Of a stretch of DNA of 64,000 bases, positions 1-64,000 are shown piece after piece (positions within the stretch are counted from its first letter, which is position 1; every line of letters begins with the position of its first letter). Source of the stretch: a virus (lineage: Duplodnaviria > Caudoviricetes); IMG/VR virus record IMGVR_UViG_3300015615_000196, positions 32,001-96,000 of that record; one strand, 5' to 3'. The notes under the pieces are model-generated. The model saw only the letters and a program-made list of their open reading frames with translations. It had not been told where the DNA came from and searched no databases. Position numbers and translations under genes: made by a program.

Positions 1-453
1 AAGCCGACAAGGTGAAGAAAGCGAGAGAGGCCCAAATAGCCTCTAATTTGCGTATGAATGATCCACAAACGATGATGAACCAAATCGTGACCAGAGACCC
101 CTCTGGACAATGGGTGTCTGCAAAGCCAATAGAAATGGTCTGTGAGCATGAGGGTTGCGCCAACATACACGGCAGGGAGTATAAACGCCCTGAAACCGGG
201 GATTCTTGGGATGGAGAGCCTATTTTCCTCTGTGATAAGCATTCTGTAGGCCATGAACCGTTTTCGACCTAATGGAGCAGAAAGTAGTCCTTTGTGGTAT
301 CTGCCCCTACCTGTACACAGTTGACGGGGTAAAGCCGTACACTCCTACCGAAAAAGAAAAAGAGATTTTTCTTGACAATATGAAAAAGGGGTTGCCGGAA
401 GATACCGTTGTCGTTTACTCACCAGTGCCATTACAACCTCCCTTTATCAAGAA

Positions 454-1365
454 ATGAAAAAGAAAAGAATTGCAATACTTTTTTCAGGTGGACTTGATTC
501 TACCTATTTGGTTTACAAAGCCCTCAAGGACGGACATGATGTAACTCCCGTGTACATCGAAATACTCAACAACCCCGGCAAGTCTACAATTGAGAAGCAA
601 GCAATCTTTCAGCAGTTTCTTGTTTTCAAAACACAAAACAAAGAATTAACTGGAAAGTTAATGTCACCACAATTAGTTGGGAAGATGGAAGTCTGGAAAT
701 CATGGGACAGTGATCTTCAATTCAATCAAGTACCGATCTGGTTATTGTGTATTCAGTATATGGATTATCGTGACTTCGATGAAATTCAAATTGGATATGT
801 TGCCAACGATGATGCGAATGCATTTCTCTCCGACATTTCCAAGACCTTCAAGCAACTTATGTGGATGCGCAGTACTGATGGAAGACCAAAAGCTAAATTG
901 ACTTTCCCTCTTGCACGTATTCAGAAACAAGAGATCATCGAAGAATTACCATATGCATTTAGAGAGCATCTTTATTCTTGCGAGACTCCGATTCTTCTTG
1001 AAACAAAACACAAGATTGAGATACCAGAGTTGGATATGAATAGTCAGTTTCAACGAACTTTCTTAGGCAACGATGAAGGGATGGTTGAAGATTATGAAGT
1101 CTGTGGTAGTTGCAGTTCCTGTCACAAGATATTCACCAATGAGTATCTGTATGATAGATACCAATCGATTCATCATACTGACTATCAAAAAGTCCAGACT
1201 AAGATGACTTTACGAATGCACGATAAACTTCTCAGTGAAGCAAAACACGACAGCAGACTCAAGTCTTATCTTGATGATCACGAGCGTAGAAAGACCGAAG
1301 GGTTTGAATACGCAGTGAAAGAAGAATTCAAGGACGTTGCTCTCGTAGATAAAGCCGAAGCATAA
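454..1365 (+). CDS. queC: QueC-like 7-cyano-7-deazaguanine synthase / PP-loop ATPase
   Basis: N-terminal LFSGGLDS PP-loop; C-terminal YSCE...CGSCSSC zinc motif typical of QueC. Confidence 0.75.
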   Translation: MKKKRIAILFSGGLDSTYLVYKALKDGHDVTPVYIEILNNPGKSTIEKQAIFQQFLVFKTQNKELTGKLMSPQLVGKMEVWKSWDSDLQFNQVPIWLLCIQYMDYRDFDEIQIGYVANDDANAFLSDISKTFKQLMWMRSTDGRPKAKLTFPLARIQKQEIIEELPYAFREHLYSCETPILLETKHKIEIPELDMNSQFQRTFLGNDEGMVEDYEVCGSCSSCHKIFTNEYLYDRYQSIHHTDYQKVQTKMTLRMHDKLLSEAKHDSRLKSYLDDHERRKTEGFEYAVKEEFKDVALVDKAEA

Positions 1366-2409
1366 TTACTTCGAGTCCCAATACTGTTTAAAGATCGGAA
1401 TAGCTAACAAGTAGTTCAAGTCTACTTGGATCATTCTCAATGTCTCAGCAATGAGATCGTGGTCGATGTACGCATCTTCATCATCAGTTCTGAAAATCTT
1501 ATCTAAGGTTTCGACATAGCTTTCGGCATCACCGACAAACTCCCATTCAAGGATGTGAACCTGATTTGAATTTTGAGCAGGGACTACGGCAACATCCGAG
1601 TACGTTGCTCCATCCAATATGTCATCTACGACATAATTTTTTCCATCCTTTACTGCTTGCTGCATTACCGTTGGCGGGTGATGACTTTGTGTTGGATTTG
1701 GCACAAGGTTGTCGATAGTGACGTGTACCACAAAGTATTCAGTATAGAAATCGGCATTCTGTTTTTCACTGGTAAAGAAGAATCCACCGTAGGGGTTTCC
1801 GCTACTTACGATACCTGTTCCGATCAATCTTGGGTCAAATTGTTTGAACGGCAACGGGGTTCTGCTTCCATGATAATAAATCTTATTTAAAATATTACCA
1901 TCTTCGTTAAGTTCTCCTTTATCACTTTTACCGAAGTTAAGTCCTCCTTTATCAATTTTACCAAACGAATCAAGTTTTGGATATGAAGGATCGCCAGTGA
2001 TCTTTGCTTTCTTTTTCTGTTGAATAACATCCCATACGTGAGACTTAACTTTCATGTGATTTGCCACAATATATTTAACTACAGCAGGATTACCGCCCAT
2101 CGATGTAATCCAGTCACGGTACTTATCAACAAACTTTTCAGATTCCTTTTCATGACCGTGTGCAGTTGGGTTTCCGTTTTTAAAGTCGAGTGTAAATGCC
2201 TTACCAAGATCATGAAAGAGTGCAGCAAGAATGATGTCCATATCATCTGGATGTTGGCGAATTGCTCTGGTTACCACCACAGCAATATGTTTCAAAGTAT
2301 TACCTTCTGGATGGTGAACAGGATTTTGAGGTGCTTTCCATTGCTGCCAAAATAGGTTTTGGAGGTCTTTTGGTGCTGAACGGACTAAATCTTTGAAACT
2401 TTGGATCAT
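1366..2409 (-). CDS. HD-domain phosphohydrolase fused to a putative ADP-ribosyltransferase-like domain
   Basis: HHPEGNTLKH...LAALFHDLGK...HGHE (HD of the CCA-enzyme type); C-terminal YYHGS...FDP...GFFFTS pattern; start moved to MIQSF (2409), just after a GTATTTAT motif. Confidence 0.6.
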   Translation of the reverse strand: MIQSFKDLVRSAPKDLQNLFWQQWKAPQNPVHHPEGNTLKHIAVVVTRAIRQHPDDMDIILAALFHDLGKAFTLDFKNGNPTAHGHEKESEKFVDKYRDWITSMGGNPAVVKYIVANHMKVKSHVWDVIQQKKKAKITGDPSYPKLDSFGKIDKGGLNFGKSDKGELNEDGNILNKIYYHGSRTPLPFKQFDPRLIGTGIVSSGNPYGGFFFTSEKQNADFYTEYFVVHVTIDNLVPNPTQSHHPPTVMQQAVKDGKNYVVDDILDGATYSDVAVVPAQNSNQVHILEWEFVGDAESYVETLDKIFRTDDEDAYIDHDLIAETLRMIQVDLNYLLAIPIFKQYWDSK

Positions 2410-2460
2410 AGCTATAAATACAGAAAAAAAGGTGGCAGTATTTATGGGAAATTCTACGTT

Positions 2461-3165
2461 ATGCAATACACTGACAATCTTTTAAGTGTAGGCGAATTCT
2501 ACAATGAGGTTTTTGAAAAGAATACGATCTACCTACACCACACCGCAGGGGCACACAGACCCGATTTAGTTATCAACTATTGGGATGGCGATGACACCGT
2601 TGACGCAAAAACAGGAAAGAAAATTCCGTACCCGATTGCAACAGCCTATGTAATTGGTGGAGTATCAACCCGTGACAAGAATGACATCAAATATGATGGT
2701 AAAATCTATCGTGCATTCGATGACACTCTTTGGGCGCATCACCTTGGTACGACATACCCGAACAACCGTGCACTTAACAAGCAGTCAGTTGCAGTAGAAA
2801 TTTGTAACTACGGCCCTCTCAAGTTATCGAATGATGGCAAGTTTTACACTTACGTGCAGAGCATCGTTCCACCAGAGCAAGTGATAAAGTTGGACAAACC
2901 TTTTAGAGGTTTCACCTACTATCATGCGTATACGGACAAGCAGATTGCAGCTACGAAAGATTTCATTGTTGCAATGAAGGCAAAGTTTCCGAAAATTGAA
3001 TTAAAGTCTCCGCTTTTGACTGTCGAAGGTTTTGAGTTAAATGACAAGGCGAAAGCAGGAGTACCGGGAGTTTACTCTCACAGTAACGTTAGAACTGACA
3101 AGTTCGACCTTACGCCACAACCGAAAATGTTGGCAATGCTGAAAGAAGTATTGTCCCCTCTCTAA
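2461..3165 (+). CDS. N-acetylmuramoyl-L-alanine amidase (Amidase_2, endolysin-like)
   Basis: IYLHHTAG, WAHHLG, SVAVEICN and YSHSNVRTDKFD zinc-amidase motifs. Confidence 0.8.
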   Translation: MQYTDNLLSVGEFYNEVFEKNTIYLHHTAGAHRPDLVINYWDGDDTVDAKTGKKIPYPIATAYVIGGVSTRDKNDIKYDGKIYRAFDDTLWAHHLGTTYPNNRALNKQSVAVEICNYGPLKLSNDGKFYTYVQSIVPPEQVIKLDKPFRGFTYYHAYTDKQIAATKDFIVAMKAKFPKIELKSPLLTVEGFELNDKAKAGVPGVYSHSNVRTDKFDLTPQPKMLAMLKEVLSPL

Positions 3166-3192
3166 AAGTTTGACACAACTTTGACTCGGTTG

Positions 3193-3221
3193 GAACCCGT
3201 GCAGAAATGTGCGGGTTTTTT
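3193..3221 (+). terminator. Intrinsic terminator
   Basis: AACCCGTGCA-gaaa-TGTGCGGGTT hairpin followed by a T run, after the amidase. Confidence 0.7.
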
Positions 3222-3278
3222 ATTCTACGCAGATTATGCGGTGAATAAGGGGTCTATTCTACGCAAAATATGCGGTGA

Positions 3279-3734
3279 TTACCACCAGAGTCTCATGTAG
3301 ACTCTGCCAAATGATTTCATTCCTCTTTGGAATTCTTTCCATTCGGTTTTAGTCATCCAGCCACCATCGGTGTCTTTGATGGCCAATTCAAAAGCACGGA
3401 TTGCACGGTCAATGTCTTCGTAGAGTTCCCCTTCGTTGACGATAGTACCTTCAATGATTTCACGATGGCGTTTGAGACGTGGCAGAACAAAGTTTGCAAT
3501 GGTTGCGCTGAGACACCATGTTTCGGTATCGTCAAAACCACGTTCCATTCTTTGTTGTTGGAATCGTGGTTCACGTTCATCGTGTGGATCAGTCAACGAG
3601 AAGTTGATGTTCGGGATGTTGAGATATTTCGGATCAGCTTTTGGCGCAGTTGCCAAAGCAAATCTTGCTTTCACTTTTTCTGATGCAGTGAGTTCTTTTT
3701 TAGGCGTTGCTTTCTTTTTGGCCATAGAGTTCAT
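3279..3734 (-). CDS. Hypothetical phage protein
   Basis: ORF in a packed minus-strand run. Confidence 0.6.
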   Translation of the reverse strand: MNSMAKKKATPKKELTASEKVKARFALATAPKADPKYLNIPNINFSLTDPHDEREPRFQQQRMERGFDDTETWCLSATIANFVLPRLKRHREIIEGTIVNEGELYEDIDRAIRAFELAIKDTDGGWMTKTEWKEFQRGMKSFGRVYMRLWW

Positions 3735-4314
3735 TCAATTTCGGAAACGCATCCGTATACTGTTTCAACGTAGGCCAAGTCTTGTCTCTTTTATTGAGAA
3801 TCATCTTGTCCCACTTGAGATCGTGTACTACCGTATGCAAGTTGTTTGCGATACGAAGTTCAGGATCGTGAGGATTTATTCCACCTTCATATTCTTTACT
3901 GTAGTAGTTATCACACTTGTACTGAAAGATTGCATGAGGTGAAAGCGTAAGAAATCCGTGTCCGAATCCTTTCGGTACAAACATCTGCTTACGGTTTTCA
4001 TCATTCAAAATTTCCATGTGTACATTACCATAGCTTCTTTCTTCTGGACGGAGATCGACAACAATGTCAAGCACCGAACCTGATACCACACGTACAAGTT
4101 TTGATTGTGCGTAGGCTCCATACTGAAAGTGGAATCCTCTGAATACATTTCTGTACGAGATAGATTGGTTCTCCTGTACGAATTTCACCGGATACCCAAG
4201 TGCACGGTCAAGAACATAGTCACGGTAAGTTTCAAAAAACAAACCACGATCATCTTCATAGATGACGGGTTCAAGAACAATCAGTCCTTTAAAACCAGTT
4301 TCGATTATGTTCAT
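3700..4314 (-). CDS. rfbC: dTDP-4-dehydrorhamnose 3,5-epimerase
   Basis: DDRGLFFETY, FVQENQSIS, RGFHFQ, QSKLVRVVSG, VPKGFGHGF and YKCDNYY motifs. Confidence 0.95.
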   Translation of the reverse strand: MNIIETGFKGLIVLEPVIYEDDRGLFFETYRDYVLDRALGYPVKFVQENQSISYRNVFRGFHFQYGAYAQSKLVRVVSGSVLDIVVDLRPEERSYGNVHMEILNDENRKQMFVPKGFGHGFLTLSPHAIFQYKCDNYYSKEYEGGINPHDPELRIANNLHTVVHDLKWDKMILNKRDKTWPTLKQYTDAFPKLNELYGQKESNA

Positions 4315-4558
4315 TCAAGTTCTTTTTTATCGATTTGCGCTGGCATCCAGTGCGTTATATCCATCCAAGTTGATGTGATCGCACGATCCATCGGCCCCGG
4401 ATATTTTTCTACTTCAAACACTCCCCTGTATTCTGTTCCCTTCGTTTCAGTGTTGAAATAATTTCGTTTTACATATTTTGCTGCAACGAGCCTTTTACCG
4501 TTGTAGCCAATTACGTCTTGGTTTTCTTCTGGAAGACTTTCGGTTATTGGAATGAGTC

Positions 4559-5050
4559 TCATAGGATATACTTGCTTTCTAAGTTGATACCGCACATTTT
4601 GCAGAATTCAATGAAGTCCGCATATGTGAAGTCGTTTTTAAAATATACCACAAGTTCATATCTGTCATGTGGGAAGATCAATGTTTGATCATCGTCAATT
4701 GAGATAATGTGAACTTTGTTTTTAACCTTGTCATGCACTTCAATTTCAAATGCCCAATCCTTGTGACTGCAAGGATAACCGCCACCACAATCACAAGAAT
4801 CATAGTTTACCTTCACGTTGGTGAAGAGCAATTCTGATTTTGCCTTGTAGTATTTTTCGACTTGTTCATCGTAGATGCTTTGCGACATGATCTCTTTATC
4901 GCTTTCAGCAGGAAGCCACAATTGATTCATGTCCATTCTGGACAAATCATTGGTATCGAATGGGATTTTGAAAAAGTCCATTTGTTCGTAGATTTTTGGT
5001 TTGTATTCTCCGTGTTGGAGAACCGTCTTCATTTCAGTAGTGTTGTCCAT
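4559..5050 (-). CDS. Hypothetical protein
   Basis: ORF with CDC...CSH motif in a packed operon. Confidence 0.55.
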   Translation of the reverse strand: MDNTTEMKTVLQHGEYKPKIYEQMDFFKIPFDTNDLSRMDMNQLWLPAESDKEIMSQSIYDEQVEKYYKAKSELLFTNVKVNYDSCDCGGGYPCSHKDWAFEIEVHDKVKNKVHIISIDDDQTLIFPHDRYELVVYFKNDFTYADFIEFCKMCGINLESKYIL

Positions 5051-6921
5051 CTATAAAATCTTGAGGGTCGTGTCCTTCTTTTATTTTTTGACTCGGTGGG
5101 GGTGTTGTATCCACAGGCCCACGTTCTCCTTTGGGTCTTTCTTCAATTTCCACAATTACCACTTGGTCTTTCTTTTTCAAGATGTTTAAAATCGCGAAAT
5201 GAAGTTGAAGCAATTCAGCACCAAGCGTGGCGAACAATGAAAGAATGATTGCAATGGATGACTTCATATCAAAACTCAACACCCAATTAAACGGCTTCAA
5301 CATTAACATAAAGAACAGGTAGAAGACTACCATGATTAAGAAGTTCCTTACGAAGTATGTTTTCAGCAATGCTTTCATGCAAGAGGTTTGAAACGTTCAG
5401 TTATCGATTCTTTCTCTTCTTCGTTGTCGCTTTGATCCAACATAATGAAATATTCAATCACTACTTCGGCAGCAAAATTTTGAGCATAGTGTTCTCCATC
5501 CTTGCTACGGATGTTAAGCGGTGAAACAGATTCAAGAATCCAGTTGTACTTTTCTAAGAGTACAGCAATGTCATCGTAATTCATTTGCGTTTTTAAGTTT
5601 CGGTTCTTCTTTCTTCGTAAAGCCGAAGAGATTACCAATAAATTTAATGACGTGCCAAATTGCCCAAATTGCAACAACTCCGAATCCGATGGAGATTAGA
5701 GCGATGACACTTACGTGTAAATTTGCAGCTAAGTCTTGTGGGTCTATCATATTACCATTTTCCTTTGGTGACGTTTACAGCAGGATCAGAAATCTTTGCA
5801 TGATCTTTCGGAAAAATTTTCTTGGCGTTTTCACGTTGCATGAAAATTCTTTCGATACCACCAACGAGAAAATCCTTCAACACTTCGTAGTGAACAAAGT
5901 CTGGTTGTGATGGATCGTCAACGGCAATGACATCTTTCGAATAGATCGGATCGTTGTCCTGAAAAATTGTGATGTTGTAGGAGAAGCCAATTTTCTTGAC
6001 TTCGTATTTGAATGCTGTGTTGTACTTGAGACTCAATCTCCCAAGCACGTTATCAACTAACAGTATGTAGGGGTCTTTCTTGTCCATAGTACAAATATCT
6101 TATGGACAAAGATAATGATTTTTTAGAGTATTGCAATTCTGTTGATATAAAACTTTGTGTCTTTTTCAACGTTCAAAACCTCTGTAATCGAATAGATTAC
6201 GTCTAAGGTTTGGGTTTTGACAAGAATCAATCCTGAACGTCTGAACACATTTCTGATCTCAACGTTCGAGCATTTGGTAAGCTGCGTTAAGACAGAATCA
6301 ATGTTTTCATTCAATACTCGCAAATTATAATTTGCTGCTGCTATGGACATAGGTCTGGCCGTTATAATATATTATAAATACCAAACCAGACAGGCTTTGG
6401 TCAAATAGCCTTAACTGACCTTACCAAAGCGGTTTTTAACTACTTTGGTACGTCCATCCGTATCGACAAATACAACCACATCGTCAGTGAGCATTACTCC
6501 GGTCTGAGCCAAATGAAAATATTTCCATTCGATAACTTCGAAAGGAAAACCAGCGTAAATGTCGAGAAGGTCTTTCCTCTCCAACAGTAGTCCTTGAAAT
6601 GATTTCATTTGTTGTATTTCTTTTTTAGTCTTTCCAATTCAGCCAATTCTTTCGACTCGTTTTCCTGTCGTTTAATTTCGGCAGCTTCTTTGTCGAATTG
6701 TGCATACCAAGTATTCACATCGACTTCGTAAGAGGCTTTCACTTCGTAGAACATGATGTTGCTCAACTTTGTCTCTTCGTGGTTGTTGTTCTCCTTGACG
6801 TATTTCTTGAGAAACTGAGTTGCTTCGGCAGAAGTCTCTGCATCAAATTTAATGGTCTTCACACCACATCCAATTGTGTAATCACAACCTTCTGCTTCTT
6901 GTTTTAGTATTGCAACGAATT

Positions 6922-7734
6922 TCATGCTTCTTGTTTTTTGTAGTAGTTAATTATTCTCTTGAATTGCTTTTCCAGATCAAGGTCTTTCTTATTTAATTTT
7001 CTGTGATAAGACGTGAGTACCACACCGCTCATGTCATCTGCATGATTAATGCCGTGACTTTCAAACCATGCATTCAATGCTGGTTTAACTTGAGGGTAGG
7101 TATCATCGTTTTCATTAACAGAATTCTTTGCGTAGTTCTCTGACCACCACAAACGCCATCTGTTACGAATCCACATTCCCAACGTCATATGGGCAAGTCC
7201 CATCATTTCTTTTTCAGGACAGGTCTGGAAGGCTTCTTTGTCTTGAAGGAATTTATCCAGATATGCAAATGCTTCATCGAGTGTTTCAGGTTTGTAATCA
7301 ACGTGCATGATCTGTCTCTGAATTCTTTTTTGAAGAAGCTGATAACGTTCCAGCGTTTTAAATTCTCTTGCTCTCTCAGAGAACAAAATATATTCTCTGT
7401 TGGATTGCTCATACTCCGACATCGCAATCTCGTCCTGAATTTCTTTTGCCCACTGATCCTTTGTCAAGTCGATGATCGTACCATCTGAAATCACGTTCCA
7501 GTAATGATGATGTTTTTTATTGTAGAGGATCAATCCTCCAAAGAAGTCATTCACGATCAATGCAGTTACTGCACAGTGTCCGAAACTTGGATTCTCCCGT
7601 GTCCATTTATCTTTGTTTGCCGGAAAACTTGTATCGCTGTCCCATGCATTCAGGAACAGTCCACGTAAGTTTTCAATGTCAACACTTTCTTTCATCTTAT
7701 TTGTGATTGAATTTAATTGATGGCATAAAGCCAA
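6922..7734 (-). CDS. Two-domain hypothetical protein (YunG-like N-terminus, DUF6794-like C-terminus)
   Basis: NPSFGHCAVTALIVNDFFGG...HYWN; LGMWIRNRWRLW...HADDMS. Confidence 0.5.
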   Translation of the reverse strand: MALCHQLNSITNKMKESVDIENLRGLFLNAWDSDTSFPANKDKWTRENPSFGHCAVTALIVNDFFGGLILYNKKHHHYWNVISDGTIIDLTKDQWAKEIQDEIAMSEYEQSNREYILFSERAREFKTLERYQLLQKRIQRQIMHVDYKPETLDEAFAYLDKFLQDKEAFQTCPEKEMMGLAHMTLGMWIRNRWRLWWSENYAKNSVNENDDTYPQVKPALNAWFESHGINHADDMSGVVLTSYHRKLNKKDLDLEKQFKRIINYYKKQEA

Positions 7735-7943
7735 TCGTAACTTTCTCTTTTGTTCTGTGCTGTTTGAGGAATTTGAAAACGATCATTGCCAGTGCAGCAC
7801 CGCCCCACGATCCGATTGCCCACCAGATACTACCGTTGCCGATTGCAGCAAGTAGTGCAAAGGGAACGATACACGCTCCGATGTTTGCAATGATCAAACA
7901 AATCTTTTCTGGAAGCGGAGATATTCTGATCAAGTCCAGTATG

Positions 7944-8414
7944 TTATTTACTTTCTGGTTCTGTTCCGGTGTCATCTTTTTTCTCTTCGTTCTTTTCTTC
8001 TTCAATTGATTTTAATTCCAACTCGGCTAAGTTCGCCACCGTAAGAAGGGTGGTGTATGCTTGTCCAAGTCCTGCACGGTCATCCAAAAAAATGTTGGCG
8101 TAGATTTTCCCGTTGTTGCCGTACTGCATATCAATCACATTTTGATTGATGCCGTCAACTTCAATTCCATTCTTCTGAAAGAATTCTTTAATGAACGGGT
8201 AGCGTTCAACTTTGGATGCGGTGAAGACCACGACATAGAAACCCAACTCTTTACATTTCTTCAAGAGATTGAGTACCATCGTGTGTGAGGTGTTTCGGTT
8301 ATGGGTATCGTAGACTGTTTCATCGAAATCACAGGCCACAATCAGTTTGGGGTGCTTTTTCCACTCGTTAAAGAGTCGGACAACAGCATTATCGGTTTTA
8401 AAATAGGTATCCAT
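7944..8414 (-). CDS. HAD-superfamily hydrolase-like protein
   Basis: VACDFDETV motif I; IFLDDRAG motif IV. Confidence 0.65.
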   Translation of the reverse strand: MDTYFKTDNAVVRLFNEWKKHPKLIVACDFDETVYDTHNRNTSHTMVLNLLKKCKELGFYVVVFTASKVERYPFIKEFFQKNGIEVDGINQNVIDMQYGNNGKIYANIFLDDRAGLGQAYTTLLTVANLAELELKSIEEEKNEEKKDDTGTEPESK

Positions 8415-8503
8415 ACGGTTTCCAAATTTAGGAAATTTCCTAATATCTGGTTAGAATTTGTCCAGTTTTTTTTCGACCTTTGAATCCTTAAATTTAAAGG
8501 CTT

Positions 8504-9334
8504 ATGAAAGACGATCTTGGCGACCGAATGAAAACCTACTACGAAGACCGTACACGGATTTCATTGCCCCGTAGAACCTTTACCATTATCCGTATTGATG
8601 GTAAGGCATTCCACACCTACACAAAGGGTCTTACCAGACCATTTGATAACGATCTCATTGATGACTTGAATGAGACCACTAAGTTCCTGTGCCAAAGCAT
8701 TCAAGGAGTAAAGATGGGCTATGTTCAGTCAGACGAGATTTCGTTGGTGTTGACGGATTTCGAGAAACATTCAACTGATGCTTGGTTTGATGGCAATCTT
8801 CAAAAAATGGCCTCAATCTCAGCAAGTATGGCAACATCGAAATTCAACCAATTGAGAACGGTGCGTTTCTTGAGAAATACGATGCACACCTTATACTTGG
8901 AGAAGTTCAAGATGGCACATTTCGATAGCCGTGTGTTCACCATTCCATCATTGGAGGAAGTGATCAACTACTTTATTTGGAGACAGCAAGATGCTTCTCG
9001 CAACTCGGTATCGTCTGTTGCTCAGTCTTTGTATTCACACAAAGAATTGAACGGTAAGACTACCAGTGATATGCAAGAATTGATTTTCCAGAAAGGTCAG
9101 AACTGGAACGACTTTCCTGCTGGTCAGAAGCGTGGCCGTACCATTGTGAAGAGAACCGTTGTCGTTCCTACTACGAAGGATATTGTTGAGAAAGCACGAG
9201 ACAAATCAGCTTTCGTATGGGATGATGTGAAGGGTTATGGAATCAACCGTAACCAGTGGGTGATTGAAGAACCACCGATTTTCACAGAAGACAAGGATTA
9301 TATCCGATTGACAGTAATGAAAAAGGAGGCGTAA
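8504..9334 (+). CDS. thg1: tRNA(His) guanylyltransferase (Thg1-like)
   Basis: IRIDGKAFHTYT, GYVQSDEISL, FDSRVF and WRQQDASRNS motifs. Confidence 0.95.
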   Translation: MKDDLGDRMKTYYEDRTRISLPRRTFTIIRIDGKAFHTYTKGLTRPFDNDLIDDLNETTKFLCQSIQGVKMGYVQSDEISLVLTDFEKHSTDAWFDGNLQKMASISASMATSKFNQLRTVRFLRNTMHTLYLEKFKMAHFDSRVFTIPSLEEVINYFIWRQQDASRNSVSSVAQSLYSHKELNGKTTSDMQELIFQKGQNWNDFPAGQKRGRTIVKRTVVVPTTKDIVEKARDKSAFVWDDVKGYGINRNQWVIEEPPIFTEDKDYIRLTVMKKEA

Positions 9335-9351
9335 ACCTCCTTTTTTTATTT
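9320..9351. terminator. Bidirectional intrinsic terminator
   Basis: AAAAAGGAGG-cgtaaa-CCTCCTTTTTTT between convergent genes. Confidence 0.75.
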
Positions 9352-11045
9352 TGGGCCGTACTTCTTGTACAATTCGTCTCGAAATACAAGTTGAGACAAT
9401 CCGTAGACCTTGCATGAGTCTTTGAACTCAATCGACTTCATATCATTCCAGACTAAGCATTCACCCCACGATACTGCCTTATAGTAACAAGTGTAGTTAT
9501 CGATCTGAGTTTTTACTCTGATCTGGTAACGAATATAATCGCAGTCCTCAAAGTACCTGCAAGAATTCGTTGCGAAAAAAATTAACAGGTATGGGAATAT
9601 CTTCTTTAACATGTCACAATCGGGCCAGTTAAAGTGCATCCACATATCCCACTACCACCATTGGCTGGATTACAGCCACAACGTTCAGCAATTCCTGCAC
9701 GTTTTTCCATTTCTTCATCGATCCATGATTTCTGCTTGAATGGCTTAATCGCTGGCATCGGAATCATCGGATAGCTTGGCGTAGGTGATGGAATGTATTG
9801 AATTTCCTTTTCTTCTTTCTTGCGAAGCAGTGCTGCTTCGTCACGAGTGATTTTACCCTCGTTTAAGAGTCTGGTAATAAGACTCTCTTTGCTTGCATCC
9901 ATTTCTCATAACGGATTAAAATAAAGTGATGGGGATTTCTTTCTTTACATTCCCCGCATCCCAAACACTAAAGAACTGACTTTTGTTCTTGTCGCTGATC
10001 AGAATGTTTCCTTTCAATTGTAAATACCCCTTCAAAACTAAATTGTAATGACGGATGATTTCAATAAAGATACTGATGATACTTCCGGCAAAGCGACCAA
10101 CGGGCATATCAACGTCCATTTCAATGCTGTAGAGAGACACGGCATTGTAGGCCATAATCTTTTCTTCCAGTGTAATAGCGTTTAAATCCTGACGAAGGGC
10201 TTTGTAGTAGTAGGATTCGACCAGCTTGACGATCTCGTCAAATTCGTTCGTTTGAGTTGAGTAGTATACCAGCCAGTCCTGAAATGACTTTATCTTTTTC
10301 TCTTGAAGATCGTTGCAAATTTCGGAAAAAAGGAACTTGGCCAACTTATCTTCCCTGTCAGGGGAAGCATTGATGGTATCAGCATAGAATGCGTTAAATC
10401 GCTCCTTTATTTGGTCGATGTTACTCTTCATATACACCCTTATACGTAAAAAGGGGCTATTTGTTGCTCTTTTTCTTGACCTCTACAAAATCGGCTATGA
10501 TCATTAATTTCAGCCTGTTTTTAGGGTCAGAAAGGTTTTCAAGAACCCAACAAAACTCTTTGGAATCGTAGTCGATGCGATATTCCTCCCCCTTATACAT
10601 AACTACATCCCGGTAGAAAAGTTTCTTGCCGTTCTTGTCTGTGTACTCGGTTTGGACTGCATTAACGAACACGGGTTTAACCGTGCTATTCATTGGAATG
10701 CCCCCTTCCTTTATGCGGATGTGATCAAAAAGGTGATCGTTTTCTGGTCGCAAATATGGATGCTTACCAGCATTAGAACTTACTTTGTTCATTGATTTAC
10801 ACCCCCCGCAAATGATACAAACATCTTATCCATGATTTCATCTAATTGAAACTCATTGATGATTGCATCCTTCTTTAACACAATGGCTGTCTTGATGGGT
10901 GTTGAAAATTTTTGATTCGATAATCGAACCAACTTGAATCTATGGTACTCTGCTCTTCCTCTTGTTTCTTCCTCCACTATGAACTCAACATGTGGAAACT
11001 CTAATTTTAATTCGGCTAAAACATCGACTACATCGTACATGAATT

Positions 11046-12290
11046 CTATTTGTTAAATCGGTTGAACGCATTAGTTGTGATCAAGGTATAATCTACTTTT
11101 CCAACGAAGTTGCGTAAACTGTTTGCGTTGCAGTAACTCATTGTACTTCTCAGATAATCCTCGAAATTTTTTGTCCACTGTTCAAGAGTATACTCCACAG
11201 TCAACCTTCTAACAACACCCTCAGAAGTTTTCAGTACTTTGTTGCCCAATGCTCTTTGTGCACCTTTCGTACTCATGCCTCTGAATTCTTTCTTTATTGT
11301 GAATCCTCTCTCGTACAAAAACTTTGCAATAGTAGGATTTATTTTGATACCACGCCAATAATTTTGACCAGAACTTTCAAGTGCTTTGGTGAACATACTG
11401 CCAACCATCACATAATCAGCACCAAGCGCAAGTGCTTTTATTATGTCAGAATATTTTTTCATTCCACCATCGGCAACAATCTTCACTGGATTCTTGTGTT
11501 TTTGTTTTATTGCATTACATTCTGCAATCAAACTTGCCATCGGATAACCTACTCCCGTTTGTTGGGTGGTTAAGCAACCATTACCGTTGCCGATACCAAC
11601 ACGAGCATAATCGATTATGCCGGAGTCACAATACACTTGATATGTTTGAGGATTGGCAATGTTACCTGCCATGATCTTCACTTGCGGATATTTCTTCTTG
11701 ACCTTTACACACCATTCCAATACCATGCTCATGTGACCATTGGCAATATCCAATAGTACATGTTTAACGTCAGTGAAGTCCGGGATTTCATTCAAACCAT
11801 ATGAGGTGAATGTGCCGTTAATCATATTCTTGTTGGAAGTTCTCGGCAGAACTACTCCAATTTTATTTTGAGAAAACTGATATGCATTATGGAGCGAAAC
11901 TACCGTGTCCATCGGAGCGGTGAACAAAGGGAGAACATCCTGATCCCAACCAAAATCTGTTTTGTGGTAAGGGTTAATTAAGTTTCCTTCGTATCGACTA
12001 CGGATATTCGTTTGTGCTTTTGGAATGAGCGTGATGTCATCAAAGTCGAATCTTACTCCTGATCTCAAGCCCTGCAATTGCATCGAACCAATTTCAATTG
12101 TTGGTACAGGCGGTATCGGAGTATCAATTAACTCCTTCGGTATTTCACTGTGAGAAACAAATTGCTCTGTAAGTGTTTCATTTGCAGGAGATTCAATTCC
12201 TTGATTCGGCATTTTCACATCTATGCTTTTGTCTTGCACAGACATGCTTCTGTCCCCGTTGGGGTCTTTCAACTTGTGCGATGAAGCCAT
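11046..12290 (-). CDS. GMP reductase / IMP dehydrogenase family protein
   Basis: FDDITLIP, APMDTV, DIANGH, AGNIA, RVGIGNGNGCLTT, IVADGG and ALGADYVMVGS motifs. Confidence 0.9.
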   Translation of the reverse strand: MASSHKLKDPNGDRSMSVQDKSIDVKMPNQGIESPANETLTEQFVSHSEIPKELIDTPIPPVPTIEIGSMQLQGLRSGVRFDFDDITLIPKAQTNIRSRYEGNLINPYHKTDFGWDQDVLPLFTAPMDTVVSLHNAYQFSQNKIGVVLPRTSNKNMINGTFTSYGLNEIPDFTDVKHVLLDIANGHMSMVLEWCVKVKKKYPQVKIMAGNIANPQTYQVYCDSGIIDYARVGIGNGNGCLTTQQTGVGYPMASLIAECNAIKQKHKNPVKIVADGGMKKYSDIIKALALGADYVMVGSMFTKALESSGQNYWRGIKINPTIAKFLYERGFTIKKEFRGMSTKGAQRALGNKVLKTSEGVVRRLTVEYTLEQWTKNFEDYLRSTMSYCNANSLRNFVGKVDYTLITTNAFNRFNK

Positions 12291-12292
12291 GA

Positions 12293-12790
12293 TTAAGCGA
12301 GTCTGAACTTAGATAAGAATTCCTTTAGCAGGAAATTTTTTTCTCCACCGATTTGCTGTTTGAATGCTACTTCATCGAAGATGATGTGTATTGCAGGAAC
12401 AACTTCCATTGTACCATACTTAATAGGCTTCAACGCTGCTGCTGCATCGGGATACTTCTCACGATTCCAGATACGTTCATCTGCCAAGAAACAGAATGCA
12501 GTCATGCCGTTGTAGAGATCGGGTTCTTTGAAGAACGCAAGATCAACAATTTGATTATCGACCAAGTAACGGAAATGTTCGTTCAATGAAATTGATGAAC
12601 CACCATTTAGAATAATGATGGTTTTATCGCGTCCAGCCCAAGTCTGGTATTCTTCGGTATGACCGAATGCTCGTGCATGTTCAACAATTGCGTGAGCAGC
12701 TTGAATGCCCTGTTGAATTGGACTGAGGTTGTATAGAACAATGACATACATTCTTTGTTCTAACGGAGTGGCTTCTTTTTGTTCGTCCAT
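12293..12790 (-). CDS. Peptidyl-tRNA hydrolase Pth2-like protein
   Basis: RMYVIV..LSPIQQGIQAAHA, KTIIIL and FKEPDL..MTA pattern of phage Pth2-like proteins. Confidence 0.7.
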   Translation of the reverse strand: MDEQKEATPLEQRMYVIVLYNLSPIQQGIQAAHAIVEHARAFGHTEEYQTWAGRDKTIIILNGGSSISLNEHFRYLVDNQIVDLAFFKEPDLYNGMTAFCFLADERIWNREKYPDAAAALKPIKYGTMEVVPAIHIIFDEVAFKQQIGGEKNFLLKEFLSKFRLA

Positions 12791-13273
12791 TTTAAATATG
12801 GATTTCTCTCAAGTTATTCCCGACCATTGCACCAGCAATATCAAAGTCAACATCGAAGTCACCGTGTTCATCCCAAAATCCACCGCCTCTGTATGTTATA
12901 TCTATAATCAGATATTCAGCAGATGGTAGTATTCTGAAAAGATCATCACGAGTGTGCTTGGTGAAGTGATCCAGATAAGGGCGAAGATCGACATTTTTTA
13001 CCATATCTTCAAGTCCCATGTTCGATAATTCTTCGCTCAATAGTTTGTCTACTGTGGCGACATCGAACAGGATCAAAGATTCCTCGCCATCATCAGTAAA
13101 TTGAAGCCAATAATCTGCATTGTGAATTTTACCTTCACTATCAATACAAAATTTTGGCAATACACTGGTTAAATAGCGATCATGGGAAAACTGCTTCCGT
13201 AGTTGCCCGATCTCGTTCCCTGTCATTTGATAGACCTCAAGGGAAAGAAGTGTTCTGTGTTTAGTTCTCATAG

Positions 13274-13467
13274 TAAATGAAATGAGCGTACCCTGAATTC
13301 TGTTCTATTGTGTCATTTATCTGTTTGCAGCAACCCGATTAATAGGCTTGGTCAACCCTAATCTGTTAGCCTTGCATCTTCGCGGTGATAACGGCTTTCG
13401 CCTCCCGCAAGCCAAATTGATGTTCAAAGTTCCTCTCCGTAGAGCGACACATCCTCTGTTTCATTTA
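13274..13467 (-). ncRNA. rnpB: Minimal RNase P RNA (catalytic domain with truncated S-domain)
   Basis: P1 UAAAUGAAA/UUUCAUUUA; P2 UGUGUCG/UGACACA; GAGGAACUUUGAA and ACAGAAUUCAGGGUAC (P4 strands); P5 CAUC/GAUG followed by CAAGGC; P6 GGCUUG/CAAGCC; AGAUAAAUGA. Confidence 0.8.
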
Positions 13468-13870
13468 ATGAGTCCCATGAACCAGCATGTGATAACGAAT
13501 AGATGGCCACTGAATATCACAATATAGTTCAAAAGAAGCACCGTTGGTGATATATACGGCTTTCTGTAGAAAAGGTTGCTCACTCCTACAGATACCACAA
13601 TAATCAAAGGTACAACCCATAAATTAGTAAACAAAGTGAGTGCAAACCAAGGAACAAATGCTGATTGCACAAATGTCCGCAACTCCGTATTATCTCTCCG
13701 ATATTCTACAGCAAGTTTCATACGATACAATTGCGGTAGAATTTTCATTTTTGAAATGTACCTTCTCTTCAACTCCAACATGTAGGAGAACTCAAAGTTG
13801 TACATTGCAAACAGTGCGTCTATTGCAAGGAATATACTTAGAAAAAATATTATGTGTGCGAACAGTGTCA

Positions 13871-14401
13871 TTAACCTACCTTCACCTTGTTGGCTATTTC
13901 TTTGTGGAACGCAGCCAAGAATGCTTCTTTAGCTTCTTTCGGTGACATACAACGCATTGGTGGATATTCTGTGTCTGGCTTTTCAAGCATGACAACTTCC
14001 CACTCCCACTTCAACAGAAGAATATCAACTCTTTCAACTTCCGGTGATTTTGGATAATTGAAGTTGAACTTCTTCGCCAGCACATTCATCAAGTTGTCCT
14101 CGATTGAATTGTACTCTGCCAATTCAAGTTTGATTGGCTTCGGCATATCCAGCAAGTATGCTTCACTTGCATCGTGCATTAAAGCATCGAACTTGTAAGG
14201 CTCTTTTGCAACTTCATAGCATAACAATGAATGCTGTGCTACGGAATAGAATCTTGGGAGGTGTCCACCGAATCGACATTGATTTGACAATGCGTGTGCA
14301 ATGTCCTCAATGAGTAACGTGTCTGGATTAGGCTCAAATACGTTTACGTACTGCCCTGAAATCGTTCTTATAGAACGAACAGCATACAAATTCTCTGTCA
14401 T
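13871..14401 (-). CDS. HD-domain (YfbR/YfdR-like) deoxynucleotide phosphohydrolase
   Basis: DIAHALSNQCRFGGH, YSVAQHS and ALMHDASEAY motifs. Confidence 0.85.
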   Translation of the reverse strand: MTENLYAVRSIRTISGQYVNVFEPNPDTLLIEDIAHALSNQCRFGGHLPRFYSVAQHSLLCYEVAKEPYKFDALMHDASEAYLLDMPKPIKLELAEYNSIEDNLMNVLAKKFNFNYPKSPEVERVDILLLKWEWEVVMLEKPDTEYPPMRCMSPKEAKEAFLAAFHKEIANKVKVG

Positions 14402-15102
14402 TGTAGTAAATTAAAGTGGCGTAACATTTCTGTTACTTTGGTTTCGAGTTCTTCGAGAGTACCATCGTTCACGATAACGTAGTCCCAATTCGTGTAATCG
14501 TTGAGTGCCGTTTCGCTTGGATGTGATGATGTGGAAACTTTTGAAGGACGAATGATTTTAATAACAATGCCCTTCTTTCTTTTGATACCCTCAACTTCGT
14601 TCGGGAATCTGGTGTCTGTGATGATTACTCTATCGTTGTCGGTAAGATCGCCAAGAGTAGCATTCACCCAAATGTTGGGATGAATTACATCCCGTCCACC
14701 TTCTGTACCCAAGAGTTGAAGTATTAATCGTGGAGTAAGAATTTGACTGGTGGGTTCTTTGTGTTCGAGAAAATTCCATCCACGTTCTTTAACAAACTTC
14801 ATTACGTCTTCTGGATTCGAGAAGAATGGTGTAACTCTGCCATCTTCTGTTTCATCCAATAGATTTTCATCTACCAGATACCAACGTCTCCATTCCTCGC
14901 CCAATGGTTTGTTTTTGAATTCGATGTCTTCGAAATCTTCCACTTTGCAGCCAAGGAGTATTGCACTCATTTCTTTTAACTTGCCAGCAAAGCGTCTTGT
15001 TCTCCAATCTCGATTGTTTGTGTTCTTCATGATCAGTGCAGCAACAGTATCCTTACCGTTTTGCAATTGAGCAGCAAGCCCAATGATATGTGGTGTATCC
15101 AT
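14398..15102 (-). CDS. Deoxynucleoside monophosphate kinase (T4 gp1-like)
   Basis: GLAAQLQNGKDT, PRLILQLLGTE, ITDTRFPNE and HPSE motifs. Confidence 0.85.
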   Translation of the reverse strand: MDTPHIIGLAAQLQNGKDTVAALIMKNTNNRDWRTRRFAGKLKEMSAILLGCKVEDFEDIEFKNKPLGEEWRRWYLVDENLLDETEDGRVTPFFSNPEDVMKFVKERGWNFLEHKEPTSQILTPRLILQLLGTEGGRDVIHPNIWVNATLGDLTDNDRVIITDTRFPNEVEGIKRKKGIVIKIIRPSKVSTSSHPSETALNDYTNWDYVIVNDGTLEELETKVTEMLRHFNLLQ

Positions 15103-15749
15103 TATCCGAAAATTTTAACGTTATACAATTTTTCCAAGTTTTGTTTTTTGTCCATTGACTCACTGTCCCAAGTACTTACATGTTCATTCACGTTGTAGGC
15201 TTCAAGTTCACCTGCAACTTGTTTCATCATCTGCTGTAGTTCGGGCACTGAGATCGGTTCTTGATAATTCACAACTGAGAATTCATCACCGTTGACATTT
15301 GTTCTTACGTTGATTTTGCTCTTGAGAATGTCACTCTCTTTCAACGGCTCAGTGTAATGAATCACAGGTTTACCATTGACCATATTGACGCTCTTCGTCC
15401 TGTAAATCACATTGTTATACAAGTAGTACGATTGAGCATCCTTTATTTTGTAGAAGACACCCTTATGGTACGACAAATTGATTTCATCGAGTAGTCCATA
15501 GTTCTCAAGTGTCTTTGCCAGTTCATCCGTTGTCTTTGGCAAACGTTTAGTAACGATGCTGACGAATGATTTTAAATGACCGGGTGGAAGATCAGGGTGA
15601 CTTACGATACGCAAGCTACCTTGAGGACGTGAGTCGTTTGGATAATAAAGTATCCATCGTGCATCCACGTCAAATTCAGAAACGTGACCGAACTTTCGTT
15701 GCCACGTTCCTTGAACTACTGTACCACTGTCATCATCTTCCTCAGCCAT
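15102..15749 (-). CDS. Hypothetical protein
   Basis: ORF coupled to its neighbours. Confidence 0.6.
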   Translation of the reverse strand: MAEEDDDSGTVVQGTWQRKFGHVSEFDVDARWILYYPNDSRPQGSLRIVSHPDLPPGHLKSFVSIVTKRLPKTTDELAKTLENYGLLDEINLSYHKGVFYKIKDAQSYYLYNNVIYRTKSVNMVNGKPVIHYTEPLKESDILKSKINVRTNVNGDEFSVVNYQEPISVPELQQMMKQVAGELEAYNVNEHVSTWDSESMDKKQNLEKLYNVKIFG

Positions 15750-16426
15750 TACTTACGAGTTCTTTTATCGTAAACGTCATCAATGATGCCGTATTCTTTT
15801 GCTTCGTTTGAACGCATCCATTTGTCACGGTTTGCATCCTTACTGATTTGCTCAACAGTCTTGCCAGTAGCATTTGCAAGAATCTCATAGAGGTCTTTGG
15901 TAACTTCTTGAGTTTCCTTCAATGCAATCTCCATATCAGAGACCACACCACGCATACCACTTGACGGTTGGTGAATCATTACCCGTGAATGTTTCAATGC
16001 TCCACGCATTCCCTTCTCACCACAAGCGAGTAACACTGCTGCCATTGATGCAGCCATACCAGTACACAAAGTACCAACTTTTGGTTGGATGTAGTTCATC
16101 GTATCGTAGATACCGAACCCATCGTATACTGAACCACCCGGAGAGTTGATGTACATCAAGATGTCTGACTTTGAATCAGTTGATTCAAGATACAACAATT
16201 GTGCTGTGATCAAGTTGGATACCAAGTCATCGATCCCCATGCCGAGAAAAATAATTCGGTCGGCAATTAATCTGGTGAAAACGTCAATAGGTCTGAAATT
16301 GTTTGGACGTTCCTCAATGATGTAGGGAGTCATATTCGAAACGTAGTTGTTGTAGGAGTCAACGGCATTACCGCTCATTCCCAAATGGTGAACCGCATAT
16401 TTGCGGAAATCATTTTCTTTGTTCAT
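15749..16426 (-). CDS. clpP: ATP-dependent Clp protease proteolytic subunit
   Basis: YINSPGGSV, GMAASMAA and RVMIHQP motifs; Bacteroidota-like N-terminus. Confidence 0.95.
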   Translation of the reverse strand: MNKENDFRKYAVHHLGMSGNAVDSYNNYVSNMTPYIIEERPNNFRPIDVFTRLIADRIIFLGMGIDDLVSNLITAQLLYLESTDSKSDILMYINSPGGSVYDGFGIYDTMNYIQPKVGTLCTGMAASMAAVLLACGEKGMRGALKHSRVMIHQPSSGMRGVVSDMEIALKETQEVTKDLYEILANATGKTVEQISKDANRDKWMRSNEAKEYGIIDDVYDKRTRK

Positions 16427-17298
16427 TTATCTATTTGCTTTACGTGATTGATTCGACATACGTCTCTTGTGACGTTTCTTTTTGTTTTGTCTCGTGTTCA
16501 ATTGCTTGAGCGGACGAGAGCCATGATGTTTCGCACGGACAAAATATAATGCGAGTGCAGCCTTCTCAGTTTCGTTCATGTCTTCTTCTTTCTTCATGAG
16601 AAGAATCTGAACCTCCTTATTGGTGAGAACTTGCTGTGGGTGACGGAAGATAACCTCTTTGGGAGGTTCTTGATTTTCAGCAGCTTCGGCTGCATTCTGT
16701 GCTTCTACGTCTTCGGCACTTTCAATTAGTTGAGAATAAGAATGAAGTTCTTGTGGTTTTTCGTTCGGTTGGATTTGATCGTCTTCGTTCATTTTTAGAT
16801 CATAAACAATAAGATTATTTCTCCAAATATACGAATTTAAATTTCATCTGCAATACCATAGATAAATTTTCTTATTATTGAATAGTTCTCAAAACTACTT
16901 GAAAAGGTCTTAAATTGCCCGTTTTCTTTACCGACTTGGTAGATGTATTTCTCGTTCTCTTTGATGACACTTTTCAATGACTTAGTGTCAACACCCCAAC
17001 TGATTCTTTGTTCTTCGGTGGTGCTTTCCATCAGGTATTTGTATGCATCGCATTCGCGATCTGATGTCGATATGGGATAGGTTCGTTTTAAGAGAATGAA
17101 TTCATCCATAGAGTTTAACTATGTGATCTGCAATGAACTGCGCTTTGTTCAAGGGATCAATAGATAAATACTCTCTCAATGGAGGTTGATTTTTGGATGC
17201 AACCTTCATGAGTTCACGAATGAATTCGTATCTGCCTTGAGTGAATAAAGTTTCTTTACTCTGCTCTTTCAGAATTCTAAGAACCTCTTTTTTCATAG

Positions 17299-17370
17299 AG
17301 GCGGGAGAAGTGCTTGCATCTTCGTATTAGGTCTTGCAAACCTACGACTCTCTATCTCGTCCATCCCGCC
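17299..17370 (-). tRNA. tRNA-Cys(GCA), atypical T-loop
   Basis: Acceptor GGCGGGA/UCCCGCC, U73; UAGGU-UUGCAAG-ACCUA. Confidence 0.65.
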
Positions 17371-17430
17371 TTATTGTCCTAAAAATGTCCCAAATATTTT
17401 TACAACAGTATTTATTAAGAAATCAATATT

Positions 17431-17841
17431 ATGAAAAAACTATGTTCCAAATGTAAAACAAAAAAAGAACTCAAGCAATTTTCTCGTAATCGTTTTAATT
17501 CAGATGGTTATCATCATTACTGTAAATCCTGTAAAAATAAGGATGCTAAACATCGATATTCAACAAATGAAGAATATCGTTTAAAACGTCAAAGAAAACA
17601 ATTAAATTATCTATACGCACTATCTGAAACTGATTACGATCAACTACTAACAAATCAAAATCATTCATGTGCAATTTGTCTACTTCCATTTGAATCAAAA
17701 AGAAAGACCTTCGTTGATCATTGTCACAAATCAGGCAAAGTCAGAGGACTACTTTGCCCGAAATGTAACAATTTATTGGGTCAATGCCACGATGATACTT
17801 TGATTTTAAATTCAGCAATCGAATATCTCACCAAAATTTAG
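17431..17841 (+). CDS. Endonuclease VII-family HNH endonuclease (probable homing endonuclease)
   Basis: CAIC...VDHCH..GKVRGLLCPKCNNLLG; opposite strand to its neighbours and lower GC. Confidence 0.85.
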   Translation: MKKLCSKCKTKKELKQFSRNRFNSDGYHHYCKSCKNKDAKHRYSTNEEYRLKRQRKQLNYLYALSETDYDQLLTNQNHSCAICLLPFESKRKTFVDHCHKSGKVRGLLCPKCNNLLGQCHDDTLILNSAIEYLTKI

Positions 17842-18443
17842 TGTACTGCAACATTACTTACAATGTGTTTTCCACGTCTGTCAATTTGTTTCCATTTGAT
17901 TTTGAAGGACGTAGACTCGATACCACCGAACATTGAAGCATTTGCATGAATCTCACAAAGACCTGTGATCAATAAACTTACTGCCAACGGACTTTTGCAG
18001 AATTCATCGAGTTCCTCATTCTTAATGGTATGGATCACCATATCATTCTTGATCAACTCGGCAACAACATTGTCATTCTTAAATAACTTTTTCCACACTT
18101 CATACGATGCATTCGCATGATCAGGAAAATGTTGCTTACCGTTTTCGTCAAGACAACGGACATAAGGCTTTCCACAATCGTGATACACTTGGTAGCGCAT
18201 CATCGTATCGTCATCCAGTACGTTACTGATAACTTCGTAACCATACTGATCAAGCCAATCAGGAAGTTTCCATTCGTATTTCAATGGTGATCCTGTACGT
18301 AAATGAGCAATCAAGTCACGATAGTACTCGTTGACCAACTTACCGTGATCGAGAACAGACATTCCTTTTGTCTGCTCACAAGCAATCATATCATCAATGA
18401 GTTCCTTGAAACCCAAGTTCTCAGGTATTATTTTAGTTTCCAT
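17838..18443 (-). CDS. HD-domain protein
   Basis: HG...YHDCGKP...HFPDHA motifs. Confidence 0.65.
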   Translation of the reverse strand: METKIIPENLGFKELIDDMIACEQTKGMSVLDHGKLVNEYYRDLIAHLRTGSPLKYEWKLPDWLDQYGYEVISNVLDDDTMMRYQVYHDCGKPYVRCLDENGKQHFPDHANASYEVWKKLFKNDNVVAELIKNDMVIHTIKNEELDEFCKSPLAVSLLITGLCEIHANASMFGGIESTSFKIKWKQIDRRGKHIVSNVAVH

Positions 18444-19069
18444 ACTTGTCCTTTTTCAGGGTCATAATGCCAAACATAAAACTCGGCTTTCTTTTCAGGA
18501 TAGAACTTCCCGCTTTCGATTACTGCCATGCATTCACCTTGGCAGAAAGTTTCTTTTGTGAGTCCAAGCCATCCGTGTGCGGTCATCGTATTGAACTGAC
18601 CGATCTTACTGGTAAGTGGTTGGCGTACTTCCCAACCACCAGAGAAATATTTGTCGATGGTTCTGGTTGTCCACTCGGCAATTGATTTCTCGTGTACGTT
18701 TCTCGCATACGCAGCTTCATCTTCGATATGCTTCCAGTATGAGGCTTTGCGTTCCTCATTATGAACATATGTGAGATCATAGCGAATGCGTTTTTTGATT
18801 CGTTCGAGATCACCTTCTTCATCCCAAATGATACTGTCGATGTCCATTGTATGAATGTCAACTTTGTATCCTTGTGTTGAAGTGACCAGCACCGAATCGT
18901 GAGGATAGAATCGTTTCTCTTCTCCCAATTCTAAATACTGGTAGGGGCCATCCCAATAACCTTCCTTCGGTTCTGCAAACCAAGGTGCACCCCCACCGGG
19001 AAGGCGAACGTAGCCTTCACCAGTAGGGTCTGCTTCCTGCAACATCTTTATGAAGTCTTTTGTTTTCAT
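18428..19069 (-). CDS. Hypothetical protein
   Basis: ORF overlapping its neighbours in an operon. Confidence 0.6.
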   Translation of the reverse strand: MKTKDFIKMLQEADPTGEGYVRLPGGGAPWFAEPKEGYWDGPYQYLELGEEKRFYPHDSVLVTSTQGYKVDIHTMDIDSIIWDEEGDLERIKKRIRYDLTYVHNEERKASYWKHIEDEAAYARNVHEKSIAEWTTRTIDKYFSGGWEVRQPLTSKIGQFNTMTAHGWLGLTKETFCQGECMAVIESGKFYPEKKAEFYVWHYDPEKGQVWKLK

Positions 19070-19521
19070 GATATTGCTTGGTTCTTCTCTAATCTTATTT
19101 TGTAGAAGTCACCTTTCTCCTGCTTGTAGTCAGCATACGCAGCTTGCATTTTTGCCAATGCTTCTTTGTATGCCTTTCTCTTTTCTTGGATGGCGATTTC
19201 CTTGTCAGACTTGATGACACGCACTCGTAAGTCGGACTTCAAAATTGTCTTCATCAAGAAGTGTAAGAACTTGTTGATCCCTGCCAACGTAGGACGGTTG
19301 TAAATCATCCAGATGTAGTTCGCAAGTTTCTTTCTTTTCTTCTTGCTTGCGTTGATCAAAGCTGCATTGAATTCTGCTTCTGTGATCTTGTCAAAGTTAT
19401 CTCGGTCTTTGAACTGGTAATCGTTTTTCTTAACGAAGTCCTCGATCTTACCGAAAGCTGATTTAATGAACTGATAGTTAATAGCAGTTGCATGTACGTG
19501 ATTTGAGATTGTGTTTTCCAT
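19066..19521 (-). CDS. Basic hypothetical protein downstream of the TAG-containing mini-ORF
   Basis: ORF with an AT-rich translation-initiation region. Confidence 0.65.
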   Translation of the reverse strand: MENTISNHVHATAINYQFIKSAFGKIEDFVKKNDYQFKDRDNFDKITEAEFNAALINASKKKRKKLANYIWMIYNRPTLAGINKFLHFLMKTILKSDLRVRVIKSDKEIAIQEKRKAYKEALAKMQAAYADYKQEKGDFYKIRLEKNQAIS

Positions 19522-19602
19522 AACTGAAAATTGTTAAATTGTTAAATGATTATTTTCTTTCGTTACTTGGACACTGTGTCCGAGTAAATGTCCAAGTTCA
19601 GT

Positions 19603-19638
19603 TTATGGAGGTCGTTCGATGATCTATAACTTTTTCAT
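19603..19638 (-). promoter_or_regulatory. Leader mini-ORF MKKL*IIERPP* with in-frame TAG
   Basis: ATG AAA AAG TTA TAG ATC ATC GAA CGA CCT CCA TAA, followed by alternative hairpins at 19563-19597. Confidence 0.6.
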
Positions 19639-19654
19639 GATTGTAGTGTTTAAT

Positions 19655-20026
19655 TTATTTAAATGATTTTAATGCCAGTGGTAGGTTCGAAAGCATCTTT
19701 CGAATTTCAGGTGTGGCGTATACGGCAAGAGCAGTTGCTTGATCCTGAATATCAGGTTCACGGAAAAGTGTGACGTAAGGCGTTGTCTCCCTTAATCGAT
19801 TGTACCAATCGATCAAAGACGCTTCGTCTTTAACTGCAAGTGTGATAATTGAATTGGATTCTTCTTTCCATTGCTTCGCAATAGCAGGATGCTCGTGTAT
19901 GAAGTCAGCAATGGCGTGGGCGGTCTGGACGACCTGATAACCCGGTGAAATATCCTGTCTGGTAAGTGTTACCAGCTTGGATTCGGTAAATCTCGAAATC
20001 TACCCGATGTTGTGATCTTTTTTCAT
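19655..20026 (-). CDS. Pth2-like peptidyl-tRNA hydrolase with in-frame TAG at codon 9 (not in ORF track)
   Basis: MKKDHNIG*ISRFTESKLVTLTRQDISPGYQVVQTAHAIADF...NSIITL...FREPDIQDQATALAV...LSNLPLAL; TAG at 20000-20002. Confidence 0.8.
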
Positions 20027-20080
20027 GACAGTTGTTTTTAAATTGTGTTTCGTTTAAATCTAAGTGCCTTGTAACTATAT

Positions 20081-20104
20081 ATACGCAAAGGAGGGAAAAA
20101 GGTT
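20081..20104 (-). promoter_or_regulatory. AACCTTTT-N11-CGTAT promoter (ECF-sigma-like)
   Basis: One of six copies with identical spacing, all upstream of operons. Confidence 0.7.
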
Positions 20105-20160
20105 TCAATAAAAAAAGGGTTTTTTTCAAAACCCTCTTTTCAGTCGAATTTAAACGATTT

Positions 20161-20928
20161 TTAGTTCTCGTCTTCGTCAGAAAGTAATGATTCCGAATTT
20201 ACAGATGCCAAACTTGCACTCATACCTCTGTATGAAGCTGCTGCTCTTGACACTTTACTGTAAAGGACTTGATTACCAAGTGATGTGTTTTGGAACTGGA
20301 AGGTATTACCTTGAGAGATATTTAAACCCTTGCTCACAGTAACTGCGTCCTCAGTTGAACATAAGAACAAAAACTGCCAGTTGTTTTTCTTTTGATACGC
20401 AATCAAATCGGCAATGTCTGTTTGTTTGAACTCTGTGCTGGAATTTTCTCCACCATCTGTTACGATGATACACAAAACCTTTGTAGGTCTCTGTGATTCC
20501 TTCACATTCTGCATAGTTGCTTTGTATCCAGTGACACTCTTTCCAATTGCATCATACAATGCAGTCATGCCTCTCGGTACAAAGGTAGCAGTAGTCAACT
20601 CAGGTACATCTTGAATGTCAATGCTCTTACCCTCATACAACGGTTCGAATCTGTCATCAAATAACGTTCCTGATAAAGTTGCTTTATCTTTCAGTTTCTT
20701 CTGCTCACTAATGAAATTATTGTATCCACCGATTGCGTCATTTACTACAGGTCGCATTGAACCAGAACGGTCGAGAATTGCGATGATGTGAGTGGATTCT
20801 TTTTTACGTGCTGTGGTTTTTTTAGCCTTCACAGTGGGCTTTTTTGCCTTAGCTTTTACCGCTTTTTTTGCTGCGGTTTTTTTAGCTTTGGCCGTAGTCT
20901 TCTTTGGTCGTGCCATAAAAGTTGTCAT
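20161..20928 (-). CDS. vWA-domain protein with Lys/Ala-rich N-terminal tail
   Basis: ILDRSGSM MIDAS, TALYDAIG, IVTDGGENSS; histone-H1-like KKTTAKAKK repeats. Confidence 0.85.
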   Translation of the reverse strand: MTTFMARPKKTTAKAKKTAAKKAVKAKAKKPTVKAKKTTARKKESTHIIAILDRSGSMRPVVNDAIGGYNNFISEQKKLKDKATLSGTLFDDRFEPLYEGKSIDIQDVPELTTATFVPRGMTALYDAIGKSVTGYKATMQNVKESQRPTKVLCIIVTDGGENSSTEFKQTDIADLIAYQKKNNWQFLFLCSTEDAVTVSKGLNISQGNTFQFQNTSLGNQVLYSKVSRAAASYRGMSASLASVNSESLLSDEDEN

Positions 20929-21051
20929 TAAATAAGGTTATACGCTGGTAAATACAGCACCTACAAATTTAATTAAGGATTTGTTCACCACCAAGGAAAC
21001 TTAATTAAAATTTTGCCGTAAATGCCTGAAATTCTGTTGTATTTATAGGAT

Positions 21052-21447
21052 ATGATTACAATCCACAAGAAAGATGGGCTTCAAACAGACGAGAACTACC
21101 TCAACTATATTACTGATTTCGTCAAATTTGCTGCTGCCATCCTGAACATGAAGGACGACTTCAACCTTTTCCTTCTTGGAAAGGGTCAGGATGGGGAGTC
21201 TACGACAGGTGGATACAGTCCGAGCGAAAATACGATCCGTGTTCTTTATCAGGACAGAGCATTAGTGGACATCTTGAGAAGTATCGCTCACGAAATGGAG
21301 CATCAGCGTCAGAATAATCACGAACTCATTCAAGGAAAACCACAGAATATCGGTGGGTTCTTGGAGAATGATGCAAACATCATTGCTGGAATCTTAATTA
21401 AACTTTACGTCAAAGCGACAAACAATCACAACCTATACTGGATGTAA
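21052..21447 (+). CDS. Zincin-type metallopeptidase-like protein
   Basis: IAHEMEHQRQ (HExxH), then a downstream E (ENDAN). Confidence 0.6.
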   Translation: MITIHKKDGLQTDENYLNYITDFVKFAAAILNMKDDFNLFLLGKGQDGESTTGGYSPSENTIRVLYQDRALVDILRSIAHEMEHQRQNNHELIQGKPQNIGGFLENDANIIAGILIKLYVKATNNHNLYWM

Positions 21448-21472
21448 TTGTCACGCTTGACTATTACACTGT

Positions 21473-21817
21473 ATGGAGAAGATTTCTAAAGTCATCAGAT
21501 CACACGCGAATGGATCAATGTTCGAGTACGTGTTCTTTTGTCCGGGATGTGGTTGTGCACACGGGATTCGTACTACAAGTTGGCCGATGCCAACCGGATT
21601 AACAGAAGAGTACATTGAACTCTTCCAGAACAAATGGACTTTTAATGGTGATGTTGAGAAGCCTACTATACACCCTTCCATTCATGTATGGCATAAAGAT
21701 AAGAAAGGCAATAAAACTACAACTTGCCATTCGTTCGTTACGGAAGGTAAAATCCAATACCTCAATGATTGTATCCACGATTTAAAGGGACAGACAATCG
21801 ACTTGCCGGATTTTTGA
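21473..21817 (+). CDS. Zn-binding DUF6527-like protein
   Basis: FCPGCGCAH, PTIHPSI and CHSFVTEGKIQYLNDCIH. Confidence 0.6.
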   Translation: MEKISKVIRSHANGSMFEYVFFCPGCGCAHGIRTTSWPMPTGLTEEYIELFQNKWTFNGDVEKPTIHPSIHVWHKDKKGNKTTTCHSFVTEGKIQYLNDCIHDLKGQTIDLPDF

Positions 21818-21893
21818 GCACAAGGTGGGATTCGAACCCACGACATATGCCTGTTTTGCAGACAGGAGCCTTGAACCACTTGGCGACATGTGC
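21817..21893 (-). tRNA. tRNA-Cys(GCA)
   Basis: Cloverleaf, CCUGU-CUGCAAA-ACAGG. Confidence 0.9.
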
Positions 21894-21898
21894 GTGTG

Positions 21899-21980
21899 TA
21901 CCCCCGACAGGATTCGAACCTGTACGCCTTTCGGCACTACGTTCTAAGCGTAGCATGACTACCATTTCCAACACGGGGGC
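21899..21980 (-). tRNA. tRNA-Leu(TAG)
   Basis: Type II cloverleaf, loop CUUAGAA. Confidence 0.92.
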
Positions 21981-22516
21981 ATTTTAATCTCTTTCTAATA
22001 AGTATTTATGGGTATGCAGGGAGTAAACGAAATAACCAACATTTTCAAGGACGACCAAGAATACATTCCGGTCATTGCTGATCACGGAACGGTTGATGAT
22101 GCCATTTTCGGTGCTGCACTTCGTAAGGGTCATCTACCCAAATCCAATGTTACTACCGAATCTTTCAACATTGTCAAGAAGAATATCTACAAGATACACA
22201 AGCATGACGTGCCAAAGTTACTCAAGCTGCTCGAAGGTCTCAACAAAAGGCATCAAAATCAATTTCAGCCTCACATTGACGACATTTCTTACCACTTCAA
22301 CTCAATCAAAAAGAAGAACTAATCCTTATCTACATCGTTGAGTACGTACTTCACAAGAAGCACAACTGCGATTGTACTGAAAGGAATAAACAGTATGATC
22401 AAATCGATCAAGAAAAGAACTGGATTAATGAATCCATGATTCTTCAACTTGTAGTAAGTTGTCAACGGGAGGATTATTCTCCACCAGTTGAATTGCTTGA
22501 TCTTATCCATCATATG

Positions 22517-22598
22517 TACCCTTGGAGGGACTCGAACCCCCACGCCTCACGGCACTGGCTTCTTAGACCAGCGTGGCTACCAATTACACCACAAGGGC
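22517..22598 (-). tRNA. tRNA-Leu(AAG)
   Basis: Type II cloverleaf, CUGGU-CUAAGAA-GCCAG. Confidence 0.88.
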
Positions 22599-22627
22599 AT
22601 GTACATTTAAATACTGAGAAGTATTTG

Positions 22628-22698
22628 AGCCTTGACTGAGAATTGAACTCAGATTCTTTGTTTACGAAACAAAAGTTTTGCCGTTAAACTATCAAGGC
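22628..22698 (-). tRNA. tRNA-Thr(CGT)
   Basis: Loop UUCGUAA. Confidence 0.85.
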
Positions 22699-22705
22699 AA
22701 TTTTT

Positions 22706-22780
22706 TGGAGCCTCCAATGAGAATCGAACTCATGTTTCTCCCTTACCAAGGGAATGTTCTACCATTGCAACTATGGAGGC
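22706..22780 (-). tRNA. tRNA-Thr(GGT)
   Basis: Loop UUGGUAA; encoded CCA. Confidence 0.92.
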
Positions 22781-22786
22781 TTATAC

Positions 22787-22872
22787 AAAGTATTGTTCTG
22801 ACATTGAACTACGCCCTTACGTCATGATCGTAATTTGAGGATCGGTGGGACTCCAACCCACAACTATACTTC
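22787..22872 (-). ncRNA. Circularly permuted tRNA-like (Y RNA/YrlA-like) RNA 2
   Basis: T-arm GUGGG-UUGGAGU-CCCAC lies 5' of D-arm GUUC-AAUGUCA-GAAC; closed by AAGUAU/AUACUU. Confidence 0.6.
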
Positions 22873-22874
22873 TG

Positions 22875-22947
22875 AGACCGTAACGGGACTCAAACCCGTA
22901 GCTTTTCGTTTTAGGGACGACCACTCTATCAGTTGAGTTATACGGCC
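22875..22947 (-). tRNA. Amber suppressor tRNA(CUA)
   Basis: GGCCGUA/UACGGUC acceptor, U73; GUCGU-CCCUAAA-ACGAA; C33 instead of U33. Confidence 0.75.
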
Positions 22948-22956
22948 AAATATTAG

Positions 22957-23161
22957 AACAACAAGCACTCTGACATTGAGTTACATCCGTGCAGTGGCCA
23001 CTGTACATGTCAAACTTTGGATTCTTCCCTGATGACTTGACGTTGTAAGGGGAATTCTCATATTGCTACAAGAATTACAACATCTTTATAACGCCTTTGC
23101 TCTGGTATCGAACTTTCAGCTTGGTGGATGATGGGAATCCAACCCACAACTTCTTGTTGTT
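22957..23161 (-). ncRNA. Circularly permuted tRNA-like (Y RNA/YrlA-like) RNA 1
   Basis: AACAACAAG/CUUGUUGUU closing stem; T-arm GUGGG-UUGGAUU-CCCAU; CAUCC/GGAUG acceptor-like stem with ~140-nt insert; D-arm ACUC-AAUGUCA-GAGU. Confidence 0.6.
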
Positions 23162-23164
23162 TTG

Positions 23165-23237
23165 TGCGGAAGGTGAGAATCGAACTCACATTACTGGTTT
23201 TTCAAACCAGCACCTTGACCACGTTGGTAACAACCGC
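23165..23237 (-). tRNA. tRNA-Phe(GAA)
   Basis: Loop UUGAAAA. Confidence 0.85.
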
Positions 23238-23243
23238 ATATCG

Positions 23244-23315
23244 TGGAGATAATGGGAATCGAACCCACTTGTGATGTCGTCTGACACCAAACTCGTCCAT
23301 TGAGTAACTATCCCC
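23244..23315 (-). tRNA. tRNA-like RNA with Ala acceptor identity and non-canonical anticodon arm
   Basis: GGGGAUA/UAUCUCC (G3:U70), A73, normal T-arm; 7-bp stem capped by AGAC. Confidence 0.55.
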
Positions 23316-23818
23316 TACTAAATAATTTCTTCAAAAATTTCCATTTGGTATCGACACCCGTTGTCGGATATGTCTCTACATCAAAAACCTCTTTGTAACC
23401 TGACCAGCAATCGTCTGGCATTTTTGTCCAGACACAGAACATTCCAATTGCCGGAGTGTCTTTTCCGAGTTTCAACAATCGCCACGTTCCACCATATATT
23501 TTGCGATACCATTTCTTATCCAAGAAATTGCTACCCCAATACATGTTCTCTTGTTTCCGTAGCAGGTCTAACGATTCTGTTACCATTTGTCGTAGTCGGT
23601 TAAGTTGATTTTTTTACCGTCTGCTCTTTCTACTTCTACAACAGTTCCAAGTCCTGTTGGTGTAAACATGAAGGTGTACCCACCACCGATTGTAGCAGGA
23701 GGAAGTTTCTTCAACTTCTTATTCCATGCTTCGAGTTTTTTGATTTCATCTTCATCCAGTTCAAACTTGTAACTGGTTAAGATTTTTCCTGTATTTGCTT
23801 TCATACAAATAATTTATG

Positions 23819-23907
23819 CTCTTCCTATAGGATTCGAACCTATGCGGGGTGATTGCCACCCACCTGATTAACAGTCAGGACTTTTCGGCCACTAAAGCAA
23901 AGGAAGA
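23819..23907 (-). tRNA. tRNA-Asn(GTT) with long variable arm
   Basis: Loop CUGUUAA; GGGUG-gcaau-CACCC extra arm. Confidence 0.8.
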
Positions 23908-24112
23908 ATTTATTCATCAAATCCGGTTTCGTAAAAACCAGTCGTAATGAAGTCTGTATTATTCAATCCGATAAATCTGAATTTCTCCACAAGTTCGGGA
24001 TTGATCTTAACAACGTTTCCGTTGTCGTCAAGAAACTGGATGTCCTTCAAGTCAACCTTGTTGATCTCTCGTCTACGGGCATCCAGTTCTAAAATTTCGC
24101 TTATTTTTACTT

Positions 24113-24478
24113 TCATACTTCTGAAACTACTGCAAAGTAGATTTCTTTTGGCATTTCTCCAAATATGAATGCAGTTACATCACACAACCACATATTGAAA
24201 TCATAATCGATGCTCTTGTACGATTTGAGGTTGTACACTGCACCACCAACTTCTTCCATATCCGGCACACCGTTGCAAACCCATGTGAGTTTGTCGGCCC
24301 CGCCAAAATCTTCATCAGCAAATCTCAACTTAATTTCTCCTTGTCCTTGAGAAAGTATGTCAAGAAAACTATCAGCACCAAGAACCATTTGGAGTGCATC
24401 TTTACCACCTTCCCATTCAGGAAGATCAATATACCAGTTCCCCGATGTCTCTTTGTAAAACTTGCATGTCCTTTCCAT
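24113..24478 (-). CDS. Hypothetical protein (DUF6717-like)
   Basis: WYIDLPEW...LQMVLGAD...WLCDVT..FGEMPK.IY. Confidence 0.55.
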   Translation of the reverse strand: MERTCKFYKETSGNWYIDLPEWEGGKDALQMVLGADSFLDILSQGQGEIKLRFADEDFGGADKLTWVCNGVPDMEEVGGAVYNLKSYKSIDYDFNMWLCDVTAFIFGEMPKEIYFAVVSEV

Positions 24479-24795
24479 AGTGCTTCTTTATTTTGTTCAG
24501 AAGAGCAAGGTCTTCTGCGTTGTAATCATCATCTTTTTTCTTCTTGTTCATTTCTTCGATTGATTCGTAGAAACGAATTCGGTGTCTCCACACGTACTTT
24601 GCACCAACTGCTTTCTTGAATGTTCTTAAATCCAGATCATCGTGTAACCAGTAAAGTGCGTAATCTTGTCCTGCGTAACCTTCAATGAAATCTTGTCCTT
24701 CAATTAATTCTGATTTTAGTATTGCCTTGCGAATGTATTTCTTGTAGTGTGTAAGTCCCTTAATGTAAATCGTTCTCATTGTTTTGTTTCATATG

Positions 24796-24883
24796 CAGAG
24801 AGTGAGGGATTCGAACCCCCGTTACCCGCAAGGGGTAATCCAGTTTTCAAGACTGGTGCAATCATCCACTCTGCCAACTCTCT
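24796..24883 (-). tRNA. tRNA-Ser(TGA)
   Basis: Type II, loop CUUGAAA. Confidence 0.92.
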
Positions 24884-24902
24884 ATTGTAGTAATACATAC
24901 TC

Positions 24903-25406
24903 TCATATTAGTGAAAGTATTGATTCTGTCGCGTTTTTCAAACTGATTTCAACATACGGTACTTTGAACCATTCCAGACAACGAAGCACTTCTTCGTCTA
25001 CTTTGATCGCGTCTTCAAGTTTCTGCGATCTCCCGTGTTCTTTGTATTCAGTCTCACGTTTCAAGAAGAAGTTCAAGTTCTGGTATCTCTTGAATTCGTG
25101 AAAGACGTTTGCATGGAAGTGTTTGTTGTCGTCACCTTTTCCACTGTACACGATTGAATTGAACAGTGGTGCATCGGTTACGGCAATGTCAATCGTATCT
25201 TTCAGACGGAAGAATTTCTGGTGCTGATTCGCGAAAATCATTTGCTGATTTTCCATCATTTTGAATGACTGGTTCCACGTAAGTTCTTTTGCGTACTCGT
25301 CAACATATTCAACTTTGAGTTGCTTCATGTTTAGTTCCGTGAAAACCCTCATTGCAACCGTTGTCTTACCGACTCCGGGGCCACCAAAAAGATTGATTAC
25401 CTTCAT
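24903..25406 (-). CDS. P-loop kinase (NadR/AAA_28-like)
   Basis: MKVINLFGGPGVGKTT, EYAKE and TDAPL; true start lies after the tRNA. Confidence 0.75.
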   Translation of the reverse strand: MKVINLFGGPGVGKTTVAMRVFTELNMKQLKVEYVDEYAKELTWNQSFKMMENQQMIFANQHQKFFRLKDTIDIAVTDAPLFNSIVYSGKGDDNKHFHANVFHEFKRYQNLNFFLKRETEYKEHGRSQKLEDAIKVDEEVLRCLEWFKVPYVEISLKNATESILSLI

Positions 25407-25447
25407 AAGATTTGCTTTCCACAAATATATGAAATCTCTTTTGAATT

Positions 25448-25540
25448 TGGAAGAGGGTGTGGGACTCGAACCCACAAATCGGAATGGTTACCGACTTGCT
25501 CGTTTTCAAGACGAGTTCTTCATCCAGCCAGATACCCTCT
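25448..25540 (-). tRNA. tRNA-Ser(TGA), atypical D-arm
   Basis: Loop CUUGAAA; long variable arm; CCA. Confidence 0.75.
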
Positions 25541-25546
25541 ATGGTT

Positions 25547-25636
25547 TGGCAGAGAGTACAGGACTCGAACCTGTAAGACGTTTTACCGTCACGCCTGTTT
25601 TCGAGACAGGTGCATTGCCAATTATGCTAACTCTCT
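25547..25636 (-). tRNA. tRNA-Ser(CGA)
   Basis: Loop CUCGAAA; CCA. Confidence 0.9.
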
Positions 25637-25644
25637 GTGTATTG

Positions 25645-25733
25645 AGGAAAAGATGGGAGTCGAACCCACATTGGCGGTTCGTTGCCAGTGACGGCCCGGT
25701 TTCCTCCATATTAACCAGTTATAAGACCTTCCC
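25645..25733 (-). tRNA. Atypical tRNA-like RNA, anticodon unresolved
   Basis: Acceptor GGGAAGG/CUUUUCC and T-arm present; no canonical anticodon arm. Confidence 0.45.
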
Positions 25734-25870
25734 AAGTTAAATGTGTTGTTGTAAGTAGTAAGGGGTCGAACCTTTTTATGCCGTCCTCTTCTTTCCGTTT
25801 TCACTGTTCGAACAGTTACTAACGTGTCTGCGCAGACCAACACCGAAGTTATAAGCCCCGGCCACATTTG

Positions 25871-25943
25871 AGCGAGTGAAGGGACTCGAACCCTCAACTC
25901 CTGATTGGAAGTCAGGTGTGTTAGCCATTAGCACCACACTCGC
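25871..25943 (-). tRNA. tRNA-Gly(TCC)
   Basis: Loop CUUCCAA. Confidence 0.92.
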
Positions 25944-26098
25944 AGATGTCAAAACTTATTGTTTGGTATTTTGACTGGATGCCCATCATACCCTGCCGGA
26001 TATAAAAGTTTCCTGATTCTCTCAACATCACCATTGTCCACCAGTTCTAATCAACTGAAACAATCCTTGCATAGATGAATAGTCTACACAAGCCCGTG

Positions 26099-26170
26099 AG
26101 CAGATAGAGGGAATCGAACCCTCGTCCGTGCCTTGGCAAGGCACTATAATAACCACTATACGACATCTGC
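26099..26170 (-). tRNA. tRNA-Gly(GCC)
   Basis: Loop UUGCCAA. Confidence 0.9.
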
Positions 26171-26331
26171 GGATCAAAGCAGCATTGTTTTTTCAGGGTG
26201 ATCAAACCCTCTGGCTCCACGCATCACCACTGACCCACTTCACATTGATCAAATGTTCATCATGGTTCGCTGACACTTAAACGGTTTAAACATTCACTTA
26301 CGCCACGCGAGTAAGCTACACTACTTCAAAG

Positions 26332-26405
26332 AGCGAATAGTGGGGTTCGAACCCACGAGCCTTCTCCTTGGCAAGGAGACGTTCTACCAACTGAACTACA
26401 TTCGC
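26332..26405 (-). tRNA. tRNA-Gly(GCC)
   Basis: Loop UUGCCAA. Confidence 0.92.
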
Positions 26406-26468
26406 ATGGAGGCAGAGAGGCAGTGCTCCCACTGTGAGTCCCTTTTAAACTCTGCCATTTAATTATTG

Positions 26469-26542
26469 CTGGTTGGGTGAGAGTCGAACTCACATCTTAC
26501 AAGTTAACAGCTTGCCGTTTTACCAATTAGTACTACCAACCA
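26469..26542 (-). tRNA. tRNA-Asn(GTT)
   Basis: Loop CUGUUAA. Confidence 0.85.
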
Positions 26543-26547
26543 AAGTG

Positions 26548-26638
26548 CGGAGAGTGAGGGATTTGAACCCCCGGAACCCTTTTACGGGTTCGCCTGTTTA
26601 GCAAACAGGTGCAATCGGCCAGACTCTGCCAACTCTCC
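26548..26638 (-). tRNA. tRNA-Ser(GCT)
   Basis: Type II, loop UUGCUAA. Confidence 0.92.
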
Positions 26639-26642
26639 ATTA

Positions 26643-26727
26643 TGCATCGTATACGATTCGAACGTATGATTCTTTAAAGGAATGTCCGCTACACGCAGAC
26701 CGTCTTAAACCACTCAACCAACGATAC
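26643..26727 (-). tRNA. Leu-type tRNA body with aberrant anticodon loop (CGUGUAG)
   Basis: A73, long variable arm; GUCUG-CGUGUAG-CGGAC. Confidence 0.55.
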
Positions 26728-26733
26728 ATGTTG

Positions 26734-26806
26734 TAGGCAATGAAGGACTCGAACCTTCCTGACCACTTTATAAGAGTGGCATAATCCACCCATATATGAA
26801 TTGCCC
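26734..26806 (-). tRNA. tRNA-Ile(TAT)
   Basis: CCACU-CUUAUAA-AGUGG. Confidence 0.85.
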
Positions 26807-27159
26807 ATTTATTTTTTTCGACCACCATTCAAAATTTCGACTTTGAATTTTGTCTTGATCACATTCAAGATCAAAGTCTTTACAAACTCTGGTAGTTTGC
26901 TGTTGTTTTTTACTTCCTCTTCAAACTGATGAACCATCAATGATCCATAGTAGTTCTTGTTTCTTATGGTTTTCAAATCAACAAAGAATTTGTTGTATCT
27001 CTGCATGATTCGATTCACAGACCAAGTGATGTCCGGTCGATTCAATTCTTCCAGAACTTCTTCTAAGACAACGGCACATCTGTATTCTCTTGATGTGTAT
27101 GCATCTGCCCTAAATTTTTTCTCATACGGTTTGTGTTCCATAAATTTATTTAAGTTTTG

Positions 27160-27272
27160 CTGTACCAGTAGGATTCGAACCTACATAAGGAGATTAGGAC
27201 GTTACTGTCTTTCTCTCTTTTTCCTCTCCCCTGAGACAGAGGGGAAATGTCTGCCAGTTCCACCACAGTACA
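27160..27272 (-). tRNA. tRNA-Asp(GTC)-like with ~40-nt variable insert
   Basis: CCCCU-CUGUCUC-AGGGG, G73, purine-rich insert. Confidence 0.6.
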
Positions 27273-27279
27273 ATTTATG

Positions 27280-27352
27280 TCGTCAAGGTAGGATTCGAAC
27301 CTACAGTCTCCAAGGTATCAGCTTGGCGATTTAACCGTTAATCTACATGACG
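27280..27352 (-). tRNA. tRNA-Ile(GAT)
   Basis: Loop CUGAUAC. Confidence 0.88.
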
Positions 27353-27397
27353 ATAGCAAGTGCCATTTATTTTACCTGAATATGGCGAACAGTTTAG

Positions 27398-27469
27398 TAG
27401 GCAGTGAAGGAGTCGAGCCTTCGTGACGAACTTATCAGGTTCGCATAATAACCCTTATATGAACCGCCC
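27398..27469 (-). tRNA. tRNA-Ile(GAT)
   Basis: Loop CUGAUAA. Confidence 0.82.
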
Positions 27470-28055
27470 ATTTATTTTCTTGTTTTGAATTCTTCTACGT
27501 ACTCTTTTGCTTCCGGGTCTTTACCCCAACCTTCGTTTCCGCTTGAATGTGCACCAACAAAACCAAAATTTACTATAGTTGTAGTGAATCTAAAGGTGTA
27601 GTTACCAACCTGAAATTCTTTTGCCTCCGGGTCTTCCGTGATCGCAATCGTATCGACCTCTCTCACTTTGAATTTCTTTAGTGAGTCTTTGAAGGACTTG
27701 ATGTTTATGTTACAGACTTCCATTTTACATGTATTTTTTTACCCATTCTTCTCTGGATGCAATTGCTTCTATCATCATTTTCATCATGAGTGCAACATTC
27801 TCTTCACTGCTTGACGAATCATCGGCTTGTCTTGCCAACATTACTTGATGCTTCTTATTCAGAAGATAGTACTCCAAGATCGTTCCGTTTCCGTTGTTTT
27901 GTGCACCAACTAATTCGAAATTCAAAAGAGGTTTGTCTCTCTTTGTCAAGAGCCTCAACTTTCGTGTATTGATGAAACATAAATCCATTGTTTAGGTTTT
28001 ATTCGTCAAGTAATCGGTTATTCAACCCATCCCCCAATTCAGGATGCAACCAGAG

Positions 28056-28129
28056 TACTCTCGGAGGGACTCGAACCCCCAACCCTTTCGTTCGAAGCGA
28101 ATCGTTCTTCCAATTGAAACTACGAGAGC
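28056..28129 (-). tRNA. tRNA-Arg(TCG)
   Basis: Loop CUUCGAA. Confidence 0.88.
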
Positions 28130-28134
28130 ATATG

Positions 28135-28207
28135 TACCTTCGGAGGGAATCGAACCCCCATTTGATCGTTCGTAGCGACCCGTTCTGATCCGTTAAACTA
28201 CGAAGGC
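28135..28207 (-). tRNA. tRNA-Arg(ACG)
   Basis: Loop CUACGAA. Confidence 0.9.
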
Positions 28208-28218
28208 ATATTTTGTTG

Positions 28219-28291
28219 AACATCTGATGGGACTCGAACCCACAACTACCCGTTTAGGAAACAGGGGTTCTTCCAATTGAACTACAGATGC
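28219..28291 (-). tRNA. tRNA-Arg(CCT)
   Basis: Loop UUCCUAA. Confidence 0.9.
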
Positions 28292-28295
28292 TTAT

Positions 28296-28371
28296 TGGTA
28301 CACTCGGAGGGACTCGAACCCCCAACGACTTGTTTAGAAGACAAGCGTTCTTCCGGTTGAACTACGAGTGC
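28296..28371 (-). tRNA. tRNA-Arg(TCT)
   Basis: Loop CUUCUAA; CCA. Confidence 0.92.
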
Positions 28372-28668
28372 ATATTAATGTTCGAAACAATCATACACAT
28401 AGATAGGAGTTTGTTCTCCCATGTACGCACCTGAAATGTTGAACTCGAAAAATTCTATGGCTTCTTCGTGCGTCATACCATCCCTGCTCATTAGCTTTTG
28501 GATGATCTTACCCACAGAGTAACACAGTCTCATTTTTGATTCATCAACTCCGATGACTGCATCATCGTGACCGTCAACTGTCAAAAAATTTTCTTCTAAA
28601 TAATATTCCAAAATCTCTTTAAGCATTTTTTGAATATTTGAGTCAGTGTTAATTAGAATAATCCATTG

Positions 28669-28740
28669 TACCCCTGACAGGAATCGAACCTGTATCAAAT
28701 GATTAGAAGTCACTTATTCTGTCCATTGAACTACGGGGGC
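28669..28740 (-). tRNA. tRNA-Arg(TCT)
   Basis: Loop CUUCUAA. Confidence 0.92.
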
Positions 28741-29000
28741 AGATCGGTTTAAACTCCGAACGTGAATTGGAAGTTCTCCCCTAAATCTCTTTTCACCTTT
28801 TGTCTGATGATGTTCTTGAAGTTTCCTTCGAACAAGAATGCAGTCAAGCCAACGTGAGCAATCACTCTTTTTTGTTTTCCACTCTCTACGATTGTGGATA
28901 CTGAGTTGATGCCTTCGACTTCAACTAAATTCATTTCGTTCAACAGAACAAACTTGTCAGAGACTAAATCTTTGATTGTATACATGCATTTAATTTTTAG

Positions 29001-29083
29001 AGCCAACTGTGGGATTCGAACCCACGCGACCTCACGGTTCCTGATTACAAATCAGGTGCAATCGTCCTCTATGCGAAGTTGGC
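29001..29083 (-). tRNA. tRNA-Thr(TGT) with extra arm
   Basis: Loop UUUGUAA; ACC-gtga-GGU variable hairpin. Confidence 0.85.
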
Positions 29084-29260
29084 GTTTAATGTCAGTAAAT
29101 ATCTTGCCACAGATAAATACTGGCACTATTATGCGTAATTATACGGATTTTATCCCGCATACGCAAATAATACTTCTCAACATGTCAATGATCAAATGAG
29201 ACCAGTGAATAAGGCTGTGCTTCGGCAAGCACATTTACGGCAACCTTATTCAAGGTTTCG

Positions 29261-29332
29261 TGGGACTAACAGGAATCGAACCTGTGCTGCGAGATTTTCA
29301 GTCTCGTACTCTACCTACTGAGTTATAGTCCC
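29261..29332 (-). tRNA. tRNA-Phe(GAA)
   Basis: Loop CUGAAAA. Confidence 0.92.
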
Positions 29333-29337
29333 AAATG

Positions 29338-29466
29338 CACAAAGGGTGGGAGTCGAACCCACAAGATACTTGAACCTACTACGAGTCACCTTCGCTTGAA
29401 GGCTTCTCTTTTTTGTTCGTTCTCACCGTTTTGGAGACGGGTTACCTCACCAATGGTGGCCGATGT
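29338..29466 (-). tRNA. tRNA-Trp(CCA)-like with ~60-nt variable insert
   Basis: CCGU-CUCCAAA-ACGG; T-arm intact; acceptor has two mismatches. Confidence 0.55.
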
Positions 29467-29471
29467 GTGTG

Positions 29472-29542
29472 CACAGGTAGTAGGATTCGAACCCACATCA
29501 ACGGTTTTGGAGACCGCTATACTGCCGTTGTACGATACCTGT
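29472..29542 (-). tRNA. tRNA-Trp(CCA)
   Basis: Loop CUCCAAA. Confidence 0.9.
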
Positions 29543-29579
29543 AAAATAAAAAACCCGATCTTTTGGATCGGGTCTTTTT
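29543..29579 (-). terminator. Attenuator terminator of tRNA array 1
   Basis: ACCCGAUC-caaaa-GAUCGGGU followed by a U tract, ending at the 5' end of tRNA-Trp. Confidence 0.85.
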
Positions 29580-29601
29580 GATTCTTTATTCTATCTACGA
29601 C

Positions 29602-29730
29602 TTAGATAGTGTTTAAGTCAAACGACCCGATATGAGAATTACTGCCTCTAAAATTGAGCGTAGAAATTCCTCCTGTTATGGTTGAACCACACCAGTTAAT
29701 GCGGGAAATATTTGACATTAGACTTTTCAT
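29602..29730 (-). CDS. Leader peptide of tRNA array 1 (42 aa)
   Basis: MKSLMSNISRINWCGSTITGGISTLNFRGSNSHIGSFDLNTI; contains the antiterminator AUCGGGUC (29624-29631). Confidence 0.75.
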   Translation of the reverse strand: MKSLMSNISRINWCGSTITGGISTLNFRGSNSHIGSFDLNTI

Positions 29731-29748
29731 TTTTTCTTAAATCTTGAG

Positions 29749-29787
29749 CAAATGTACAGATAAATACGCAATGCGCAAGAAAAGGTT
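29749..29787 (-). promoter_or_regulatory. Tandem promoters: AACCTTTT-N11-CGTAT and Bacteroidota TAnnTTTG
   Basis: 29764-29787, and TACATTTG at 29749-29756. Confidence 0.7.
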
Positions 29788-30073
29788 TCAATATTTTTCG
29801 AAAATCTTTTACAAGGTCTTTTTGATGGTACGGACGATCCTCGAAATCACGATACTCACAACCAATACTATGATGCTAATATCCAACCACTTAGGGGCCA
29901 ATTGCCAGTCCCGGACATCCACTTGGGCGAACGAAAACGGCAGGGCAATGGCAAACATGAAGAACAAAAATCGGTACGGCTCTTTGATGGCATCGTACCA
30001 GACATTGAATACAGTGAATGGATTTCTCATAGAAAAAAACGTTGCAGGAGTTACCCTGCAACGTTGGTTATGA

Positions 30074-32356
30074 TTAGAGATTGACTTGCTTCTCAGCCAT
30101 TTCGAACTTGAAGGTCAACTCCTTGCCATCAATCTTCTGGACAAGTGTGTCTTCTTCGAAAGACTTGAATTCAGCAAACCACTTCTTCGATAAAATCAAC
30201 GCAAATTTGATCTGCGCGATTTCTTGAAGAGCAGCCTTACGCTGTGTAGATACGTCAGCGTTTACGGTCTTCAACCAGTTCTCAAGGATTTCATCCTTCT
30301 TCTTCTGGTCTTTCAAAGACGTGTAAATCTTTGAAGTGATTTGAGTGTTGTAGTCCTCAATTGCTGGCTTGAGCAATTCGTCAGCCGGAGTCAACGTCTT
30401 GCCATCTTCCAGTTTCTTGATCACACTGGCAACCGTAGGAATGCTTGAGTACTTGGCAATCTTCGTGTTGAGTTCAACTGCCATGTAGAAGTCTTGACTT
30501 TTTTCAGTCAACATCTTCGGAGCAAATCCGTTGTAGGTTGTGATACCGAGTTCTTTCAACCAAGCCTCTGCTTCCGATCCGTATTTTTCAACGAAACCTT
30601 GTGAGGTCTTAGGGAAGTGTTCCTCATTGAAGTACTTGTAGGCTTTTGCAAGACCTTGAAGTTTCAATAAGTTGAATTCGATTTCTGCAAGTTTCTTTGC
30701 AGAGATTGACTTCACCATCTTTCTGTTGATCACAGGAAGAGCAGAGAAATCAAGCACAACAATTTGATTTGGCAGATAGCTTTCTGCTGAATCAATGATT
30801 CCGTTTGCTTGGAACAATGCGAAAGTTGCCTTCGACAAAGTCACCGGAAGTTTCGTGATGTTCAAGATACCATCCTTGATGATCGTGTAGTTACGGAAGA
30901 TGAACGTATCGATACGCTCAATTCCAAACTTGTTCTTCGGTAAGTTGATGTAACCATCGAAGCGAACGTTGATCGATAAGTTGGCTCTTTCAGATGACCA
31001 CACAAGATTTGAGATCGTGTAACCTTTGGTCTTGTCGTTGTACTCGAACTTGACCGCATCTTGATTGGTCTGTGCAAATGAATCAGTCAAGGCTTTCAAT
31101 TCCTCAACGGTCTTCGCACCTGCAAGCTGTGACTTTTGGCTCTCATTGAGTTCGCCAGTAGATGTTGCTTGCACTTTCTTCGCACCGATTCTCTTGTACG
31201 TGAAGTTTTCGTTCAACGGATAAACAAGAGCATTTTCATCGGCAGTCAAGTCATTGATGAAGTTCATCACGCAGTATGCGTTTTCATCAACAACCAATTT
31301 CTCAACACGGCCTTTCAAGAATTGTTTCGTATTATCGAAGACACATTCCTTCACCATGTTCTTGAAGCTGAACAACTTTTGCTTTCCGTATGCGTTAACG
31401 AACACATCATAAAGGTTCTTGTCGCCCAACACCTTGAACACATCGTCAGCGTAATCGTTTTGAAGTTTTTCCATCAAAACGTAGAGACTGGTGTAAACGA
31501 GTTTGTTGAGTTCAGGTTTGTTCTCGTAGTTAAGTACGAGACCAGTGTTTGCCTTCTCTGCGAACCAAAGAAGTGAGAGAGTGTCTTCTGGTACTAATAC
31601 CTGATCGTCCGTGACACTGTAGAGAATGATTTCGTTGGTGGGTGATACCGTGAAAACGAAATCGAAAATTCTGTTGCTCGGAATGTCAACAAGAATCTTT
31701 TTCGAAGAACCGTAGGTCTTTTGAAGTTTTGCTTCGAAGACTACATCGTAATCATCGAACTGCTCGGCTTCAACCTTCTCACCACCGACAAGTTCTGCCA
31801 TCTTTGCGATTGCATTGCTGTCAGCATAGTAGCCGTATTCAACGAAAGTTGAAGCAGCAAGGTCGCCTTCGAGAGTCTTCAATGACTTCATTACATCCGA
31901 CCAGTTACAGTCGTTGTTACCACCATCAGTCAAGAAGATCAAAGAAAAGACTCCGTCTTTACGGTTCTTTCTGATTCTTCCGATTGCTTCTTTTGCAAGA
32001 ACCAATGGCTTGTTGAATGCTGTCAGACCAACAGGTTTCAAGAAACGGTCGATTGCCGTGTTGATTTCTTGAAGGTTCTTCAAGGTCTTGATCTCAATTT
32101 CTTCCATCAAGATACCAGCTTCACGATTACCTGAGAACCAGATGATCGTTACGGTGTCCTCGTCTTTAACGAGTTTCGGAAGTTTGTTTTTGAGTTGTTT
32201 ACGAATGTATTCAAGGTCGTTTGACATTGAACCTGATACATCAATCACAAAGATGTGATTTGTGGGAAATGATTTGGGTACTAACTGTACCTCTGCGAGA
32301 GTCTTTACGTCTTTGATAGACAAAAAGAACTTCTCATTGAACTTAATGTTCTGCAT
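30074..32356 (-). CDS. Large vWA-domain protein
   Basis: FVIDVSGSM MIDAS, GLTAF and FLTDGGNN; C-terminal ~530 aa unknown. Confidence 0.8.
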   Translation of the reverse strand: MQNIKFNEKFFLSIKDVKTLAEVQLVPKSFPTNHIFVIDVSGSMSNDLEYIRKQLKNKLPKLVKDEDTVTIIWFSGNREAGILMEEIEIKTLKNLQEINTAIDRFLKPVGLTAFNKPLVLAKEAIGRIRKNRKDGVFSLIFLTDGGNNDCNWSDVMKSLKTLEGDLAASTFVEYGYYADSNAIAKMAELVGGEKVEAEQFDDYDVVFEAKLQKTYGSSKKILVDIPSNRIFDFVFTVSPTNEIILYSVTDDQVLVPEDTLSLLWFAEKANTGLVLNYENKPELNKLVYTSLYVLMEKLQNDYADDVFKVLGDKNLYDVFVNAYGKQKLFSFKNMVKECVFDNTKQFLKGRVEKLVVDENAYCVMNFINDLTADENALVYPLNENFTYKRIGAKKVQATSTGELNESQKSQLAGAKTVEELKALTDSFAQTNQDAVKFEYNDKTKGYTISNLVWSSERANLSINVRFDGYINLPKNKFGIERIDTFIFRNYTIIKDGILNITKLPVTLSKATFALFQANGIIDSAESYLPNQIVVLDFSALPVINRKMVKSISAKKLAEIEFNLLKLQGLAKAYKYFNEEHFPKTSQGFVEKYGSEAEAWLKELGITTYNGFAPKMLTEKSQDFYMAVELNTKIAKYSSIPTVASVIKKLEDGKTLTPADELLKPAIEDYNTQITSKIYTSLKDQKKKDEILENWLKTVNADVSTQRKAALQEIAQIKFALILSKKWFAEFKSFEEDTLVQKIDGKELTFKFEMAEKQVNL

Positions 32357-32459
32357 ACTACTACAAATTTTAAATAAAATAATTACAACAAAAATGAATA
32401 AAACAACAGTTTTTTCAGCTACTAATATACACTATTAAATACTGAAAAACAAGTAATAT

Positions 32460-32828
32460 TTACTTTTGTACAAGGAAAAATGCGAAGAAATTCTTGTTGT
32501 TGTCAACAAAAAATTCGTGGCAAATGACGTTCTGTAGTTTTGATGCAATCTTTTCCAAAGATGCTTCCAGTTTTGGTAAGGATGAAGAGTTTTCAAACGT
32601 ACCTACCTTTTTTACAACCAGATCATAATTGGTTGCATTCTTCTTTTCGGAGTAACCGAAGCTAACAAGAAGCGTATTGGATTCCTCCAAGAATTCTACT
32701 CCCACGCTTTTTGCTACGGTTTTAGCACCGTTAAGAAATGATAAGAATTCTTTCTTATCCTTTACGGTTAATTTTCCTTCTGAAAAATTAACCTCGAACA
32801 ATTTGAATTTGTTGTGTACTTGTGACAT
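32460..32828 (-). CDS. Hypothetical protein
   Basis: ORF at the end of the ABC operon. Confidence 0.55.
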   Translation of the reverse strand: MSQVHNKFKLFEVNFSEGKLTVKDKKEFLSFLNGAKTVAKSVGVEFLEESNTLLVSFGYSEKKNATNYDLVVKKVGTFENSSSLPKLEASLEKIASKLQNVICHEFFVDNNKNFFAFFLVQK

Positions 32829-32852
32829 TTTGATTTGAAATTTAAGTTTTAA

Positions 32853-33677
32853 TTATAACATTTTGAATGCCGATTTTATTGTGTTCACTTTCGCCTGAAA
32901 CTCAGGCATTTGGAACACGTTTGGATAGTTCCAAGCGATCCCCTCTGCCATCAAATCTTCCACAGCACGAATGGTCGCACCTTCAATCTTTTTTCCATCC
33001 TGTTCGTACTCATATCCGAGTATCCAAAGGTTGGTTGAGATCGCCACCGTATTCGTAATGTCGTGAGATACAATGATGATCGTATTCAGTTCATTGAGTG
33101 CAGCGATTTCAAGAATGACATCGGACACTTCTCTGATCATATTGATGTCAAGACCCGAAAACGGTTCGTCAAGCAGCAAGAAACTTTCAGAACAAAGAAG
33201 CTGCTGAATGATTGCCACCCGTTGACGTTGACCCCCTGACAGTGATGCAGGGTAAAAATCTTTCTTGTCCGATAACTTGAACTTCTCAAGATACAATGCA
33301 ATTTTGTCCAGTTTGTCTTTCTTTGAAATGTTCAGTTGACTTGTGCCCAATTCCAAGTTGCCTTGAATTGTTCTGTGCATGAAGAGCGGATAGTTTTGTG
33401 CAACAACACCAACCACGCCAGCTTCCACAGGTTTGTTCATCACAGTCACCTTGCCAGTCGTAGGCTTGTTCAAGCCAGCGATAATTTTGAAAAGCTGTGT
33501 CTTCCCACGACCAGATGGCCCCAAGAACCCAACAACTTGTCCGGTGGTAATGTTTGGACGAACCACATCCTTTATTGAAACGTTGATGTCTCTCAGGATC
33601 AATTTATCTCCGTATTGCAATGAGACATCCTCAAGTTTGAGAATTTCAGTATCCAGAATGCTATACTCCTGTTTCAT
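32853..33677 (-). CDS. ABC transporter ATP-binding protein (NitT/TauT-like)
   Basis: GPSGRGKT Walker A, LSGGQRQR signature, LLLDEPF Walker B, VSHD. Confidence 0.92.
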   Translation of the reverse strand: MKQEYSILDTEILKLEDVSLQYGDKLILRDINVSIKDVVRPNITTGQVVGFLGPSGRGKTQLFKIIAGLNKPTTGKVTVMNKPVEAGVVGVVAQNYPLFMHRTIQGNLELGTSQLNISKKDKLDKIALYLEKFKLSDKKDFYPASLSGGQRQRVAIIQQLLCSESFLLLDEPFSGLDINMIREVSDVILEIAALNELNTIIIVSHDITNTVAISTNLWILGYEYEQDGKKIEGATIRAVEDLMAEGIAWNYPNVFQMPEFQAKVNTIKSAFKML

Positions 33678-33844
33678 TTTTTTCTTCTTTTAGTTTGTCC
33701 TTCACAATCGAAAAAACTTCCTTCACAACTTGCTTGGGTACTTTCGATACTGACTTGGCAACCTTCCTGATCACCAGATATACTCCAAGCAGGAACAATG
33801 CGATGATCACCACAAAAATAATTGCTATCGTAGTCCACATATCC

Positions 33845-34630
33845 TTACTTGTTTAGAACCAGTACTGAATATGGACAGAAGCCTCTTCGAACTAACCCCA
33901 ACAACCAGTCAAGGAGAATTCCAACGAGTAATACGATCAAAAGGATGGCATACACTGAATCCAAATGGAACTGCTTGTTCTCTTGGAATAACAGTACACC
34001 GATTCCACCTTCTGCACGACAAAGATTTTCAACCATCGGAAGCATAATCCAAGCGATTGCAAAATTTTGTTTAACGGCTTCAAGGTATTGATCTGCCTTG
34101 CCTAAAATAATCACTTCCCACAAGGTCTTCCACGAACTCATTTTCAGAGTACGGGCGTAGTCAAGTTCTTCCTTCTTCACTTCGAAAATAATTCCGAGAA
34201 ATGAAGTCAGCATGAACACTACGATACAGAACACGAGCAATGTTACCTTGAGTGAATTTGTGTCTGGTGTAATCTCGGCAAAAATGAAAGTCAAACCAAC
34301 GGTAGATAAAAATCTTGCTTTACCTAAAACGTTGATGACCGGATTTAATGCGGGAATGACCCACAACAATGCAACGAACAGAGAAATGATTGTCGAATAG
34401 AAAATTGCTTTGATACACAAACTGGTACTGATCAACAGGTGAGTCAAGAAGTCATGCTTGGCGATCAACGTTGTCGTAGCAGTGTAAATGTCCAGTGGGG
34501 AAGGAACGAATTTGTTTGTGTTAAAGAACCAAAACAACCCCACGACAACAATCCAAAGTGTGACAATCAGGTTCTTATGGGAACCACCGATTGATTTGTT
34601 CGGTGTAAAAAAGTGAAGTAGTGTTTTCAT
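33845..34630 (-). CDS. ABC transporter permease
   Basis: Several TM helices; ELDYARTLKMS (EAA-like loop); AEGGIG. Confidence 0.85.
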   Translation of the reverse strand: MKTLLHFFTPNKSIGGSHKNLIVTLWIVVVGLFWFFNTNKFVPSPLDIYTATTTLIAKHDFLTHLLISTSLCIKAIFYSTIISLFVALLWVIPALNPVINVLGKARFLSTVGLTFIFAEITPDTNSLKVTLLVFCIVVFMLTSFLGIIFEVKKEELDYARTLKMSSWKTLWEVIILGKADQYLEAVKQNFAIAWIMLPMVENLCRAEGGIGVLLFQENKQFHLDSVYAILLIVLLVGILLDWLLGLVRRGFCPYSVLVLNK

Positions 34631-34701
34631 TTTGTCTTTTAAAAGAAGGGGGTGCAGAGAGAAACCCTACACCCCCCATTCAACATAAACCCAAATCGAA
34701 A

Positions 34702-36501
34702 TTAACGTCTGCCCAATTTGATTTCAACACGTCTGTTCTTTGCACGACCAGTCGCAGTTGAGTTATCAGCAATCGGCATGTCTTGTCCGAAACCGTTGGT
34801 AGTAATTTTTGCAGCGAAATCCGCATCTTTTGCAATCAGCCAGTTACGTACAGAGTTTGCACGAGCCTGTGACAGATTACGGTTGTCTTCTGCTCTACCA
34901 GTATTGTCAGTGTGACCGTTGATAGTCACCAAAAGGTTCTCAGCAACAACAAGGTCATTCAACAACTTGTTGAGTGTTTCAGTTGATCTCGGAGAGATCG
35001 TAGCACTACCAGTTTCGAACTCGATAGTTACGGCCTTCGAAGATACAAGGCTTGACATGGTCTCACCTTCTTTGAAAGTCTGCGTACTTGCTACTGTCAT
35101 TTCCGCATTATTCCTGTTGGCATTGTATACCGAAGTCAGGTATGAAAGATCAAGTATGTCCGTGAACGGAGTGTATGTAGGAAGTCTTTCAGGGTACGAT
35201 GCGGTTGCAATGTCACCGAAAGTAGTGTATACGGCTTCGTACTTGTTAACACCACCGTTCAAACCGAAGTAGACGGCATTGTCAGCTAAGTTGAATACAC
35301 GCGAACCACCAAGTTCTACAATGTTACCTTGTGCATCAGAATATTGGAAGCCTTTGAAGTACTTCTCCCATTCCTGTGCGGTAAGGTCACCGTAAAGTTC
35401 GGCAGCTACACCAGTTGCATAAGTAAGTGCTTGTGAGTGTGATTTTACTTGGTCACCACCTAAAGCAGCAGCCAAGATAAAGTTCTCAACTTTCTTACGA
35501 TTGCTTTCCAACCAGTCGCCACAAGCAAGCCATGCGTTCGGCATTTGTGCACCGTAGTCTTTAGTTGAAGCAAGTGAAACAAGTCCACCTTTCTGTTGAA
35601 CTGCGTTTACGTCACCGGGAGTCCATGTTACCACGCCATCAACGACAACAGTAGTATCACGACCAGTACGCTTTCCGTTGATTACAACAGGACGCTTTTC
35701 TTTTTGACCAGCGATGTACAACTTAGATGCAAGAAGATAGTCATCAACTGCAAGCCAGTTTACGGCATTAGGATCGTAAGTAGTAGGATCGTTGTTAACA
35801 GGGATTTGGTTGTCAGAGCAATATTTCATTGCAATGTTCCAGTCACCGTCAAGGATAACACCAGCTACAAGTGAACCACGAAGATTCTGAGGATCACGCT
35901 TTGCAGAAGGACGGCCAAGAAACTTGTCTTCACCGAATGATGCACCACCAGCATAGAATACTTTGATCTGATACTTTTCACCAAGAGTTTTCTTGATGGT
36001 TTCGTTCAAACCAGATGCGAGACCGGGAACACCGTCACCCATCCATGCGATCATGTGGTAACCCTTTCCAGAGTTTACATTGCCTTGCGCATAGTCCTGA
36101 ATGAAGGCATACAGTTGATTAGCTTGCTCAGTACAGTTGTTTTGGGTGATCAACTTGAGTTTCACACCGTGTTCTTCCATGAGCGAACCTTTGGTAGTTG
36201 TGATACCACCGTTTGCGTAAAGGATACCAGATTGAGCGTTCCAGCCCATGATACCTGCACGAATTACACCACCGCCCATGTCCGACACATCGTGTGAAGG
36301 AAGTGCACGGGTAGGTGCGTTTGCGGTCTTGTCATACTCCAACGGAGGAAGATCATTTACCGTTACGACCTGTGATGCTTTGACGGTCTTCGGGATCAAG
36401 CCACTGTCAACGACAACGTACTTCACTCCGTAACCGACTGCGAATACTGAAACTGCGAGTAGCAATTTACTGAACAACGTCAGATTTTTGAAAAACTTCA
36501 T
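34702..36501 (-). CDS. Substrate-binding protein fused to an OmpA C-terminal peptidoglycan-binding domain
   Basis: N-terminal TM anchor; C-terminal IEFETGSA, GHTDNTG, LSQARANSV and NRRVEI. Confidence 0.85.
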   Translation of the reverse strand: MKFFKNLTLFSKLLLAVSVFAVGYGVKYVVVDSGLIPKTVKASQVVTVNDLPPLEYDKTANAPTRALPSHDVSDMGGGVIRAGIMGWNAQSGILYANGGITTTKGSLMEEHGVKLKLITQNNCTEQANQLYAFIQDYAQGNVNSGKGYHMIAWMGDGVPGLASGLNETIKKTLGEKYQIKVFYAGGASFGEDKFLGRPSAKRDPQNLRGSLVAGVILDGDWNIAMKYCSDNQIPVNNDPTTYDPNAVNWLAVDDYLLASKLYIAGQKEKRPVVINGKRTGRDTTVVVDGVVTWTPGDVNAVQQKGGLVSLASTKDYGAQMPNAWLACGDWLESNRKKVENFILAAALGGDQVKSHSQALTYATGVAAELYGDLTAQEWEKYFKGFQYSDAQGNIVELGGSRVFNLADNAVYFGLNGGVNKYEAVYTTFGDIATASYPERLPTYTPFTDILDLSYLTSVYNANRNNAEMTVASTQTFKEGETMSSLVSSKAVTIEFETGSATISPRSTETLNKLLNDLVVAENLLVTINGHTDNTGRAEDNRNLSQARANSVRNWLIAKDADFAAKITTNGFGQDMPIADNSTATGRAKNRRVEIKLGRR

Positions 36502-36565
36502 ACTTTTTTAAGGTTTAAATTGAACAATTAATATATGTGCTTATACGTGTTAAGCCAATCAAAGT

Positions 36566-37555
36566 TTAGTTCTTCTTCAAAAGTTTTGCAAAAGAACTTT
36601 CTTTCGGAACAGATGACAAGATCGAAACCTCGCCAGTAGCACTCGGTACTTCAAGGAACAGACCACCATTGTCTTCGTATTCCTCAAGCAACTTCAAGCC
36701 ATCATCGTTCATCATCTGCTTTTCGATGTCGATGCCATCCATCACACCCTTCGATCTCTTTTCGAAATCGTCAATGAATGCGATCTTCTGCGTTACACTT
36801 TCTTCAAGAGCCAAAAGTGATTCTTGGAAGATACGAGCCTTCTCGTTGTCGGTGCTTGCAAACAGTTCTGCATCCGAAAGACCCTTGTACATTTCACGAA
36901 TGGTTTCGTACTCTGTACGCTTACGCTTGATTTCGTGCTCCAACTTGGTAATTGAGTAGCCCCAATTTTCGTCAAGTTTTTCAAGGAACGTAAGGTTCTT
37001 CTTCATACGATCATAGATCGGCTGATAAAGTTTCACAGACTCATTGTCGCTACTTGCCATGCTTGCAAACAAAGATGCTTGCTCAGTCTTGTTGACACTT
37101 TTTGCAGCTTTTGCTTTGCGCATGTTTTCATCAATGCCTTTTACCAAGTCAGTGATTTGACGTTCGAGTTTTACCTTCTTGCCTTCGATCTTAGTCTTGG
37201 TAACTTGAAGGTTGTGACGCTTCTCTTTCAGGTTTTCGACATACCGATCAAGGTACGACAAGAAATCCATCTTAATGAAGAAACTTGTGATCTTCCGGCA
37301 GATGTTTTTGTAGGTCATGGCAATGAAGTCCGGGTTTTGCAGTACATAGAGTACGACAAAGATCAACGGAATTGTTACCAATGCTGCTGCCCAAATACTT
37401 CCCACAAGAGAAGTAATGTTGTCGAAGAACGAGATCAGGGTTGAGGCAATCTTGTTGAAGAACAAGATACCAAGTCCTGCCAGTGCCACAGGTATACCGT
37501 AACGAACGATTTTTTCCTGCGGTGTGCCACCATTTGCTGAATTAAATCCTTGCAT
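36566..37555 (-). CDS. Membrane-anchored coiled-coil protein (PspA/IM30-like)
   Basis: Two TM helices, then a long coiled coil. Confidence 0.55.
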   Translation of the reverse strand: MQGFNSANGGTPQEKIVRYGIPVALAGLGILFFNKIASTLISFFDNITSLVGSIWAAALVTIPLIFVVLYVLQNPDFIAMTYKNICRKITSFFIKMDFLSYLDRYVENLKEKRHNLQVTKTKIEGKKVKLERQITDLVKGIDENMRKAKAAKSVNKTEQASLFASMASSDNESVKLYQPIYDRMKKNLTFLEKLDENWGYSITKLEHEIKRKRTEYETIREMYKGLSDAELFASTDNEKARIFQESLLALEESVTQKIAFIDDFEKRSKGVMDGIDIEKQMMNDDGLKLLEEYEDNGGLFLEVPSATGEVSILSSVPKESSFAKLLKKN

Positions 37556-37592
37556 AAATTTTTGTTTTAGAGTTATGTTGAATTGGGTACGA

Positions 37593-38246
37593 CTATGCTA
37601 TGTACAAGTTCATCTTTTCGATGTTGCCACGAATATCCGTGACGAAGTCTTCGGCAGCAGCTTCGAATGCTGCTTTCTTGCTTTGCAATGAAAGGGTTTG
37701 TTCATTGATCTCATTGTTGATTTTGAAAATCAACTCTGCGTTTTTGTCTTTCTTATCTCTCAATGCCTGAATTTGTTTTTCAATTTCACCATTTTCTGAG
37801 GTAAGAAGATCGGCCTTCTTTTTCTTGTCGCCAACTTGGGTAGTTAATACCCCATTGATCTCATTGGTAAACCCTGATACTTGAGAATTAATCAGGTCTA
37901 CATATTTCTGGCCAGTTTCAAGCAAACGTGCTTTGGTCAAGCCTTGTGCTTGAAGGATTGAGAACACAGTCGTGAACTTGATGTTCTCCGGGATTTGTTG
38001 TCCTGCAAGATTTTTCAGTGCATCGGTGAACTCCTGAAAATCAGGGCCAGCGAAATTACCTTTCTTGTAGACTTCGTTCAAAAATTCAGTGAACTCGTTT
38101 TTCTCGGTCTGAGTTACTGTTACTGCTCCGTTTACGAGATTGTTAACGTTGCTCGGAGTTGCTGCTTTGTGAGTCGGTTTCGCCAATGGCTTCTTTTCTT
38201 CTACTGGCATTTCTTCGCTCTTCACAAAAAGGTCTTTCAGGCCCAT
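37593..38246 (-). CDS. Coiled-coil hypothetical protein
   Basis: First gene of the ABC/OmpA operon, after TAAATTTG. Confidence 0.6.
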   Translation of the reverse strand: MGLKDLFVKSEEMPVEEKKPLAKPTHKAATPSNVNNLVNGAVTVTQTEKNEFTEFLNEVYKKGNFAGPDFQEFTDALKNLAGQQIPENIKFTTVFSILQAQGLTKARLLETGQKYVDLINSQVSGFTNEINGVLTTQVGDKKKKADLLTSENGEIEKQIQALRDKKDKNAELIFKINNEINEQTLSLQSKKAAFEAAAEDFVTDIRGNIEKMNLYIA

Positions 38247-38306
38247 AATTGTCGTGTTTTAGAGTTTTGACTTCGTTTTTGTTACACAAATTTAGTAAGA
38301 TAATTT

Positions 38307-39506
38307 TTATCTCCTACTTTTGATGAATATTTTTTTCACAGCCTGTTTAAAGGCTTCGTTCAATTCTTCATCGTCATCAATATCGTTATTTACGACCCAA
38401 TAGGCCAGCCCGACATTGATAATAAGCGTTAAGACATAGATTATGATGATCTGAGTTATGGTTGGCTCAATGTTAAGGTAGTCGAAATCGTGGAAGTCTT
38501 TACGCTTCCATTCGAACTTAACTTCATCGTCAATCATGTCAATGATCTGGTTTAAATCGAGTTTTTGTTCGTCCTCAATTCTATGCTTGATCTTCACCTT
38601 CACTTCGGTCTTTTCAGTCCATGAGAAAGTATGACCCCACATAATATTTTTGTCGTGGTCAATTCCAACACATACCACGATCTCATTCATGTTACCACCC
38701 TGCCAGTATCTTTCCTGAACAAGTCCTGCTTCTCTTGGTTGATCGGTGAAGACCAGAAGGTATACACGCACTTGTTTGCTTGCACCCATTCTTGAGTTGA
38801 GAACTTGCAGTCGTTGTGCAGCAGAATTATCGTTATAGCCCAACAACACTTCTTGGTGAAACTGTCTTACGACCGGAGGATAATCGAAAGGCTTGTATTG
38901 CTTGATCTCCATGCTATCCAATTCTTGGAAGTGGAAAATCGAATGGGAAGCCTTCGGACGATTCTCGTATGATTCAGATTCGGCAACTGGTTCAAGTGTT
39001 TCATCTTTATTGTCCCACTTGGTCGAATACATGTCACCATCAATTGAATGGTAGTGACGGTTCATGTCCACGAATTGCTTTCCTGTTCCGAATTGTGCAA
39101 CCAGTTCATTGTACCTTGTCTTGCTGATACCGTAGTCGCTCAATGTTGTGATTGCTTCCCAATGTTCGGGGTGATAATCAACATCGTAAGGGTGCATGTG
39201 ACCACAGACATATGTCGTACACGATCTGGTTTTTCCACTACCACTGCAACGTGTGCAGTATATTGGATGTCGGCACGATACTCGTTCATCCCATGCTTCA
39301 TAGAAGCGAACTTCCGTCACATATCCACCCAACCATTCTTCGTCAGCAGTAAGCGAGTGAACGCAGATTGCTTTGGCAATGAGTACCATGATCACAGTAG
39401 TCACTATCGGAATGATTATCTCCCACCAAACCACTTTCTTGTGGTAGAAACTCAGCAAAATGATTGCTGAAATGATTGGTATGAGGAATGCTAAGTAAAC
39501 GGCCAT
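38307..39506 (-). CDS. Membrane protein (possibly TPM-domain-like)
   Basis: Two N-terminal and one C-terminal TM helices; YWQGGNMNEIVVCVG. Confidence 0.55.
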   Translation of the reverse strand: MAVYLAFLIPIISAIILLSFYHKKVVWWEIIIPIVTTVIMVLIAKAICVHSLTADEEWLGGYVTEVRFYEAWDERVSCRHPIYCTRCSGSGKTRSCTTYVCGHMHPYDVDYHPEHWEAITTLSDYGISKTRYNELVAQFGTGKQFVDMNRHYHSIDGDMYSTKWDNKDETLEPVAESESYENRPKASHSIFHFQELDSMEIKQYKPFDYPPVVRQFHQEVLLGYNDNSAAQRLQVLNSRMGASKQVRVYLLVFTDQPREAGLVQERYWQGGNMNEIVVCVGIDHDKNIMWGHTFSWTEKTEVKVKIKHRIEDEQKLDLNQIIDMIDDEVKFEWKRKDFHDFDYLNIEPTITQIIIIYVLTLIINVGLAYWVVNNDIDDDEELNEAFKQAVKKIFIKSRR

Positions 39507-39676
39507 TTTGTTATCGTTGTTTAAATGTGTCGCAGGACTCCCGATTCTCCACCTGCTTAACCTTGGTGAAAACTCCCTTCATGTTTTCGTTTTGGATTTT
39601 AACACACATAGTGCGCTACCGACAGTGTAAAGGTTAAAATTTTTGGATCGTATCTTAATATGACACACTTAATGAC

Positions 39677-40216
39677 TTACTTCTTTTCAAACAAGTCAGT
39701 ATCGTCATCTTTGCCAGTCTCGAAGGCTTTGTCAGTACGTGTGCTGGTAACGATGTTAAGTTCCGGCAGTACATGGCCACCAAGTGTGCTAACAAAAAAT
39801 CGACTTGGGAAAAGCGTGAGCAGGTTCTTCATTTCATTGTGAATCGAAATGAGTTTGCTTTGAACCATTGTAAATTTCGTTCGATACGTTTCGATGCTGA
39901 TCATCAAAGTCTTGTAGAGCGATGCATCGAAATTGGGATTGGACTCCGTGATCCACTTCATCATTTCTCCACCGTAATTGCGGGAACTCATGATTCGTGA
40001 ATAGTTCTTTTCGAAACTCTCAGAATATTGATCTGTCACCCCGGCTTGTTGCTTGAGGATTTTCCACATTTCATCGTGGACGAGTTTGTCTTGTTCGACT
40101 TGAGCCTCATACAGGTTGTTGAGGGTTACGTACTTGTTGTCGTAAACGAAGTACATGATTACACCAGTGAGGCCGATGAAGGCAGCAATGATGATAGCGA
40201 TAAGCGATTTATTCAT
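39677..40216 (-). CDS. LemA-like membrane-anchored protein
   Basis: N-terminal TM helix, helical body, FPSRFF. Confidence 0.5.
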   Translation of the reverse strand: MNKSLIAIIIAAFIGLTGVIMYFVYDNKYVTLNNLYEAQVEQDKLVHDEMWKILKQQAGVTDQYSESFEKNYSRIMSSRNYGGEMMKWITESNPNFDASLYKTLMISIETYRTKFTMVQSKLISIHNEMKNLLTLFPSRFFVSTLGGHVLPELNIVTSTRTDKAFETGKDDDTDLFEKK

Positions 40217-40237
40217 AATTTAGCGTTGTTTTCAGTT

Positions 40238-40261
40238 ATACGTAAGTTTCTGGAAAAGGTT
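40238..40261 (-). promoter_or_regulatory. AACCTTTT-N11-CGTAT promoter
   Basis: Motif copy upstream of the LemA-like gene. Confidence 0.7.
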
Positions 40262-40922
40262 ATATATCAAACACAAAAGGTTTATTAATCGGGTCGTAGC
40301 TTCTGGTCATGAAGCTGGCGTTGTAGAATTTGACCCCATTGACTTCTGCCTCACCGTACCCTTCATGAATGTGTCCAAAGATATTAACTTTCAAGTCCTT
40401 CAACTCTCCGATCTTATTGAGCAGGTCTTTACATCCTACTTTCTTCTCAGGATTGTAACGGCTATCGTAAAGAACTTCATCGAGAATATTGTATGGAGGG
40501 CCGTGTGTGATCAATACGTTCGTGTCCAACGGAATCAAATCCCAATGTTTCTTTATTTCTTCGCCACGATCACGATTGAATGCCCAATTGTGAAACCAAG
40601 GAGTTATTGGTGATCCCCAAAACTTTACTCCGTCAATGGTCACACCACTATCATTCAGATAGTGTACATTATCCGGGAGAATTGTTTTCGCCATTCTTTC
40701 AGGATGACGTTCAAACCAGAAATCGTGATTTCCAGCAATGAAAATTTTGTGACCAAAGCCTTCCAATTTCAGAAACCAATCAAGAAAGTTTTTCACTTCT
40801 TGTTCAGTACCACGATAGGAAATGTCACCACCGCAGATTAATACATCAGCAGGGGGAAGCAAATCTAAATTAGAAAGGAGTTTGTGTTCAGTATGGGGGT
40901 CTGAGAATGCTGTAATTTTCAT
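40260..40922 (-). CDS. Calcineurin-like metallophosphoesterase
   Basis: SDPH, GGD, AGNHD, THGPP and FGHIHE motifs. Confidence 0.92.
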   Translation of the reverse strand: MKITAFSDPHTEHKLLSNLDLLPPADVLICGGDISYRGTEQEVKNFLDWFLKLEGFGHKIFIAGNHDFWFERHPERMAKTILPDNVHYLNDSGVTIDGVKFWGSPITPWFHNWAFNRDRGEEIKKHWDLIPLDTNVLITHGPPYNILDEVLYDSRYNPEKKVGCKDLLNKIGELKDLKVNIFGHIHEGYGEAEVNGVKFYNASFMTRSYDPINKPFVFDI

Positions 40923-41303
40923 TTAGTGTCGGTGTCTTCTTGATCTGATTCCTCTTCGTCATCATCTTCATCAATGACTTCTGTATTACTGCCATCAGCG
41001 AAATTCCATTCGTATCGTGCAGCGTTTTGTTTGTAGTCATTGATTTCTACCTTATCAACACTGAATGAAATGGTGCTACCCTGCGTGAGCGTTTGAGCAA
41101 TGTATCCATGAAGTTGATCAGAAGGAATCAAATGAAATTTCTCAACTGGACAATAGAAGCCCTCACTGCCATCGTTGGCATAGACGACTTCCATGTATTC
41201 CTCTGGCTTCTCTTCTCGCTTTTCAATTTCGCGTTTTACCCGGCCTTGCAGCCAACTTAGTTCGTACTCATTGAGTAGACCAAAGTCTATGTCATCAATA
41301 TTT

Positions 41304-42050
41304 CTACCCATTCCTTAGAATCTGAAAGTATCTATCTTTCAGTAATCGGAGGTAAATATCGTTAGGAATTCCGTAATTTCCAATAGCCCACATATCGTTA
41401 AATTCAACGACTGCGTTTTCATTGCTGTGTGACCACGTACTGTTCTCAGGGTCGCCCATAAACACACCAATATCGATGGTATAGGCATCCGGGAAATCGG
41501 CCTTATTTTCCTGAATAACTTGTTCAACGTAATAGGGGTTAAACATCAGGCAGTAGTCTCCTGAATAGTTTCGAGCATCGACCATCTTATTGTGATGGAC
41601 ATAGACTCTCCATTCGCTTTCAAGTTTTCTCGAAAACGGCTGATACGCGAAAACCTTTGTGTCGTCCGGCAGGTCGTTGAGTATCGTGTACTTCATTCCA
41701 TCAAGAACGAGTCCAGTGAATATTTTCAATTCCAATGGTTTGATGAAAAGTTTCTCACCAGCATCGGCACGAGTCTTTGCTTCGAGCAATGTGATGATCT
41801 CGGATTTACGATTTGAATTCCGGGGAAGGCGTATTTCTCCCTTACCCAACTGTCTGAAAACTTCACGCATGAAGTCAGTTGAACCAACGGCAAGATTTTG
41901 ACGCAATAAACCATTTAGACGACCAGATTGTACTTCTTCAAACGAAGTCAATCGAACGTCCATGCAATTGTCCATTGCACCGTACCACGCACAAGCAGCA
42001 TCGAAATGATGGGCGTGTGTTCTCTCGCTATTTGACTGAACTAATACCAT
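41304..42050 (-). CDS. ATP-grasp domain protein (DUF4343/R2K-like)
   Basis: FIKP...K.FTG, SEWRVYV, YTIDIG and VVEFND motifs. Confidence 0.75.
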   Translation of the reverse strand: MVLVQSNSERTHAHHFDAACAWYGAMDNCMDVRLTSFEEVQSGRLNGLLRQNLAVGSTDFMREVFRQLGKGEIRLPRNSNRKSEIITLLEAKTRADAGEKLFIKPLELKIFTGLVLDGMKYTILNDLPDDTKVFAYQPFSRKLESEWRVYVHHNKMVDARNYSGDYCLMFNPYYVEQVIQENKADFPDAYTIDIGVFMGDPENSTWSHSNENAVVEFNDMWAIGNYGIPNDIYLRLLKDRYFQILRNG

Positions 42051-43062
42051 GCTTTAATTCGTTAGGCGTTACTTTATCGTGCATCCAATGTGTGTCTCCG
42101 ATTTGAAATCTTGAGGAAACAAATTTTGCAACTGATGTTGAAAATTCATCGTACTCAAATTCTCCTGCCAATCGAATCACATAACCTTCGCAAGGGTCTC
42201 CATCGTATTCGGGTTTGTAGAGATCACGAATTTGATCGTAATCAAAAATTCCCCGATACAACACCGGAACAGGAGTGAGTCCAAACAACTCACAAATGTC
42301 AAGTGTGTCGTCCCATGACATGCACATTGTTTCTCGCCATATTGAATAGACGTAGAAATATGTGCTCAAATTTTTGTAATGAATGGTGTGCTTGGCAAAC
42401 ATATTCTCGCCACAGATACGATCACGTTCATCGAGAATGTAATTAATGTTTCCCCACAAGCCCTTCACCCAATCACGGGACGGATGCTTTCCAGAATTGA
42501 TTGATCTGGCGTGAATGTGATCTTTGTACATGGTTGTGTTCTCTCCATCAAGTTTCACCGTCACAATTACTTCCTTCCCTGTAAAATGCGTTATCGAGTC
42601 GAGAACCCTGTCGTCCTTCGTCATCTTTTCACTCCAAGGCAAATGTGGAGTTCTCGGATATTTTACGTGTTTCATCAAAAACTTATTTAAGATTTCGGCA
42701 GGTAAGATTTTCTGAACTTGTTCTGCCGAGAACATTTCTCCCGGTATTCGATACCCCTCTTCCAGAACAATATTACCCCACTTGTCGTATACGTAATCCG
42801 GGTCAAAATGTTGCGGGAGAACCAATATTTTTATCCCTGCCCGTGTCCGCAAATCCTCACAGGACAGCACGGTTTGTTCGGCCAGAATATGACATTTGGC
42901 ACACAAAGAAACGCCATTTTCCATATAGTAGCCACCATCTTCGAACAATTTTCGCTCAATGATATGGTGGGCATCTACGGCAATATCTCCACACCAGACG
43001 CACTTTTGCTTGTCCCGCTTGAAAATATTTTCCCTGAAATCGTCTCTTTTTAACAAAACCAT
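42028..43062 (-). CDS. HNH domain fused to RNA ligase (Rnl2-like family)
   Basis: CVWCG...DAHHI...NGVSLCAKCH; KYPRTPHLPWS, TVKLDGENT and EGYVIR. Confidence 0.85.
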   Translation of the reverse strand: MVLLKRDDFRENIFKRDKQKCVWCGDIAVDAHHIIERKLFEDGGYYMENGVSLCAKCHILAEQTVLSCEDLRTRAGIKILVLPQHFDPDYVYDKWGNIVLEEGYRIPGEMFSAEQVQKILPAEILNKFLMKHVKYPRTPHLPWSEKMTKDDRVLDSITHFTGKEVIVTVKLDGENTTMYKDHIHARSINSGKHPSRDWVKGLWGNINYILDERDRICGENMFAKHTIHYKNLSTYFYVYSIWRETMCMSWDDTLDICELFGLTPVPVLYRGIFDYDQIRDLYKPEYDGDPCEGYVIRLAGEFEYDEFSTSVAKFVSSRFQIGDTHWMHDKVTPNELKHGISSVK

Positions 43063-43098
43063 GCAACAAAATTAATAGATTTGCGTATAACAGAAAAT

Positions 43099-44010
43099 AT
43101 GGATAGAAGAGTTTTAGAAGTTATTGCCACTGTCGGCATCCCTGCAAGCGGGAAGAGTACTTGGTCGATTCAAAAGATCAAGAACGATCCTTCTTTTGTC
43201 AGAATTAATCGTGACGATTTTCGTTTCATGATGAAGGATGCCCCTGTGTGCGATCCAAAGATTGAAGGTATCATTTCCAAGTTGGTCTTGAATGCCGTTG
43301 ACGTTTGCTTGATGAAGAATCTCAGCGTCATCGTTGATCAGACTCACTTGAAGGCTGAGTATATCGAAGCCCTTGCTGAACACGTAAAGTATCGTGCAAA
43401 CTTCCGTGTGCAGTTGTTCGACATTTCGCTTGACAAAGCGATTGAGCGTGACAACGCCCGTGAGAAGAAGGTCGGTGAAGCCGTGATCAGAAAGATGTGG
43501 AAGGACTACCGTAGTCTTGTTGACGGTAACGGAAAGATTTTCGAAAGCAGATCGATCCAGAAGCATGTCTACAAGAACCCGGTTTACGTTCCTACTCTTG
43601 AGGAAGTGATCTTGTGTGACCTTGACGGTACACTTGCTCACATGAACGGAAAGAGAGGGCCATTCGAATGGTTGAAGACTGACATCGATGACCTTGATGA
43701 AATTGTCGCAAAGACAATCAAGGATCACGTTGCGCTTGGACATAAGGTCATCTTTATGTCTGGTCGTGATGAAGAAGGTCGTGAGAAGACTGAGCAGTGG
43801 CTCGAATTCTACGGCTTCAAGTATCATGCATTGTACATGCGTAAGCGTGGAGACTTCCGTAAGGATAACATCGTGAAGGAAGAACTCTACAATGAGCATA
43901 TCAAGGGCAAGTACAACGTCCGTGTCATCTACGATGACCGACAACAAGTTGTAGATATGTGGAGATCGCTTGGTCTCAAGGTTTTCCAAGTTGAAAAGGG
44001 AGATTTTTAA
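43099..44010 (+). CDS. pseT: Polynucleotide 5'-kinase / 3'-phosphatase (T4 PseT-like)
   Basis: GIPASGKST, INRDDFR, CDLDGTLA, SGR and DDRQQVV motifs. Confidence 0.93.
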   Translation: MDRRVLEVIATVGIPASGKSTWSIQKIKNDPSFVRINRDDFRFMMKDAPVCDPKIEGIISKLVLNAVDVCLMKNLSVIVDQTHLKAEYIEALAEHVKYRANFRVQLFDISLDKAIERDNAREKKVGEAVIRKMWKDYRSLVDGNGKIFESRSIQKHVYKNPVYVPTLEEVILCDLDGTLAHMNGKRGPFEWLKTDIDDLDEIVAKTIKDHVALGHKVIFMSGRDEEGREKTEQWLEFYGFKYHALYMRKRGDFRKDNIVKEELYNEHIKGKYNVRVIYDDRQQVVDMWRSLGLKVFQVEKGDF

Positions 44011-44021
44011 TCTCCCTTTTT
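43994..44021 (+). terminator. Intrinsic terminator
   Basis: AAAAGGGAGA-tttttaa-TCTCCCTTTTT. Confidence 0.7.
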
Positions 44022-44235
44022 CTTTGTAGTTTTGGGGGTTCTACAACTATTTATACCTATATCATGGACACACAAGAGCCAAAAAAACTCACTGCATCCG
44101 ATGTGGCGAAATTCTTGGGGGTTGAGAAAGAATTCAAAGATGCTCTTTTCGAGCAGGAAATGAAGGAAACCTACGAGAATTTCAAAAACGGGGAAGAAGT
44201 GAGTGTTAATCTTACCCCGGATGATGAACAAGTAA

Positions 44236-45741
44236 ATGAGCCAAATCAATGAAGCCTTTTCGGTCAGTAGAGGAAAAGACGAACGTGGAAACGTAATTGC
44301 ATTTATAGACCCTTCGAAACCAGAGAACGCAAAGAGTTTCGACTACAGACAGGTCTTCAAAGATCACGGGGCAAAGTGGAATCCAAACAGTAAATTCTGG
44401 TACTGGTATGTTGGTAAAACCGAAGACCAGTGGAGAAACGTTTTCAGCAAATTCATTGAACCAGCACTTAAAGCCGTACACGGTAAAGAAGGTGCAAGCG
44501 AAGATGACAGCAAAGCAGCAGTCATTGCATCATTGGATGCTCTCATTTCTCAAATTGAGACAACTCCTATCGCTTCAACTGATGTGAAACTTTCACCTCA
44601 GCAAGAAGAAACAATCAAGAACAAACTTTTACAATTCAAGCAACGACTTGTTAACATCGAAAACGATGAAGACTTCAAAGCAGCCGTTGCAGCAGTAATC
44701 AAATTCAAGAACGCACAGGGTTACAAATTTTCATTCGGTAACTCTATTTTAATTCTTATCCAGAATCCTCGTGCAACCATCGTCAACAGCAAGACCAATT
44801 GGGAGAAGTACTACAATCGTACTGTGAAACCAGATGCGCAGCCGTTGATGGTCTATGCTCCTAATAGCGTAGGTGGTGGTATGTCTGCCGACAAGAAAGA
44901 AGAAGCAGAGAAAAATTACCTTGCAAAGATCGGCAAGACCAAAGACAAAATGAGTCCACATGAAAAGATCGTTCTTCAAAGTCTTCAAAGAGGTTACGGT
45001 TATGCAAAGTCATTTACATTCGTAAGCGTATATGACGTTGCTGACACGCAACAGATCGAAGGCAAAGAAGACTTCATCAAAGGCACTGAGGACAGAAATA
45101 AATTAAAGTGGCACGAAGAAAACAACATCACCGAAGAAGTAAGACCTCTTTATACTGCATTGCTTAATATCGCAAAAGAGAAAGGCATTGACGTAAGCAT
45201 GGCCGACACTCTTGGTGGTGCAAGAGGTGTGAGCAGCAGTGGACGTATTCAAATTTTAAAGAACGAAGGTAATGACGTTGGTTTAACCAAGACCCTTGCC
45301 CATGAACTTGCTCACGAATTTCTCCACCAGACCTATCTTGGTACAAGAGATAAAGAACTCGGTAAGTTCTTCATCGGTAAAACAGAAGGTAAAGATGCCA
45401 TTGAACAGCAAGCGGAAATCGCTGCATGGATGATCATGGATGCCTTTGGATTCGATGTAAAAACTACTTCATTAAACTACGCAGTCATTTGGGGTGGTGA
45501 CAAAGAAAAGATGGTTAAAGTATTTGATACGGTTGCTGGTGTTGTAAACAAAATTATTGACGACATCAACTCACAGTTGAAAAAGAATGTATCGGAAAAT
45601 ACTGGCCAGCCAAGACTTGGTCAACACGTTTCACCGCAAGAAATCGCAAATTTCATTGGCGTTGGAAACGAGTATTCACAAGAAGCCAAGCGTGAATCGA
45701 TGCTTGAAAACTTCTATCGAAAGGTTAACATCATTCGATAA
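44236..45741 (+). CDS. ArdC-like protein (ssDNA-binding region plus HExxH metallopeptidase domain)
   Basis: FSFGNSILILIQNPRAT, VYDVADT and LAHELAHE...EQQAE motifs. Confidence 0.7.
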   Translation: MSQINEAFSVSRGKDERGNVIAFIDPSKPENAKSFDYRQVFKDHGAKWNPNSKFWYWYVGKTEDQWRNVFSKFIEPALKAVHGKEGASEDDSKAAVIASLDALISQIETTPIASTDVKLSPQQEETIKNKLLQFKQRLVNIENDEDFKAAVAAVIKFKNAQGYKFSFGNSILILIQNPRATIVNSKTNWEKYYNRTVKPDAQPLMVYAPNSVGGGMSADKKEEAEKNYLAKIGKTKDKMSPHEKIVLQSLQRGYGYAKSFTFVSVYDVADTQQIEGKEDFIKGTEDRNKLKWHEENNITEEVRPLYTALLNIAKEKGIDVSMADTLGGARGVSSSGRIQILKNEGNDVGLTKTLAHELAHEFLHQTYLGTRDKELGKFFIGKTEGKDAIEQQAEIAAWMIMDAFGFDVKTTSLNYAVIWGGDKEKMVKVFDTVAGVVNKIIDDINSQLKKNVSENTGQPRLGQHVSPQEIANFIGVGNEYSQEAKRESMLENFYRKVNIIR

Positions 45742-46065
45742 AATAAATCACAAAATCCGGGCTGAAAGTTCTTACTTACAGTATGTATATGTAAGGTAAG
45801 AAAGCTATGAAAAAAATTTTCAACAAGGCCACTTTGTCACTGACAATTCTGGCCCTAATTGTCGTATCGACAGAATGTTCTCCAACATTCAAATCAAAAT
45901 TCTATCACGATAAGTTTAATCCCTGCTCTCCCGGCCCATATCAAGACAACATTGAGTGTGAGAACTGGAAAAAACTTTTCCCAAAAGAATATCAGAAGTA
46001 TCAACAGAGAATCAAAAACGCTGCTAAAGGCAGTTAATTAATTTAATTATTCAAAATAAAAAACT

Positions 46066-47571
46066 ATGGCTATTACGTCAATCTCTCCAAATAGTGGTGT
46101 TGGTGGCGATCCGTTCACAATTATCGGAACTGATTTTAATGCACTTTACGCAAACAATGCAACTGTTGAAGTTAAGGCACTCCTAAGTATAACCTACCAA
46201 TGGACTGCTGAGACTCGCACTTATGGTTACAACGTTTCAGGTTCACACACAAACACAACTATTTCTTGTGTCGCACCAAACTACAATGGTAGAGGCACAA
46301 TGTCATTTAGTGTATTCCAAAACAATAATATTGTTGGTACATTCGCATACTCTTATCCGAATTCTACAGTTACATCTTGTAGTTTAGATACGAATAGTGT
46401 CCTTACACCGGGAAGTAGTACAATTACAGTAAATGGCACTAATCTACAATATTTGACCCTTAATCTTATTTATTTTTTGGGGATGATGACTTTAGGGACT
46501 CCTACTGTTACTGGCATTACCTACAATGGAGATTATTCACAGTTATCATTCACATTACCATACGATCCATATGTAACACAATCACACGGAATTAGATTAA
46601 TGATCGGCACAGGCGGTGGATATGGTTACAATAGTACTGAAAATCTCTACAATCACGCAATTACTTATCCAAGCCCAACCATTCAAAGCATAGTACCAGC
46701 AGGTGGTACTACATATGGAGGTTGGTATGGAAACAATAGTTTCAATACTATCACCATATATGGACAAAATTTATGGGGAATGGGATATGCGAAGGTTGGT
46801 AGCGAGTCTTGTAACGTAGTTAGTATTTCACCAGATGGAACACAAATGGTGATTTTTAAACCAACTGGAAATCTTAATGGCAGTAGTAGTGGCTATGTAA
46901 GTATTGGAACTGCTTCAAGTAATATTTTGGTAACAGGCACTCAATGGTATCCTTGTATCTTAACACCATTCATTGATTCATTCTATCCTCAAAGTGGCCC
47001 TGCTGGAACTACAGTTGACATTTATGGCTACAACTTAGTCAGAAATAATCCTCAGTGGGTTGTTCCAAGTGTTACATTTAATGGCGTTCCGGCTGTTGTT
47101 GACACTAACTTTAATGGTGGTGGTCATATTAGAGTGACTGCACCACTTTCGTACACTGGTAGAATCGTTGTAACTAATAATGTTACAGGTTCACATACAA
47201 GTGCAATTGATTATACGTATCCACCAGTAGCAATTAACGTAAATTTTTCAACCAATATAATGGGTGGTGGTGGATCAATCACATCGATTCAGTATTCTAA
47301 AAACGGTGGAGCATGGACGACAATGGGAAGAGGGACAAACATCTATAATACTGACTACATGCAATACAGAGCAACGTTTACAAAGGCAAGTGGATACAAT
47401 TATATGGATGTTCAAATCACGGTTCCACCAGTTGGAAATTGCATGAATGATTCTTCATCAACATCCCCAATTACAAGAAGTACGTGGGGTAGTTTCAGAA
47501 GCCTTTCAAGTTACACTGTTTACTTTGGTGTAAACAGCTACGGGACAGGTGGCGGTGGAGGAATTCACTAA
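46066..47571 (+). CDS. IPT/TIG-repeat (Ig-like) protein, probably virion surface
   Basis: ITSISPNSG...FTIIG, PTIQSIVPAGG and IDSFYPQSGPAGTTVDIYG repeats; G/S/T/N-rich. Confidence 0.75.
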   Translation: MAITSISPNSGVGGDPFTIIGTDFNALYANNATVEVKALLSITYQWTAETRTYGYNVSGSHTNTTISCVAPNYNGRGTMSFSVFQNNNIVGTFAYSYPNSTVTSCSLDTNSVLTPGSSTITVNGTNLQYLTLNLIYFLGMMTLGTPTVTGITYNGDYSQLSFTLPYDPYVTQSHGIRLMIGTGGGYGYNSTENLYNHAITYPSPTIQSIVPAGGTTYGGWYGNNSFNTITIYGQNLWGMGYAKVGSESCNVVSISPDGTQMVIFKPTGNLNGSSSGYVSIGTASSNILVTGTQWYPCILTPFIDSFYPQSGPAGTTVDIYGYNLVRNNPQWVVPSVTFNGVPAVVDTNFNGGGHIRVTAPLSYTGRIVVTNNVTGSHTSAIDYTYPPVAINVNFSTNIMGGGGSITSIQYSKNGGAWTTMGRGTNIYNTDYMQYRATFTKASGYNYMDVQITVPPVGNCMNDSSSTSPITRSTWGSFRSLSSYTVYFGVNSYGTGGGGGIH

Positions 47572-47574
47572 AAA

Positions 47575-47607
47575 TAAAAAGGGGCTTTAAAGCCCCTTTA
47601 TTTTTTT
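47575..47607. terminator. Bidirectional terminator
   Basis: AAAAAGGGGC-tttaaa-GCCCCTTTATTTTTT between convergent genes. Confidence 0.75.
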
Positions 47608-48090
47608 CAGGATAATTGGATCACTCAGGATAATGACTTTGTTGTCAAGTGTTCCATCGAAAGATGTTACACTTACCCAACTACCATCATACGGATTTAC
47701 CATATTCGCATGACTGGTCATTTCTGTGAATGTGGCGTTAGGAACAAACTTACTCAGTTGTGTAAAATTACCTGAACAAACAGGGCATGTACCAATGTTG
47801 TTTTGAAATGAGAAGCTATACGTTCCGTTTTCATAAGCAACCTTTTGTTGATCGCCTACGGTCACGGCATATGCAGTCTTGCCCAAGTAAGTGACACGGT
47901 TATTCGTTGTGAAAAGAGAATCACCCTTTACTGGTGATTTGATTTTTATGATGTCGAAGGTGATTACCACATCACTGTTTTCGATTTGCCATGTACCAAG
48001 AATTGGATTCACATACACCGGGGTCGGATCGTTCTTCTGGCAAGCCGATACCAACATCACAAAAACACCCAAAATCAGTGCCTTTTTCAT
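47587..48090 (-). CDS. Lipoprotein
   Basis: Signal peptide with lipobox VSAC followed by QKND. Confidence 0.7.
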   Translation of the reverse strand: MKKALILGVFVMLVSACQKNDPTPVYVNPILGTWQIENSDVVITFDIIKIKSPVKGDSLFTTNNRVTYLGKTAYAVTVGDQQKVAYENGTYSFSFQNNIGTCPVCSGNFTQLSKFVPNATFTEMTSHANMVNPYDGSWVSVTSFDGTLDNKVIILSDPIILKKIKGL

Positions 48091-48105
48091 AGTCTTTTTT
48101 TATTT

Positions 48106-48129
48106 ATACGGCTAAACCATGAAAAGGTT
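48106..48129 (-). promoter_or_regulatory. AACCTTTT-N11-CGTAT promoter
   Basis: Motif copy upstream of the lipoprotein. Confidence 0.7.
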
Positions 48130-48858
48130 TCCCAAAACGGGAATTAAATTATATGTTCTTCTCTCGGTATGGTTTCCTTTATTGGAACAAATCCAGCTTG
48201 AATTTCGTCATCGATGTCAGGGAGAAAACTTAATTTAGTTTTCTTCTTCCTGTTACCTTCGTTTTCCCAAAACCAAAAACACATTGCTGCGCTATCCCAC
48301 ATCGCTACGATCATAGGTTGATCTTTTGAATAGACTGTATAATTCTGCATTATATAGCCCGAATAATAATACCCATCTTTCAGGGTTGCTTTCTGCAACA
48401 CGTTAATCATACGTCACAAATTTAAAAATGAAATAAAAAGTCCACCCTGAGCGACCTGTTCAATGGGAAGGCGGGTGGACATGTTAAGGATAAATACTGA
48501 CCCTGAGAACGATTCACAACTAAAGTAGAATTAATGCCAGATGTTTCACCAGCACGTTTGGTCAGGAATATTACCAGTATCTATACCTTATTCTCTCGAT
48601 TCTTTCCTAAATGATAACCGTCACACCAGAGGCATTTATAGTTACTGAAATAAACGCCCCTCTTCTCAGACATTTTCTTTGCTGATTTTTGAGCCGTCTC
48701 TTTCGTGTTGTAACTCACCTTCGGTTCACCATTATCTCTCAAATGGCTGCGCTTATCAATCAGACCAAGTAAGTGACCTTTGAAAAGATTTCTCATTAAT
48801 CTCTTCATCGGTAGCTGGTCTTTAAACGCCAGTCTTATGTTTCTTAACTTGATCATAG

Positions 48859-48940
48859 TGGGAGCAGTAGGACTCGAACCTACGAAGCCCGGAGGCGACA
48901 GATTTACAGTCTGTTGTAATTGCCGCTATACGATACTCCC
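48859..48940 (-). tRNA. tRNA-Tyr(GTA)
   Basis: Type II, loop CUGUAAA. Confidence 0.9.
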
Positions 48941-48946
48941 AACGGT

Positions 48947-49318
48947 TTATCGCAGTTCAACCTCAGCACCAGCATTCAACAACTGGTTCTTGATGTTCTC
49001 TGCATTCTCTTTCGAGACACCTTCCGAAATTACTTTTGGCGCACCGTCCACAAGGTCTTTCGATTCCTTCAAGCCGATGTTAAGAAGGTCTTTCACCAAC
49101 TTAACGATTTGAAGTTTGTTTGCACCTGCTGATTTAAGAACGATGTCAAAATTTGACTTTTCTGCTGGTACATAGTCCCCATCACCCGGTGGATGATAAA
49201 TTGGTGCTGCGACTGATTGCTCAATCCCATACGTCTCCTTTAAATACTCTGCAAGTTCTTTTACCTCTTTGACAGAGAGATTCACAAGTTGATCACCGAG
49301 TGCTTTTACATCTTTCAT
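48947..49318 (-). CDS. rplL: Ribosomal protein bL12 (L7/L12)
   Basis: QLVNLSVKEVKELAEYLKETYGIE; FDIVLKSAGANKL...GLKESKDLVDGAP...AGAEVEL. Confidence 0.95.
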   Translation of the reverse strand: MKDVKALGDQLVNLSVKEVKELAEYLKETYGIEQSVAAPIYHPPGDGDYVPAEKSNFDIVLKSAGANKLQIVKLVKDLLNIGLKESKDLVDGAPKVISEGVSKENAENIKNQLLNAGAEVELR

Positions 49319-49959
49319 ACAGTTACAAGTTTTACGTCCTTCATTTCTGATTCAAACAAAGATACGTCTTTTTTTCTTAATCTTTCAAACCAGTCATCGG
49401 TTTTGATTTTACAGTAGTACAATTCAGGTCTCCCTTTCTTCGTTACTGAAACACCCTTACAGATGACTCCTTCCGTCAAGTTGAATTCGTTGGCTTTTAC
49501 TCGCGCAACCAATTCCTTATTTAAGTTTCCTTCATACACCACTCGCGGTATTCCAACCGATCCGAAATCCTTGACGAAATCTCTCGGTGGTACAAATCCG
49601 TTTTTGTATTGATCAACGTCAAAAAGAACGATGTCAAATTCATCGTTACCAAATTCGTGCTGACCAAATGCTGACTTCGTTCCAACCAGTTCAGCGTAGC
49701 AAACGAAACTCAAAATATTTCTGTACTCCCGTGATCGAAATATCTTGGAGAGAGATTCGTTGTACTTGTTCATGAACAAATCAATTGCGAATCCGAACTC
49801 GGAATTTTTGTCGATCATTTGTTTCCGAGTACCGAACTTGTAGAAGCCACGCTTGTGCGAGTATTCAAATCGCAAGTTCGATCCATCCAATTTATCAAAT
49901 GCAACTATTGGTAGTCCCCAATAATCACCGTAGTACTCAATACTATCGTACTGTTTCAT
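49315..49959 (-). CDS. RNA ligase-family nucleotidyltransferase
   Basis: DKLDGSN (KxDG), AELVG, LFDV, EGVICK and KIKT; start at MKQYD after tRNA-Tyr. Confidence 0.7.
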   Translation of the reverse strand: MKQYDSIEYYGDYWGLPIVAFDKLDGSNLRFEYSHKRGFYKFGTRKQMIDKNSEFGFAIDLFMNKYNESLSKIFRSREYRNILSFVCYAELVGTKSAFGQHEFGNDEFDIVLFDVDQYKNGFVPPRDFVKDFGSVGIPRVVYEGNLNKELVARVKANEFNLTEGVICKGVSVTKKGRPELYYCKIKTDDWFERLRKKDVSLFESEMKDVKLVTV

Positions 49960-49968
49960 AAATAAAGT

Positions 49969-50054
49969 TGGTGGGCAGGGAGGGATTCGAACCCCCGAAC
50001 TCCGAAGAGGACGCATTTACAGTGCGTTGCCGTTAACCACTTGGCTACCTACCC
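49969..50054 (-). tRNA. tRNA-Tyr(GTA)
   Basis: Type II; CCA. Confidence 0.93.
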
Positions 50055-50061
50055 ATTGATG

Positions 50062-50133
50062 TACCCTCGGAGAGATTCGAACTCTCGACTCGCTGATTAA
50101 GAGTCAGCTACTCTACCACTGAGTTACGAAGGT
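50062..50133 (-). tRNA. tRNA-Lys(CTT)
   Basis: Loop CUCUUAA. Confidence 0.9.
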
Positions 50134-50138
50134 ATCTG

Positions 50139-50211
50139 TTCCCCTGTTTGGAATCGAACCAAACCCCACTGATTAAGAGTCAGTTGCCTACAGCCAGTTT
50201 GCTACAGAGGA
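50139..50211 (-). tRNA. tRNA-Lys(CTT)
   Basis: Loop CUCUUAA. Confidence 0.85.
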
Positions 50212-50218
50212 ATATAAG

Positions 50219-50365
50219 TGGGATAGAGGGGAATTGCACCAATCGAAAGCCACAGCTAAATCTTTATGTACAATATTACAAATAGCCTAATCTTTCTTTT
50301 ATTTACCTTAGCCTTTTGAGCACCGTCTTCATGACGGCTCCGTTCATTTCACGAAAAGCTATCCC
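50219..50365 (-). ncRNA. tRNA-like RNA with a long insert
   Basis: GGGAUAG/CUAUCCC acceptor with A73; GCCGUC/GACGGU arm; degenerate T-arm. Confidence 0.4.
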
Positions 50366-50449
50366 ATATTTCAAAGAACGTGGGGATTGTACTGTGGCGA
50401 TTTCTCGATCTGACTGAACAGATTGCACATACTACTTCGTCCCCGAAAG

Positions 50450-50522
50450 TACCCCCATTTGGAATCGAACCAAACCCTTCTGGTTAAAAGCCAGAAGCCC
50501 ACGACCAGTCTGCTATGGAGGC
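50450..50522 (-). tRNA. tRNA-Lys(TTT)
   Basis: Loop CUUUUAA. Confidence 0.85.
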
Positions 50523-50531
50523 ATAACTGTG

Positions 50532-50604
50532 TGTCCCCGGAGAGGTTCGAACTCTCGACTCCCACATTAAAAGTGTGGTACTCTACCAACTGAGTTACAG
50601 AGAC
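50532..50604 (-). tRNA. tRNA-Lys(TTT)
   Basis: Loop CUUUUAA. Confidence 0.92.
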
Positions 50605-50621
50605 TTTATTTAAGTTTTCTG

Positions 50622-50709
50622 TGCACCCGGTGGGAATCGAACCCACTTTATGCTTGCGCCTTTATTGATTAAAAGTCAATTGCCTCAATCTCCGGTCGGC
50701 CACGAGTGC
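50622..50709 (-). tRNA. tRNA-Lys(TTT) with long variable region
   Basis: Loop CUUUUAA; ~17-nt variable region. Confidence 0.78.
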
Positions 50710-50805
50710 AGAGTTTTATCATCCACTCCCGTGTACGGGGTGGAGACTAAGGTTTTCGTTTCAATCTTAAAGCGTAATACATAAAATGTTCGTTCAAATG
50801 TTCTG

Positions 50806-50876
50806 TGGGTTAGGAGGGATTCGAACCCTCGTGCCTACGTTTTACAGACGTTGCCCAATGCCCCGTTGTCCAACCC
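50806..50876 (-). tRNA. tRNA-Tyr(GTA), short variable loop, atypical D-arm
   Basis: ACGU-CUGUAAA-ACGU. Confidence 0.7.
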
Positions 50877-50880
50877 GTAT

Positions 50881-50915
50881 AAAATAAAAAACCCGATCTT
50901 TTTCAGGGATCGGGT
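50881..50915 (-). terminator. Attenuator terminator of tRNA array 2
   Basis: ACCCGAUC...GAUCGGGU followed by a U tract; same stem as 29543-29579. Confidence 0.85.
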
Positions 50916-50941
50916 ATGTTCATATTGTTATGAAATGTCAA

Positions 50942-51007
50942 TTACATACTTTTTCCCTGTCTACTGAAAGACTTCTTATAGGTTTTATATGAATATGACT
51001 TTTTCAT
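50942..51007 (-). CDS. Leader peptide of the Lys/Tyr tRNA array (21 aa)
   Basis: MKKSYSYKTYKKSFSRQGKSM; contains the antiterminator CAGGGA-aaaa-GUAUG. Confidence 0.78.
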   Translation of the reverse strand: MKKSYSYKTYKKSFSRQGKSM

Positions 51008-51027
51008 TGTCGTTGTCAATTGTGGTA

Positions 51028-51066
51028 CAAATGTACACTTAAATACGGGGAAGTCAAGAAAAGGTT
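51028..51066 (-). promoter_or_regulatory. Tandem promoters: AACCTTTT-N11-CGTAT and TAnnTTTG
   Basis: 51043-51066, and TACATTTG at 51028-51035; same layout as array 1. Confidence 0.7.
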
Positions 51067-51281
51067 GCGAAAATTTCTGTCTTTTTTTCCTCAGTAGGTT
51101 TGTTGAAGAACCGTTCGTACTCTCTTATGGAACCTCTGAGCCTTCCTAAAGGACACGGAAGTATCGGGTAACACACCCAATATTCCAGCATTTTTTAAAT
51201 TCTGATTGGCTTGCGCCAGTGCATCTTGAAGGTGTACGATTTGCTCACCGAGTTTATACACCTGCATTTCTCTCAAGTTTC

Positions 51282-51986
51282 TCATATGTCAAAATTGAAT
51301 CCACCTTTTTTCAATTGTTCGTATTTTTCTTTGTTGAACTGGAAGATGATCGCTCGTCTTCCGATGTGACCAGATGTTTTCTTTCTTGTGTTTCGAAGAA
51401 GGTTGTATCCGTTGATCTTCTTCATGAAGTTTCTTCGATCAAGACCTTCTCCAAGAATCGCTTCATAAAGTGCAAAGAGATCACTCATGGTAAATTCTTC
51501 CGGCAAGAGATCAAATCCAATCGGCTCATACTTAATCTTGTTCTGCAATCTTTCGAAAGCATAGGCCATGATCTTGTAATGATCAAATGCAAATTGCAGT
51601 TTGAGGGTGTCTTTGAGTGGGAACCACTTTACTTCTTTTGCATGAAGATTCGGTGACAGAGAATGATTCTCTGGATTGATCAACACGTAGTATGAGATTG
51701 AAATGATTCTTTCTCGTGGATCACGTTTCACATCCGTGAACGTGTAGAGTTGTTCAAGGTACGTGAGATCGATGTTGGTTTCTTCTTTAAGTTTTCGGAT
51801 GACTGCTTTCTCAGCATTCTCCGTGTCCTCAATGAAACCACCGGGTAACGCCCACTTGTTGAGGTACGGCTCAAATGCTCTCTTGATCAAGAGGACATTC
51901 AGCTTCTTCTCAATGTAAGCAAAAACTATCGCGTCAACAGTAACCTTCATTTTCAACAAATTTATCAATTTTTCCTTGAATTCCAA
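51282..51986 (-). CDS. nrtR: Nudix-related transcriptional regulator NrtR
   Basis: VTVDAIVF, WALPGGF, LEQLYTF..RDPR, AFDH; C-terminal wHTH FTMSDL...DRRNF. Confidence 0.9.
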   Translation of the reverse strand: MEFKEKLINLLKMKVTVDAIVFAYIEKKLNVLLIKRAFEPYLNKWALPGGFIEDTENAEKAVIRKLKEETNIDLTYLEQLYTFTDVKRDPRERIISISYYVLINPENHSLSPNLHAKEVKWFPLKDTLKLQFAFDHYKIMAYAFERLQNKIKYEPIGFDLLPEEFTMSDLFALYEAILGEGLDRRNFMKKINGYNLLRNTRKKTSGHIGRRAIIFQFNKEKYEQLKKGGFNFDI

Positions 51987-52389
51987 AGTACTTTTTTATC
52001 GGTAACCAGTCGGTTTCCGCATCGAAACCTGCCTTGTCTTCAAACAGTACGTTGAAGTACGGCTTGTCTTCGTAGTACCCGTAGGTTGTGTTTTTCACAT
52101 CGGGGTTGTTGTTCACGTACTCGAACAGAATACCATGTGAAGCAAAGAAGCCCATATAACGGTCGATCTCCTTCGGATATGAACAGGTAAAGAGTGCAAT
52201 CGTCACGTCCTTACGTCTTGAAAGGTATTGCAGTACTTCCTTGGCGTGAGGATAGAACTTCAACGGATCAGCGTTATTGTAATCCGGGTAGAGGATCGTT
52301 TCGTGAATATCAAAGTAGAAATATACTTTGTCCCATCCACGCTTCTGCATGTTCTTGAATGTCTTGTCGATTGCTTTGAGTACGCTCAT
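51934..52389 (-). CDS. HAD-like hypothetical protein
   Basis: FDIHETIL...KPYFNVLFEDKAGF. Confidence 0.6.
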   Translation of the reverse strand: MSVLKAIDKTFKNMQKRGWDKVYFYFDIHETILYPDYNNADPLKFYPHAKEVLQYLSRRKDVTIALFTCSYPKEIDRYMGFFASHGILFEYVNNNPDVKNTTYGYYEDKPYFNVLFEDKAGFDAETDWLPIKKYFGIQGKIDKFVENEGYC

Positions 52390-53297
52390 TGTGTCAAAAT
52401 TGTTTTAAGTGCTTTATGGAATTCTCCTGCTACTTCAACTTCTTTGAAGCCGATGTAGCTTTTTGCTTGCTCTGGATATGGCAATGTATTTGTTGTATAC
52501 ACAAACGGTGTATGAGGGCATACAGCAAACTTAGTCACTGCAACACCAGAAAACAAACCGTGTGCAGCAAAAACATATACGTTTTTCGCTCCGTTTTCTT
52601 TTAGGGTATCGATTGCTTTCAGGATCGTTCCACCTGTGTCGATCATGTCGTCCACAAGAATTACATCACAATCAGTAACGTCTCCTATCAAGGTCATCTT
52701 CTCAACCTTGTTTGCTTCCTTTCTTTCCTTGTCGATTATCGCGAAACCACAACCTAATGCCTGTGCATATTTCTTTGCACGTTTCATTCCACCCAAGTCA
52801 GGAGAAATGATTTTCGGGTTCTTGAGATCGATGGCTTTGATTTCATCAACCAGCAATCCCATTGGATCGAGATTGTAGAATGGTATCTTGTAGAACCCTT
52901 CAATGGCTGTTGTGTGAACATCCATTGTAACCAGTCGATCAAGACCAGCTACTTGAAGCATATCAGCAAGCAAACGTGCTGAGATCGTAGTCCTAACCTT
53001 TTCTTCTCTGCGTTCCTGACGAGAGTGTGGAAGGTATGGGATAATGCCAATGATCTCCCGTGCACTTGCTCTACGAGCAGCGTCAATGGTTTCAAGAAGT
53101 TCGAAAATGTCTTCATACGTTCTTGGTTGTGACACAACCACAATCGATTCATTACGAACCGATTCTTCAATGACAACGGTGATCTCACCATTGGCAAATT
53201 TGGTTTTGTGAATTTGACCAAGAGTATATCCAGCATTACACTTTACAAGTTTCTTGGTGAATTCTTCGCTGTTCGATTGTGGGAATATCTTTACCAT
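52386..53297 (-). CDS. prs: Ribose-phosphate pyrophosphokinase
   Basis: FANGE, PYLPHSRQER, MDVH, SPDLGG and VDDMIDTGGT motifs. Confidence 0.93.
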   Translation of the reverse strand: MVKIFPQSNSEEFTKKLVKCNAGYTLGQIHKTKFANGEITVVIEESVRNESIVVVSQPRTYEDIFELLETIDAARRASAREIIGIIPYLPHSRQERREEKVRTTISARLLADMLQVAGLDRLVTMDVHTTAIEGFYKIPFYNLDPMGLLVDEIKAIDLKNPKIISPDLGGMKRAKKYAQALGCGFAIIDKERKEANKVEKMTLIGDVTDCDVILVDDMIDTGGTILKAIDTLKENGAKNVYVFAAHGLFSGVAVTKFAVCPHTPFVYTTNTLPYPEQAKSYIGFKEVEVAGEFHKALKTILTQ

Positions 53298-53604
53298 GAT
53301 TACATGAATTTAATGACTTTCAAAATTTGTTCGTAGGACATTTCGTTTAGCATGTTCTCGGCTTTCTCCAAGTACTGCCTTCTTGACGATCCCGGATTCT
53401 TCCAGCTTTCGTAAAACCAACCACACTGGTCTTCGTGTGCCCAATGACATTGTTTCTCGTGCAAGAGTTCTGCAACCCTTTGTACTTCTGTCAAACCATT
53501 GAAAGCAACTCTCTGTGCTTTCAAATCTCGAATTTGTTTTTCGAGTTCAAGGATTTTGTCGTCAATATCAAAAATCTTCATAACCGTAAGTTTAAAGAAG
53601 TGGC

Positions 53605-55245
53605 TTACGCAGCCACTTCTTGATGTTGATACTTATTCAGCAATGCTTCTCTTGTGTCGAGTACGAACTTGCTTGCAGGGTAGTTCTTGTTCTCTGCGGT
53701 TTCGAGAGAATTCGGCATCGAATTGAATTGCTCTTTAATTCTTGCCTTTATCGTCAAGAAATCATCATCTTGACCTACACCATATGGTTCTTCAATTCGA
53801 GCACCGTTGAAGTACTCAACCATTGCGTTCTCGCCTTCTTCATTTGCGTTCACGATGGTTTCTTTGTTTGCAATGGCTTCGGCAGAACGAAGAACTTTGA
53901 ATGGGCCGGGTAATGTGGTCTTACCCACTTCACCGAATTTAACCACTGGCTTGTCATCAGTTCCAACTGCACAAAGTGCGTATTTGGCAGAAAGGTTGTC
54001 GCGTTTCAGTGCGTTTCTCAAACCACCACCAACACCGAACAATCCCCATGAGTAAGGCATGAAACCTCTTTCGATCATTGCATCGATGATGGTTTTCATT
54101 TCACCGAAGGTCATACCGTCCCCTTCAATGAAGTGGAGAGTAGTAGCGAATTTCCATTCTTTACCTGCAATTACTTTGGTTGTAAACAAACCATTGTCCA
54201 CTGCAAGTTGGCAAGTCCAAAGAACTTGTTCAAGTGCATCACCAGAGTCAGGACGAGCAACTACGATCTTGCCGTTGTTTTCGGCAACGCTACGCTTTGC
54301 AAGCGGGAGGTGATAGTTCTTTACTGCATAGAAGTAATCGTAGCAGTCACCAACCATTGAAACAAGTTCATCGTTAGCAGATGCTTCGTAGATTGCAGTG
54401 TAGCAATCACCTTCGAATTCGTATGATTGAACGTTTCTGTGTGCAAGTGCATTCACAGAAGAGAAAATTCCAGTCGTGTCTTTTCCTTCACTGTTCTTGT
54501 ATGCTTGGTATGCACCAGCAAACGTGTCAGTTCCACCGAAGGTGTACAGGTGAACCATTCCGAGCATTTCTGATTCCTCAGCAACGATACCAGCACGATC
54601 ACCAAAGTCGTGAAGCATGATACTGGCAAAGAAGTCAGCTTCGGCATCACTCAATTCAGGATTGATTCTCTTGAAGGTACTCTTCAAGTATGCAAACCAG
54701 TGTTGATTTTGCGTTACACGCTCACTTGCTGCCCATACGTGCAAAAGTTTGCTTTCAAACCATGCACCAAGTACACCAACTTGTTCTTCGGTCAAACCGA
54801 CACTGGTAACTTGAATTACGGGTTCGTTCGGGTATACCACGCTACCTTCCGGCATGGCAAGGATTTGAATCGGAGGACGACCGTTGTATTTGTCAACAAC
54901 CAATCTCCACAGTTCTTCCGGCACATAGAATCTCTTGAATCCTTTGGTAGTGACTTTCGCCATCTTCAAGAATTCAATTGCTTCATCGATCTCAGCATGT
55001 GTGATCGGTTCGTAGAACAGTTTATCCAGAATTGGTTGCAGACCATTGAAAATGATCTTGTCATTTCCCTTCACATAAAGTTCAGGGTTGATCGATGCCA
55101 ATCGTCTGCGGAAGGTAATGTAGTAGGTCGATTTATCTTTTGCATCTTGGCTTTCGAATGGATTTGAACCAATCGTGTATGCGTCTGCAACTAAAAGTCT
55201 CGGAGTTTTGTGGACTCTGCGCTTGGGTAATTTAACGGTTTTCAT
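53605..55245 (-). CDS. nadV: Nicotinamide phosphoribosyltransferase (NAMPT/NadV-like)
   Basis: LHDFGDRA, GTDT, VGDCYD, RPDSGD, IEGDG, FGVGGGL and RDNLSAK motifs. Confidence 0.88.
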   Translation of the reverse strand: MKTVKLPKRRVHKTPRLLVADAYTIGSNPFESQDAKDKSTYYITFRRRLASINPELYVKGNDKIIFNGLQPILDKLFYEPITHAEIDEAIEFLKMAKVTTKGFKRFYVPEELWRLVVDKYNGRPPIQILAMPEGSVVYPNEPVIQVTSVGLTEEQVGVLGAWFESKLLHVWAASERVTQNQHWFAYLKSTFKRINPELSDAEADFFASIMLHDFGDRAGIVAEESEMLGMVHLYTFGGTDTFAGAYQAYKNSEGKDTTGIFSSVNALAHRNVQSYEFEGDCYTAIYEASANDELVSMVGDCYDYFYAVKNYHLPLAKRSVAENNGKIVVARPDSGDALEQVLWTCQLAVDNGLFTTKVIAGKEWKFATTLHFIEGDGMTFGEMKTIIDAMIERGFMPYSWGLFGVGGGLRNALKRDNLSAKYALCAVGTDDKPVVKFGEVGKTTLPGPFKVLRSAEAIANKETIVNANEEGENAMVEYFNGARIEEPYGVGQDDDFLTIKARIKEQFNSMPNSLETAENKNYPASKFVLDTREALLNKYQHQEVAA

Positions 55246-55269
55246 ATCAGTAAGTGTTTATTGTAATTG

Positions 55270-56184
55270 TTATTTCGTGAGTTTGTGCTTCAAGAGTGCA
55301 AGCAAATGTTGATGTTCCCCAACTACTTCGGTAGCGTTGAGTGTCTTCACATTGAACCAACGTACTTCTGTGATGTCATCATTTGCTTTTTCTGAACCAC
55401 CACCGAAAACTTTCTTTGCTTTGAAGAACGTAGTCATGATTGATCTTCCGTTTTCCGAACGGTATCTCCAATCTTTTACTTTTGCCGAAGCGATGTACTG
55501 GATGTCATCGATTTCAACACCAGTTTCTTCGTATGCTTCTCTGCGAACAGTTTGTTCGAGACTTTCATCTGCAACATCAGCGAAACCACCAATGAAACGG
55601 AATTCAACTTCGTCTTTCTTACGGCCAAGCAGAACCTGACTTTCGTCTTCATTCATGATGGCTACATCGATTGTCGGGTGAACGAAGTCGTAGGTATTGT
55701 AGCAAGCGTAGATTACACCAGCACGAAATTCTTTGATACGTTCCACCTTCTTTGAAACCGACTTTCTGATTTCGGTAGCAGACACCATTGATTGTGGAAC
55801 AAGTTCGTTTACATCAAATTTGCCGTGATAGTGAGGGATGAATGAATCGCGTGATCCGTAAAGAACGACTGAACCAAGTGGAAATACTTCTCTGATCTTG
55901 GTATCAACTTGTGCTGACCATACGTTGTCTGATTTCTTGTCGTGTAACGGAAGAATCATTGAGATTTTGTTTCCGTAGACTTCTTCAAACATTACCTTTC
56001 TTGACATGAAGTCAAGTGGATTTGTTTTTGTTGAGAGTGTGGGTGATACCCCTAAGAAAAGGAGAACCCTTTCGTGGCGACTGATAACTTCATCGATCAG
56101 TGCCTTGTGTGCTTCGTGGAGTTCATGGATTTGAAAACGTCCGATGATGACTCCGATGTCGTATTTTTTCTTTAAGTCTTCCAT
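55270..56184 (-). CDS. nadM: Bifunctional NMN adenylyltransferase / ADP-ribose Nudix hydrolase
   Basis: IGRFQIHELHEAH, NPL and SATEIR; Nudix box GG...ESLEQTVRREAYEETG. Confidence 0.9.
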   Translation of the reverse strand: MEDLKKKYDIGVIIGRFQIHELHEAHKALIDEVISRHERVLLFLGVSPTLSTKTNPLDFMSRKVMFEEVYGNKISMILPLHDKKSDNVWSAQVDTKIREVFPLGSVVLYGSRDSFIPHYHGKFDVNELVPQSMVSATEIRKSVSKKVERIKEFRAGVIYACYNTYDFVHPTIDVAIMNEDESQVLLGRKKDEVEFRFIGGFADVADESLEQTVRREAYEETGVEIDDIQYIASAKVKDWRYRSENGRSIMTTFFKAKKVFGGGSEKANDDITEVRWFNVKTLNATEVVGEHQHLLALLKHKLTK

Positions 56185-57013
56185 ACTACTTTTGGATTAA
56201 TAAGCGTGATTCTTCGTTGAGTTTATTTTCGTTGACCATCAATACGATGTCTTCAACTGAGAAGTGCGGATTTGCAATACGCACGTTTTTGTATTTGAAA
56301 AATTCTCTGGTCTCGTGATCTTCGGCAGCTTGAATTGCTTTGAGTACGCTGTAGACGATTTCAGTGGTGGTCATGTGGAATGACATTGCCCACTTTCTAC
56401 ATTTTTGTTTTTCAAGGTTTCCGGTCTTTTCATCTTCACCATCAAAAATCACCTGAATCATAGGGCGATCTCCATCCATAAAGGTCAGTACTTCCCATCC
56501 CTTTTTATAGGTGATGTTAGCTACTACGTTCTTTATGTCTTCGAGTGTATTCATATTCCTGTAATTTTTACACAAATTCAAGTGGTCAAATAAAAATGGC
56601 TCTTTCGCCATCATCTATAAATACGTGTAATTCATGTCAAAGTTACACAAATTACTTACGCTGTCAACAAAAATCTTCAAATATCTCATAAGTGCCTGAT
56701 ATTCAGGCCAATTATTTTCAACACATGTTCTCGATTTCGTCCTGAAAAAGGAAGATTTGCTCCTTATACCACAGTATGTTGTCGTAATTGGGACGTTCTT
56801 CATCGGTGAACTTTTTGATTAGGACTTCCACCCTCTTTAACTGGTCAGTACCCTCAAAAATGTCCTTGTACCAGAATTGGGTATAGCAGTAGAAATACCC
56901 GATTTCACTCAGCATTATTGTGCGGAGTTGCTTTGTATCATCCGGCAGGTGTTTGTAGGTATTGGGGTCATCCAAATCTACCGTTTGTCCAAAGGGACTG
57001 GTTCTGAATTCTC

Positions 57014-57619
57014 TCATTTGAATAGGGTAGCAATCATCAGGAAATGTTCTCCTTCGGTTGCTGGTAATGTGGTGTAACCGTCTTTGAGACGAATACCTTT
57101 GATCGTATCACCAAACTTGTCATGGAAGTCAATTTGGTCGATCACTTCACCGATGTCCGGTTTCAAGAAGAATCGTGAACTTGATTTTACGAGAAACATG
57201 ATGTCCTTGTATTCCCTCAAACCTTCAACGAGTTTCTCTTCCGTTTTTGTTGCATCAAAAGTCAATGAAACGTTTCTCGGCTTTTCCAGTACTTTTTTCA
57301 TTGCCTCTTCATTGAGAGGATAGTAGCCATGTACAGTACCAACTCCTTTGTTTTCAAGAACAACAATCTTGGCATGACTCAGGAACTTGCGAATGTCTTC
57401 GTCAGTAGACTTACCGTACTTGTAGTACAGTCCGCTCAAATCGTAAGGAGGAAGTTTTTTCTTCTGCTCCTGCTCGAACGCAAACTCTTGGTGTGCATCC
57501 CCCAAGAAATGAAGACACGCAGTCTTTATTTTTTCGGGATCGGGATGTTGCAGAAAATACGACCGGAGGTCTTCAATGCTGTTGAATTGATCCACCGTGA
57601 TTTTTTCAGTCGTTTCCAT
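57014..57619 (-). CDS. Hypothetical protein
   Basis: ORF in a packed operon. Confidence 0.6.
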   Translation of the reverse strand: METTEKITVDQFNSIEDLRSYFLQHPDPEKIKTACLHFLGDAHQEFAFEQEQKKKLPPYDLSGLYYKYGKSTDEDIRKFLSHAKIVVLENKGVGTVHGYYPLNEEAMKKVLEKPRNVSLTFDATKTEEKLVEGLREYKDIMFLVKSSSRFFLKPDIGEVIDQIDFHDKFGDTIKGIRLKDGYTTLPATEGEHFLMIATLFK

Positions 57620-58185
57620 TATTGAGTTGTTTTAAGATTTCCTTCTTTCCTTGTTGCCGTGCACTTTTCTTGAGTGAACGGTTTGCATTACGGGCTTCAT
57701 CCCGTGATGCTTTGGTAGCGTATTTACGTTCACCGATGATCTCTCCTTCAAACTTACCCTTCTTGCCTTTGGCATTGTAAGGGGTTAAATTCTTCGTCCT
57801 ACTCATGACGATTTCGTTTTTTTGAAATTATGGCTCTCACTTTTTTCCGAGACAAAACAGCTTCGCTCAGTTCTTCTTTTGTTATACGCTTCTCGGCCAA
57901 AAGTTTATCCGTAAACTTATTGAAAAGATACAAACTATGGTTCCTGACTTCCAGTTGATCTATCGCCTTGTTCATTTTCTTGCGATAGTGATTGACTTTC
58001 TTGTCAAGAGTCGATATGCTTTTCTTCGTTATCATTTGGTTTTTCGGTCTTTGCTTTTTCAAAAGCAGTGGAGATCGTGTTGACAATCTCCACCACTTGT
58101 TTATGTAAGTAACTATTTTGGTTCACACCAAAAAACTTGGCAGCACTTGCAGAATGAACCAGCCGATATATTTCTTCCTTGTCCA

Positions 58186-59295
58186 TTACGCTTCATCATC
58201 TTGGAAGAATGGCTTCGACCATTCCGGTTCAAGTACTCTCCAAATAAGGTTCGCATATTCTCTTCCTTCAAACATTTTGAAAGCCACAGCAGAGTTACCA
58301 ACTTTGTTTCTCAAAATGATTTCAGCAAACTCCTTCTTTGAAGTTGGGTCTTTCATGGTTTGCTTTACAAGATCAACACGAGCCTTTTCTCTCCATTCCA
58401 TGTCCTTGTATTGCTCTGTAAGCAAAGCAACTTGCTTTCTGACCCATTCATCGAATTCGTCAGGTGTACGATCAAGCAATTCGTTGATGCTTCTACCGTC
58501 TCTCAAACACATCCAAATATCTTTGGTAGATACGTTGGTGATGATCGAGTGCAAACGGCAGTAGTCTTCGAACTTCAATTTCATACGGAAGTTACCACGT
58601 CTCATGACATAACCTTCTTCGTTAAGAACGTTACGTGCCTTCAATTCAGCGATGTCGGTAATCGGACTGTATCTCTTTACGATTTCCATCTGTGGACATT
58701 CCACAGCCATCTTAGCGACCATTTCATCGTAAGTGAAGTCGTAACCAGTTCCCCGGTCGATGATTCCCAACAACACCAATCTTTCAGCACCGTTGTAGTC
58801 AACCACAATTCGGTTTGTTGGATAAATGATTTCAACCAAGTACGTGTTGTGCTTGTTCATTTTAGACAACTCATATCTCTTCAACATTTCTGTTGCATAG
58901 ATCGCCTGATCTGACTTGAAGCTACCTCTGGTTGCGATGTGCCAAATATCTGCGTAGTTGAAAATGATTCCAAGAGAACCATCCATCTTGTCGTAGATTT
59001 CGTAGGCATTGAACGGAAGCAATGACTTCAATCCGTAAAATTGTTCAGCGTAGGATGAACCAGCAACTGTCAATAGTTCTTCGTAGTTGAAAAACTTCAT
59101 GAACGGAATAGCTACCGTGTCGTAGTTCTGGTCGATGACAAGTCCACGAGAAAGCAAAGTATATTCGTTCCACATACGTTCAAACTGTGCTTGACGTGTG
59201 TAGTTCAAAATCTGCAAAGGATAGTCAGGATGGGTGTTCGCCATCAAATATCCTTCGGCAATCATGGACAATATCTTATCCTTATCGAGTCTCAT
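58186..59295 (-). CDS. rnlA: RNA ligase 1 (T4 RnlA-like)
   Basis: SRGLV, KFFNY, DKMDGSLG, ATRGSF, EGYV and MKLKFEDY motifs. Confidence 0.92.
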   Translation of the reverse strand: MRLDKDKILSMIAEGYLMANTHPDYPLQILNYTRQAQFERMWNEYTLLSRGLVIDQNYDTVAIPFMKFFNYEELLTVAGSSYAEQFYGLKSLLPFNAYEIYDKMDGSLGIIFNYADIWHIATRGSFKSDQAIYATEMLKRYELSKMNKHNTYLVEIIYPTNRIVVDYNGAERLVLLGIIDRGTGYDFTYDEMVAKMAVECPQMEIVKRYSPITDIAELKARNVLNEEGYVMRRGNFRMKLKFEDYCRLHSIITNVSTKDIWMCLRDGRSINELLDRTPDEFDEWVRKQVALLTEQYKDMEWREKARVDLVKQTMKDPTSKKEFAEIILRNKVGNSAVAFKMFEGREYANLIWRVLEPEWSKPFFQDDEA

Positions 59296-59305
59296 ACCCG
59301 TAATT

Positions 59306-59329
59306 ATACGCAAAACTTGTCAAAAGGTT
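59306..59329 (-). promoter_or_regulatory. AACCTTTT-N11-CGTAT promoter
   Basis: Motif copy directly upstream of rnlA. Confidence 0.7.
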
Positions 59330-60504
59330 GCATTAGGCTTTACCGAATTTCTTGAAGTACTCTTTGCAGTACTTCTCAGAAACAGACTGTACACAAATCC
59401 CCGTAACAAAGATTCCTGTAAGGGTATTGTATGCCACGTACTGTTCGTTCTGACGGTCGAATGCAATGTGGATGGTCTTATGTTTGGCAGTCTTAGACAT
59501 TTTCTTCTGTTAAAAGCAGAATGATTGAACGCAATCTCTCTGCGGTGTTGACGTGATGTGCGATAGCTGTAGTAAACGCTTTTGATTTGACCGTGTACTT
59601 TTTCAACTTCCCACTTTTCAATTGTTTGAATCCCACTGCCTCAGTTTCCGGTTCGTGGATCATCAAGATACCACAATTCGGATTTTGAGCAGGGAATCGT
59701 TTCGTTCCATTAATGAAACGAAATTCATAACGGTAGAATGGGGGTTGCATTCGCCACACTGTTCGTCCAATCACATCCGGCTTCTCCATCGGAGTGAAGC
59801 CGTAGTTCTTTAAGATTTCATCCGTGATCTTGTTGTATCTGGTCAACGGATAACCGACAATATCGTATGCCCGTTTACGGGTTTCTTCTTTCTGTGCTGT
59901 CTTTTTCATAAAGTTCAAGTTTACGTTTTAATGCTTCTACGGTAAGACTGTCTTTAACATATTGCATTCGGTCATATTTTTTGTCTCGTCTATTGCTTTC
60001 TTCAATGTGGTCGCTTATCGCAGTCGCGAAGGACACCGCACCAACAATGAAGGTCAATGCAGCAATCACAACGATAAACACCTGCACGTATAACCAAATG
60101 TCCTTTAATATTTTAACGAGCCTATCCATTCTTCAATTTTGATTTGATCTGTTTTATTTTCAAGAAGATCATATCTCTTGAAAGTGCTGTGTTCTTGAAT
60201 TGACTCAGGTACTTTCCATCTTGATACGGATAGCAAGTCAGCACATCGTACAGATTATAGGTTCCTTTTCGTTTCTTGGCGATGAAAATTACGTTCTCCG
60301 CTTTGATTATGGTTAACCCCAACTGCCCATACTTCTCATACAGGTAGAGGATATATCGGGGACAATCATCGTAAACTTTGTTCGTGATGTCTGCTCCGGT
60401 AATCATCTGCTTGATGATTGTGATATTGAGATTGTCAACAGAGTTTAGTCCATTGAGAATACGTTCAACGTATCTTTCTCGGCAGTGTTGTGTTAACCAG
60501 AATT

Positions 60505-61230
60505 TCATAACTCAAGTTCGTAAAAGAATTTCCACAATGGTAAATTATCCGTCTCACGATCCAAGTACTTTCTCAACACATCAATGTAGGTGATAGAACC
60601 ATGCTCGTCTCCAAATTTTGTGATGAAGTCGATTGGTGTGTGTCCTACGATTTGGTGATACCCCGGCAAATATCTGTGCATGGTCTCTTTACGATCTGCC
60701 CATGTGATACCCCCATGTTCCAAATATCCACCACGAAGTTCACCGACTTGATGAAGGATTTCATTGTCCTTTGTTTGCATGATCAAGTTCAACGTCTCAG
60801 CAAGATTCTTTGTCTCGAATTTTTGAGCATAATCATCAATCATTGCTTTGTTGTATTCGTACCATCCTTTGCTGATGCCAGCGTGTGTCCAAATGTAATT
60901 GTCAATTTGAAACGCCATCTGGAACAGATGTTTTTTCTCCATGAACAACTCATGAGCGAACGCATATATCTCAGGACGAAAACCAGTACAACCAAAGTAA
61001 TCGTGACTCCAAAAATATTGGGCATCATGATTGCCGAGAAGATTGACAATCTTATCTGGATGTGCTTCTCTAAATGCAATAATGTCCCGTAAGTTCTCCA
61101 ATGTTTTTTGTGCATTGTAAACATACGAATCCATGTAATCTCCGTTGAACACAATTTTATCGTACTTCGATGGATCGATGTCTTTCCAGTACGGCCTTCC
61201 GTGAATATCTCCTATAGAAACTATTTTCAT
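60505..61230 (-). CDS. Metallophosphoesterase
   Basis: GDIHG, GDYMD, LGNHD, THAG and GHTP motifs. Confidence 0.92.
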   Translation of the reverse strand: MKIVSIGDIHGRPYWKDIDPSKYDKIVFNGDYMDSYVYNAQKTLENLRDIIAFREAHPDKIVNLLGNHDAQYFWSHDYFGCTGFRPEIYAFAHELFMEKKHLFQMAFQIDNYIWTHAGISKGWYEYNKAMIDDYAQKFETKNLAETLNLIMQTKDNEILHQVGELRGGYLEHGGITWADRKETMHRYLPGYHQIVGHTPIDFITKFGDEHGSITYIDVLRKYLDRETDNLPLWKFFYELEL

Positions 61231-61487
61231 GCTTTCTTAAACCTCTCGGTTTTTGCTTCTCTGTTTAAGTTATCTTTGGTTTCAACTTCTTCAAACCATT
61301 CGCTCAAAGGACGAACGTGTACACTACCAAATAAAACTGATCGGTAGACAACTACAGGGGAATCATCCCTTGAATCCGTTGCCATACTGATCACTGTATA
61401 CAATCCACCTTTGTAGTGCTGGTACACTTCTTCCGGCTTTGGATAGTTTACCCAAGCCTGTGATTCACTTTGACCCATGTGTCTCAT
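61227..61487 (-). CDS. DUF1653-like protein
   Basis: YQHYKGGLY...VVYR...VRPLSEW. Confidence 0.75.
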   Translation of the reverse strand: MRHMGQSESQAWVNYPKPEEVYQHYKGGLYTVISMATDSRDDSPVVVYRSVLFGSVHVRPLSEWFEEVETKDNLNREAKTERFKKA

Positions 61488-62576
61488 ACTAAACCAAGTC
61501 TTCTCATAATGTCATTGTTTGACTCCATCACCAAGTAGATGCTTTGGAATCTCCAATAGTTACTTCTGTCTTTTCCTGCCTTGATGTCGTTCAATTTTTC
61601 TTTGAACTTTTCAATAACCTGCGGATGCTTCTTCGGCAACTTCAATTCTCTTGTGATGTTTTTCAAGAGGCCAAGAAGTTCACGATCTGCTTTCGTCTTG
61701 CTTCCTTGCTTACGACTTGCAGCAGCAAGCATTTGACGATACTTCGGAATTGCACGAACTTGTTCTTCGTTCAGTTGGTTCTCCGACATCAACTTTCGTA
61801 ACATCTTCGCCTCATTTTTATTGGGCAAGTGTACGTCAGGTGGCAGCGATAATTTCAGTTGGTGTCTCGGATCGTTGCTAAAATTTCTGTAGTAACCATT
61901 CTCTTCATCGTCCAGATACATTGCTCTTTAATTTATATGTGAAAACTCGTTCAAGTATTTCCTTCAATTCATTGCCTTTATCAACATGAATCATATTCCA
62001 AAGAATCATGTCGATATGTCCACCAACATTCTTATCTGTTTTGAATGAACGTTTTCGAGTTGAAAGATCGAGAAATCTTTTGTATTCATCATTGAAAAGT
62101 TGACCCACAACTTTTGATTCTTTCACGTATTCTTCTTTTGATACTTTGTTTAAAAGAAACCTATACTCTGCCAGTTCATTTTCAGTTAAACTTTCGTCAC
62201 GCTTACGAAAAACGCCATTGAAAAAATCAGTCTGTCTTACTGATTTATGGAAAGAATGAAACCATTCTTTTTTACCTGATTTTTTATAGTAGGAATCTTT
62301 TCCTGTCGCAACATCTTTGAGATATTGAAGATATGTCTCCAATTCGGATGGCTCGATCAATGAAAAAAGATGATGGTAGATTGCAACCAGAGAACCAAAA
62401 TCGTGGATTCTTTCTTGAGCCTTTTTCAGTTCGAACATTAGGGCTTCTTGAAGTGGAAACCGCTCTGGCTGGTTAATTTTTGGGTTTTTCATGATGGTAT
62501 ACGTATGTACTGCAATATACGTAAATTCATCAGAAAAGTTATTCCAAGACGAAAATTAACATTCTGATTTGAGTAG

Positions 62577-62650
62577 TACCCCGTGAGAGAATCGAACTCC
62601 CGACCTTCTGTTTGTAAGACAGACGTTCTAAACCACTGAACTAACGGGGC
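62577..62650 (-). tRNA. tRNA-Val(TAC)
   Basis: Loop CUUACAA. Confidence 0.92.
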
Positions 62651-62877
62651 ATCTTTTTTCTTTCTTCCATCAACTGTGCCATGAAATCTGCAATGTCTCG
62701 AAGACAAGTTTTTTCAAAGACAGTATGTTCTGCCGGATAAAAAGAATATTGTCGAAATGAACCAAACCAACGTACAGTGCCGAGAACTACACCGTTCTCT
62801 TTATTCTGTACCACAAACACTTTTGTTTTCCTATCAGGAAAATCTTGTTCGATGAATTCAATCCATTTAGCCATATG

Positions 62878-62950
62878 TAGTCCGGGTGGGACTCGAACCC
62901 ACGATAGCTGCTTTGTAGGAGCAGTGCTTTTGCCACTAAGCTACCAGACT
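62878..62950 (-). tRNA. tRNA-Val(TAC), C33
   Basis: Loop CCUACAA. Confidence 0.85.
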
Positions 62951-63049
62951 ATGTAACAGCATACTTCATTCAGAGCCGTCAATCAAGACGATCCCAAGCG
63001 GGAGCCGAGTCCGTTTAAGAAGTTTCCAGCTTTACGCAAACTGTTATTG

Positions 63050-63120
63050 TACCCGATGAAAGAATCGAACTTTCGTACTTCGCATGTCAAACGAATACTC
63101 TTCCATTGAGTTAATCGGGC
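63050..63120 (-). tRNA. tRNA-Val(GAC)
   Basis: Loop UUGACAU. Confidence 0.85.
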
Positions 63121-63125
63121 ATATG

Positions 63126-63210
63126 CGGTGAATTAAGGACTCGAACCTCGCCTCCCTTTTTGCGCTTAGGGTATGCTACCTATCCCGAAGGACAATTACA
63201 CTAAATCACC
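63126..63210 (-). tRNA. Atypical tRNA-like RNA (enlarged D and anticodon loops)
   Basis: GGUGA/UCACC acceptor, T-loop GGUUCGAGUCC, 10-nt anticodon-position loop. Confidence 0.45.
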
Positions 63211-63279
63211 ATTTGGAACAATCGAAACTGTTCGAACTACTTTGACTACGTGTCTAAGTTGTTCCGATTATTTCCGTTG

Positions 63280-63352
63280 TAGCGGGTGTGGGACTTGCAC
63301 CACACGACCTCAAGGTTATGAGCCTTGCGAGATACTACTTCTCCAACCCGCG
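63280..63352 (-). tRNA. tRNA-fMet(CAT)
   Basis: C1:U72 mismatch; loop CUCAUAA. Confidence 0.85.
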
Positions 63353-63429
63353 ATATAATGTTGTCTTTCCAACTGCCAATAGTCTCAATTCTGTACGTCA
63401 TTCAGGTAGAGCACTACACCACCTTATTG

Positions 63430-63520
63430 TAGCGGGGGTGGGAATCGAACCCACGAGGTCAATTTTTTTAGACACAAGGTTATGAGCCTTGACTGCTACC
63501 GTCTACAGGGCTACCCCGCG
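63430..63520 (-). tRNA. tRNA-fMet(CAT)-like with long variable arm
   Basis: C1:U72; loop CUCAUAA; GUC-uaaaaaaauu-GAC extra arm. Confidence 0.7.
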
Positions 63521-63760
63521 ATATAATTTTAATGACTTCACTTTTCTTTCCACACTTGTGACAAACATATTGAAATTCACTCCAACGTTTCTCTGTGAAA
63601 ATATTTCTGAATTCAACTCTTCCTAATGGTGTGTAAATCATTGGTAGATTACAATCAACACATTTCATTGAATCTCCCGCAGGAGTTATCGTCAATGGAA
63701 TGTAAGGTATAAACCAATATCCACAAGAAAAAATTTCTTTCAATGTGAAACCTTTCATAG

Positions 63761-63840
63761 TATCGACAAGGGGAATCGAACCTCCGGCCACTTCCAAAGA
63801 AACAGAAGCCACAAGCACCACTTGTGTATTGATTGTCGAA
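63761..63840 (-). tRNA. Degenerate tRNA-like RNA
   Basis: Acceptor UCGACA/UGUCGA and T-arm; anticodon unclear. Confidence 0.4.
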
Positions 63841-63841
63841 G

Positions 63842-63913
63842 TAGCGATACACAGAATCGAACTGTGGTTTTCCCCTTATGAGAGGGACGTACTGGCCGTT
63901 GTACTATATCGCT
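63842..63913 (-). tRNA. tRNA-Met/Ile2(CAT)
   Basis: Paired 1:72; loop CUCAUAA. Confidence 0.88.
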
Positions 63914-64000
63914 ATATATCTCCGTTGCCGGAGAATATGTTTAATGTTCTTTTGGTGTTGTCTCACCAGCACTACCTTTTACGTTACCGTGATCCGTAGA

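Follow-up and report, generated by a model that had tools for sequence, protein, structure and literature searches.

The window analysed here, 64,000 nucleotides in length, comes from a complete 362,603-base jumbo phage genome with terminal repeats. An RNase P-type RNA of 194 nt was observed on its minus strand at 13274-13467, where it occupies the gap between two minus-strand ORFs, one upstream (13461-13871) and one downstream (12792-13271). A Thg1 homologue lies 4 kb from this mini RNase P RNA, and the gene order of the region, including Thg1, GMP reductase/IMPDH, a hydrolase (which we take to resemble peptidyl-tRNA hydrolase 2) and ClpP, was partly conserved in L172, L175 and L176. The parts of the RNA and its neighbours are given in Table 1.

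Table 1. Features of the mini RNase P RNA gene and its surroundings, in window coordinates.
Feature	Position	Strand	Basis or remark
Thg1-like tRNA guanylyltransferase	8504-9334	+	near mini RNase P RNA
GMP reductase/IMPDH	11046-12290	-	near mini RNase P RNA
Hydrolase, phrog_3668	12293-12790	-	near mini RNase P RNA
Mini RNase P RNA gene, 194 nt	13274-13467	-	ends set by helix P1; RNaseP_arch match; covariation
P1 5' strand; TGA stop of upstream ORF (13461-13463) inside	13454-13467	-	covaries among four clade members
P2 5' strand	13446-13451	-	P2 95-98% of cells paired
J2/3, single G	13445	-	mapped to sequence
P3 hairpin CUC-UACG-GAG	13435-13444	-	97% of cells paired
CR I: GAGGAA and P4 5' strand ACUUUGAA (13423-13430)	13423-13435	-	GAGGAA in search pattern; U69 position outside pattern
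P5 5' strand CAUC	13419-13422	-	P5 100% paired, covariation
P6 5' strand UUUGG	13412-13416	-	register from clade comparison
S-domain stub, 29 nt: P7 (UGCGG/CCGCG), GA, hairpin, 7-nt strand	13381-13409	-	28-34 nt stub in 40/40 members
Stub hairpin GGC-GAAA-GCC	13393-13402	-	part of S-domain stub
Stub strand GUUAUCA with U-N3-A motif (U 13390, A 13386)	13386-13392	-	final A 40/40, U four bases before 33/40
P5 3' strand GAUG and J5/15 CAA; A248 (13373) and A249 (13372) equivalents	13372-13378	-	both A invariant, n=40, outside search pattern
P15, L15, P16, P17, L17	13329-13371	-	helices covary
P6 3' strand CCAAG in loop L17	13347-13351	-	register from clade comparison
GGU in L15	13333-13335	-	invariant 40/40; outside search pattern
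CR IV AGAUAAAUG (J18/2 equivalent) and P2 3' strand	13309-13322	-	motif in search pattern
CR V ACAGAA and P4 3' strand UUCAGGGU (G357 equivalent 13293), then A361	13289-13303	-	P4 98% paired
P1 3' strand; ends 2 nt before ATG of downstream ORF	13274-13286	-	covaries among four clade members
Candidate phage promoter (AACCTTTT...CGTATA)	13553-13577	-	86 nt upstream of P1, inside upstream ORF
ClpP	15749-16426	-	near mini RNase P RNA

An earlier note on this DNA had described an intergenic, minimal RNase P RNA of ~194 nt, and this identification was borne out by a full-model match to Rfam RNaseP_arch (RF00373) at 13280-13460 (24.1 bits, below the gathering score of 84; E 6.6e-5) and by covariation within a family of homologues. 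At the gathering threshold Rfam returned tRNAs only, and the mini RNase P RNA fell below all Rfam cut-offs. The bacterial type A and archaeal type T models, which the note had proposed as a check, gave no match across the whole phage genome: the RNA was not detected by RF00010 (cut-off 100 bits), and RF02357 (cut-off 60 bits) had no match at E up to 10. Folding of the window RNA as a single sequence was not significant (z -1.0, with pseudoknots outside the model). A covariance model built from the family alignment (R1), whose training set included the window sequence, found one copy in the genome.

P1, P2, a tiny P3, P5, P15-P17, the GGU, AGAUAAAUG and ACAGAA could all be mapped to the sequence as the note had them. 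P18, called essentially absent there, was absent in the window copy, as were P8, P10-P14, CR II and CR III, while P2 measured 6 bp. The predicted replacement of the S-domain by ~30 nt corresponded to a stub of 29 nt composed of P7, GA, a GAAA hairpin and a 7-nt strand. CR I (GAGGAA), CR IV (AGAUAAAUG) and CR V (ACAGAA) were all present; the invariance of these three among homologues is built into the search pattern by which the homologues were found.

This pattern combined CR I, CR IV and CR V at short spacing, which favours short members. Scanning of IMG/VR viral DNA gave 48 loci, 41 of them homologues (~35 distinct); of the other seven, five matched coding DNA by chance and two belonged to different types of RNase P, and all seven were set aside. 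Across 40 aligned members 89.9% of cells were paired, compared with 61.2% in shuffled alignments and 34-45% in slid controls. Two-sided (compensatory) change was found in 45 of 52 base pairs, including P4 and P6, the covariation among phage homologues that the note had asked for, and every helix covaried, both pseudoknots included. P4 was 98% paired, with two-sided change in six of its eight pairs, and its pairs 67-359 and 68-358 varied freely in the family, unlike the fixed bacterial sequence. Bases invariant outside the search pattern were C18, C20, U69, C75, A248, A249, the GGU of L15 and three to four stub bases. The window RNA shares the family's 28-34 nt stub with G-G-A-G and an invariant A, and its covarying 67-359 and 68-358 pairs.

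Model R1 also recognised three RNAs outside its training set, in the cultured Stenotrophomonas phage DLP6 (107 bits) and in the huge phages LR756501 (128 bits) and LR756511 (122 bits), where the RNA copies are unannotated; bacterial-type and archaeal RNase P RNAs scored at most 47 bits. These phages were reached only with more typical family members as queries: blastn of the window copy against GenBank phages gave chance matches only, and neither the downstream protein nor a DNA pattern specific to the window led to viral relatives. A tRNA gene was observed within 5 kb in 30 of 43 loci, many abutting the RNA on the same strand. No flanking protein family was shared by more than 4 of the 43 loci, and RnpA was not found in five other member genomes. 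A few family members kept hairpins at the P18 position. At the P16/P17 junction, most members (alignment A2) had UA opposite UAUGAU or UAUAAU, which looks like a kink-turn variant, and the window clade had a 2-nt bulge instead. The same pattern gave at least 120 matches in cellular contigs, mostly ordinary rnpB genes; among the matches listed, contigs of metagenome-assembled genomes (MAGs) carried family-type mini RNase P RNAs in a Planctomycetia (L118) and a Bacteroidales (L150) assembly. Because both genomes also carry a canonical rnpB, these two are probably phage contigs, and they may offer clues to hosts.

Comparison within the clade of the window RNA (window, L020, L175 and L176) altered the assignment of P6. 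The GGCUUG/CAAGCC helix of the earlier note was complementary in three clade members, was broken in L020, overlapped P7 and P17, and lay outside the P6 position of the family. UUUGG/CCAAG (UAUUGG/CCAAUA in L020) held in all four members at the family P6 position and is the likelier P6. The S-domain stub was observed in all 40 aligned members, always as P7, GA, a hairpin with variable loop and a strand of 6-7 nt that ended in A (40/40) and had U four bases earlier (33/40). Since the hairpin loop was not a conserved GNRA across the family, docking on P1 would be no family trait. The interdigitated T-loops of CR II and CR III were absent, and the stub contained at most one T-loop-like U-N3-A. Position 4 of this motif was a pyrimidine in 33 of 40 stubs, where known T-loops usually have a purine. 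The stub has the same topology as the P7-P9 region of archaeal type T, and its U-N3-A (33/40), pyrimidine-rich, matches a T-loop loosely. According to a model published in 2026, archaeal type T has one T-loop, located between P7 and P9, which stacks on tRNA C56 (PMC13462272). By analogy, the phage stub may touch the tRNA elbow through one T-loop-like element; we offer this as a hypothesis because the sequence match is loose.

The feature that most sets the window copy apart was found in P4. Here ACUUUGAA/UUCAGGGU formed a continuous 8-bp helix with no bulge, the 5' strand having 8 nt compared with 9 nt in 34 of the 40 members. In these 34, the order is three pairs, U69 as a bulge, C70 without variation and a further four pairs. 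The universal bulged U, present in the 34, is by sequence absent in the window copy, where a U is found and 8 nt face 8 partners. The U69 equivalent lies at 13427 opposite G357, and the C70 equivalent is missing; the simplest reading is that C70 was deleted and that U69 would pair across from G357 rather than bulge. The earlier note was correct that P4 deviates from the consensus, but its pairing did not stand, and the real change is the missing C70 with loss of the bulge geometry. An alternative register keeping the bulge was rejected: it requires A.G or A.C plus G.G mismatches and does not work for L175 or L176.

Short P4 strands were observed in six RNAs (window, L020, L175, L176, L170, L171). 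Besides the window copy, L020 was the sole case among the 41 homologues of the unbiased scan, while the other four came from a targeted scan whose pattern required G357/G358. U was kept at position 69 in all six, and in all six the U69.G357 wobble adjoined a second weak pair, which was U68.G358 in four of this small number. The two with C68-G358 instead had U.G or A.A at 71-356, not seen in 9-nt members. The window copy, L020, L175 and L176 formed one clade (100/100) on a long stem, and L170 and L171 formed separate long branches, each from a single contig in which errors are possible (short-P4 branch lengths 0.46, 0.93 and 1.12). At least two independent lineages, and probably three, lack the base.

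Within the clade the RNAs were 80-94% identical, compared with 25-64% for neighbouring proteins and ~50%, the background level, for the flanks. All eight variable pairs stayed paired, four by two-sided change, including C67-G359 to G67-C359. With four independent assemblies and this swap, the register is fixed, and it is very unlikely that the clade reflects a sequencing error. The higher identity of the RNA than of the proteins argues that the short P4 is not decay, and this conservation, together with the retention of pairing, indicates strong purifying selection on the altered RNA. A sister RNA, L007, has a 9-nt P4 with the bulge. In the E. coli holoenzyme, substitution of U69 costs >500-fold and C70U ~250-fold in catalysis with binding unchanged (PMC11221534). 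In T. maritima and archaeal holoenzymes, activity fell ~13-fold when the P4 uridine was altered or removed, and for the RNA alone the loss was 20-100-fold; the uridine was described as 'not irreplaceable' (PMC3488217).

Upstream of P1 we observed a candidate phage promoter. Its motif, AACCTTT-N-CGTATA, occurs in 31 copies in the phage genome compared with 0-1 in shuffles, and 20 of the 31 lie within 60 nt upstream of an ORF start (4% expected). The motif was kept at the same place in the relative L176, and two other relatives had TATATTTG, which we take to be a Bacteroidota-type promoter element, 24-39 nt upstream of the mini RNase P RNA. A scan for sigma-70 promoters and terminators gave chance levels. 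Named relatives of the phage ClpP are Bacteroidota (~68% identity), a weak pointer to a Bacteroidota host. The host is probably Bacteroidota, an assignment based on this ClpP similarity and on the TATATTTG motif in two relatives.

The genome is rich in tRNA functions. ARAGORN found 61 tRNA genes, with arrays at window 21816-29542, 48858-50876 and 62576-63913, and a nucleotidyltransferase domain of the class II CCA-adding type was detected (PF01743, E 2e-24). This domain is C-terminal in a protein of 987 aa whose N-terminal part is long (G000:228527-231490, L180). Two tRNAs had the CUA (amber) anticodon (window 22875-22947, minus strand, and G000:299220-299292); TAG recoding was not clearly indicated by a rough count of ORFs. 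Models of tRNA-Sec and tmRNA matched weakly between tRNA genes (window 29338-29469, 25451-25541 and 23241-23315 (-)), and these tRNA-like RNAs could be further substrates. No match to RnpA (PF00825), Pop5/Rpp14 (PF01900), HARP (PF08745) or bS21 was found in the complete phage genome.

The earlier note had suggested that the RNA can process the many non-canonical phage tRNAs. A role dedicated to such tRNAs was not supported by the tRNAs themselves, the elbow being canonical in most (normal T-loop in 56/61, D-loop GG in 58/61). Only 5 of the 61 tRNA genes encode the full CCA, while C74 was present in 54 of 56. Leaders converged on A-U-A-U before the cut, with U(-1) in 41, A(-2) in 44 and A(-4) in 36 of 56, and A(-2)U(-1) is optimal for bacterial RNase P (PMC10731613). 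Because the leader and C74 pattern is the preference of bacterial RNase P, it shows that the phage tRNAs, as encoded, rely on an RNA-based RNase P, of the host or of the phage; the biases fit host RNase P equally well. In the window clade, 8 kb separate the RNA from the nearest tRNA, and it is outside the tRNA array.

The RNA has the catalytic-domain fold, invariant substrate-contact bases and a conserved 29-nt stub, it is under strong purifying selection, and the phage has no recognisable protein subunit. The explanation that we favour, with moderate confidence, is a working phage ribozyme that would mature the 5' ends of ~60 pre-tRNAs together with host RnpA, U69 still serving a catalytic metal. 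[quoted passage not shown] Further arguments for a working ribozyme are the covariation of every helix with GGU, A248/A249, C18, C20, U69 and C75 invariant outside the pattern, the position of 30 of 43 loci near tRNA genes, the fit of this phage's tRNA leaders to bacterial RNase P, and, in the clade, an RNA that outconserves its neighbours with compensated pairs and with U69 kept in 6/6 short-P4 RNAs beside a second wobble or mismatch. The ~13-fold cost of losing or mutating the P4 uridine in two holoenzymes, where it is 'not irreplaceable' (PMC3488217), also argues for this.

Such an enzyme would be transcribed from the upstream phage promoter and then trimmed to P1. Host RnpA, which the note had named as the probable borrowed partner and which is the likely one given that no phage subunit was found, would bind the intact P2/P3/P4 and J18/2 surface (in a host that is probably Bacteroidota) and hold the leader. 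The GGU of L15 could pair with N73-C74 or, once the phage enzyme has completed the CCA, with RCC, while A248 may read U(-1). The stub may contact the elbow through one T-loop-like element, in the manner modelled for archaeal type T, a step against which the pyrimidine at position 4 in 33/40 speaks and for which the T-loop reading is weak. The O4 of U69 might still reach the catalytic Mg2+: U69 could present it within a major-groove U.G wobble or could flip out of a locally weak P4, and the rate would probably be lower than that of the canonical enzyme. By analogy with the published E. coli work, loss of the S-domain (~120-fold) and the U69/C70 effects would stack two handicaps, and the long branches of the short-P4 RNAs could reflect a changed function. 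The stronger statement, that a natural viral RNase P is catalytically competent with a bulge-less P4 and no double-T-loop ruler, using U69.G357 as metal ligand and a single T-loop-like stub, and that phages reached this more than once, is put forward tentatively and may well prove wrong.

Other roles were weighed against this working ribozyme. The RNA might be a slow or non-cutting binder of RnpA and tRNA ends, in which case it would soak up RnpA, protect tRNA ends or serve as a decoy. Binding and catalysis come apart in the E. coli mutants U69A and C70U, this position has lost its base at least twice and probably three times independently, in each case on a long branch, and the window clade sits 8 kb from the nearest tRNA and outside the array, all of which would suit a binder. 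Yet U69, A66, CR V and J5/15 are all kept, a U at 69 in 6/6 would gain a decoy little, and titration of RnpA would harm a phage whose own tRNAs depend on RNase P-type processing; we regard this role as unlikely. Activity directed mainly at RNAs other than tRNA, for example mRNAs, hairpins or the tRNA-like spacers of phage non-coding operons, for which a full S-domain would be unneeded, is an improbable alternative. The C-domain does cleave hairpin substrates and RNase P has many non-tRNA substrates. Against this stand the association of the family with tRNA arrays and a stub whose conservation is that of a functional contact, and the analysis identified no particular substrate other than tRNA.

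Less probable again is an RNA whose activity depends on a phage protein that escaped recognition and that either takes the place of the S-domain or makes up for P4, in the way that archaeal proteins support type T. The reliance of type T on Rpp29, Rpp30, Pop5 and L7Ae offers a precedent, and the free variation of pairs 67-359 and 68-358, unlike the fixed bacterial sequence, and the 6-bp P2, as in archaea, would fit. Against such a cofactor, the complete genome has no RnpA-, Pop5- or HARP-like gene, five other members have no RnpA, and no flanking protein family occurs in more than 4 of 43 loci. We give very little credence to a decaying relic of a captured rnpB gene. Scores below all Rfam cut-offs and the missing canonical bulge are what decay might leave, but the RNA is far more conserved than the adjacent proteins and has compensatory changes, and the clade comparison largely refutes this reading.

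A full-text literature search, with subscription journals mostly outside its coverage, yielded no account of an RNase P RNA encoded by a phage, and the huge-phage paper whose genomes carry the mini RNase P RNA describes none. If the RNA is active, large phages would bring their own ribozyme for tRNA 5' processing, completing a tRNA toolkit with the CCA-adding enzyme and Thg1. The family also provides naturally minimal RNase P RNAs with which to address an old question, the purpose of the S-domain and of the P4 bulge. The window copy makes the bulge question testable, since one inserted C should restore the canonical bulge, with L007 and DLP6 as comparators. A non-cutting binder, were it that instead, would be a ribozyme-derived decoy and also new.

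Compared with known members of the RNase P RNA superfamily, Rfam clan CL00002, the window RNA is, judged from its sequence, a type A-like catalytic domain with a type T-like reduction, below the RF00010 and RF02357 cut-offs and lacking the universal bulge. It shares with bacterial type A (RF00010; E. coli M1 RNA, T. maritima P RNA) the P1-P6 and P15-P17 topology, a single-G J2/3, CR I, IV and V, A248/A249, the GGU in L15 and the P6 pseudoknot, and for some family members RF00010 is the best-scoring model (49-55 bits). It differs in its length (194 nt compared with 350-400), in the absence of P8, P10-P14, CR II, CR III and P18, in its 6-bp P2, in the variable 67-359 and 68-358 pairs, in the missing C70 and consequent lack of a bulge, and in being virus-encoded without rnpA. 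Two other viral RNAs were closer to the bacterial type. A 286-nt near-canonical bacterial type A RNA (L037:12124-12409; IMGVR_UViG_3300010401_000033, 135 kb; 191.5 bits) sits in a viral tRNA array with tmRNA, which suggests that phages captured rnpB more than once. A 207-nt bacterial-type RNA (L028:10596-10802; IMGVR_UViG_3300028920_000026, 191 kb) at the end of a tRNA array has canonical P4 and P18 and a deletion from ~P12 to L15, a reduction unlike that of the mini family. A Rhizobiales MAG (L106:7567-7794) had an rnpB with a large internal S-domain deletion, which may be an assembly artefact.

With archaeal type T (RF02357) the phage RNA shares a similar size, a one-stem S-domain with a loop between P7 and P9, the lack of P18, a 3-bp P15, and the retention of P6 and P15-17. 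This likeness is probably convergent. The phage RNA differs in its P2 (6 bp compared with 3), its J5/15 (3 nt, CAA, compared with 2), its U-N3-A motif with pyrimidines in place of UAAAA, and its lack of an RF02357 match; no archaeal protein subunit was found in the phage, and type T is described as having the universal P4 positions. Archaeal type A (RF00373) gave the best Rfam match (24.1 bits) and shares the 6-bp P2, the absence of P18 and a variable P4 sequence, while the score is far below 84, the phage RNA lacks the S-domain and has a 1-nt J2/3, and the host appears bacterial. A ~180-nt archaeal RNase P RNA from a Micrarchaeota MAG (L124:3899-4077; WAKO01000015.1; 75 bits, below cut-off) seems to keep the S-domain T-loop motifs without P15-P17, the opposite reduction.

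The reduced RNase P RNAs of CPR bacteria (Patescibacteria; PMC8172020) are likewise diverged, below model cut-offs and missing helices, but they are cellular and have lost P12-P14 or P15-17 piecemeal; for the megaphages of that paper, only tRNAs and tmRNA were reported (PMC8172020). The engineered E. coli C-domain RNA, Eco CP RPR (PMC5839562), retains the same parts, with P6 needed and P18 dispensable, and the U69/C70 mutants (PMC3488217, PMC11221534) alter the same active-site position. These constructs were made in the laboratory and suffer large rate losses, whereas the phage RNA is natural and under strong selection.

Follow-up and report, generated by a model that had tools for sequence, protein, structure and literature searches.

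A probable amber-gated phage operon with a translational attenuator triggered by stop codon readthrough

A short leader ORF with an internal amber codon precedes the gene of a 151-aa protein in a complete phage genome of 362,603 bases with direct terminal repeats, of which the window analyzed here (the whole stretch of 64,000 nucleotides) is a part. This leader is probably a translational attenuator that is triggered by readthrough, within an operon that is gated by amber codons. In the OFF state, host RF1 would act at the TAG of the leader and end its translation after four residues; the ribosome at the TAG would remain short of an anti-start strand that begins 17 bases further on, and the AUG of the 151-aa gene would stay paired. 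In the ON state, a phage CUA tRNA would outcompete RF1 and the ribosome would continue to Arg-Pro-Pro-UAA, where it would dwell due to slow Pro-Pro termination, cover the anti-start strand and thereby release the AUG. Since synthesis of the Pth2-like protein encoded upstream would itself need amber readthrough, the operon would read out how much active suppressor tRNA there is relative to RF1. Translation of the leader, suppression by phage CUA tRNAs, pausing and opening are the steps that we infer. The features of the locus are as follows (window coordinates unless stated otherwise; (-), minus strand).

22875-22947 (-): atypical CUA-anticodon tRNA with C33 and a G27.A43 mismatch, 2.85 kb upstream on the same strand
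20116-20135 (-): terminator-like hairpin and T run, ending the transcript of the upstream vWA gene
20080-20104 (-): promoter-like motif AAC-N16-CGTATA at the head of the Pth2 operon, a putative promoter
19655-20026 (-): gene of Pth2 fold whose codon 9 is an in-frame TAG (20002-20000)
19603-19638 (-): amber leader ORF MKKL-TAG-IIERPP-TAA (TAG 19626-19624, Pro-Pro 19611-19606, TAA 19605-19603)
19597-19609 (-): anti-start strand, comprising the last Pro codon, the TAA and bases beyond, predicted to pair with the start region of the 151-aa gene
19565-19597 (-): alternative hairpins of the first-pass annotation (arm A 19597-19588, arm B 19587-19576, common 3' arm 19574-19565)
19517-19528 (-): start region of the 151-aa gene with its AUG at 19521, the predicted target masked by the anti-start strand
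19066-19521 (-): 151-aa gene, the proposed regulated gene
18428-19069 (-): gene of a 213-aa protein, overlapping the stop of the 151-aa gene
17838-18443 (-): gene of a 201-aa HD-like protein, phrog_14850
299,220-299,292 of the complete genome (C1), outside the window: canonical CUA tRNA with its own promoter motif

The promoter-like motif, AAC-N16/18-CGTATA, recurs before many genes of this phage. Because the copy at 20104-20080 lies just past a terminator-like hairpin and the next copy is not found before 13577, the Pth2-like gene, the leader and the genes of the 151-aa, 213-aa and HD-like proteins are probably carried on one transcript. The 213-aa and HD genes, each of which overlaps its neighbor, may follow the 151-aa gene by coupling. 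An Endonuclease VII-type homing-like gene (17431-17841, plus strand) faces the end of the operon and overlaps the stop of the HD gene.

The Pth2-like ORF (20026-19655, minus strand) reads MKKDHNIG-TAG-ISRF... and terminates in TAA. A first-pass annotation of this DNA had described a mini-ORF 16 nt beyond that stop, with the same MKK start and the same TAG-AT context as the upstream gene. Both observations are borne out by the sequence: the ATG at 19638, 16 bases past the TAA, opens the ORF at 19638-19603 (minus strand), and ATG AAA AAA as well as TAG-AT occur in both ORFs. Three genes follow, as had been stated, and the last of them, which had been called an HD hydrolase, gives only a weak Pfam HD match (E 0.0016, below the Pfam cut-off). 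The stall motif proposed for the end of the mini-ORF is present as Pro-Pro-stop, but not as RxPP, the sequence being R-P-P-stop and not R-x-P-P. With a C-terminal Pro-Pro before its stop codon the leader belongs to the YbeL-PP type of sequence. C-terminal Pro-Pro delays termination in E. coli (PMC3834316), and by analogy a pause would be expected at the Pro-Pro-stop of this 10-residue chain in the phage host. The presence of two TAGs in one operon had also been taken as an argument against chance. Within this genome alone the loose pattern (M, TAG, PP-stop) is only mildly unusual: it matched once in the real genome and four times over 12 simulated genomes, and the strict leader pattern was absent from all 12. 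The argument against chance therefore comes not from single-genome counts but from conservation across related phages, which is clear.

As had been suggested in the first pass, phage genomes were searched for the leader motif. Among distinct homologues of the 151-aa gene with enough flanking sequence, 30 of 32 were preceded by a leader of the form M-x(1-4)-TAG-[IVLM]...P[PT]-stop, in which the TAG is codon 3-6; the two loci that lack a leader are L082 and L101. These loci are related to each other, and all counts given here ignore shared descent. A few leaders end in S-P or G-P in place of P[PT]. PP-stop closes 26 of 34 leaders, 23 of these 26 carry R or K before the PP, and Ile or Val directly follows the TAG in 31 of the 34. 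In the PP-stop leaders all four Pro codons are used at both Pro positions, and the next codon is TAA in 24 and TGA in two. Because of this free use of Pro codons, the peptide beyond the amber codon appears to be under selection, and a selected peptide at this position would require readthrough; the leader is thus presumably translated. A chance origin was assigned to MPR-TAG-VPP-TAA in phage XacN1, which lies antisense inside ORF366. In bacterial genomes a narrow scan returned three matches, all in metagenome bins, among which there was no sound bacterial copy; one of them is the same 362,763-base contig as the viral locus L034.

The leader belongs to the 151-aa gene and not to Pth2, next to which the first-pass annotation had proposed to look for it; it stays before the 151-aa gene where genes have been inserted after Pth2 (L001). 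A similar leader also precedes another gene family in three loci and Pth2 itself in four. In L034 (5527-5859), L038 (5431) and L043 (5474) a 110-aa family of another kind stands behind an amber-RPP leader and replaces the 151-aa gene. In L006 (4856), L015 (4851), L030 (4861) and L031 (4841) an amber-PP leader lies immediately before the amber-Pth2 gene, so that a single gene would be gated twice.

CUA tRNAs accompany the module. One was found within 5 kb on the same strand in 34 of 49 Pth2 loci, compared to none for UCA and one for UUA as controls, by a pattern that the C33 tRNA at 22875-22947 itself fails; among the loci of the 151-aa gene the count was 22 of 28. The tRNA at 22875-22947 scores 52.6 bits with Rfam, and its atypical features suggest that it may be a poor decoder. 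Both CUA tRNAs of this phage are predicted amber suppressors, judged by their cloverleaf and anticodons. A comparison of CUA tRNAs from 36 loci shows an invariant anticodon loop and very diverse acceptor stems and discriminator bases, so that no single amino-acid identity is evident. An ARAGORN call of tRNA-Ser(tga) at 22837-22924, which overlaps the CUA tRNA, is probably spurious, and odd tRNA-like pieces lie on both sides of the CUA tRNA (22787-23163, minus strand). Downstream of the canonical CUA tRNA, at a distance of 600 bases, lies a tRNA-like gene (C1 298,550-298,621) whose anticodon loop is irregular and has 6 bases. The head of the tRNA array (29791-29545, minus strand) shows a promoter-like motif, a leader ORF of 42 codons (29730-29602) and, just before tRNA-Trp, a hairpin that ends in a T run; it looks like an attenuator and could govern the array including the CUA tRNA at 22875.

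The signal might alternatively be a shortage of host RF1 through its loss or trapping, or misreading in general, with the CUA tRNA as a constant weak competitor or a bystander. This scheme would differ from the proposed attenuator solely by whether the tRNA term or the RF1 term of their ratio changes, and it fits the main anatomy of the locus. The features of the nearby CUA tRNA that are expected to weaken decoding, the fixed TAG-A/G context, which suggests a tuned leaky stop, and the loci in which no CUA tRNA lies nearby would all agree with it. However, it is CUA tRNAs and not other suppressors that accompany the module, including in the mycobacteriophages Bxz1 and Myrna, and we consider this source of the signal unlikely. 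A precedent is prfB, where RF2 regulates its own synthesis. There, as here, an early in-frame stop ties expression to weak termination; in prfB the event is a +1 frameshift at UGA and the product is a release factor, whereas here the event would be in-frame UAG readthrough, and no release factor is encoded in the phage genome.

In a folding of the region 19660-19515, a 12-pair helix was predicted between 19609-19597 and 19528-19517, the latter strand holding the AUG of the 151-aa gene. With a modeled ribosome at the TAG this anti-start helix was retained with a probability of 1.0; with the ribosome at the TAA it was lost, and hairpin A was replaced by hairpin B. In the model, the AUG region of the window, once freed, can still enter a weak local helix. 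In 20 of 30 loci the best duplex between leader and start region was outscored by at most 2 of 60 dinucleotide shuffles, and in these 20 it always lay 15-26 bases past the TAG. The modeled unpaired fraction around the AUG was 0.25 with the ribosome at the TAG and 0.62 with the ribosome at the PP-stop, the opening exceeding 0.2 in 23 of the 30 loci. Thirty-one of 34 leaders preferred their own start region over those of other loci (mean -10.9 versus -7.0 kcal/mol, and -3.2 for a control stretch), with the reservation that CCA-TAA is inherently complementary to TTATGG, which inflates pairing in the closest clade. Since the anti-start strand lies beyond the stop codon in six loci (L058, L059, L062, L072, L084 and L089), it cannot be explained as a side effect of the Pro codons and the stop. 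About a third of the leaders have weak or no anti-start pairing, for example L064, L066, L068, L085 and L094. According to these models the conserved switch is a long-range helix that masks the start codon of the next gene, with matched changes across loci. The arrangement that defines an attenuator of this kind, a helix that covers the start and has one of its strands beneath the paused ribosome, is predicted here and in about two thirds of the leaders. No relevant Rfam family covered the leader.

The switch had originally been sought in two local, mutually exclusive hairpins, which a paused ribosome would flip, for example as terminator and antiterminator. These hairpins are present in the folding, where arm A (-13.3 kcal/mol) and arm B (-9.6 kcal/mol) both pair with the common 3' arm 19574-19565. 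Both fold better than shuffled sequences, and once a ribosome with a 12-base footprint is placed at the TAA, the model switches from A (0.96) to B (0.98). Their arms, however, recurred in none of the 16 related leaders folded, and nothing comparable to the inner hairpin was seen in several leaders (L052, L075, L051). Neither hairpin is followed by a U run, the start codon lies outside both, and between 19603 and 19521 there was no U-run hairpin and no terminator was called. Hairpin A stacks inside the anti-start helix in the folding and may merely help to close it. A terminator-like variant does exist in other loci, upstream of Pth2: in L006, L015, L030 and L031, a long hairpin (z -4.4 to -5.4) takes its 5' arm from the Pro-Pro codons and is succeeded by a U run. 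These variants have the form of an intrinsic-terminator attenuator, which the leader in the window lacks, and in the models they are a second wiring of the same logic. A switch made of the two local hairpins is thus quite improbable. What remains of the original proposal is its logic, in which readthrough leads to the Pro-Pro-stop and to refolding of the RNA; this is supported by the modeling, and the hairpins named for it are not the conserved switch.

The Pth2-like gene carries an amber codon of its own. An early TAG, M-x(1-7)-TAG, was found in 40 of 41 distinct relatives, followed by AT in 32 and by GT in seven. In viral contigs these relatives were matched by an alignment-based search, a single-sequence search having given none. 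The PTH2 match of Pfam (PF01981, 29.2 bits versus a cut-off of 23) starts 8 residues past the first TAG, and Foldseek returned a Pth2 fold (E 1e-6, TM about 0.75 to archaeal Pth2); the protein is far below the NCBIfam equivalog cut-offs. The Lys of the N-terminal G-K motif is presumably the catalytic residue of archaeal Pth2. In the alignment of the phage family its position holds a conserved, nearly invariant Tyr, and hydrolase activity of the Pth2-like protein is therefore not assured. A second Pth2-like gene of the window (phrog_3668, 12293-12790, minus strand) has no amber codon. Jumbo phages encode Pth2 peptidyl-tRNA hydrolases (PMC7824862) that share the fold with the protein described here; an amber gate is unmentioned there, and the family described here differs in the Tyr at the position of the archaeal Lys.

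In the cultured mycobacteriophages Bxz1 and Myrna, Pth2 starts with ATG-TAG-GTG and GTG-TAG-GTG, respectively, and a CUA tRNA lies a few hundred bases downstream. Upstream of gp153 of Bxz1 (L099, 2590-2640) a short ORF, ATG-TTT-TAG-GTG, with a Shine-Dalgarno motif before it overlaps the start of gp153, the gene preceding Pth2, and may be another amber leader. In both phages the GTG that follows the TAG of Pth2 could be an alternative start of this gene, and many Pth2 genes open with two-codon ORFs. Both points would suit a scheme without any readthrough, in which minigenes end at the TAG, re-initiation or internal starts serve the downstream genes and the amber codon has another role such as peptidyl-tRNA drop-off. 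We give this scheme very little credence: conservation of an in-frame Pro-Pro-stop after the TAG would be useless without readthrough, and in the phage analyzed here the TAG is followed by ATT, an unusual start, with the Pth2 domain beginning 8 residues later.

Amber readthrough in this phage would take place against a standard code. Its long ORFs stop at TAA in 182, TGA in 52 and TAG in 16 cases, a single long TAG join is found in the whole genome, and the gain in coding density with code 15 is no greater than with code 4. These counts indicate that the phage is a code 11 phage and not recoded to code 15. The 'QI' starts of database proteins were rejected as evidence for insertion of Gln, as in the case checked (P0001) the Gln came from a gene caller that reads TAG as Q. 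A recoded phage with TAG as Gln, to which the Gln at the TAG position in database copies of the Pth2-like protein seemed to point, can hardly be maintained where TAG terminates normal genes, nor can decay or sequencing errors where 40 of 41 diverged relatives retain the TAG.

ErmCL is an arrest leader peptide that unmasks a downstream start. In secM-secA, too, a paused ribosome on the leader exposes a downstream start, and the RAPP/RxPP peptides ApdA and ApdP are long peptides with a localization signal whose R-x-P-P is read in elongation (PMC7897499). All of these share with the scheme proposed for the present leader a ribosome paused on an upstream ORF that melts a helix over the initiation region, and ApdA and ApdP in addition have Arg and Pro-Pro at the pause site. 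The leader does not belong to the RAPP/RxPP class of elongation arrest, as its motif is RPP and not RAPP, stands straight before the stop and closes a 10-codon ORF. Secretion force, a drug or a metabolite gates the known arrest peptides; here the gate would be an internal amber codon, and the pause would occur at the Pro-Pro-stop of a 10-codon leader. PepNL of E. coli is similar in that a tRNA competing with a release factor at a stop codon decides on arrest at a leader; there, readthrough of the terminal UGA by the normal Trp-tRNA cancels arrest (PMC11890864), whereas here arrest would depend on readthrough of an internal UAG, and the locus is linked to a dedicated CUA tRNA.

In phages recoded to code 15, CUA tRNAs and in-frame TAGs were proposed as an expression gate (bioRxiv 10.1101/2021.08.26.457843). 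Recoding is genome-wide in those phages and the gated genes are lysis or structural genes; here, under code 11, TAG is limited to one gene start and one leader, and neither kind of gene is concerned. Phage XacN1 (PMC5852040) and Stenotrophomonas phage Summit (PMC9022506) combine a standard code with CUA tRNAs for which no target was found. They share the CUA tRNA without recoding with the present phage, in which there are two conserved candidate targets. ORF364 of XacN1 is an HD protein fused to a Pth2 domain, and no amber codon was found at this HD-Pth2 junction or at the start of ORF295. In a search of mainly open-access literature, no paper was found that describes an amber-gated leader or an amber-gated Pth2 in phages.

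The 151-aa protein is basic and mostly helical with a long C-terminal helix, and its relatives form about 260 clusters at the 50% level. Pfam, PHROGs and NCBIfam gave no match, and a fold search returned only generic long-helix matches, which does not amount to a new fold. The gene of the 213-aa protein is often found in the equivalent operon of other loci. The HD-like protein is the commonest neighbor of amber-Pth2 and was placed by the Atlas close to clusters partly annotated as HD. With a Pth2 fold and an HD protein in one operon, its purpose may, tentatively, be a response of tRNA recycling or repair that is triggered when termination is bypassed. More doubtful is a feedback circuit on the genetic code itself, in which the amber leaders would gauge CUA tRNA against RF1 and the induced 151-aa and Pth2-fold proteins would act back on tRNA or termination.

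We class the leader as probable ribosome-mediated attenuation with a new input signal. Known attenuators sense amino acids, drugs or secretion, and an input by internal UAG readthrough was not found in the literature searched. For the orphan amber suppressor tRNAs, which are frequent in standard-code phages, the locus offers two conserved candidate targets, and it bears on how phages start to recode stop codons and protect translation. The leader would also be a ready-made genetic part that reports amber suppression. Since Bxz1 and Myrna hold the half of the module made up of amber-Pth2 and the CUA tRNA, this half is testable in M. smegmatis. If the feedback circuit were true, orphan suppressor tRNAs would gain a dedicated job, and phages of this kind would represent a controlled intermediate between genomes of standard code and recoded ones.

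What the first reader, a model, noticed from the sequence alone, without database searches (positions are those of the whole stretch)
19655..20026. Hidden Pth2-like gene that needs amber read-through at codon 9
Seen: behind a dedicated promoter and an AT-rich start, ATG is followed by MKKDHNIG-TAG and then 114 open codons with intact Pth2-like motifs. There is no in-frame ATG/GTG/TTG before the conserved N-terminal motifs. TAG ends other genes here, so the genome is not recoded. Inference: expression is conditional on stop read-through (the phage suppressor tRNA, or RF1 limitation), linking peptidyl-tRNA recycling to translation stress.
Basis: partly seen in the sequence, partly recalled or inferred. 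Interest (0 to 1): 0.85.

Follow-up and report, generated by a model that had tools for sequence, protein, structure and literature searches.

The report
Amber-gated phage Pth2-like gene
A giant Bacteroidota phage that uses the normal genetic code keeps a UAG stop as the ninth codon of a small tRNA-hydrolase-like gene and carries its own UAG-reading tRNA. About 40 distant phage lineages, some lab-grown, share this pairing, so the enzyme is probably made only while that tRNA overrides the stop.

Summary
On the minus strand, ATG (20026) plus seven sense codons is followed by TAG (20002-20000). Then come 114 open codons that fold as a Pth2 domain (pLDDT 95.7). The next ATG/GTG/TTG is 61 codons downstream. 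TAG is not an error. Among 43 homologue clusters (80% identity), 39 have ATG, 1-8 sense codons, then TAG; the leader peptide itself is not conserved.

The genome is not recoded. TAG ends 46 of 528 ORFs, and none of 203 ORFs shared with a 371-kb relative has a mid-gene TAG.

A tRNA(CUA) lies 2.85 kb upstream on the same strand (22875-22947; ARAGORN miscalled it). In relatives, a tRNA(CUA) sits within 0.05-1.7 kb in 15 of the 16 gated clusters whose flank holds any tRNA. This includes cultured phages Bxz1 and Myrna; XacN1 has the gate on a fused gene.

A second amber-gated mini-ORF (MKKL-UAG-IIERPP) follows the gene. Its end pairs with the next gene's start codon.

Best reading: translation gated by the phage's own suppressor tRNA. 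Nothing is experimental. Three 635-642-kb relatives have the gate but no detectable tRNA(CUA). This scan found the same cassette earlier on other genomes; I found no published description.

The parts
20116..20135 (.). Terminator-like hairpin after the upstream vWA-like gene (20928-20161, minus strand). It separates that gene from the Pth2-like unit.
   Evidence: 8-pair stem, T-run on the minus strand seen; for the vWA-TerF-like hit, which is below the Pfam cut-off
20056..20089 (-). Promoter-like TTTG-N23-TAGATTT motif. A weak candidate only.
   Evidence: the pattern is found 17 times in the window against 14 expected, so the match alone is not evidence
20003..20026 (-). Start codon ATG and seven sense codons (MKKDHNIG). 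This is the non-conserved leader part of the reading frame.
   Evidence: In relatives the leader is 1-8 sense codons after ATG with unrelated sequence.
20000..20002 (-). Gate codon TAG (codon 9), followed by ATT.
   Evidence: TAG is conserved in 39 of 43 clusters. The two bases after it are a purine then T in 36 of 39 gates, against 4 of 46 terminal TAGs in this genome; Fisher p = 5e-16.
19655..19999 (-). Pth2-like domain: 114 codons plus the TAA stop.
   Evidence: Pfam PF01981. Profile match to solved Pth2 chains, 2zv3 E 1.2e-7. AlphaFold2 pLDDT 95.7; Foldseek top hits are Pth2 structures with TM 0.73-0.77.
19603..19638 (-). Second amber-gated mini-ORF: MKKL-TAG(19626-19624)-IIERPP-TAA.
   Evidence: Leaders of the same design (x-TAG-I/V...PP, then TAA or TGA) occur in 15 distinct forms across relatives.
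19598..19609 (-). 5' arm of a long-range helix. It covers the last Pro codon, the TAA stop and 5 bases after it in the mini-ORF.
   Evidence: MFE and centroid fold. The equivalent pairing is 11-12 bp with changed sequence in L006, L136 and L139.
19517..19527 (-). 3' arm of the long-range helix. It contains the start codon ATG (19521-19519) of the next gene.
19565..19597 (-). Local 11-pair hairpin enclosed by the long-range helix.
19066..19521 (-). ORF of 151 aa with no known family. It is the first gene behind the gated leader.
   Evidence: Homologues follow the Pth2-like gene in G001, L116, L001, L004 and L018.
18428..19069 (-). ORF of 213 aa with no known family, in the same operon.
17838..18443 (-). 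HD-like protein of 201 aa, the regular partner of the Pth2-like gene.
   Evidence: Adjacent to or fused with the Pth2-like domain in at least 31 loci and fused in phages RAS14 and XacN1. Pfam HD E 0.0016, below the cut-off. AlphaFold2 pLDDT 93.9; best but weak fold matches are a class-II tRNA nucleotidyltransferase (3wfo-3wfs, TM 0.54) and HD proteins.
22875..22947 (-). tRNA with anticodon CUA: anticodon loop CCCUAAA with C at position 33, T-loop UUUGAGU, U73.
   Evidence: Infernal RF00005 52.6 bits, E 2e-10. Recovered by my own stem-loop scan. 75% identical to a tRNA(CUA) of the relative G001 that has U33. ARAGORN instead called an overlapping tRNA-Ser at 22837-22924.

Best explanation
This is an intact gene, not a pseudogene.

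Proposed mechanism: ribosomes start at ATG 20026 and reach UAG at codon 9. They continue into the Pth2-like domain only if a phage-encoded tRNA(CUA) decodes that UAG. One such tRNA lies in the tRNA array 2.85 kb upstream and another elsewhere in the genome. Otherwise release factor 1 (RF1) ends translation after an 8-residue peptide.

The gate sits in a variable N-terminal tail, so any inserted residue is tolerated. A failed pass costs only a tiny peptide. The gate UAG is followed by purine-U, unlike most of the genome's terminal UAGs.

A second mini-ORF directly behind the gene (MKKL-UAG-IIERPP-UAA) uses the same logic. Only a ribosome that has read through its UAG reaches the Pro-Pro-stop end. 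There it would open a helix that hides the start codon of the next gene. That would switch on the rest of the operon (two unknown ORFs and an HD-like enzyme).

Taken together, the suppressor tRNA would act as a trans-acting 'key' for one tRNA-end-care operon in a genome that otherwise uses the standard code.

Shown here: the sequence layout, its conservation, the fold, the tRNA linkage and the compensatory pairing. Inferred: that the tRNA is expressed and charged, that read-through occurs, that Pro-Pro-stop slows the ribosome, and what the enzyme hydrolyses.
For: (1) Gate conservation. 39 of 43 clusters (100 loci) have ATG, 1-8 sense codons, then TAG, and 34 of the 39 have no canonical start between the TAG and the first motif. 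The closest relative (L116, 73% identity) has a different leader, MKKIL.

(2) Choice of stop. TAG is the rarest stop here (8.7% of ORF ends), yet it is the gate in 39 of 40 gated clusters.

(3) Translation must cross TAG. One lineage (L005, L018, L184, L185) keeps a second TAG, again followed by ATT in L005, at a variable column inside the domain.

(4) tRNA linkage. A same-strand tRNA(CUA) lies within 47-1681 nt in 15 of the 16 gated clusters whose flank holds any tRNA. Of 26 flank tRNAs, 16 are CUA. Further linked cases:
- Bxz1: 306 nt downstream of gp154.
- Myrna: 130 nt downstream of gp84.
- A Bacteroidota MAG contig: two copies directly downstream.
- Complete genomes G001, G004, W04 and W05.
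Two genomes whose Pth2-like gene has an ordinary start carry 24 and 28 tRNAs, none of them CUA.

(5) Not a recoded genome. No mid-gene TAG occurs in 203 ORFs shared between G000 and G001.

(6) Context. Purine-T follows 36 of 39 gate TAGs but only 4 of 46 terminal TAGs. The PP-stop leaders show the same context.

(7) Leader switch. The pairing of the leader's end with the next start codon is kept through sequence changes in L006, L136 and L139.
Against: Nothing is experimental.

Three complete relatives of 635-642 kb (LR756504, LR745206, LR756502) have the gate, and two of them (LR745206, LR756502) also the PP-stop leader. Yet ARAGORN, a pattern scan and my own stem-loop scan found no tRNA(CUA) among their 45-63 Infernal tRNA hits.

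The window's nearby tRNA(CUA) has C33 in place of the near-universal U33, so it may decode poorly.

TAG ends 46 ordinary ORFs in this genome, and these show no enrichment of back-up stops. A strong suppressor should therefore be costly.

ATT dominates after the gate (24 of 39), and in mycobacteriophages that codon is GTG with a well-spaced Shine-Dalgarno. Direct initiation there could therefore contribute.

The Pth2 'GK' lysine is an invariant Tyr in this family, so the enzymatic activity is uncertain.
Confidence: 0.65

Rival explanations
1. Termination followed by re-initiation. The 8-codon mini-ORF really ends at UAG, and the same ribosome restarts at the adjacent AUU (GUG in mycobacteriophages). 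The enzyme would then be made without read-through, and the UAG would only make the event depend on RF1.
For: The codon after the gate is ATT in 24 of 39 clusters. In Bxz1 and Myrna it is GTG. There the annotated start is that GTG, and the Shine-Dalgarno spacing (7 nt) fits it better than the upstream ATG or GTG (1 nt).
Against: Other lineages have GTT (6), GTA (5), ATA, CTG, ACT, ACA or AAA after the gate. Most of these are not usable start codons. The same TAG-AT context recurs at a mid-domain TAG in L005 and inside the PP-stop leaders, where no gene starts. Re-initiation would work with any stop codon, yet 39 of 40 gates use the rarest one. This model also does not explain the tight linkage to tRNA(CUA) genes.
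Confidence: 0.12
2. RF1-sensing read-through without a dedicated suppressor. Near-cognate host or phage tRNAs read the early UAG when RF1 is limiting or inhibited. Enzyme output would then report termination stress, as the in-frame UGA of prfB reports RF2 levels.
For: Three complete relatives keep the gate but have no detectable tRNA(CUA). UAG is read only by RF1 (textbook knowledge). Termination on very short nascent peptides is reported to be inefficient (recalled from the minigene literature, not checked here).
Against: tRNA(CUA) genes sit beside the gated gene far more often than any other tRNA (16 of 26 flank tRNAs). This genome has two of them. Near-cognate read-through in bacteria is usually very low (general knowledge).
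Confidence: 0.15
3. Broken gene or assembly error: the TAG is a nonsense mutation or a sequencing mistake, and the ORF is a decaying pseudogene.
For: A single in-frame stop is the usual mark of a pseudogene. I could not inspect reads.
Against: The same stop at the same place occurs in about 90 independent contigs from 39 clusters down to 31-40% identity. The domain stays intact, with invariant residues and a confident fold. Cultured, completely sequenced phages also have it.
Confidence: 0.02

Closest known systems
Stop-codon-recoded phages with phage-encoded suppressor tRNAs (TAG read as Gln, 'code 15': Lak, crAss-like and others; Borges et al., bioRxiv 10.1101/2021.08.26.457843; PMC9523058)
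   Same: Here too a phage of a standard-code host carries its own tRNA(CUA) and has in-frame UAG that must be decoded. Recoding has been proposed as a post-transcriptional timing device. TAG is also rare as a terminator.
   Different: In this genome TAG is still an ordinary stop (46 ORF ends). In-frame TAG is confined to one gene and one leader, at a fixed position near the start. The truly recoded Lak phages have an ordinary N-terminus with no TAG in their copy of this gene. That paper does not contain the word 'hydrolase'.
prfB (RF2) autoregulation through an in-frame UGA
   Same: An early in-frame stop in a translation-factor gene makes its expression depend on how that stop codon is being decoded.
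   Different: prfB escapes by a +1 frameshift and senses its own product. Here the frame continues straight through the stop, and the decoding agent appears to be a separate tRNA gene. Whether the enzyme feeds back on that tRNA is unknown.
Archaeal and eukaryotic peptidyl-tRNA hydrolase 2 (Pth2: MJ0051 2zv3, AF2095 3erj, human Bit1 1q7s; Pfam PF01981)
   Same: Same fold (TM 0.73-0.77) and a significant profile match.
   Different: The Lys of the GK motif is an invariant Tyr, and the Asp of the DAG motif aligns with Glu81. The usual partner here is an HD-like protein that resembles part of a tRNA nucleotidyltransferase. Activity is untested.
Ribosome-arrest or leader-peptide translational switches (ErmCL/ermC, SecM/secA, RAPP-type ApdA/ApdP)
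   Same: The second mini-ORF ends in Arg-Pro-Pro-stop. Its last codons pair with the start region of the next gene, so a ribosome held there would unmask that start.
   Different: The input would be read-through of a UAG inside the leader, not a drug, a secretion defect or an amino acid. No arrest has been shown.
Xanthomonas jumbo phage XacN1 'orphan' suppressor tRNAs (PMC5852040)
   Same: XacN1 is a standard-code phage with two tRNA(CUA) genes and a Pth-like gene. Its HD-Pth2 fusion gene begins ATG AAG TAG behind a Shine-Dalgarno-like AGAGGA.
   Different: The authors looked only downstream of annotated amber stops and reported no target gene. An in-frame ATG four codons after the TAG could also serve as a start in XacN1.

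Membership tests
PTH2 peptidyl-tRNA hydrolase (Pfam PF01981) | Sequence match to the family model above its curated cut-off | tested here: met
   29.2 bits against a cut-off of 23, E 1.2e-6, profile positions 2-112 of 115. A profile of 38 relatives hits solved Pth2 chains: 2zv3 E 1.2e-7, 1rzw/3erj, 1q7s, 1wn2.
PTH2 peptidyl-tRNA hydrolase (Pfam PF01981) | Pth2 alpha/beta fold | tested here: met
   AlphaFold2 pLDDT 95.7, pTM 0.88. All Foldseek hits with E <= 0.001 but one (2gax, unknown function) are Pth2 proteins, with TM 0.68-0.77.
PTH2 peptidyl-tRNA hydrolase (Pfam PF01981) | Active-site residues of characterised Pth2 (Lys of the GK motif and Asp of the DAGxT motif; that these are catalytic is recalled from the literature, not checked here) | tested here: inconclusive
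   In the alignment to 2zv3, GK aligns with G20-Y21 (Tyr invariant in 38 relatives) and D of DAG aligns with E81. H28, E81, P82, D83 and T89 are invariant.
PTH2 peptidyl-tRNA hydrolase (Pfam PF01981) | Hydrolysis of the peptidyl-tRNA ester bond | not testable with these tools
   Needs an enzyme assay.
Stop-codon-recoded (code 15) phage | In-frame TAG in many genes, typically structural and lysis genes | tested here: not met
   No mid-gene TAG in 203 ORFs conserved between G000 and G001. Reading TAG as sense barely raises the ORF coverage (0.80 to 0.91).
Stop-codon-recoded (code 15) phage | Phage-encoded tRNA(CUA) | tested here: met
   Window 22875-22947 and genome c[299220-299292].
Programmed stop-codon read-through gene | In-frame stop conserved at the same site in diverged homologues, with coding sequence intact on the far side | tested here: met
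   39 of 43 clusters; 14 invariant residues downstream of the stop.
Programmed stop-codon read-through gene | Direct evidence of a read-through product | not testable with these tools
   Needs proteomics or a reporter assay.
Non-AUG (AUU) initiation of the infC type | A conserved near-cognate start codon at the head of the ORF | tested here: not met
   ATT in 24 of 39 clusters, but GTT, GTA, ATA, CTG, ACT, ACA and AAA elsewhere.
Leader-peptide translational switch (arrest type) | Short conserved upstream ORF whose end pairs with the start region of the regulated gene | tested here: met
   Window 19609-19598 pairs with 19527-19517. L006, L136 and L139 have 11-12 bp helices with different sequence, shuffle p 0.005-0.03. 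For the window itself the fold z-score is only -2.06.
Leader-peptide translational switch (arrest type) | Ribosome arrest or slow termination at the leader's end | not testable with these tools
   Pro-Pro-stop is conserved in 15 leader forms. That it stalls ribosomes is inferred from known Pro-rich arrest motifs.

The most novel reading that the evidence does not exclude
The phage's tRNA(CUA) is not a step towards recoding. It is a dedicated signalling molecule, made from a tRNA array that earlier notes of this scan describe as attenuator-controlled. Its only targets would be the two UAG gates of one operon, so tRNA trouble in the cell would be relayed into production of a tRNA-end-care enzyme pair (Pth2-like plus HD-like). 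The Pth2-like enzyme may in turn hydrolyse acylated or peptidyl-tRNA(CUA), closing a feedback loop that holds suppression at a low, context-restricted level.
Probability: 0.25. Interest if true: 0.9.

Novelty: new variant of a known kind. Interest (0 to 1): 0.75.

Why it matters
Suppressor tRNAs in standard-code phages have been a puzzle. The XacN1 authors wrote that they could not find any target gene (PMC5852040). This locus and its roughly 40 related lineages point to a target: a Pth2-like gene, often with its HD-like partner, that opens with an early UAG.

If the gate works as read, it is a natural version of the amber-suppression switch used in synthetic biology. It also shows gene-specific use of a stop-reading tRNA in a genome that keeps UAG as a stop. 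It could represent the stage that precedes full stop-codon recoding in phages.

It also matters for annotation. Gene callers truncate or miss these genes. GenBank labels Myrna's CUA tRNA as tRNA-Ser and Bxz1's as 'tRNA-OTHER'.

Cultured phages (Bxz1, Myrna, XacN1) make the idea directly testable.

Tried and rejected
- **DNA search for relatives.** A search of the locus against GenBank phages found nothing. Only protein-level searches found relatives.
- **ARAGORN alone.** It missed the window's own tRNA(CUA) and called an overlapping tRNA-Ser. I added an Infernal search and a stem-loop scan of my own.
- **tRNA(CUA) in LR756504, LR745206 and LR756502.** I tried a pattern scan, ARAGORN on every Infernal tRNA hit, and my own scan. 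All came back empty. An odd tRNA in LR756504 with loop AUUCUAAC is more simply tRNA-Arg(UCU). The TTCTAACCCC elements in the other two look like tmRNA-type ends, not tRNAs.
- **First whole-genome TAG=X ORF comparison.** It was swamped by off-frame ORFs. It became readable only after keeping the longest non-overlapping ORFs.
- **Back-up stops after TAG-ending genes.** No enrichment.
- **Genome-wide scan for further PP-stop amber leaders.** 2 hits against 1.55 expected, so the leader stands on homology, not on pattern counts.
- **Sigma-70 promoter scan.** No site directly upstream of the gene. The Bacteroidota-type motif is not above chance.
- **Repeat IMG/VR scan with the larger alignment.** It returned the same loci.
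- **Scan of reference genomes.** One locus only.
- **Amino-acid identity of the CUA tRNAs.** Not resolved. They differ in discriminator base (U73 against G73) and are not close to any other tRNA of the genome.

Full report
**What is in the sequence.**
The feature lies on the minus strand. ATG at 20026-20024 is followed by seven sense codons (KKDHNIG), then TAG at 20002-20000, then ATT at 19999-19997. A further 113 sense codons run to TAA at 19657-19655.

The part after the TAG matches Pfam PTH2 above the curated cut-off: 29.2 against 23 bits, covering profile positions 2-112 of 115. The domain begins eight residues after the TAG. The next in-frame ATG/GTG/TTG is 61 codons further on, deep inside the domain.

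An AlphaFold2 model built on 38 relatives is confident (pLDDT 95.7). Its significant matches among solved structures are, bar one protein of unknown function, archaeal and human Pth2 proteins, with TM 0.68-0.77.

The 'dedicated promoter' is the one part I could not support. There is a terminator-like hairpin after the upstream gene and a loose Bacteroidota-type motif, but that motif is no commoner here than in shuffled sequence.

**The genome is not recoded.**
The window belongs to a 362,603-bp virus record (40.5% G+C) with about 60 tRNA genes. Of 528 non-overlapping ORFs, 335 end in TAA, 147 in TGA and 46 in TAG.

I fetched a 371-kb relative whole (G001; its Pth2-like protein is 61% identical) and compared all ORFs with TAG read as X. 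Among 203 conserved ORFs, every TAG inside an alignment lay at its extreme start or end. These are either upstream of the real start or the true stop.

The Pth2-like gene is the only ORF of at least 80 codons in the genome with 'ATG, short run, TAG, ATT' and no nearby canonical start.

**The TAG is conserved; the leader is not.**
Protein-level searches brought in 100 loci:
- five huge uncultured phages from GenBank;
- 17 IMG/VR contigs;
- 78 metagenome contigs.

Clustered at 80% identity, these give 43 clusters:
- 39 have ATG, 1-8 sense codons (one, in 20 clusters), then TAG;
- one has TAA in that place;
- three have an ordinary start.

In 34 of the 39 gated clusters there is no canonical start between the TAG and the first conserved motif. 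The leader peptides are unrelated to one another (MK, MT, MNN, MKNT, MKKDLTTL and others). The closest relative (73% identity) reads MKKIL where this window reads MKKDHNIG. TAG is the rarest stop in these genomes, so its near-exclusive use at this site cannot be chance. A sequencing error or pseudogene is excluded.

**Read-through or restart.**
ATT does dominate (24 of 39). In mycobacteriophages Bxz1 and Myrna the layout is ATG-TAG-GTG and GTG-TAG-GTG, with the annotated start at the GTG after the TAG and a Shine-Dalgarno spaced for it.

Other lineages, however, have GTT (6), GTA (5), ATA, CTG, ACT, ACA or AAA. Most of these cannot serve as start codons.

One lineage (L005, L018, L184, L185) keeps a second in-frame TAG 34 codons later. 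It aligns with a variable column (A/V/D/E in relatives) and, in L005, is again followed by ATT. Translation must cross that TAG.

The same 'TAG then A/G-T' context recurs in short leaders where nothing starts. It is rare after the genome's terminal TAGs: 4 of 46 against 36 of 39 gates, Fisher p = 5e-16.

I read the ATT as a decoding context rather than a start codon. I keep re-initiation as a minor rival, and it may add basal expression where the codon is AUU or GUG.

**Linkage to tRNA(CUA).**
ARAGORN found no CUA tRNA in the window. ARAGORN had called an overlapping 'tRNA-Ser'.

This tRNA lies 2.85 kb upstream of the gene on the same strand. It is 75% identical to a U33-bearing tRNA(CUA) of G001 that lies 4.7 kb from that phage's gene. 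A second, canonical tRNA(CUA) is at genome c[299220-299292].

Across the 100 loci, flanks of only 0.6-1.5 kb hold a tRNA in 16 gated clusters. In 15 of these it is a same-strand tRNA(CUA), 47-1681 nt from the gate. Of 26 flank tRNAs, 16 are CUA.

The pairing holds in cultured phages. Bxz1 has a tRNA(CUA) 306 nt after gp154, annotated 'tRNA-OTHER'. Myrna has one 130 nt after gp84, annotated tRNA-Ser. A Bacteroidota MAG contig has two copies directly downstream.

Two complete or near-complete phages whose Pth2-like gene has a normal start carry 24 and 28 tRNAs, none of them CUA.

Against this, three 635-642-kb phages have the gate but no tRNA(CUA) that I could find by three methods. This remains unexplained. 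It is the main reason to keep RF1-sensing, near-cognate read-through as a live rival.

**The gene heads a larger gated unit.**
Directly after the TAA of the Pth2-like gene lies a mini-ORF, MKKL-TAG-IIERPP-TAA (19638-19603). Leaders of this design (one or more codons, TAG, Ile or Val, a short run, Pro-Pro, then TAA or TGA and never TAG) occur in 15 distinct forms next to the Pth2-like gene in relatives.

In the window's predicted fold, the leader's last Pro codon, its stop and the five bases behind it (19609-19598) pair with 19527-19517. That stretch contains the start codon of the next gene. The window's fold z-score is modest (-2.06). In L006, L136 and L139, however, the same two places form 11-12 uninterrupted pairs with different sequences on both arms, which is compensatory change.

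A ribosome that stops at the leader's UAG would sit too far upstream to open this helix. One that reads through to Pro-Pro-stop would cover its 5' arm.

Behind the leader come ORFs of 151 and 213 residues with no known family, and then a 201-residue HD-like protein. That HD-like protein is adjacent to the Pth2-like gene in at least 31 loci and is fused to it in either order:
- Pth2-HD in L007, L014 and relatives;
- HD-Pth2 in Stenotrophomonas phage RAS14 and Xanthomonas phage XacN1.

Its confident model (pLDDT 93.9) most resembles part of a class-II tRNA nucleotidyltransferase and HD phosphohydrolases, but only weakly: TM 0.54, Foldseek E 0.035. Together these suggest an enzyme pair that works on tRNA 3' ends. 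What it hydrolyses is unknown. The lysine of the Pth2 GK motif is an invariant tyrosine in this family.

**Comparison with what is known.**
The nearest described phenomenon is stop-codon recoding in phages with their own suppressor tRNAs. That differs in kind: many genes carry in-frame TAG. The recoded Lak phages have no TAG in their copy of this gene.

The logic resembles prfB autoregulation and arrest-peptide switches. Five full-text searches found no description of an amber-gated Pth2-like gene or of a target for suppressor tRNAs in standard-code phages. The main recoding paper never uses the word 'hydrolase'.

The XacN1 paper states that no target for its two CUA tRNAs could be identified. 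I find that its HD-Pth2 fusion gene opens with a Shine-Dalgarno-like AGAGGA, eight bases, then ATG AAG TAG.

Earlier agents of this scan reported the same cassette on other genomes. I reached the core result independently before reading those notes. I then used two notes on this genome as leads, for the nearby tRNA and the second gated ORF, and checked both myself.

**Verdict.**
The mechanism is still untested. My odds:
- 0.65 that the phage's own tRNA(CUA) opens the gate;
- 0.15 for suppressor-independent, RF1-sensing read-through;
- 0.12 for restart at the next codon;
- 0.02 for a dead gene.

Noticed in passing
window 22837-22924 versus 22875-22947 (minus strand): ARAGORN calls a tRNA-Ser(UGA) that overlaps the tRNA(CUA) scored by Infernal at 52.6 bits. 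The CUA tRNA has C33 and a T-loop UUUGAGU. Its D-loop has GA where tRNAs usually have GG, which may be a compensated G19-C56 to A19-U56 elbow pair.
   Followed up: partly
genome G000 c[298550-298621], outside the window (about 234.5 kb beyond its end): A tRNA-shaped gene with sound arms but a 6-nt (or 8-nt) anticodon loop, ATTGAG. Its D-arm resembles that of the canonical tRNA(CUA) 600 nt away. Similar odd-loop, Glu-like tRNAs occur in LR756504, LR756502 and LR756501.
   Followed up: no
L005 (LR756501, 735 kb), L018, L184, L185: This lineage carries a second in-frame TAG inside the Pth2-like domain (followed by ATT in L005), at a column that is A/V/D/E in relatives. LR756501 has two tRNA(CUA) genes 2 kb from the gene.
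   Followed up: partly
L159 (metagenome contig Ga0307377_10145564): The only locus whose gate is TAA instead of TAG. A relaxed ARAGORN run finds a 93-nt CUA tRNA-like gene downstream. It could be a decayed gate or an ochre variant; the contig is too short to tell.
   Followed up: partly
LR756504, LR745206, LR756502 (L001-L003 genomes): Three 635-642-kb phages keep the UAG gate (and two of them, LR745206 and LR756502, the PP-stop leader). No tRNA(CUA) was found among their 45-63 tRNA hits.
   Followed up: yes
L113 (Stenotrophomonas phage RAS14) and L197 (Xanthomonas phage XacN1, 242781-246038): The HD-like protein and the Pth2-like domain are fused into one protein. In XacN1 the fusion gene opens ATG AAG TAG ACC ATT AAA GCG ATG, so the gate sits on the fused gene, with an in-frame ATG four codons later.
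   Followed up: partly
L194 (Bxz1, record 95436-95509) and L195 (Myrna, record 33522-33593): GenBank annotates these CUA-anticodon tRNAs as 'tRNA-OTHER' and 'tRNA-Ser'. The Pth2-like genes next to them are annotated as starting at the GTG right after a TAG.
   Followed up: partly
window 23241-23300 and 22786-22870 (minus strand): Weak Infernal hits beside the tRNA(CUA): the 3' end of the tmRNA model (15.4 bits, E 4e-4, cut at the edge of the searched stretch) and YrlA (19.6 bits, E 0.22). Earlier notes of this scan describe permuted tRNA mimics here.
   Followed up: no
window 17431-17841 (+): An endonuclease VII (Pfam PF02945, E 2e-23) gene converges on the end of the gated operon.
   Followed up: no
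L002, L127, L140, L153, L154 and similar loci: In the lineages where the PP-stop leader lies upstream of the Pth2-like gene, its CCTCCTTAA end pairs with a downstream TTAAGGAGG (9-17 bp). This is a different target of the same leader design.
   Followed up: partly

What the first reader, a model, noticed from the sequence alone, without database searches (positions are those of the whole stretch)
22875..22947. Amber-suppressor tRNA(CUA) inside the attenuated array, possibly a signalling relay
Seen: a cloverleaf with anticodon CUA, C33 and a 27:43 mismatch (features expected to weaken decoding), U73 and a GGC start; the charged amino acid is unclear. Inference: tRNA depletion induces array 1, the weak suppressor appears, and it unlocks the TAG-gated Pth2 operon ~3 kb downstream, giving a two-step translational cascade without genome-wide recoding.
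Basis: partly seen in the sequence, partly recalled or inferred. Interest (0 to 1): 0.78.

Follow-up and report, generated by a model that had tools for sequence, protein, structure and literature searches.

The report
Phage amber-suppressor tRNA gating Pth2 operon
A giant phage that otherwise uses the normal genetic code carries a genuine, evolutionarily maintained UAG-reading tRNA, and its most likely job is to read deliberate UAG stops at the start of a nearby peptidyl-tRNA-hydrolase gene and inside a small leader, a gene-specific switch that dozens of other phages share.

Summary
Window 22875-22947 (-) is a tRNA (Rfam 52.6 bits) with anticodon CUA, C33, a G27.A43 mismatch and U73. ARAGORN misses it and instead makes a false Ser call. 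The host is a complete 362.6-kb jumbo phage with at least 62 tRNAs and no genome-wide TAG recoding.

A 371.5-kb sister phage keeps an ortholog in the same array slot. It is 76% identical, as conserved as the neighbouring sense tRNAs, with compensatory changes at 7:66, 10:25 and 19:56. So the gene is under selection.

The "weak suppressor" premise is not supported. G27.A43 is shared by both phages and is reported to raise UAG read-through. C33 is specific to this phage and is reported to be tolerated.

The proposed target is real. The Pth2-like gene 2.85 kb downstream starts ATG + 7 codons + TAG ATT. 73 of 77 distinct related loci have the same ATG/1-7 codons/TAG start, and four also have a TAG inside the conserved core. 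17% of nearby tRNAs are co-oriented tRNA(CUA).

A second TAG-containing leader ending Arg-Pro-Pro-stop is conserved past the TAG.

Not tested: the attenuator step, the charged amino acid, and expression. A second CUA tRNA exists elsewhere in the genome.

The parts
22875..22947 (-). tRNA(CUA): an amber-suppressor-type tRNA with C33, G27.A43, an A19:U56 elbow pair and U73. No CCA is encoded.
   Evidence: Rfam RF00005 52.6 bits. Sequence read. Custom cloverleaf scan. Ortholog with compensatory changes.
22912..22914 (-). Anticodon CUA (TAG on the plus strand).
   Evidence: Read. Loop CCCTAAA confirmed.
19655..20026 (-). Pth2-like ORF (123 codons) that is open only if TAG is read. It starts ATG + 7 sense codons + TAG ATT, and there is no ATG/GTG/TTG between the TAG and the conserved domain.
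   Evidence: Pfam PTH2 28.9 bits against a cut-off of 23, residues 17-115. The profile hits archaeal Pth2 structures 2zv3, 1rzw and 1q7s.
20000..20002 (-). The TAG gate codon (codon 9) of the Pth2-like ORF, followed by ATT.
   Evidence: The same architecture is present in 73 of 77 distinct related loci.
19603..19638 (-). Second amber-containing mini-ORF (M K K L TAG I I E R P P stop). It lies between Pth2 and the next gene (19066-19521).
   Evidence: The sister phage has M K H L TAG I H P R P P stop. It is the only such leader in the genome. 21 TAG-type, 1 TAA-type and 0 TGA-type leaders ending PP-stop occur in related loci.
20116..20135 (-). Hairpin followed by a T run on the minus strand. 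It lies between the vWA-like gene (20161-20928) and the Pth2 ORF and looks like a terminator, so the Pth2 unit probably has its own start of transcription.
   Evidence: consensus scan only.
21816..23907 (-). Conserved array segment Asn - Phe - (tRNA-like) - CUA - Thr(ggt) - Thr(cgt) - Leu(aag) - Leu(tag) - Cys, in which the suppressor occupies a fixed slot.
   Evidence: One search compared with the sister phage order Asn, Phe, Ser-like, CUA, Thr(ggt), Leu(aag), Leu(tag), Cys, then Pth2.

Best explanation
Window 22875-22947 (-) encodes a functional phage tRNA that decodes UAG. The phage uses the standard code, and TAG ends about 6% of its confident genes. The suppressor therefore acts on a few dedicated sites rather than recoding the genome. 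Its conserved targets lie in the operon 2.85 kb downstream. One is the TAG at codon 9 of the Pth2-like peptidyl-tRNA hydrolase gene. The other is the TAG in a 12-codon (stop included) leader ending Arg-Pro-Pro-stop in front of the next gene. Without suppression, ribosomes starting at the ATG release a 2-8-residue peptide at the TAG. With charged tRNA(CUA) they read through and make Pth2, or reach the Pro-Pro-stop site in the leader. Output of the operon is thus tied to suppressor activity in competition with host RF1.

Shown: the tRNA gene, its conservation, the gates and their conservation, the physical linkage of tRNA(CUA) genes to gated Pth2 genes, and the absence of recoding.

Inferred: that the RNA is made, charged and reads these TAGs; that this copy, rather than or alongside the second CUA tRNA, does so; and the biological purpose. 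A plausible purpose is to couple peptidyl-tRNA recycling and ribosome rescue to the moment when stop-codon suppression is active.
For: The tRNA is real:
- Rfam 52.6 bits.
- The tertiary pairs 8:14, 15:48, 18:55 and 19:56 are intact. 19:56 is A:U here and G:C in the ortholog (read).

The tRNA is under selection:
- The sister phage G001 (371.5 kb) has an ortholog in the same array slot, 55/72 identical.
- That is within the 71-84% range of seven neighbouring sense tRNA pairs.
- Compensatory changes occur at 7:66 and 10:25.

There is no recoding:
- ORFs of 300 aa or more rise only from 95 to 99 when TAG is read as sense. A Lak phage control gives a 1332-aa ORF with 29 TAGs.
- TAG ends 16 of 263 confident ORFs.
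- No convincing internal TAG was found in long genes.
- The genome encodes no release factor, no GlnRS/GluRS and no PylS.

The gate is conserved:
- 73 of 77 distinct Pth2 loci have ATG + 1-7 codons + TAG. 65 of the 73 have no canonical start between the gate and the conserved motif.
- The base after TAG is A in 59, G in 13, C in 1 and T in none.
- TAA or TGA occupies that position in only 4 loci, although TAA is 82% of stops in this genome's long ORFs.
- Four loci also carry a TAG inside the conserved core.
- The same start occurs in cultured Tenacibaculum phage pT24, with an annotated tRNA-Sup 2.6 kb upstream. It also occurs in huge phages LR756500-504. Mycobacteriophage Bxz1 has ATG TAG GTG, with a tRNA(CUA) 300 bp downstream.

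tRNA(CUA) genes are physically linked to the gate:
- 29 of 171 tRNAs in these loci are CUA, all co-oriented and lying 4.7 kb upstream to 2.5 kb downstream.
- In 13 loci the only tRNAs are CUA.

The leader is conserved past its TAG:
- R-P-P-stop is conserved after the TAG in both phages.
- Leaders ending PP-stop number 21 with TAG, 1 with TAA and 0 with TGA.
Against: There are no expression, processing, aminoacylation or suppression data. ARAGORN rejects the gene, and it combines three non-consensus features: C33, G27.A43 and U56. A second, canonical tRNA(CUA) at genome 299221-299292 could be the working suppressor. The near-invariant ATT/ATA after the TAG (55 of 73) would also fit a non-AUG start codon after a mini-uORF. 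Many gated loci show no tRNA(CUA) within the fetched flanks. I could not show that the gate's stop codon changes together with the suppressor's anticodon: the only TAA-gated locus, L075, is a 1.9-kb contig with no tRNA. The amino acid inserted is unknown.
Confidence: 0.6

Rival explanations
1. This is a redundant or decaying copy. The array tRNA(CUA) is drifting (C33, U56, 27:43 mismatch) and contributes little. The canonical CUA tRNA at genome 299221-299292 reads the gates.
For: C33 is derived relative to the U33 ortholog. ARAGORN rejects the gene. Three other tRNAs in this genome also lack U33, which could mean relaxed constraint on duplicates. A canonical second copy exists.
Against: Divergence from the ortholog (76% identity) is no greater than for neighbouring sense tRNAs (71-84%). 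The changes in stems and at the 19:56 elbow pair are compensatory (read). The Rfam score is mid-range for this array. G27.A43 is ancestral, not new. Published data indicate that C33 and G27.A43 do not disable decoding (10.64898/2026.02.20.707122; PMC13092985). The array copy, not the distant one, is the copy physically linked to Pth2, as in most related loci.
Confidence: 0.15
2. The gate is not read through. ATG-x-TAG is a mini-uORF ('minigene'), and Pth2 is translated by termination-reinitiation at the adjacent ATT/ATA/GTG. The tRNA(CUA) merely sits among translation genes.
For: ATT or ATA follows the TAG in 55 of 73 loci. Bxz1 has ATG TAG GTG, with GTG as the annotated start. Leaders are very short: 2 codons in 38 of 73. 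From memory, 2-3-codon minigenes such as lambda bar cause peptidyl-tRNA drop-off, which is the substrate of Pth.
Against: The stop is TAG in 73 of 77 loci, in genomes where TAA dominates. 18 of the 73 follow TAG with GTA, GTT, AAA, ACT, AGT or ACA, none of which is a known start codon. Four loci have a second TAG inside the conserved Pth2 core, where reinitiation cannot give a whole enzyme. The tight, co-oriented linkage to tRNA(CUA) would be left unexplained.
Confidence: 0.08
3. This is a general-purpose suppressor. It might rescue phage genes from nonsense mutations, perturb host termination, resist host anticodon nucleases through its altered loop, or be an early step towards code 15. The Pth2 gate would then be a side effect rather than its purpose.
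For: Standard-code relatives of recoded phages are TAG-poor and AT-rich (Borges et al., 10.1101/2021.08.26.457843). This genome has TAG as 4-6% of stops. Phage tRNAs with altered anticodon loops evade anticodon nucleases (PMC10264068). Each of the two sister phages carries two unrelated CUA tRNAs.
Against: These ideas do not predict a TAG fixed at one site of one gene family across more than 70 loci, nor its adjacency to the tRNA. No other gene in this genome shows a credible in-frame TAG.
Confidence: 0.12

Closest known systems
Suppressor tRNAs of stop-codon-recoded phages (code 15 / code 4; crAss-like, Lak and others; Borges et al. 10.1101/2021.08.26.457843; PMC9523058)
   Same: A phage-encoded tRNA(CUA), in a phage whose tested genes lack Shine-Dalgarno-like upstream sequence. 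The in-frame stop codon acts as a timing or regulatory barrier that the phage's own tRNA lifts.
   Different: In those phages 26-71% of genes carry in-frame stops and coding density collapses under the standard code. Here the genome is standard code, TAG is still a terminator, and only two sites in one operon are gated. No phage release factor is encoded.
E. coli tRNAThr2-derived amber suppressor with the natural G27-A43 mismatch, and 4-bp anticodon-stem tRNATrp (Komine & Inokuchi 1990 and others, as summarised in PMC13092985)
   Same: The top pair of the anticodon stem is unpaired (G27.A43) in a CUA tRNA. That feature is reported to raise UAG read-through.
   Different: Those are laboratory-made or UGA-reading near-cognate tRNAs. 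Here the feature is natural, phage-borne and conserved in an ortholog. It is not significantly enriched among 40 phage CUA tRNAs (7/40 against 21/234, p 0.15). A 31:39 mismatch is enriched instead (18/40 against 9/234, p 3.7e-11).
Gene-specific programmed stop-codon read-through (for example the Q-beta A1 protein; from memory)
   Same: A single stop codon in a phage gene is read as sense at some frequency to give a longer product.
   Different: Q-beta uses a host near-cognate tRNA at a C-terminal UGA. Here the stop is at codons 2-9, so the whole enzyme depends on it, and the phage supplies a cognate suppressor next to the gene.
Lambda bar minigenes and peptidyl-tRNA drop-off (from memory)
   Same: An ATG plus 1-3 codons plus a stop, functionally connected with peptidyl-tRNA hydrolase.
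   Different: The bar minigenes are toxic to Pth-deficient hosts and are not fused in frame to a Pth gene. Here the mini-ORF is in frame with Pth2 and always ends in TAG.
tRNAPyl (ARAGORN's label for any CUA tRNA)
   Same: Anticodon CUA.
   Different: The variable loop is 5 nt, the D loop 8 nt, the T loop is normal and the anticodon stem is 4-5 bp. The genome has no PylS. It is not a member.

Membership tests
tRNA (Rfam RF00005) | Covariance-model score at or above the gathering score over the full model | tested here: met
   52.6 bits against 29, model positions 1-71.
tRNA (Rfam RF00005) | Tertiary pairs that build the L-shape (U8:A14, R15:Y48, G18:U55, 19:56) | tested here: met
   T8:A14, A15:T48, G18/T55 and A19:T56, read. 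19:56 is G:C in the ortholog, so this is a compensatory change.
Amber suppressor tRNA | CUA at positions 34-36 of a 7-nt anticodon loop, with a purine at position 37 | tested here: met
   Loop CCCUAAA. Position 33 is C rather than U.
Amber suppressor tRNA | Conserved in-frame TAG targets in the same genome | tested here: met
   The Pth2 gate and the RPP-stop leader are both conserved in the sister phage. The gate is present in 73 of 77 loci.
Amber suppressor tRNA | The RNA is aminoacylated and suppresses UAG in vivo | not testable with these tools
   Needs tRNA-seq or an acid gel, an amber reporter, or mass spectrometry.
Stop-codon-recoded phage (code 15) | A large share of genes carry in-frame TAG, and coding density rises when TAG is read as sense | tested here: not met
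   ORFs of 300 aa or more go from 95 to 99. The candidate TAG-joined ORFs are adjacent genes or shadow frames. The Lak control behaves as expected.
Stop-codon-recoded phage (code 15) | TAG no longer used as a terminator | tested here: not met
   TAG ends 16 of 263 confident ORFs.
tRNAPyl | 3-nt variable loop, 6-bp anticodon stem, small D loop, and PylS in the genome | tested here: not met
   Geometry read. No PylS match.
Bacterial initiator tRNA (considered because TAG sits next to a start) | 1:72 mismatch and three G:C pairs at 29-31:39-41 | tested here: not met
   G1-C72 is paired. The stem pairs are U28-A42, C29-G41, G30-C40 and U31-A39.
Pth2 (PF01981), for the gated target | Pfam score above the gathering cut-off over the full domain | tested here: met
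   28.9 bits against 23, profile positions 2-112 of 115. The profile hits archaeal and human Pth2 structures at E 1.6e-6 to 6e-3. Enzymatic activity was not tested.

The most novel reading that the evidence does not exclude
The tRNA(CUA) is the trans-acting input of a dedicated 'suppression-sensing' regulon. That regulon comprises a TAG-gated Pth2 and TAG-containing Pro-Pro-stop arrest leaders. It is carried as a compact module by many unrelated phages that keep the standard code, including cultured pT24 and Bxz1-type phages. The module makes peptidyl-tRNA recycling and ribosome-rescue functions only when stop-codon suppression is active. It would be a natural translational AND-gate, distinct from genome-wide recoding.
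Probability: 0.5. Interest if true: 0.78.

Novelty: new variant of a known kind. Interest (0 to 1): 0.64.

Why it matters
Phage suppressor tRNAs are currently explained mainly by genome-wide stop-codon recoding. Here a suppressor sits in a standard-code jumbo phage and is paired with one conserved, gene-specific UAG gate on a peptidyl-tRNA hydrolase plus a UAG-containing arrest leader. The same pairing recurs in more than 70 distinct phage loci, including culturable phages, so it can be tested directly.

If confirmed, it would do three things:
- Explain why many non-recoded phages carry tRNA(CUA).
- Correct annotations, since Pth2 genes are truncated or missed (for example pT24 BPT24_235).
- Give a natural example of a cognate-suppressor-controlled switch, and possibly a stepping stone towards code 15.

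It also shows that features read as defects (a 4-bp anticodon stem, 31:39 mismatches) are common in natural suppressors.

Tried and rejected
- **Exact-pattern search for the anticodon arm in IMG/VR.** The four hits were all chance matches in non-tRNA sequence. Looser patterns built from the own/sister consensus found only the sister phage.
- **blastn of the array segment against INPHARED.** No match.
- **Amino-acid identity from paralogy.** The best match to any of the phage's other tRNAs is 49/73 (Phe, Gln), which is uninformative. U73 is shared with the phage's Thr, Gly, Cys and one Gln tRNA. The TAG positions align with variable residues. Identity is left open. A Thr-cluster origin (adjacent Thr tRNAs, U73, G27.A43 as in E. 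coli tRNAThr2) is only a lead.
- **Genome-wide search for more TAG gates.** The crude codon-usage score gave no enrichment over TAA/TGA controls (17/79 against 42/313 and 62/234). The extra candidates looked like shadow ORFs.
- **Co-variation of gate stop and suppressor anticodon.** Lak-B7 has ATG-x-x-TAA-ATA upstream of Pth2 and a tRNA(UUA) 600 bp away. However, that stretch lies inside the preceding ORF in another frame and an ATG follows four codons later, so I rejected it as evidence. L075 (TAA gate) is too short to test.
- **Pattern search for CUA tRNAs elsewhere in five gate-bearing contigs.** It gave one Arg(UCU) false positive and two non-canonical tRNA-like stretches with no Rfam hit, so it was inconclusive.
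- **Sigma-70 promoter scan.** At the level of shuffled controls, so uninformative.
- **Initiator-tRNA(CUA) reading of TAG as a start.** Rejected on structure (see the membership test).
- **Theta/HDV-like ribozyme next to the tRNA.** No Rfam hit.

Full report
**1. The observation**

The acceptor starts GGC (G1-C72, G2.U71). G27.A43 is unpaired at the top of the anticodon stem. The loop is CCCUAAA, with C33 and anticodon CUA at window 22912-22914. The discriminator is U73 (sequence; custom scan).

Rfam's tRNA model gives 52.6 bits against a gathering score of 29, E 2.9e-9, full length. That is mid-range among the 26 tRNA hits of this array segment.

ARAGORN does not call it, even on the isolated sequence. 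It instead reports an 88-nt 'Ser(tga)' at 22837-22924, which borrows this tRNA's T arm as its anticodon arm. This is an artefact. Single-sequence folding is not informative (z -1.84).

**2. The genome**

The window is bases 32001-96000 of a complete 362,603-bp virus record with direct terminal repeats and 40.5% G+C. It is a jumbo phage.

- ARAGORN finds 61 tRNAs, grouped by amino acid. One of them is a second, canonical tRNA(CUA) at genome 299221-299292 with U33 and G73.
- The upstream sequence of the Pth2-like ORF is A-rich and shows no Shine-Dalgarno-like motif. Its closest Pth2 relatives include the 460-735-kb 'huge phages' LR756500-504, and more distantly Tenacibaculum phage pT24 and Lak phages. 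This suggests a Bacteroidota-type host, which is inference.
- The genome is not TAG-recoded. Reading TAG as sense raises ORFs of 300 aa or more only from 95 to 99. The same test on a Lak locus opens a 1332-aa ORF containing 29 TAGs.
- TAG is rare but real as a terminator: 6 of 137 long ORFs and 16 of 263 confident ORFs of 150 aa or more.
- The 14 candidate TAG-joined ORFs are adjacent genes or antisense shadow frames.
- The phage encodes no release factor, no GlnRS/GluRS-type synthetase and no PylS. The suppressor would therefore be charged by a host enzyme and would compete with host RF1.

**3. The tRNA is under selection**

A 371.5-kb sister phage (IMGVR_UViG_3300032157_000001, the same as Ga0315912_10000035) has Pth2 61% identical. 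It carries a tRNA(CUA) in the same slot of the same array: Asn, Phe, a tRNA-like element, CUA, Thr(ggt), Leu(aag), Leu(tag), Cys, then Pth2.

- The two CUA tRNAs are 55/72 identical. Seven neighbouring orthologous sense tRNAs are 71-84% identical. The suppressor is thus as conserved as working tRNAs.
- Stem differences are compensatory: 7:66 is A-U against G-C, and 10:25 is A-U against G-C.
- The elbow pair is A19:U56 here and G19:C56 in the sister phage (read).
- Both share G27.A43 and U73.
- The sister copy has U33, so C33 is a change specific to this phage.
- Each phage also has a second, unrelated CUA tRNA.

**4. The 'weakening' features**

Published work points the other way.

- A review of 4-bp anticodon stems states that the natural G27-A43 mismatch of E. 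coli tRNAThr2, combined with a CUA anticodon, gives more UAG read-through than the repaired 5-bp stem. It cites Komine & Inokuchi 1990 (PMC13092985).
- A natural C33 in yeast tRNALeu(GAG) 'does not substantially impair' function (bioRxiv 10.64898/2026.02.20.707122).
- Position 33 is also not U in three other tRNAs of this phage, and in one other phage CUA tRNA, in L091.

Among 40 distinct phage CUA tRNAs collected here, 27:43 is unpaired in 7, against 21 of 234 other tRNAs (p 0.15). 31:39 is unpaired in 18, against 9 of 234 (p 3.7e-11). Loosened anticodon stems therefore look like a property of natural amber suppressors, not a defect. Altered loops may also serve to evade anticodon nucleases (PMC10264068), but I did not test that.

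**5. The target**

The ORF lies 2.85 kb downstream on the same strand, at 19655-20026. It reads ATG, seven sense codons, TAG (20000-20002), ATT, and then a Pth2 domain.

- The Pfam PTH2 score is 28.9 bits against a cut-off of 23, covering residues 17-115.
- The profile hits Pth2 structures 2zv3, 1rzw and 1q7s.
- No ATG, GTG or TTG lies between the TAG and the domain.
- It is the only ATG...TAG ATT followed by a coding ORF in the genome.

The same start is found in IMG/VR relatives and huge phages. In 77 distinct loci from metagenome contigs, IMG/VR viral contigs and GenBank phage records, 73 have ATG + 1-7 codons + TAG. Within those 73:

- 65 have no canonical start before the conserved motif.
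- The next codon is ATT in 53, GTA in 7, GTT in 6 and ATA in 2. CTG, AAA, ACT, AGT and ACA occur once each.
- The base after TAG is A in 59, G in 13, C in 1 and never T.
- Four loci (L028, L098, L099, L100) have a second TAG inside the conserved core.

Cultured Tenacibaculum phage pT24 has ATG AAA TAG ATA. Its annotated CDS starts at a later ATG, and an annotated tRNA-Sup lies 2.6 kb upstream. Mycobacteriophage Bxz1 has ATG TAG GTG, with a CUA 'tRNA-like product' 300 bp downstream.

**6. A second target**

Between Pth2 and the next gene lies a 12-codon (stop included) leader, M K K L TAG I I E R P P stop (19603-19638). The sister phage has M K H L TAG I H P R P P stop at the same place.

Conservation of Arg-Pro-Pro-stop after the TAG means translation past the TAG is under selection. 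This is the only such leader in the genome. In the related loci, leaders of this form ending PP-stop number 21 with TAG, 1 with TAA and 0 with TGA.

**7. Read-through or reinitiation**

The near-constant ATT/ATA could be a non-AUG start used after a mini-uORF. I rank that low, for four reasons:

- The stop is TAG in 73 of 77 loci, although TAA is 82% of stops here.
- A quarter of the gates are followed by codons that are not starts.
- Internal core TAGs exist.
- The gate is physically tied to tRNA(CUA).

The purine after TAG fits the classical context rule for efficient amber suppression (Bossi; Miller & Albertini, 1983; from memory).

**8. Linkage**

In the 78 metagenome loci, 29 of 171 ARAGORN tRNAs are CUA. 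All are co-oriented with Pth2 and lie 4.7 kb upstream to 2.5 kb downstream. In 13 loci the only tRNAs are CUA. Among loci with at least 2 kb on both sides, 12 of 23 have one.

A more distant Pth2-like family in smaller phages has a normal ATG. It still has a tRNA(CUA) 0.6-1 kb upstream and a tmRNA alongside.

**9. What is not shown**

- Expression, processing, CCA addition, charging and the inserted amino acid are all unknown.
- Similarity to the phage's own tRNAs is too low to assign identity.
- I did not test the claimed leader-peptide attenuator in front of the array.
- A terminator-like hairpin at 20116-20135 suggests the Pth2 unit is transcribed separately.
- I could not test whether the gate's stop codon co-varies with the suppressor's anticodon.
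- The purpose of the gate is inference. It could couple Pth2 to the time when suppression creates read-through and non-stop ribosomes. It could also be a feedback loop through the drop-off-prone minigene.

**10. Comparison and novelty**

The closest known system is regulatory stop-codon recoding in phages with their own suppressor tRNAs (Borges et al.). That paper does not mention peptidyl-tRNA hydrolase, and my literature searches found no description of an amber-gated Pth2 or of this module.

This case fails the defining test of a recoded genome. It works by the same principle, but at one operon. I therefore file it as a new variant of a known kind.

An earlier follow-up in this scan had already reported the gated Pth2 on this same genome. 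I found the gate independently before reading that note, and I re-tested its main claims.

Noticed in passing
window 22837-22924: ARAGORN's 'tRNA-Ser(tga)' here is a false call. It is built from the T arm of the CUA tRNA plus the T-arm-like hairpin of the next element.
   Followed up: yes
window 22781-22874 and 22948-23163: The suppressor is flanked on both sides by tRNA-like elements. Each has a T-arm-like hairpin (loop UUGGAGU / UUGGAUU), a D-arm-like hairpin (loop AAUGUCA) and a closing terminal stem. The upstream one carries a long insert and folds better than shuffles (z -2.4). The sister phage has a 97-nt Rfam tRNA hit right after its CUA tRNA (L032:3453-3549).
   Followed up: partly
window 23241-23315: A tRNA-like RNA with a good acceptor stem (G3.U70-type) and T arm but an aberrant anticodon arm. 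Rfam matches it only weakly, to the tmRNA tRNA-like domain (19.9 bits).
   Followed up: no
40 phage tRNA(CUA) genes from loci L006-L111 and the own genome: The 31:39 pair at the bottom of the anticodon stem is unpaired in 18 of 40 amber-suppressor tRNAs, against 9 of 234 other tRNAs from the same loci (Fisher p 3.7e-11).
   Followed up: partly
window 26642-26728, window 62877-62950, genome 191735-191807: Three further tRNAs lack U33: Thr(tgt) with G33, Val(tac) with C33 and Gln(ttg) with G33. Each has a normal sister copy in the genome.
   Followed up: no
L025:6992-7582; L029 (pT24) 5962-6915; window 17838-18443: The HD-domain protein (phrog_14850) that follows Pth2 also starts ATG AAT ACT TAG ATT in huge phage LR745206. 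It is fused to Pth2 in pT24. In this window it is a separate gene with a plain ATG.
   Followed up: partly
L008:9170-9600 and L011:9370-9600; L014 and L016 Pth2 ends: In smaller phages with a tRNA(CUA)-Pth2-tmRNA module, the small gene right after the tRNA ends in TAG. The TAG is followed by a conserved in-frame CCG TAT GAC GCA ATA GGx CCA CCT. Two Pth2 genes end ...GSRG TAG SAEQI..., conserved past the TAG. Both suggest C-terminal read-through extensions.
   Followed up: no
L112 (mycobacteriophage Bxz1) 2971-2979 and 3657-3729: Bxz1 gp154 (Pth) is preceded by ATG TAG directly in front of its annotated GTG start. The 'tRNA-OTHER' 300 bp downstream is a tRNA(CUA).
   Followed up: partly
L068:389-513: A 125-nt Rfam tRNA hit with a roughly 50-nt insert in the anticodon region. 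It may be an interrupted tRNA containing UCCUAAA.
   Followed up: no
window 13871-16426: The same-strand genes downstream of the Pth2 unit include a ClpP-family protease (15749-16426, E 1.7e-71) and a dNMP kinase (14398-15102).
   Followed up: no
L028, L098, L099 (Whopperphage-like loci): Tandem pairs of different tRNA(CUA) genes lie 1.2-2.5 kb downstream of Pth2. In each pair one tRNA has loop CUCUAGA or UUCUAGC (G37), which is unusual for a suppressor reading UAG.
   Followed up: no
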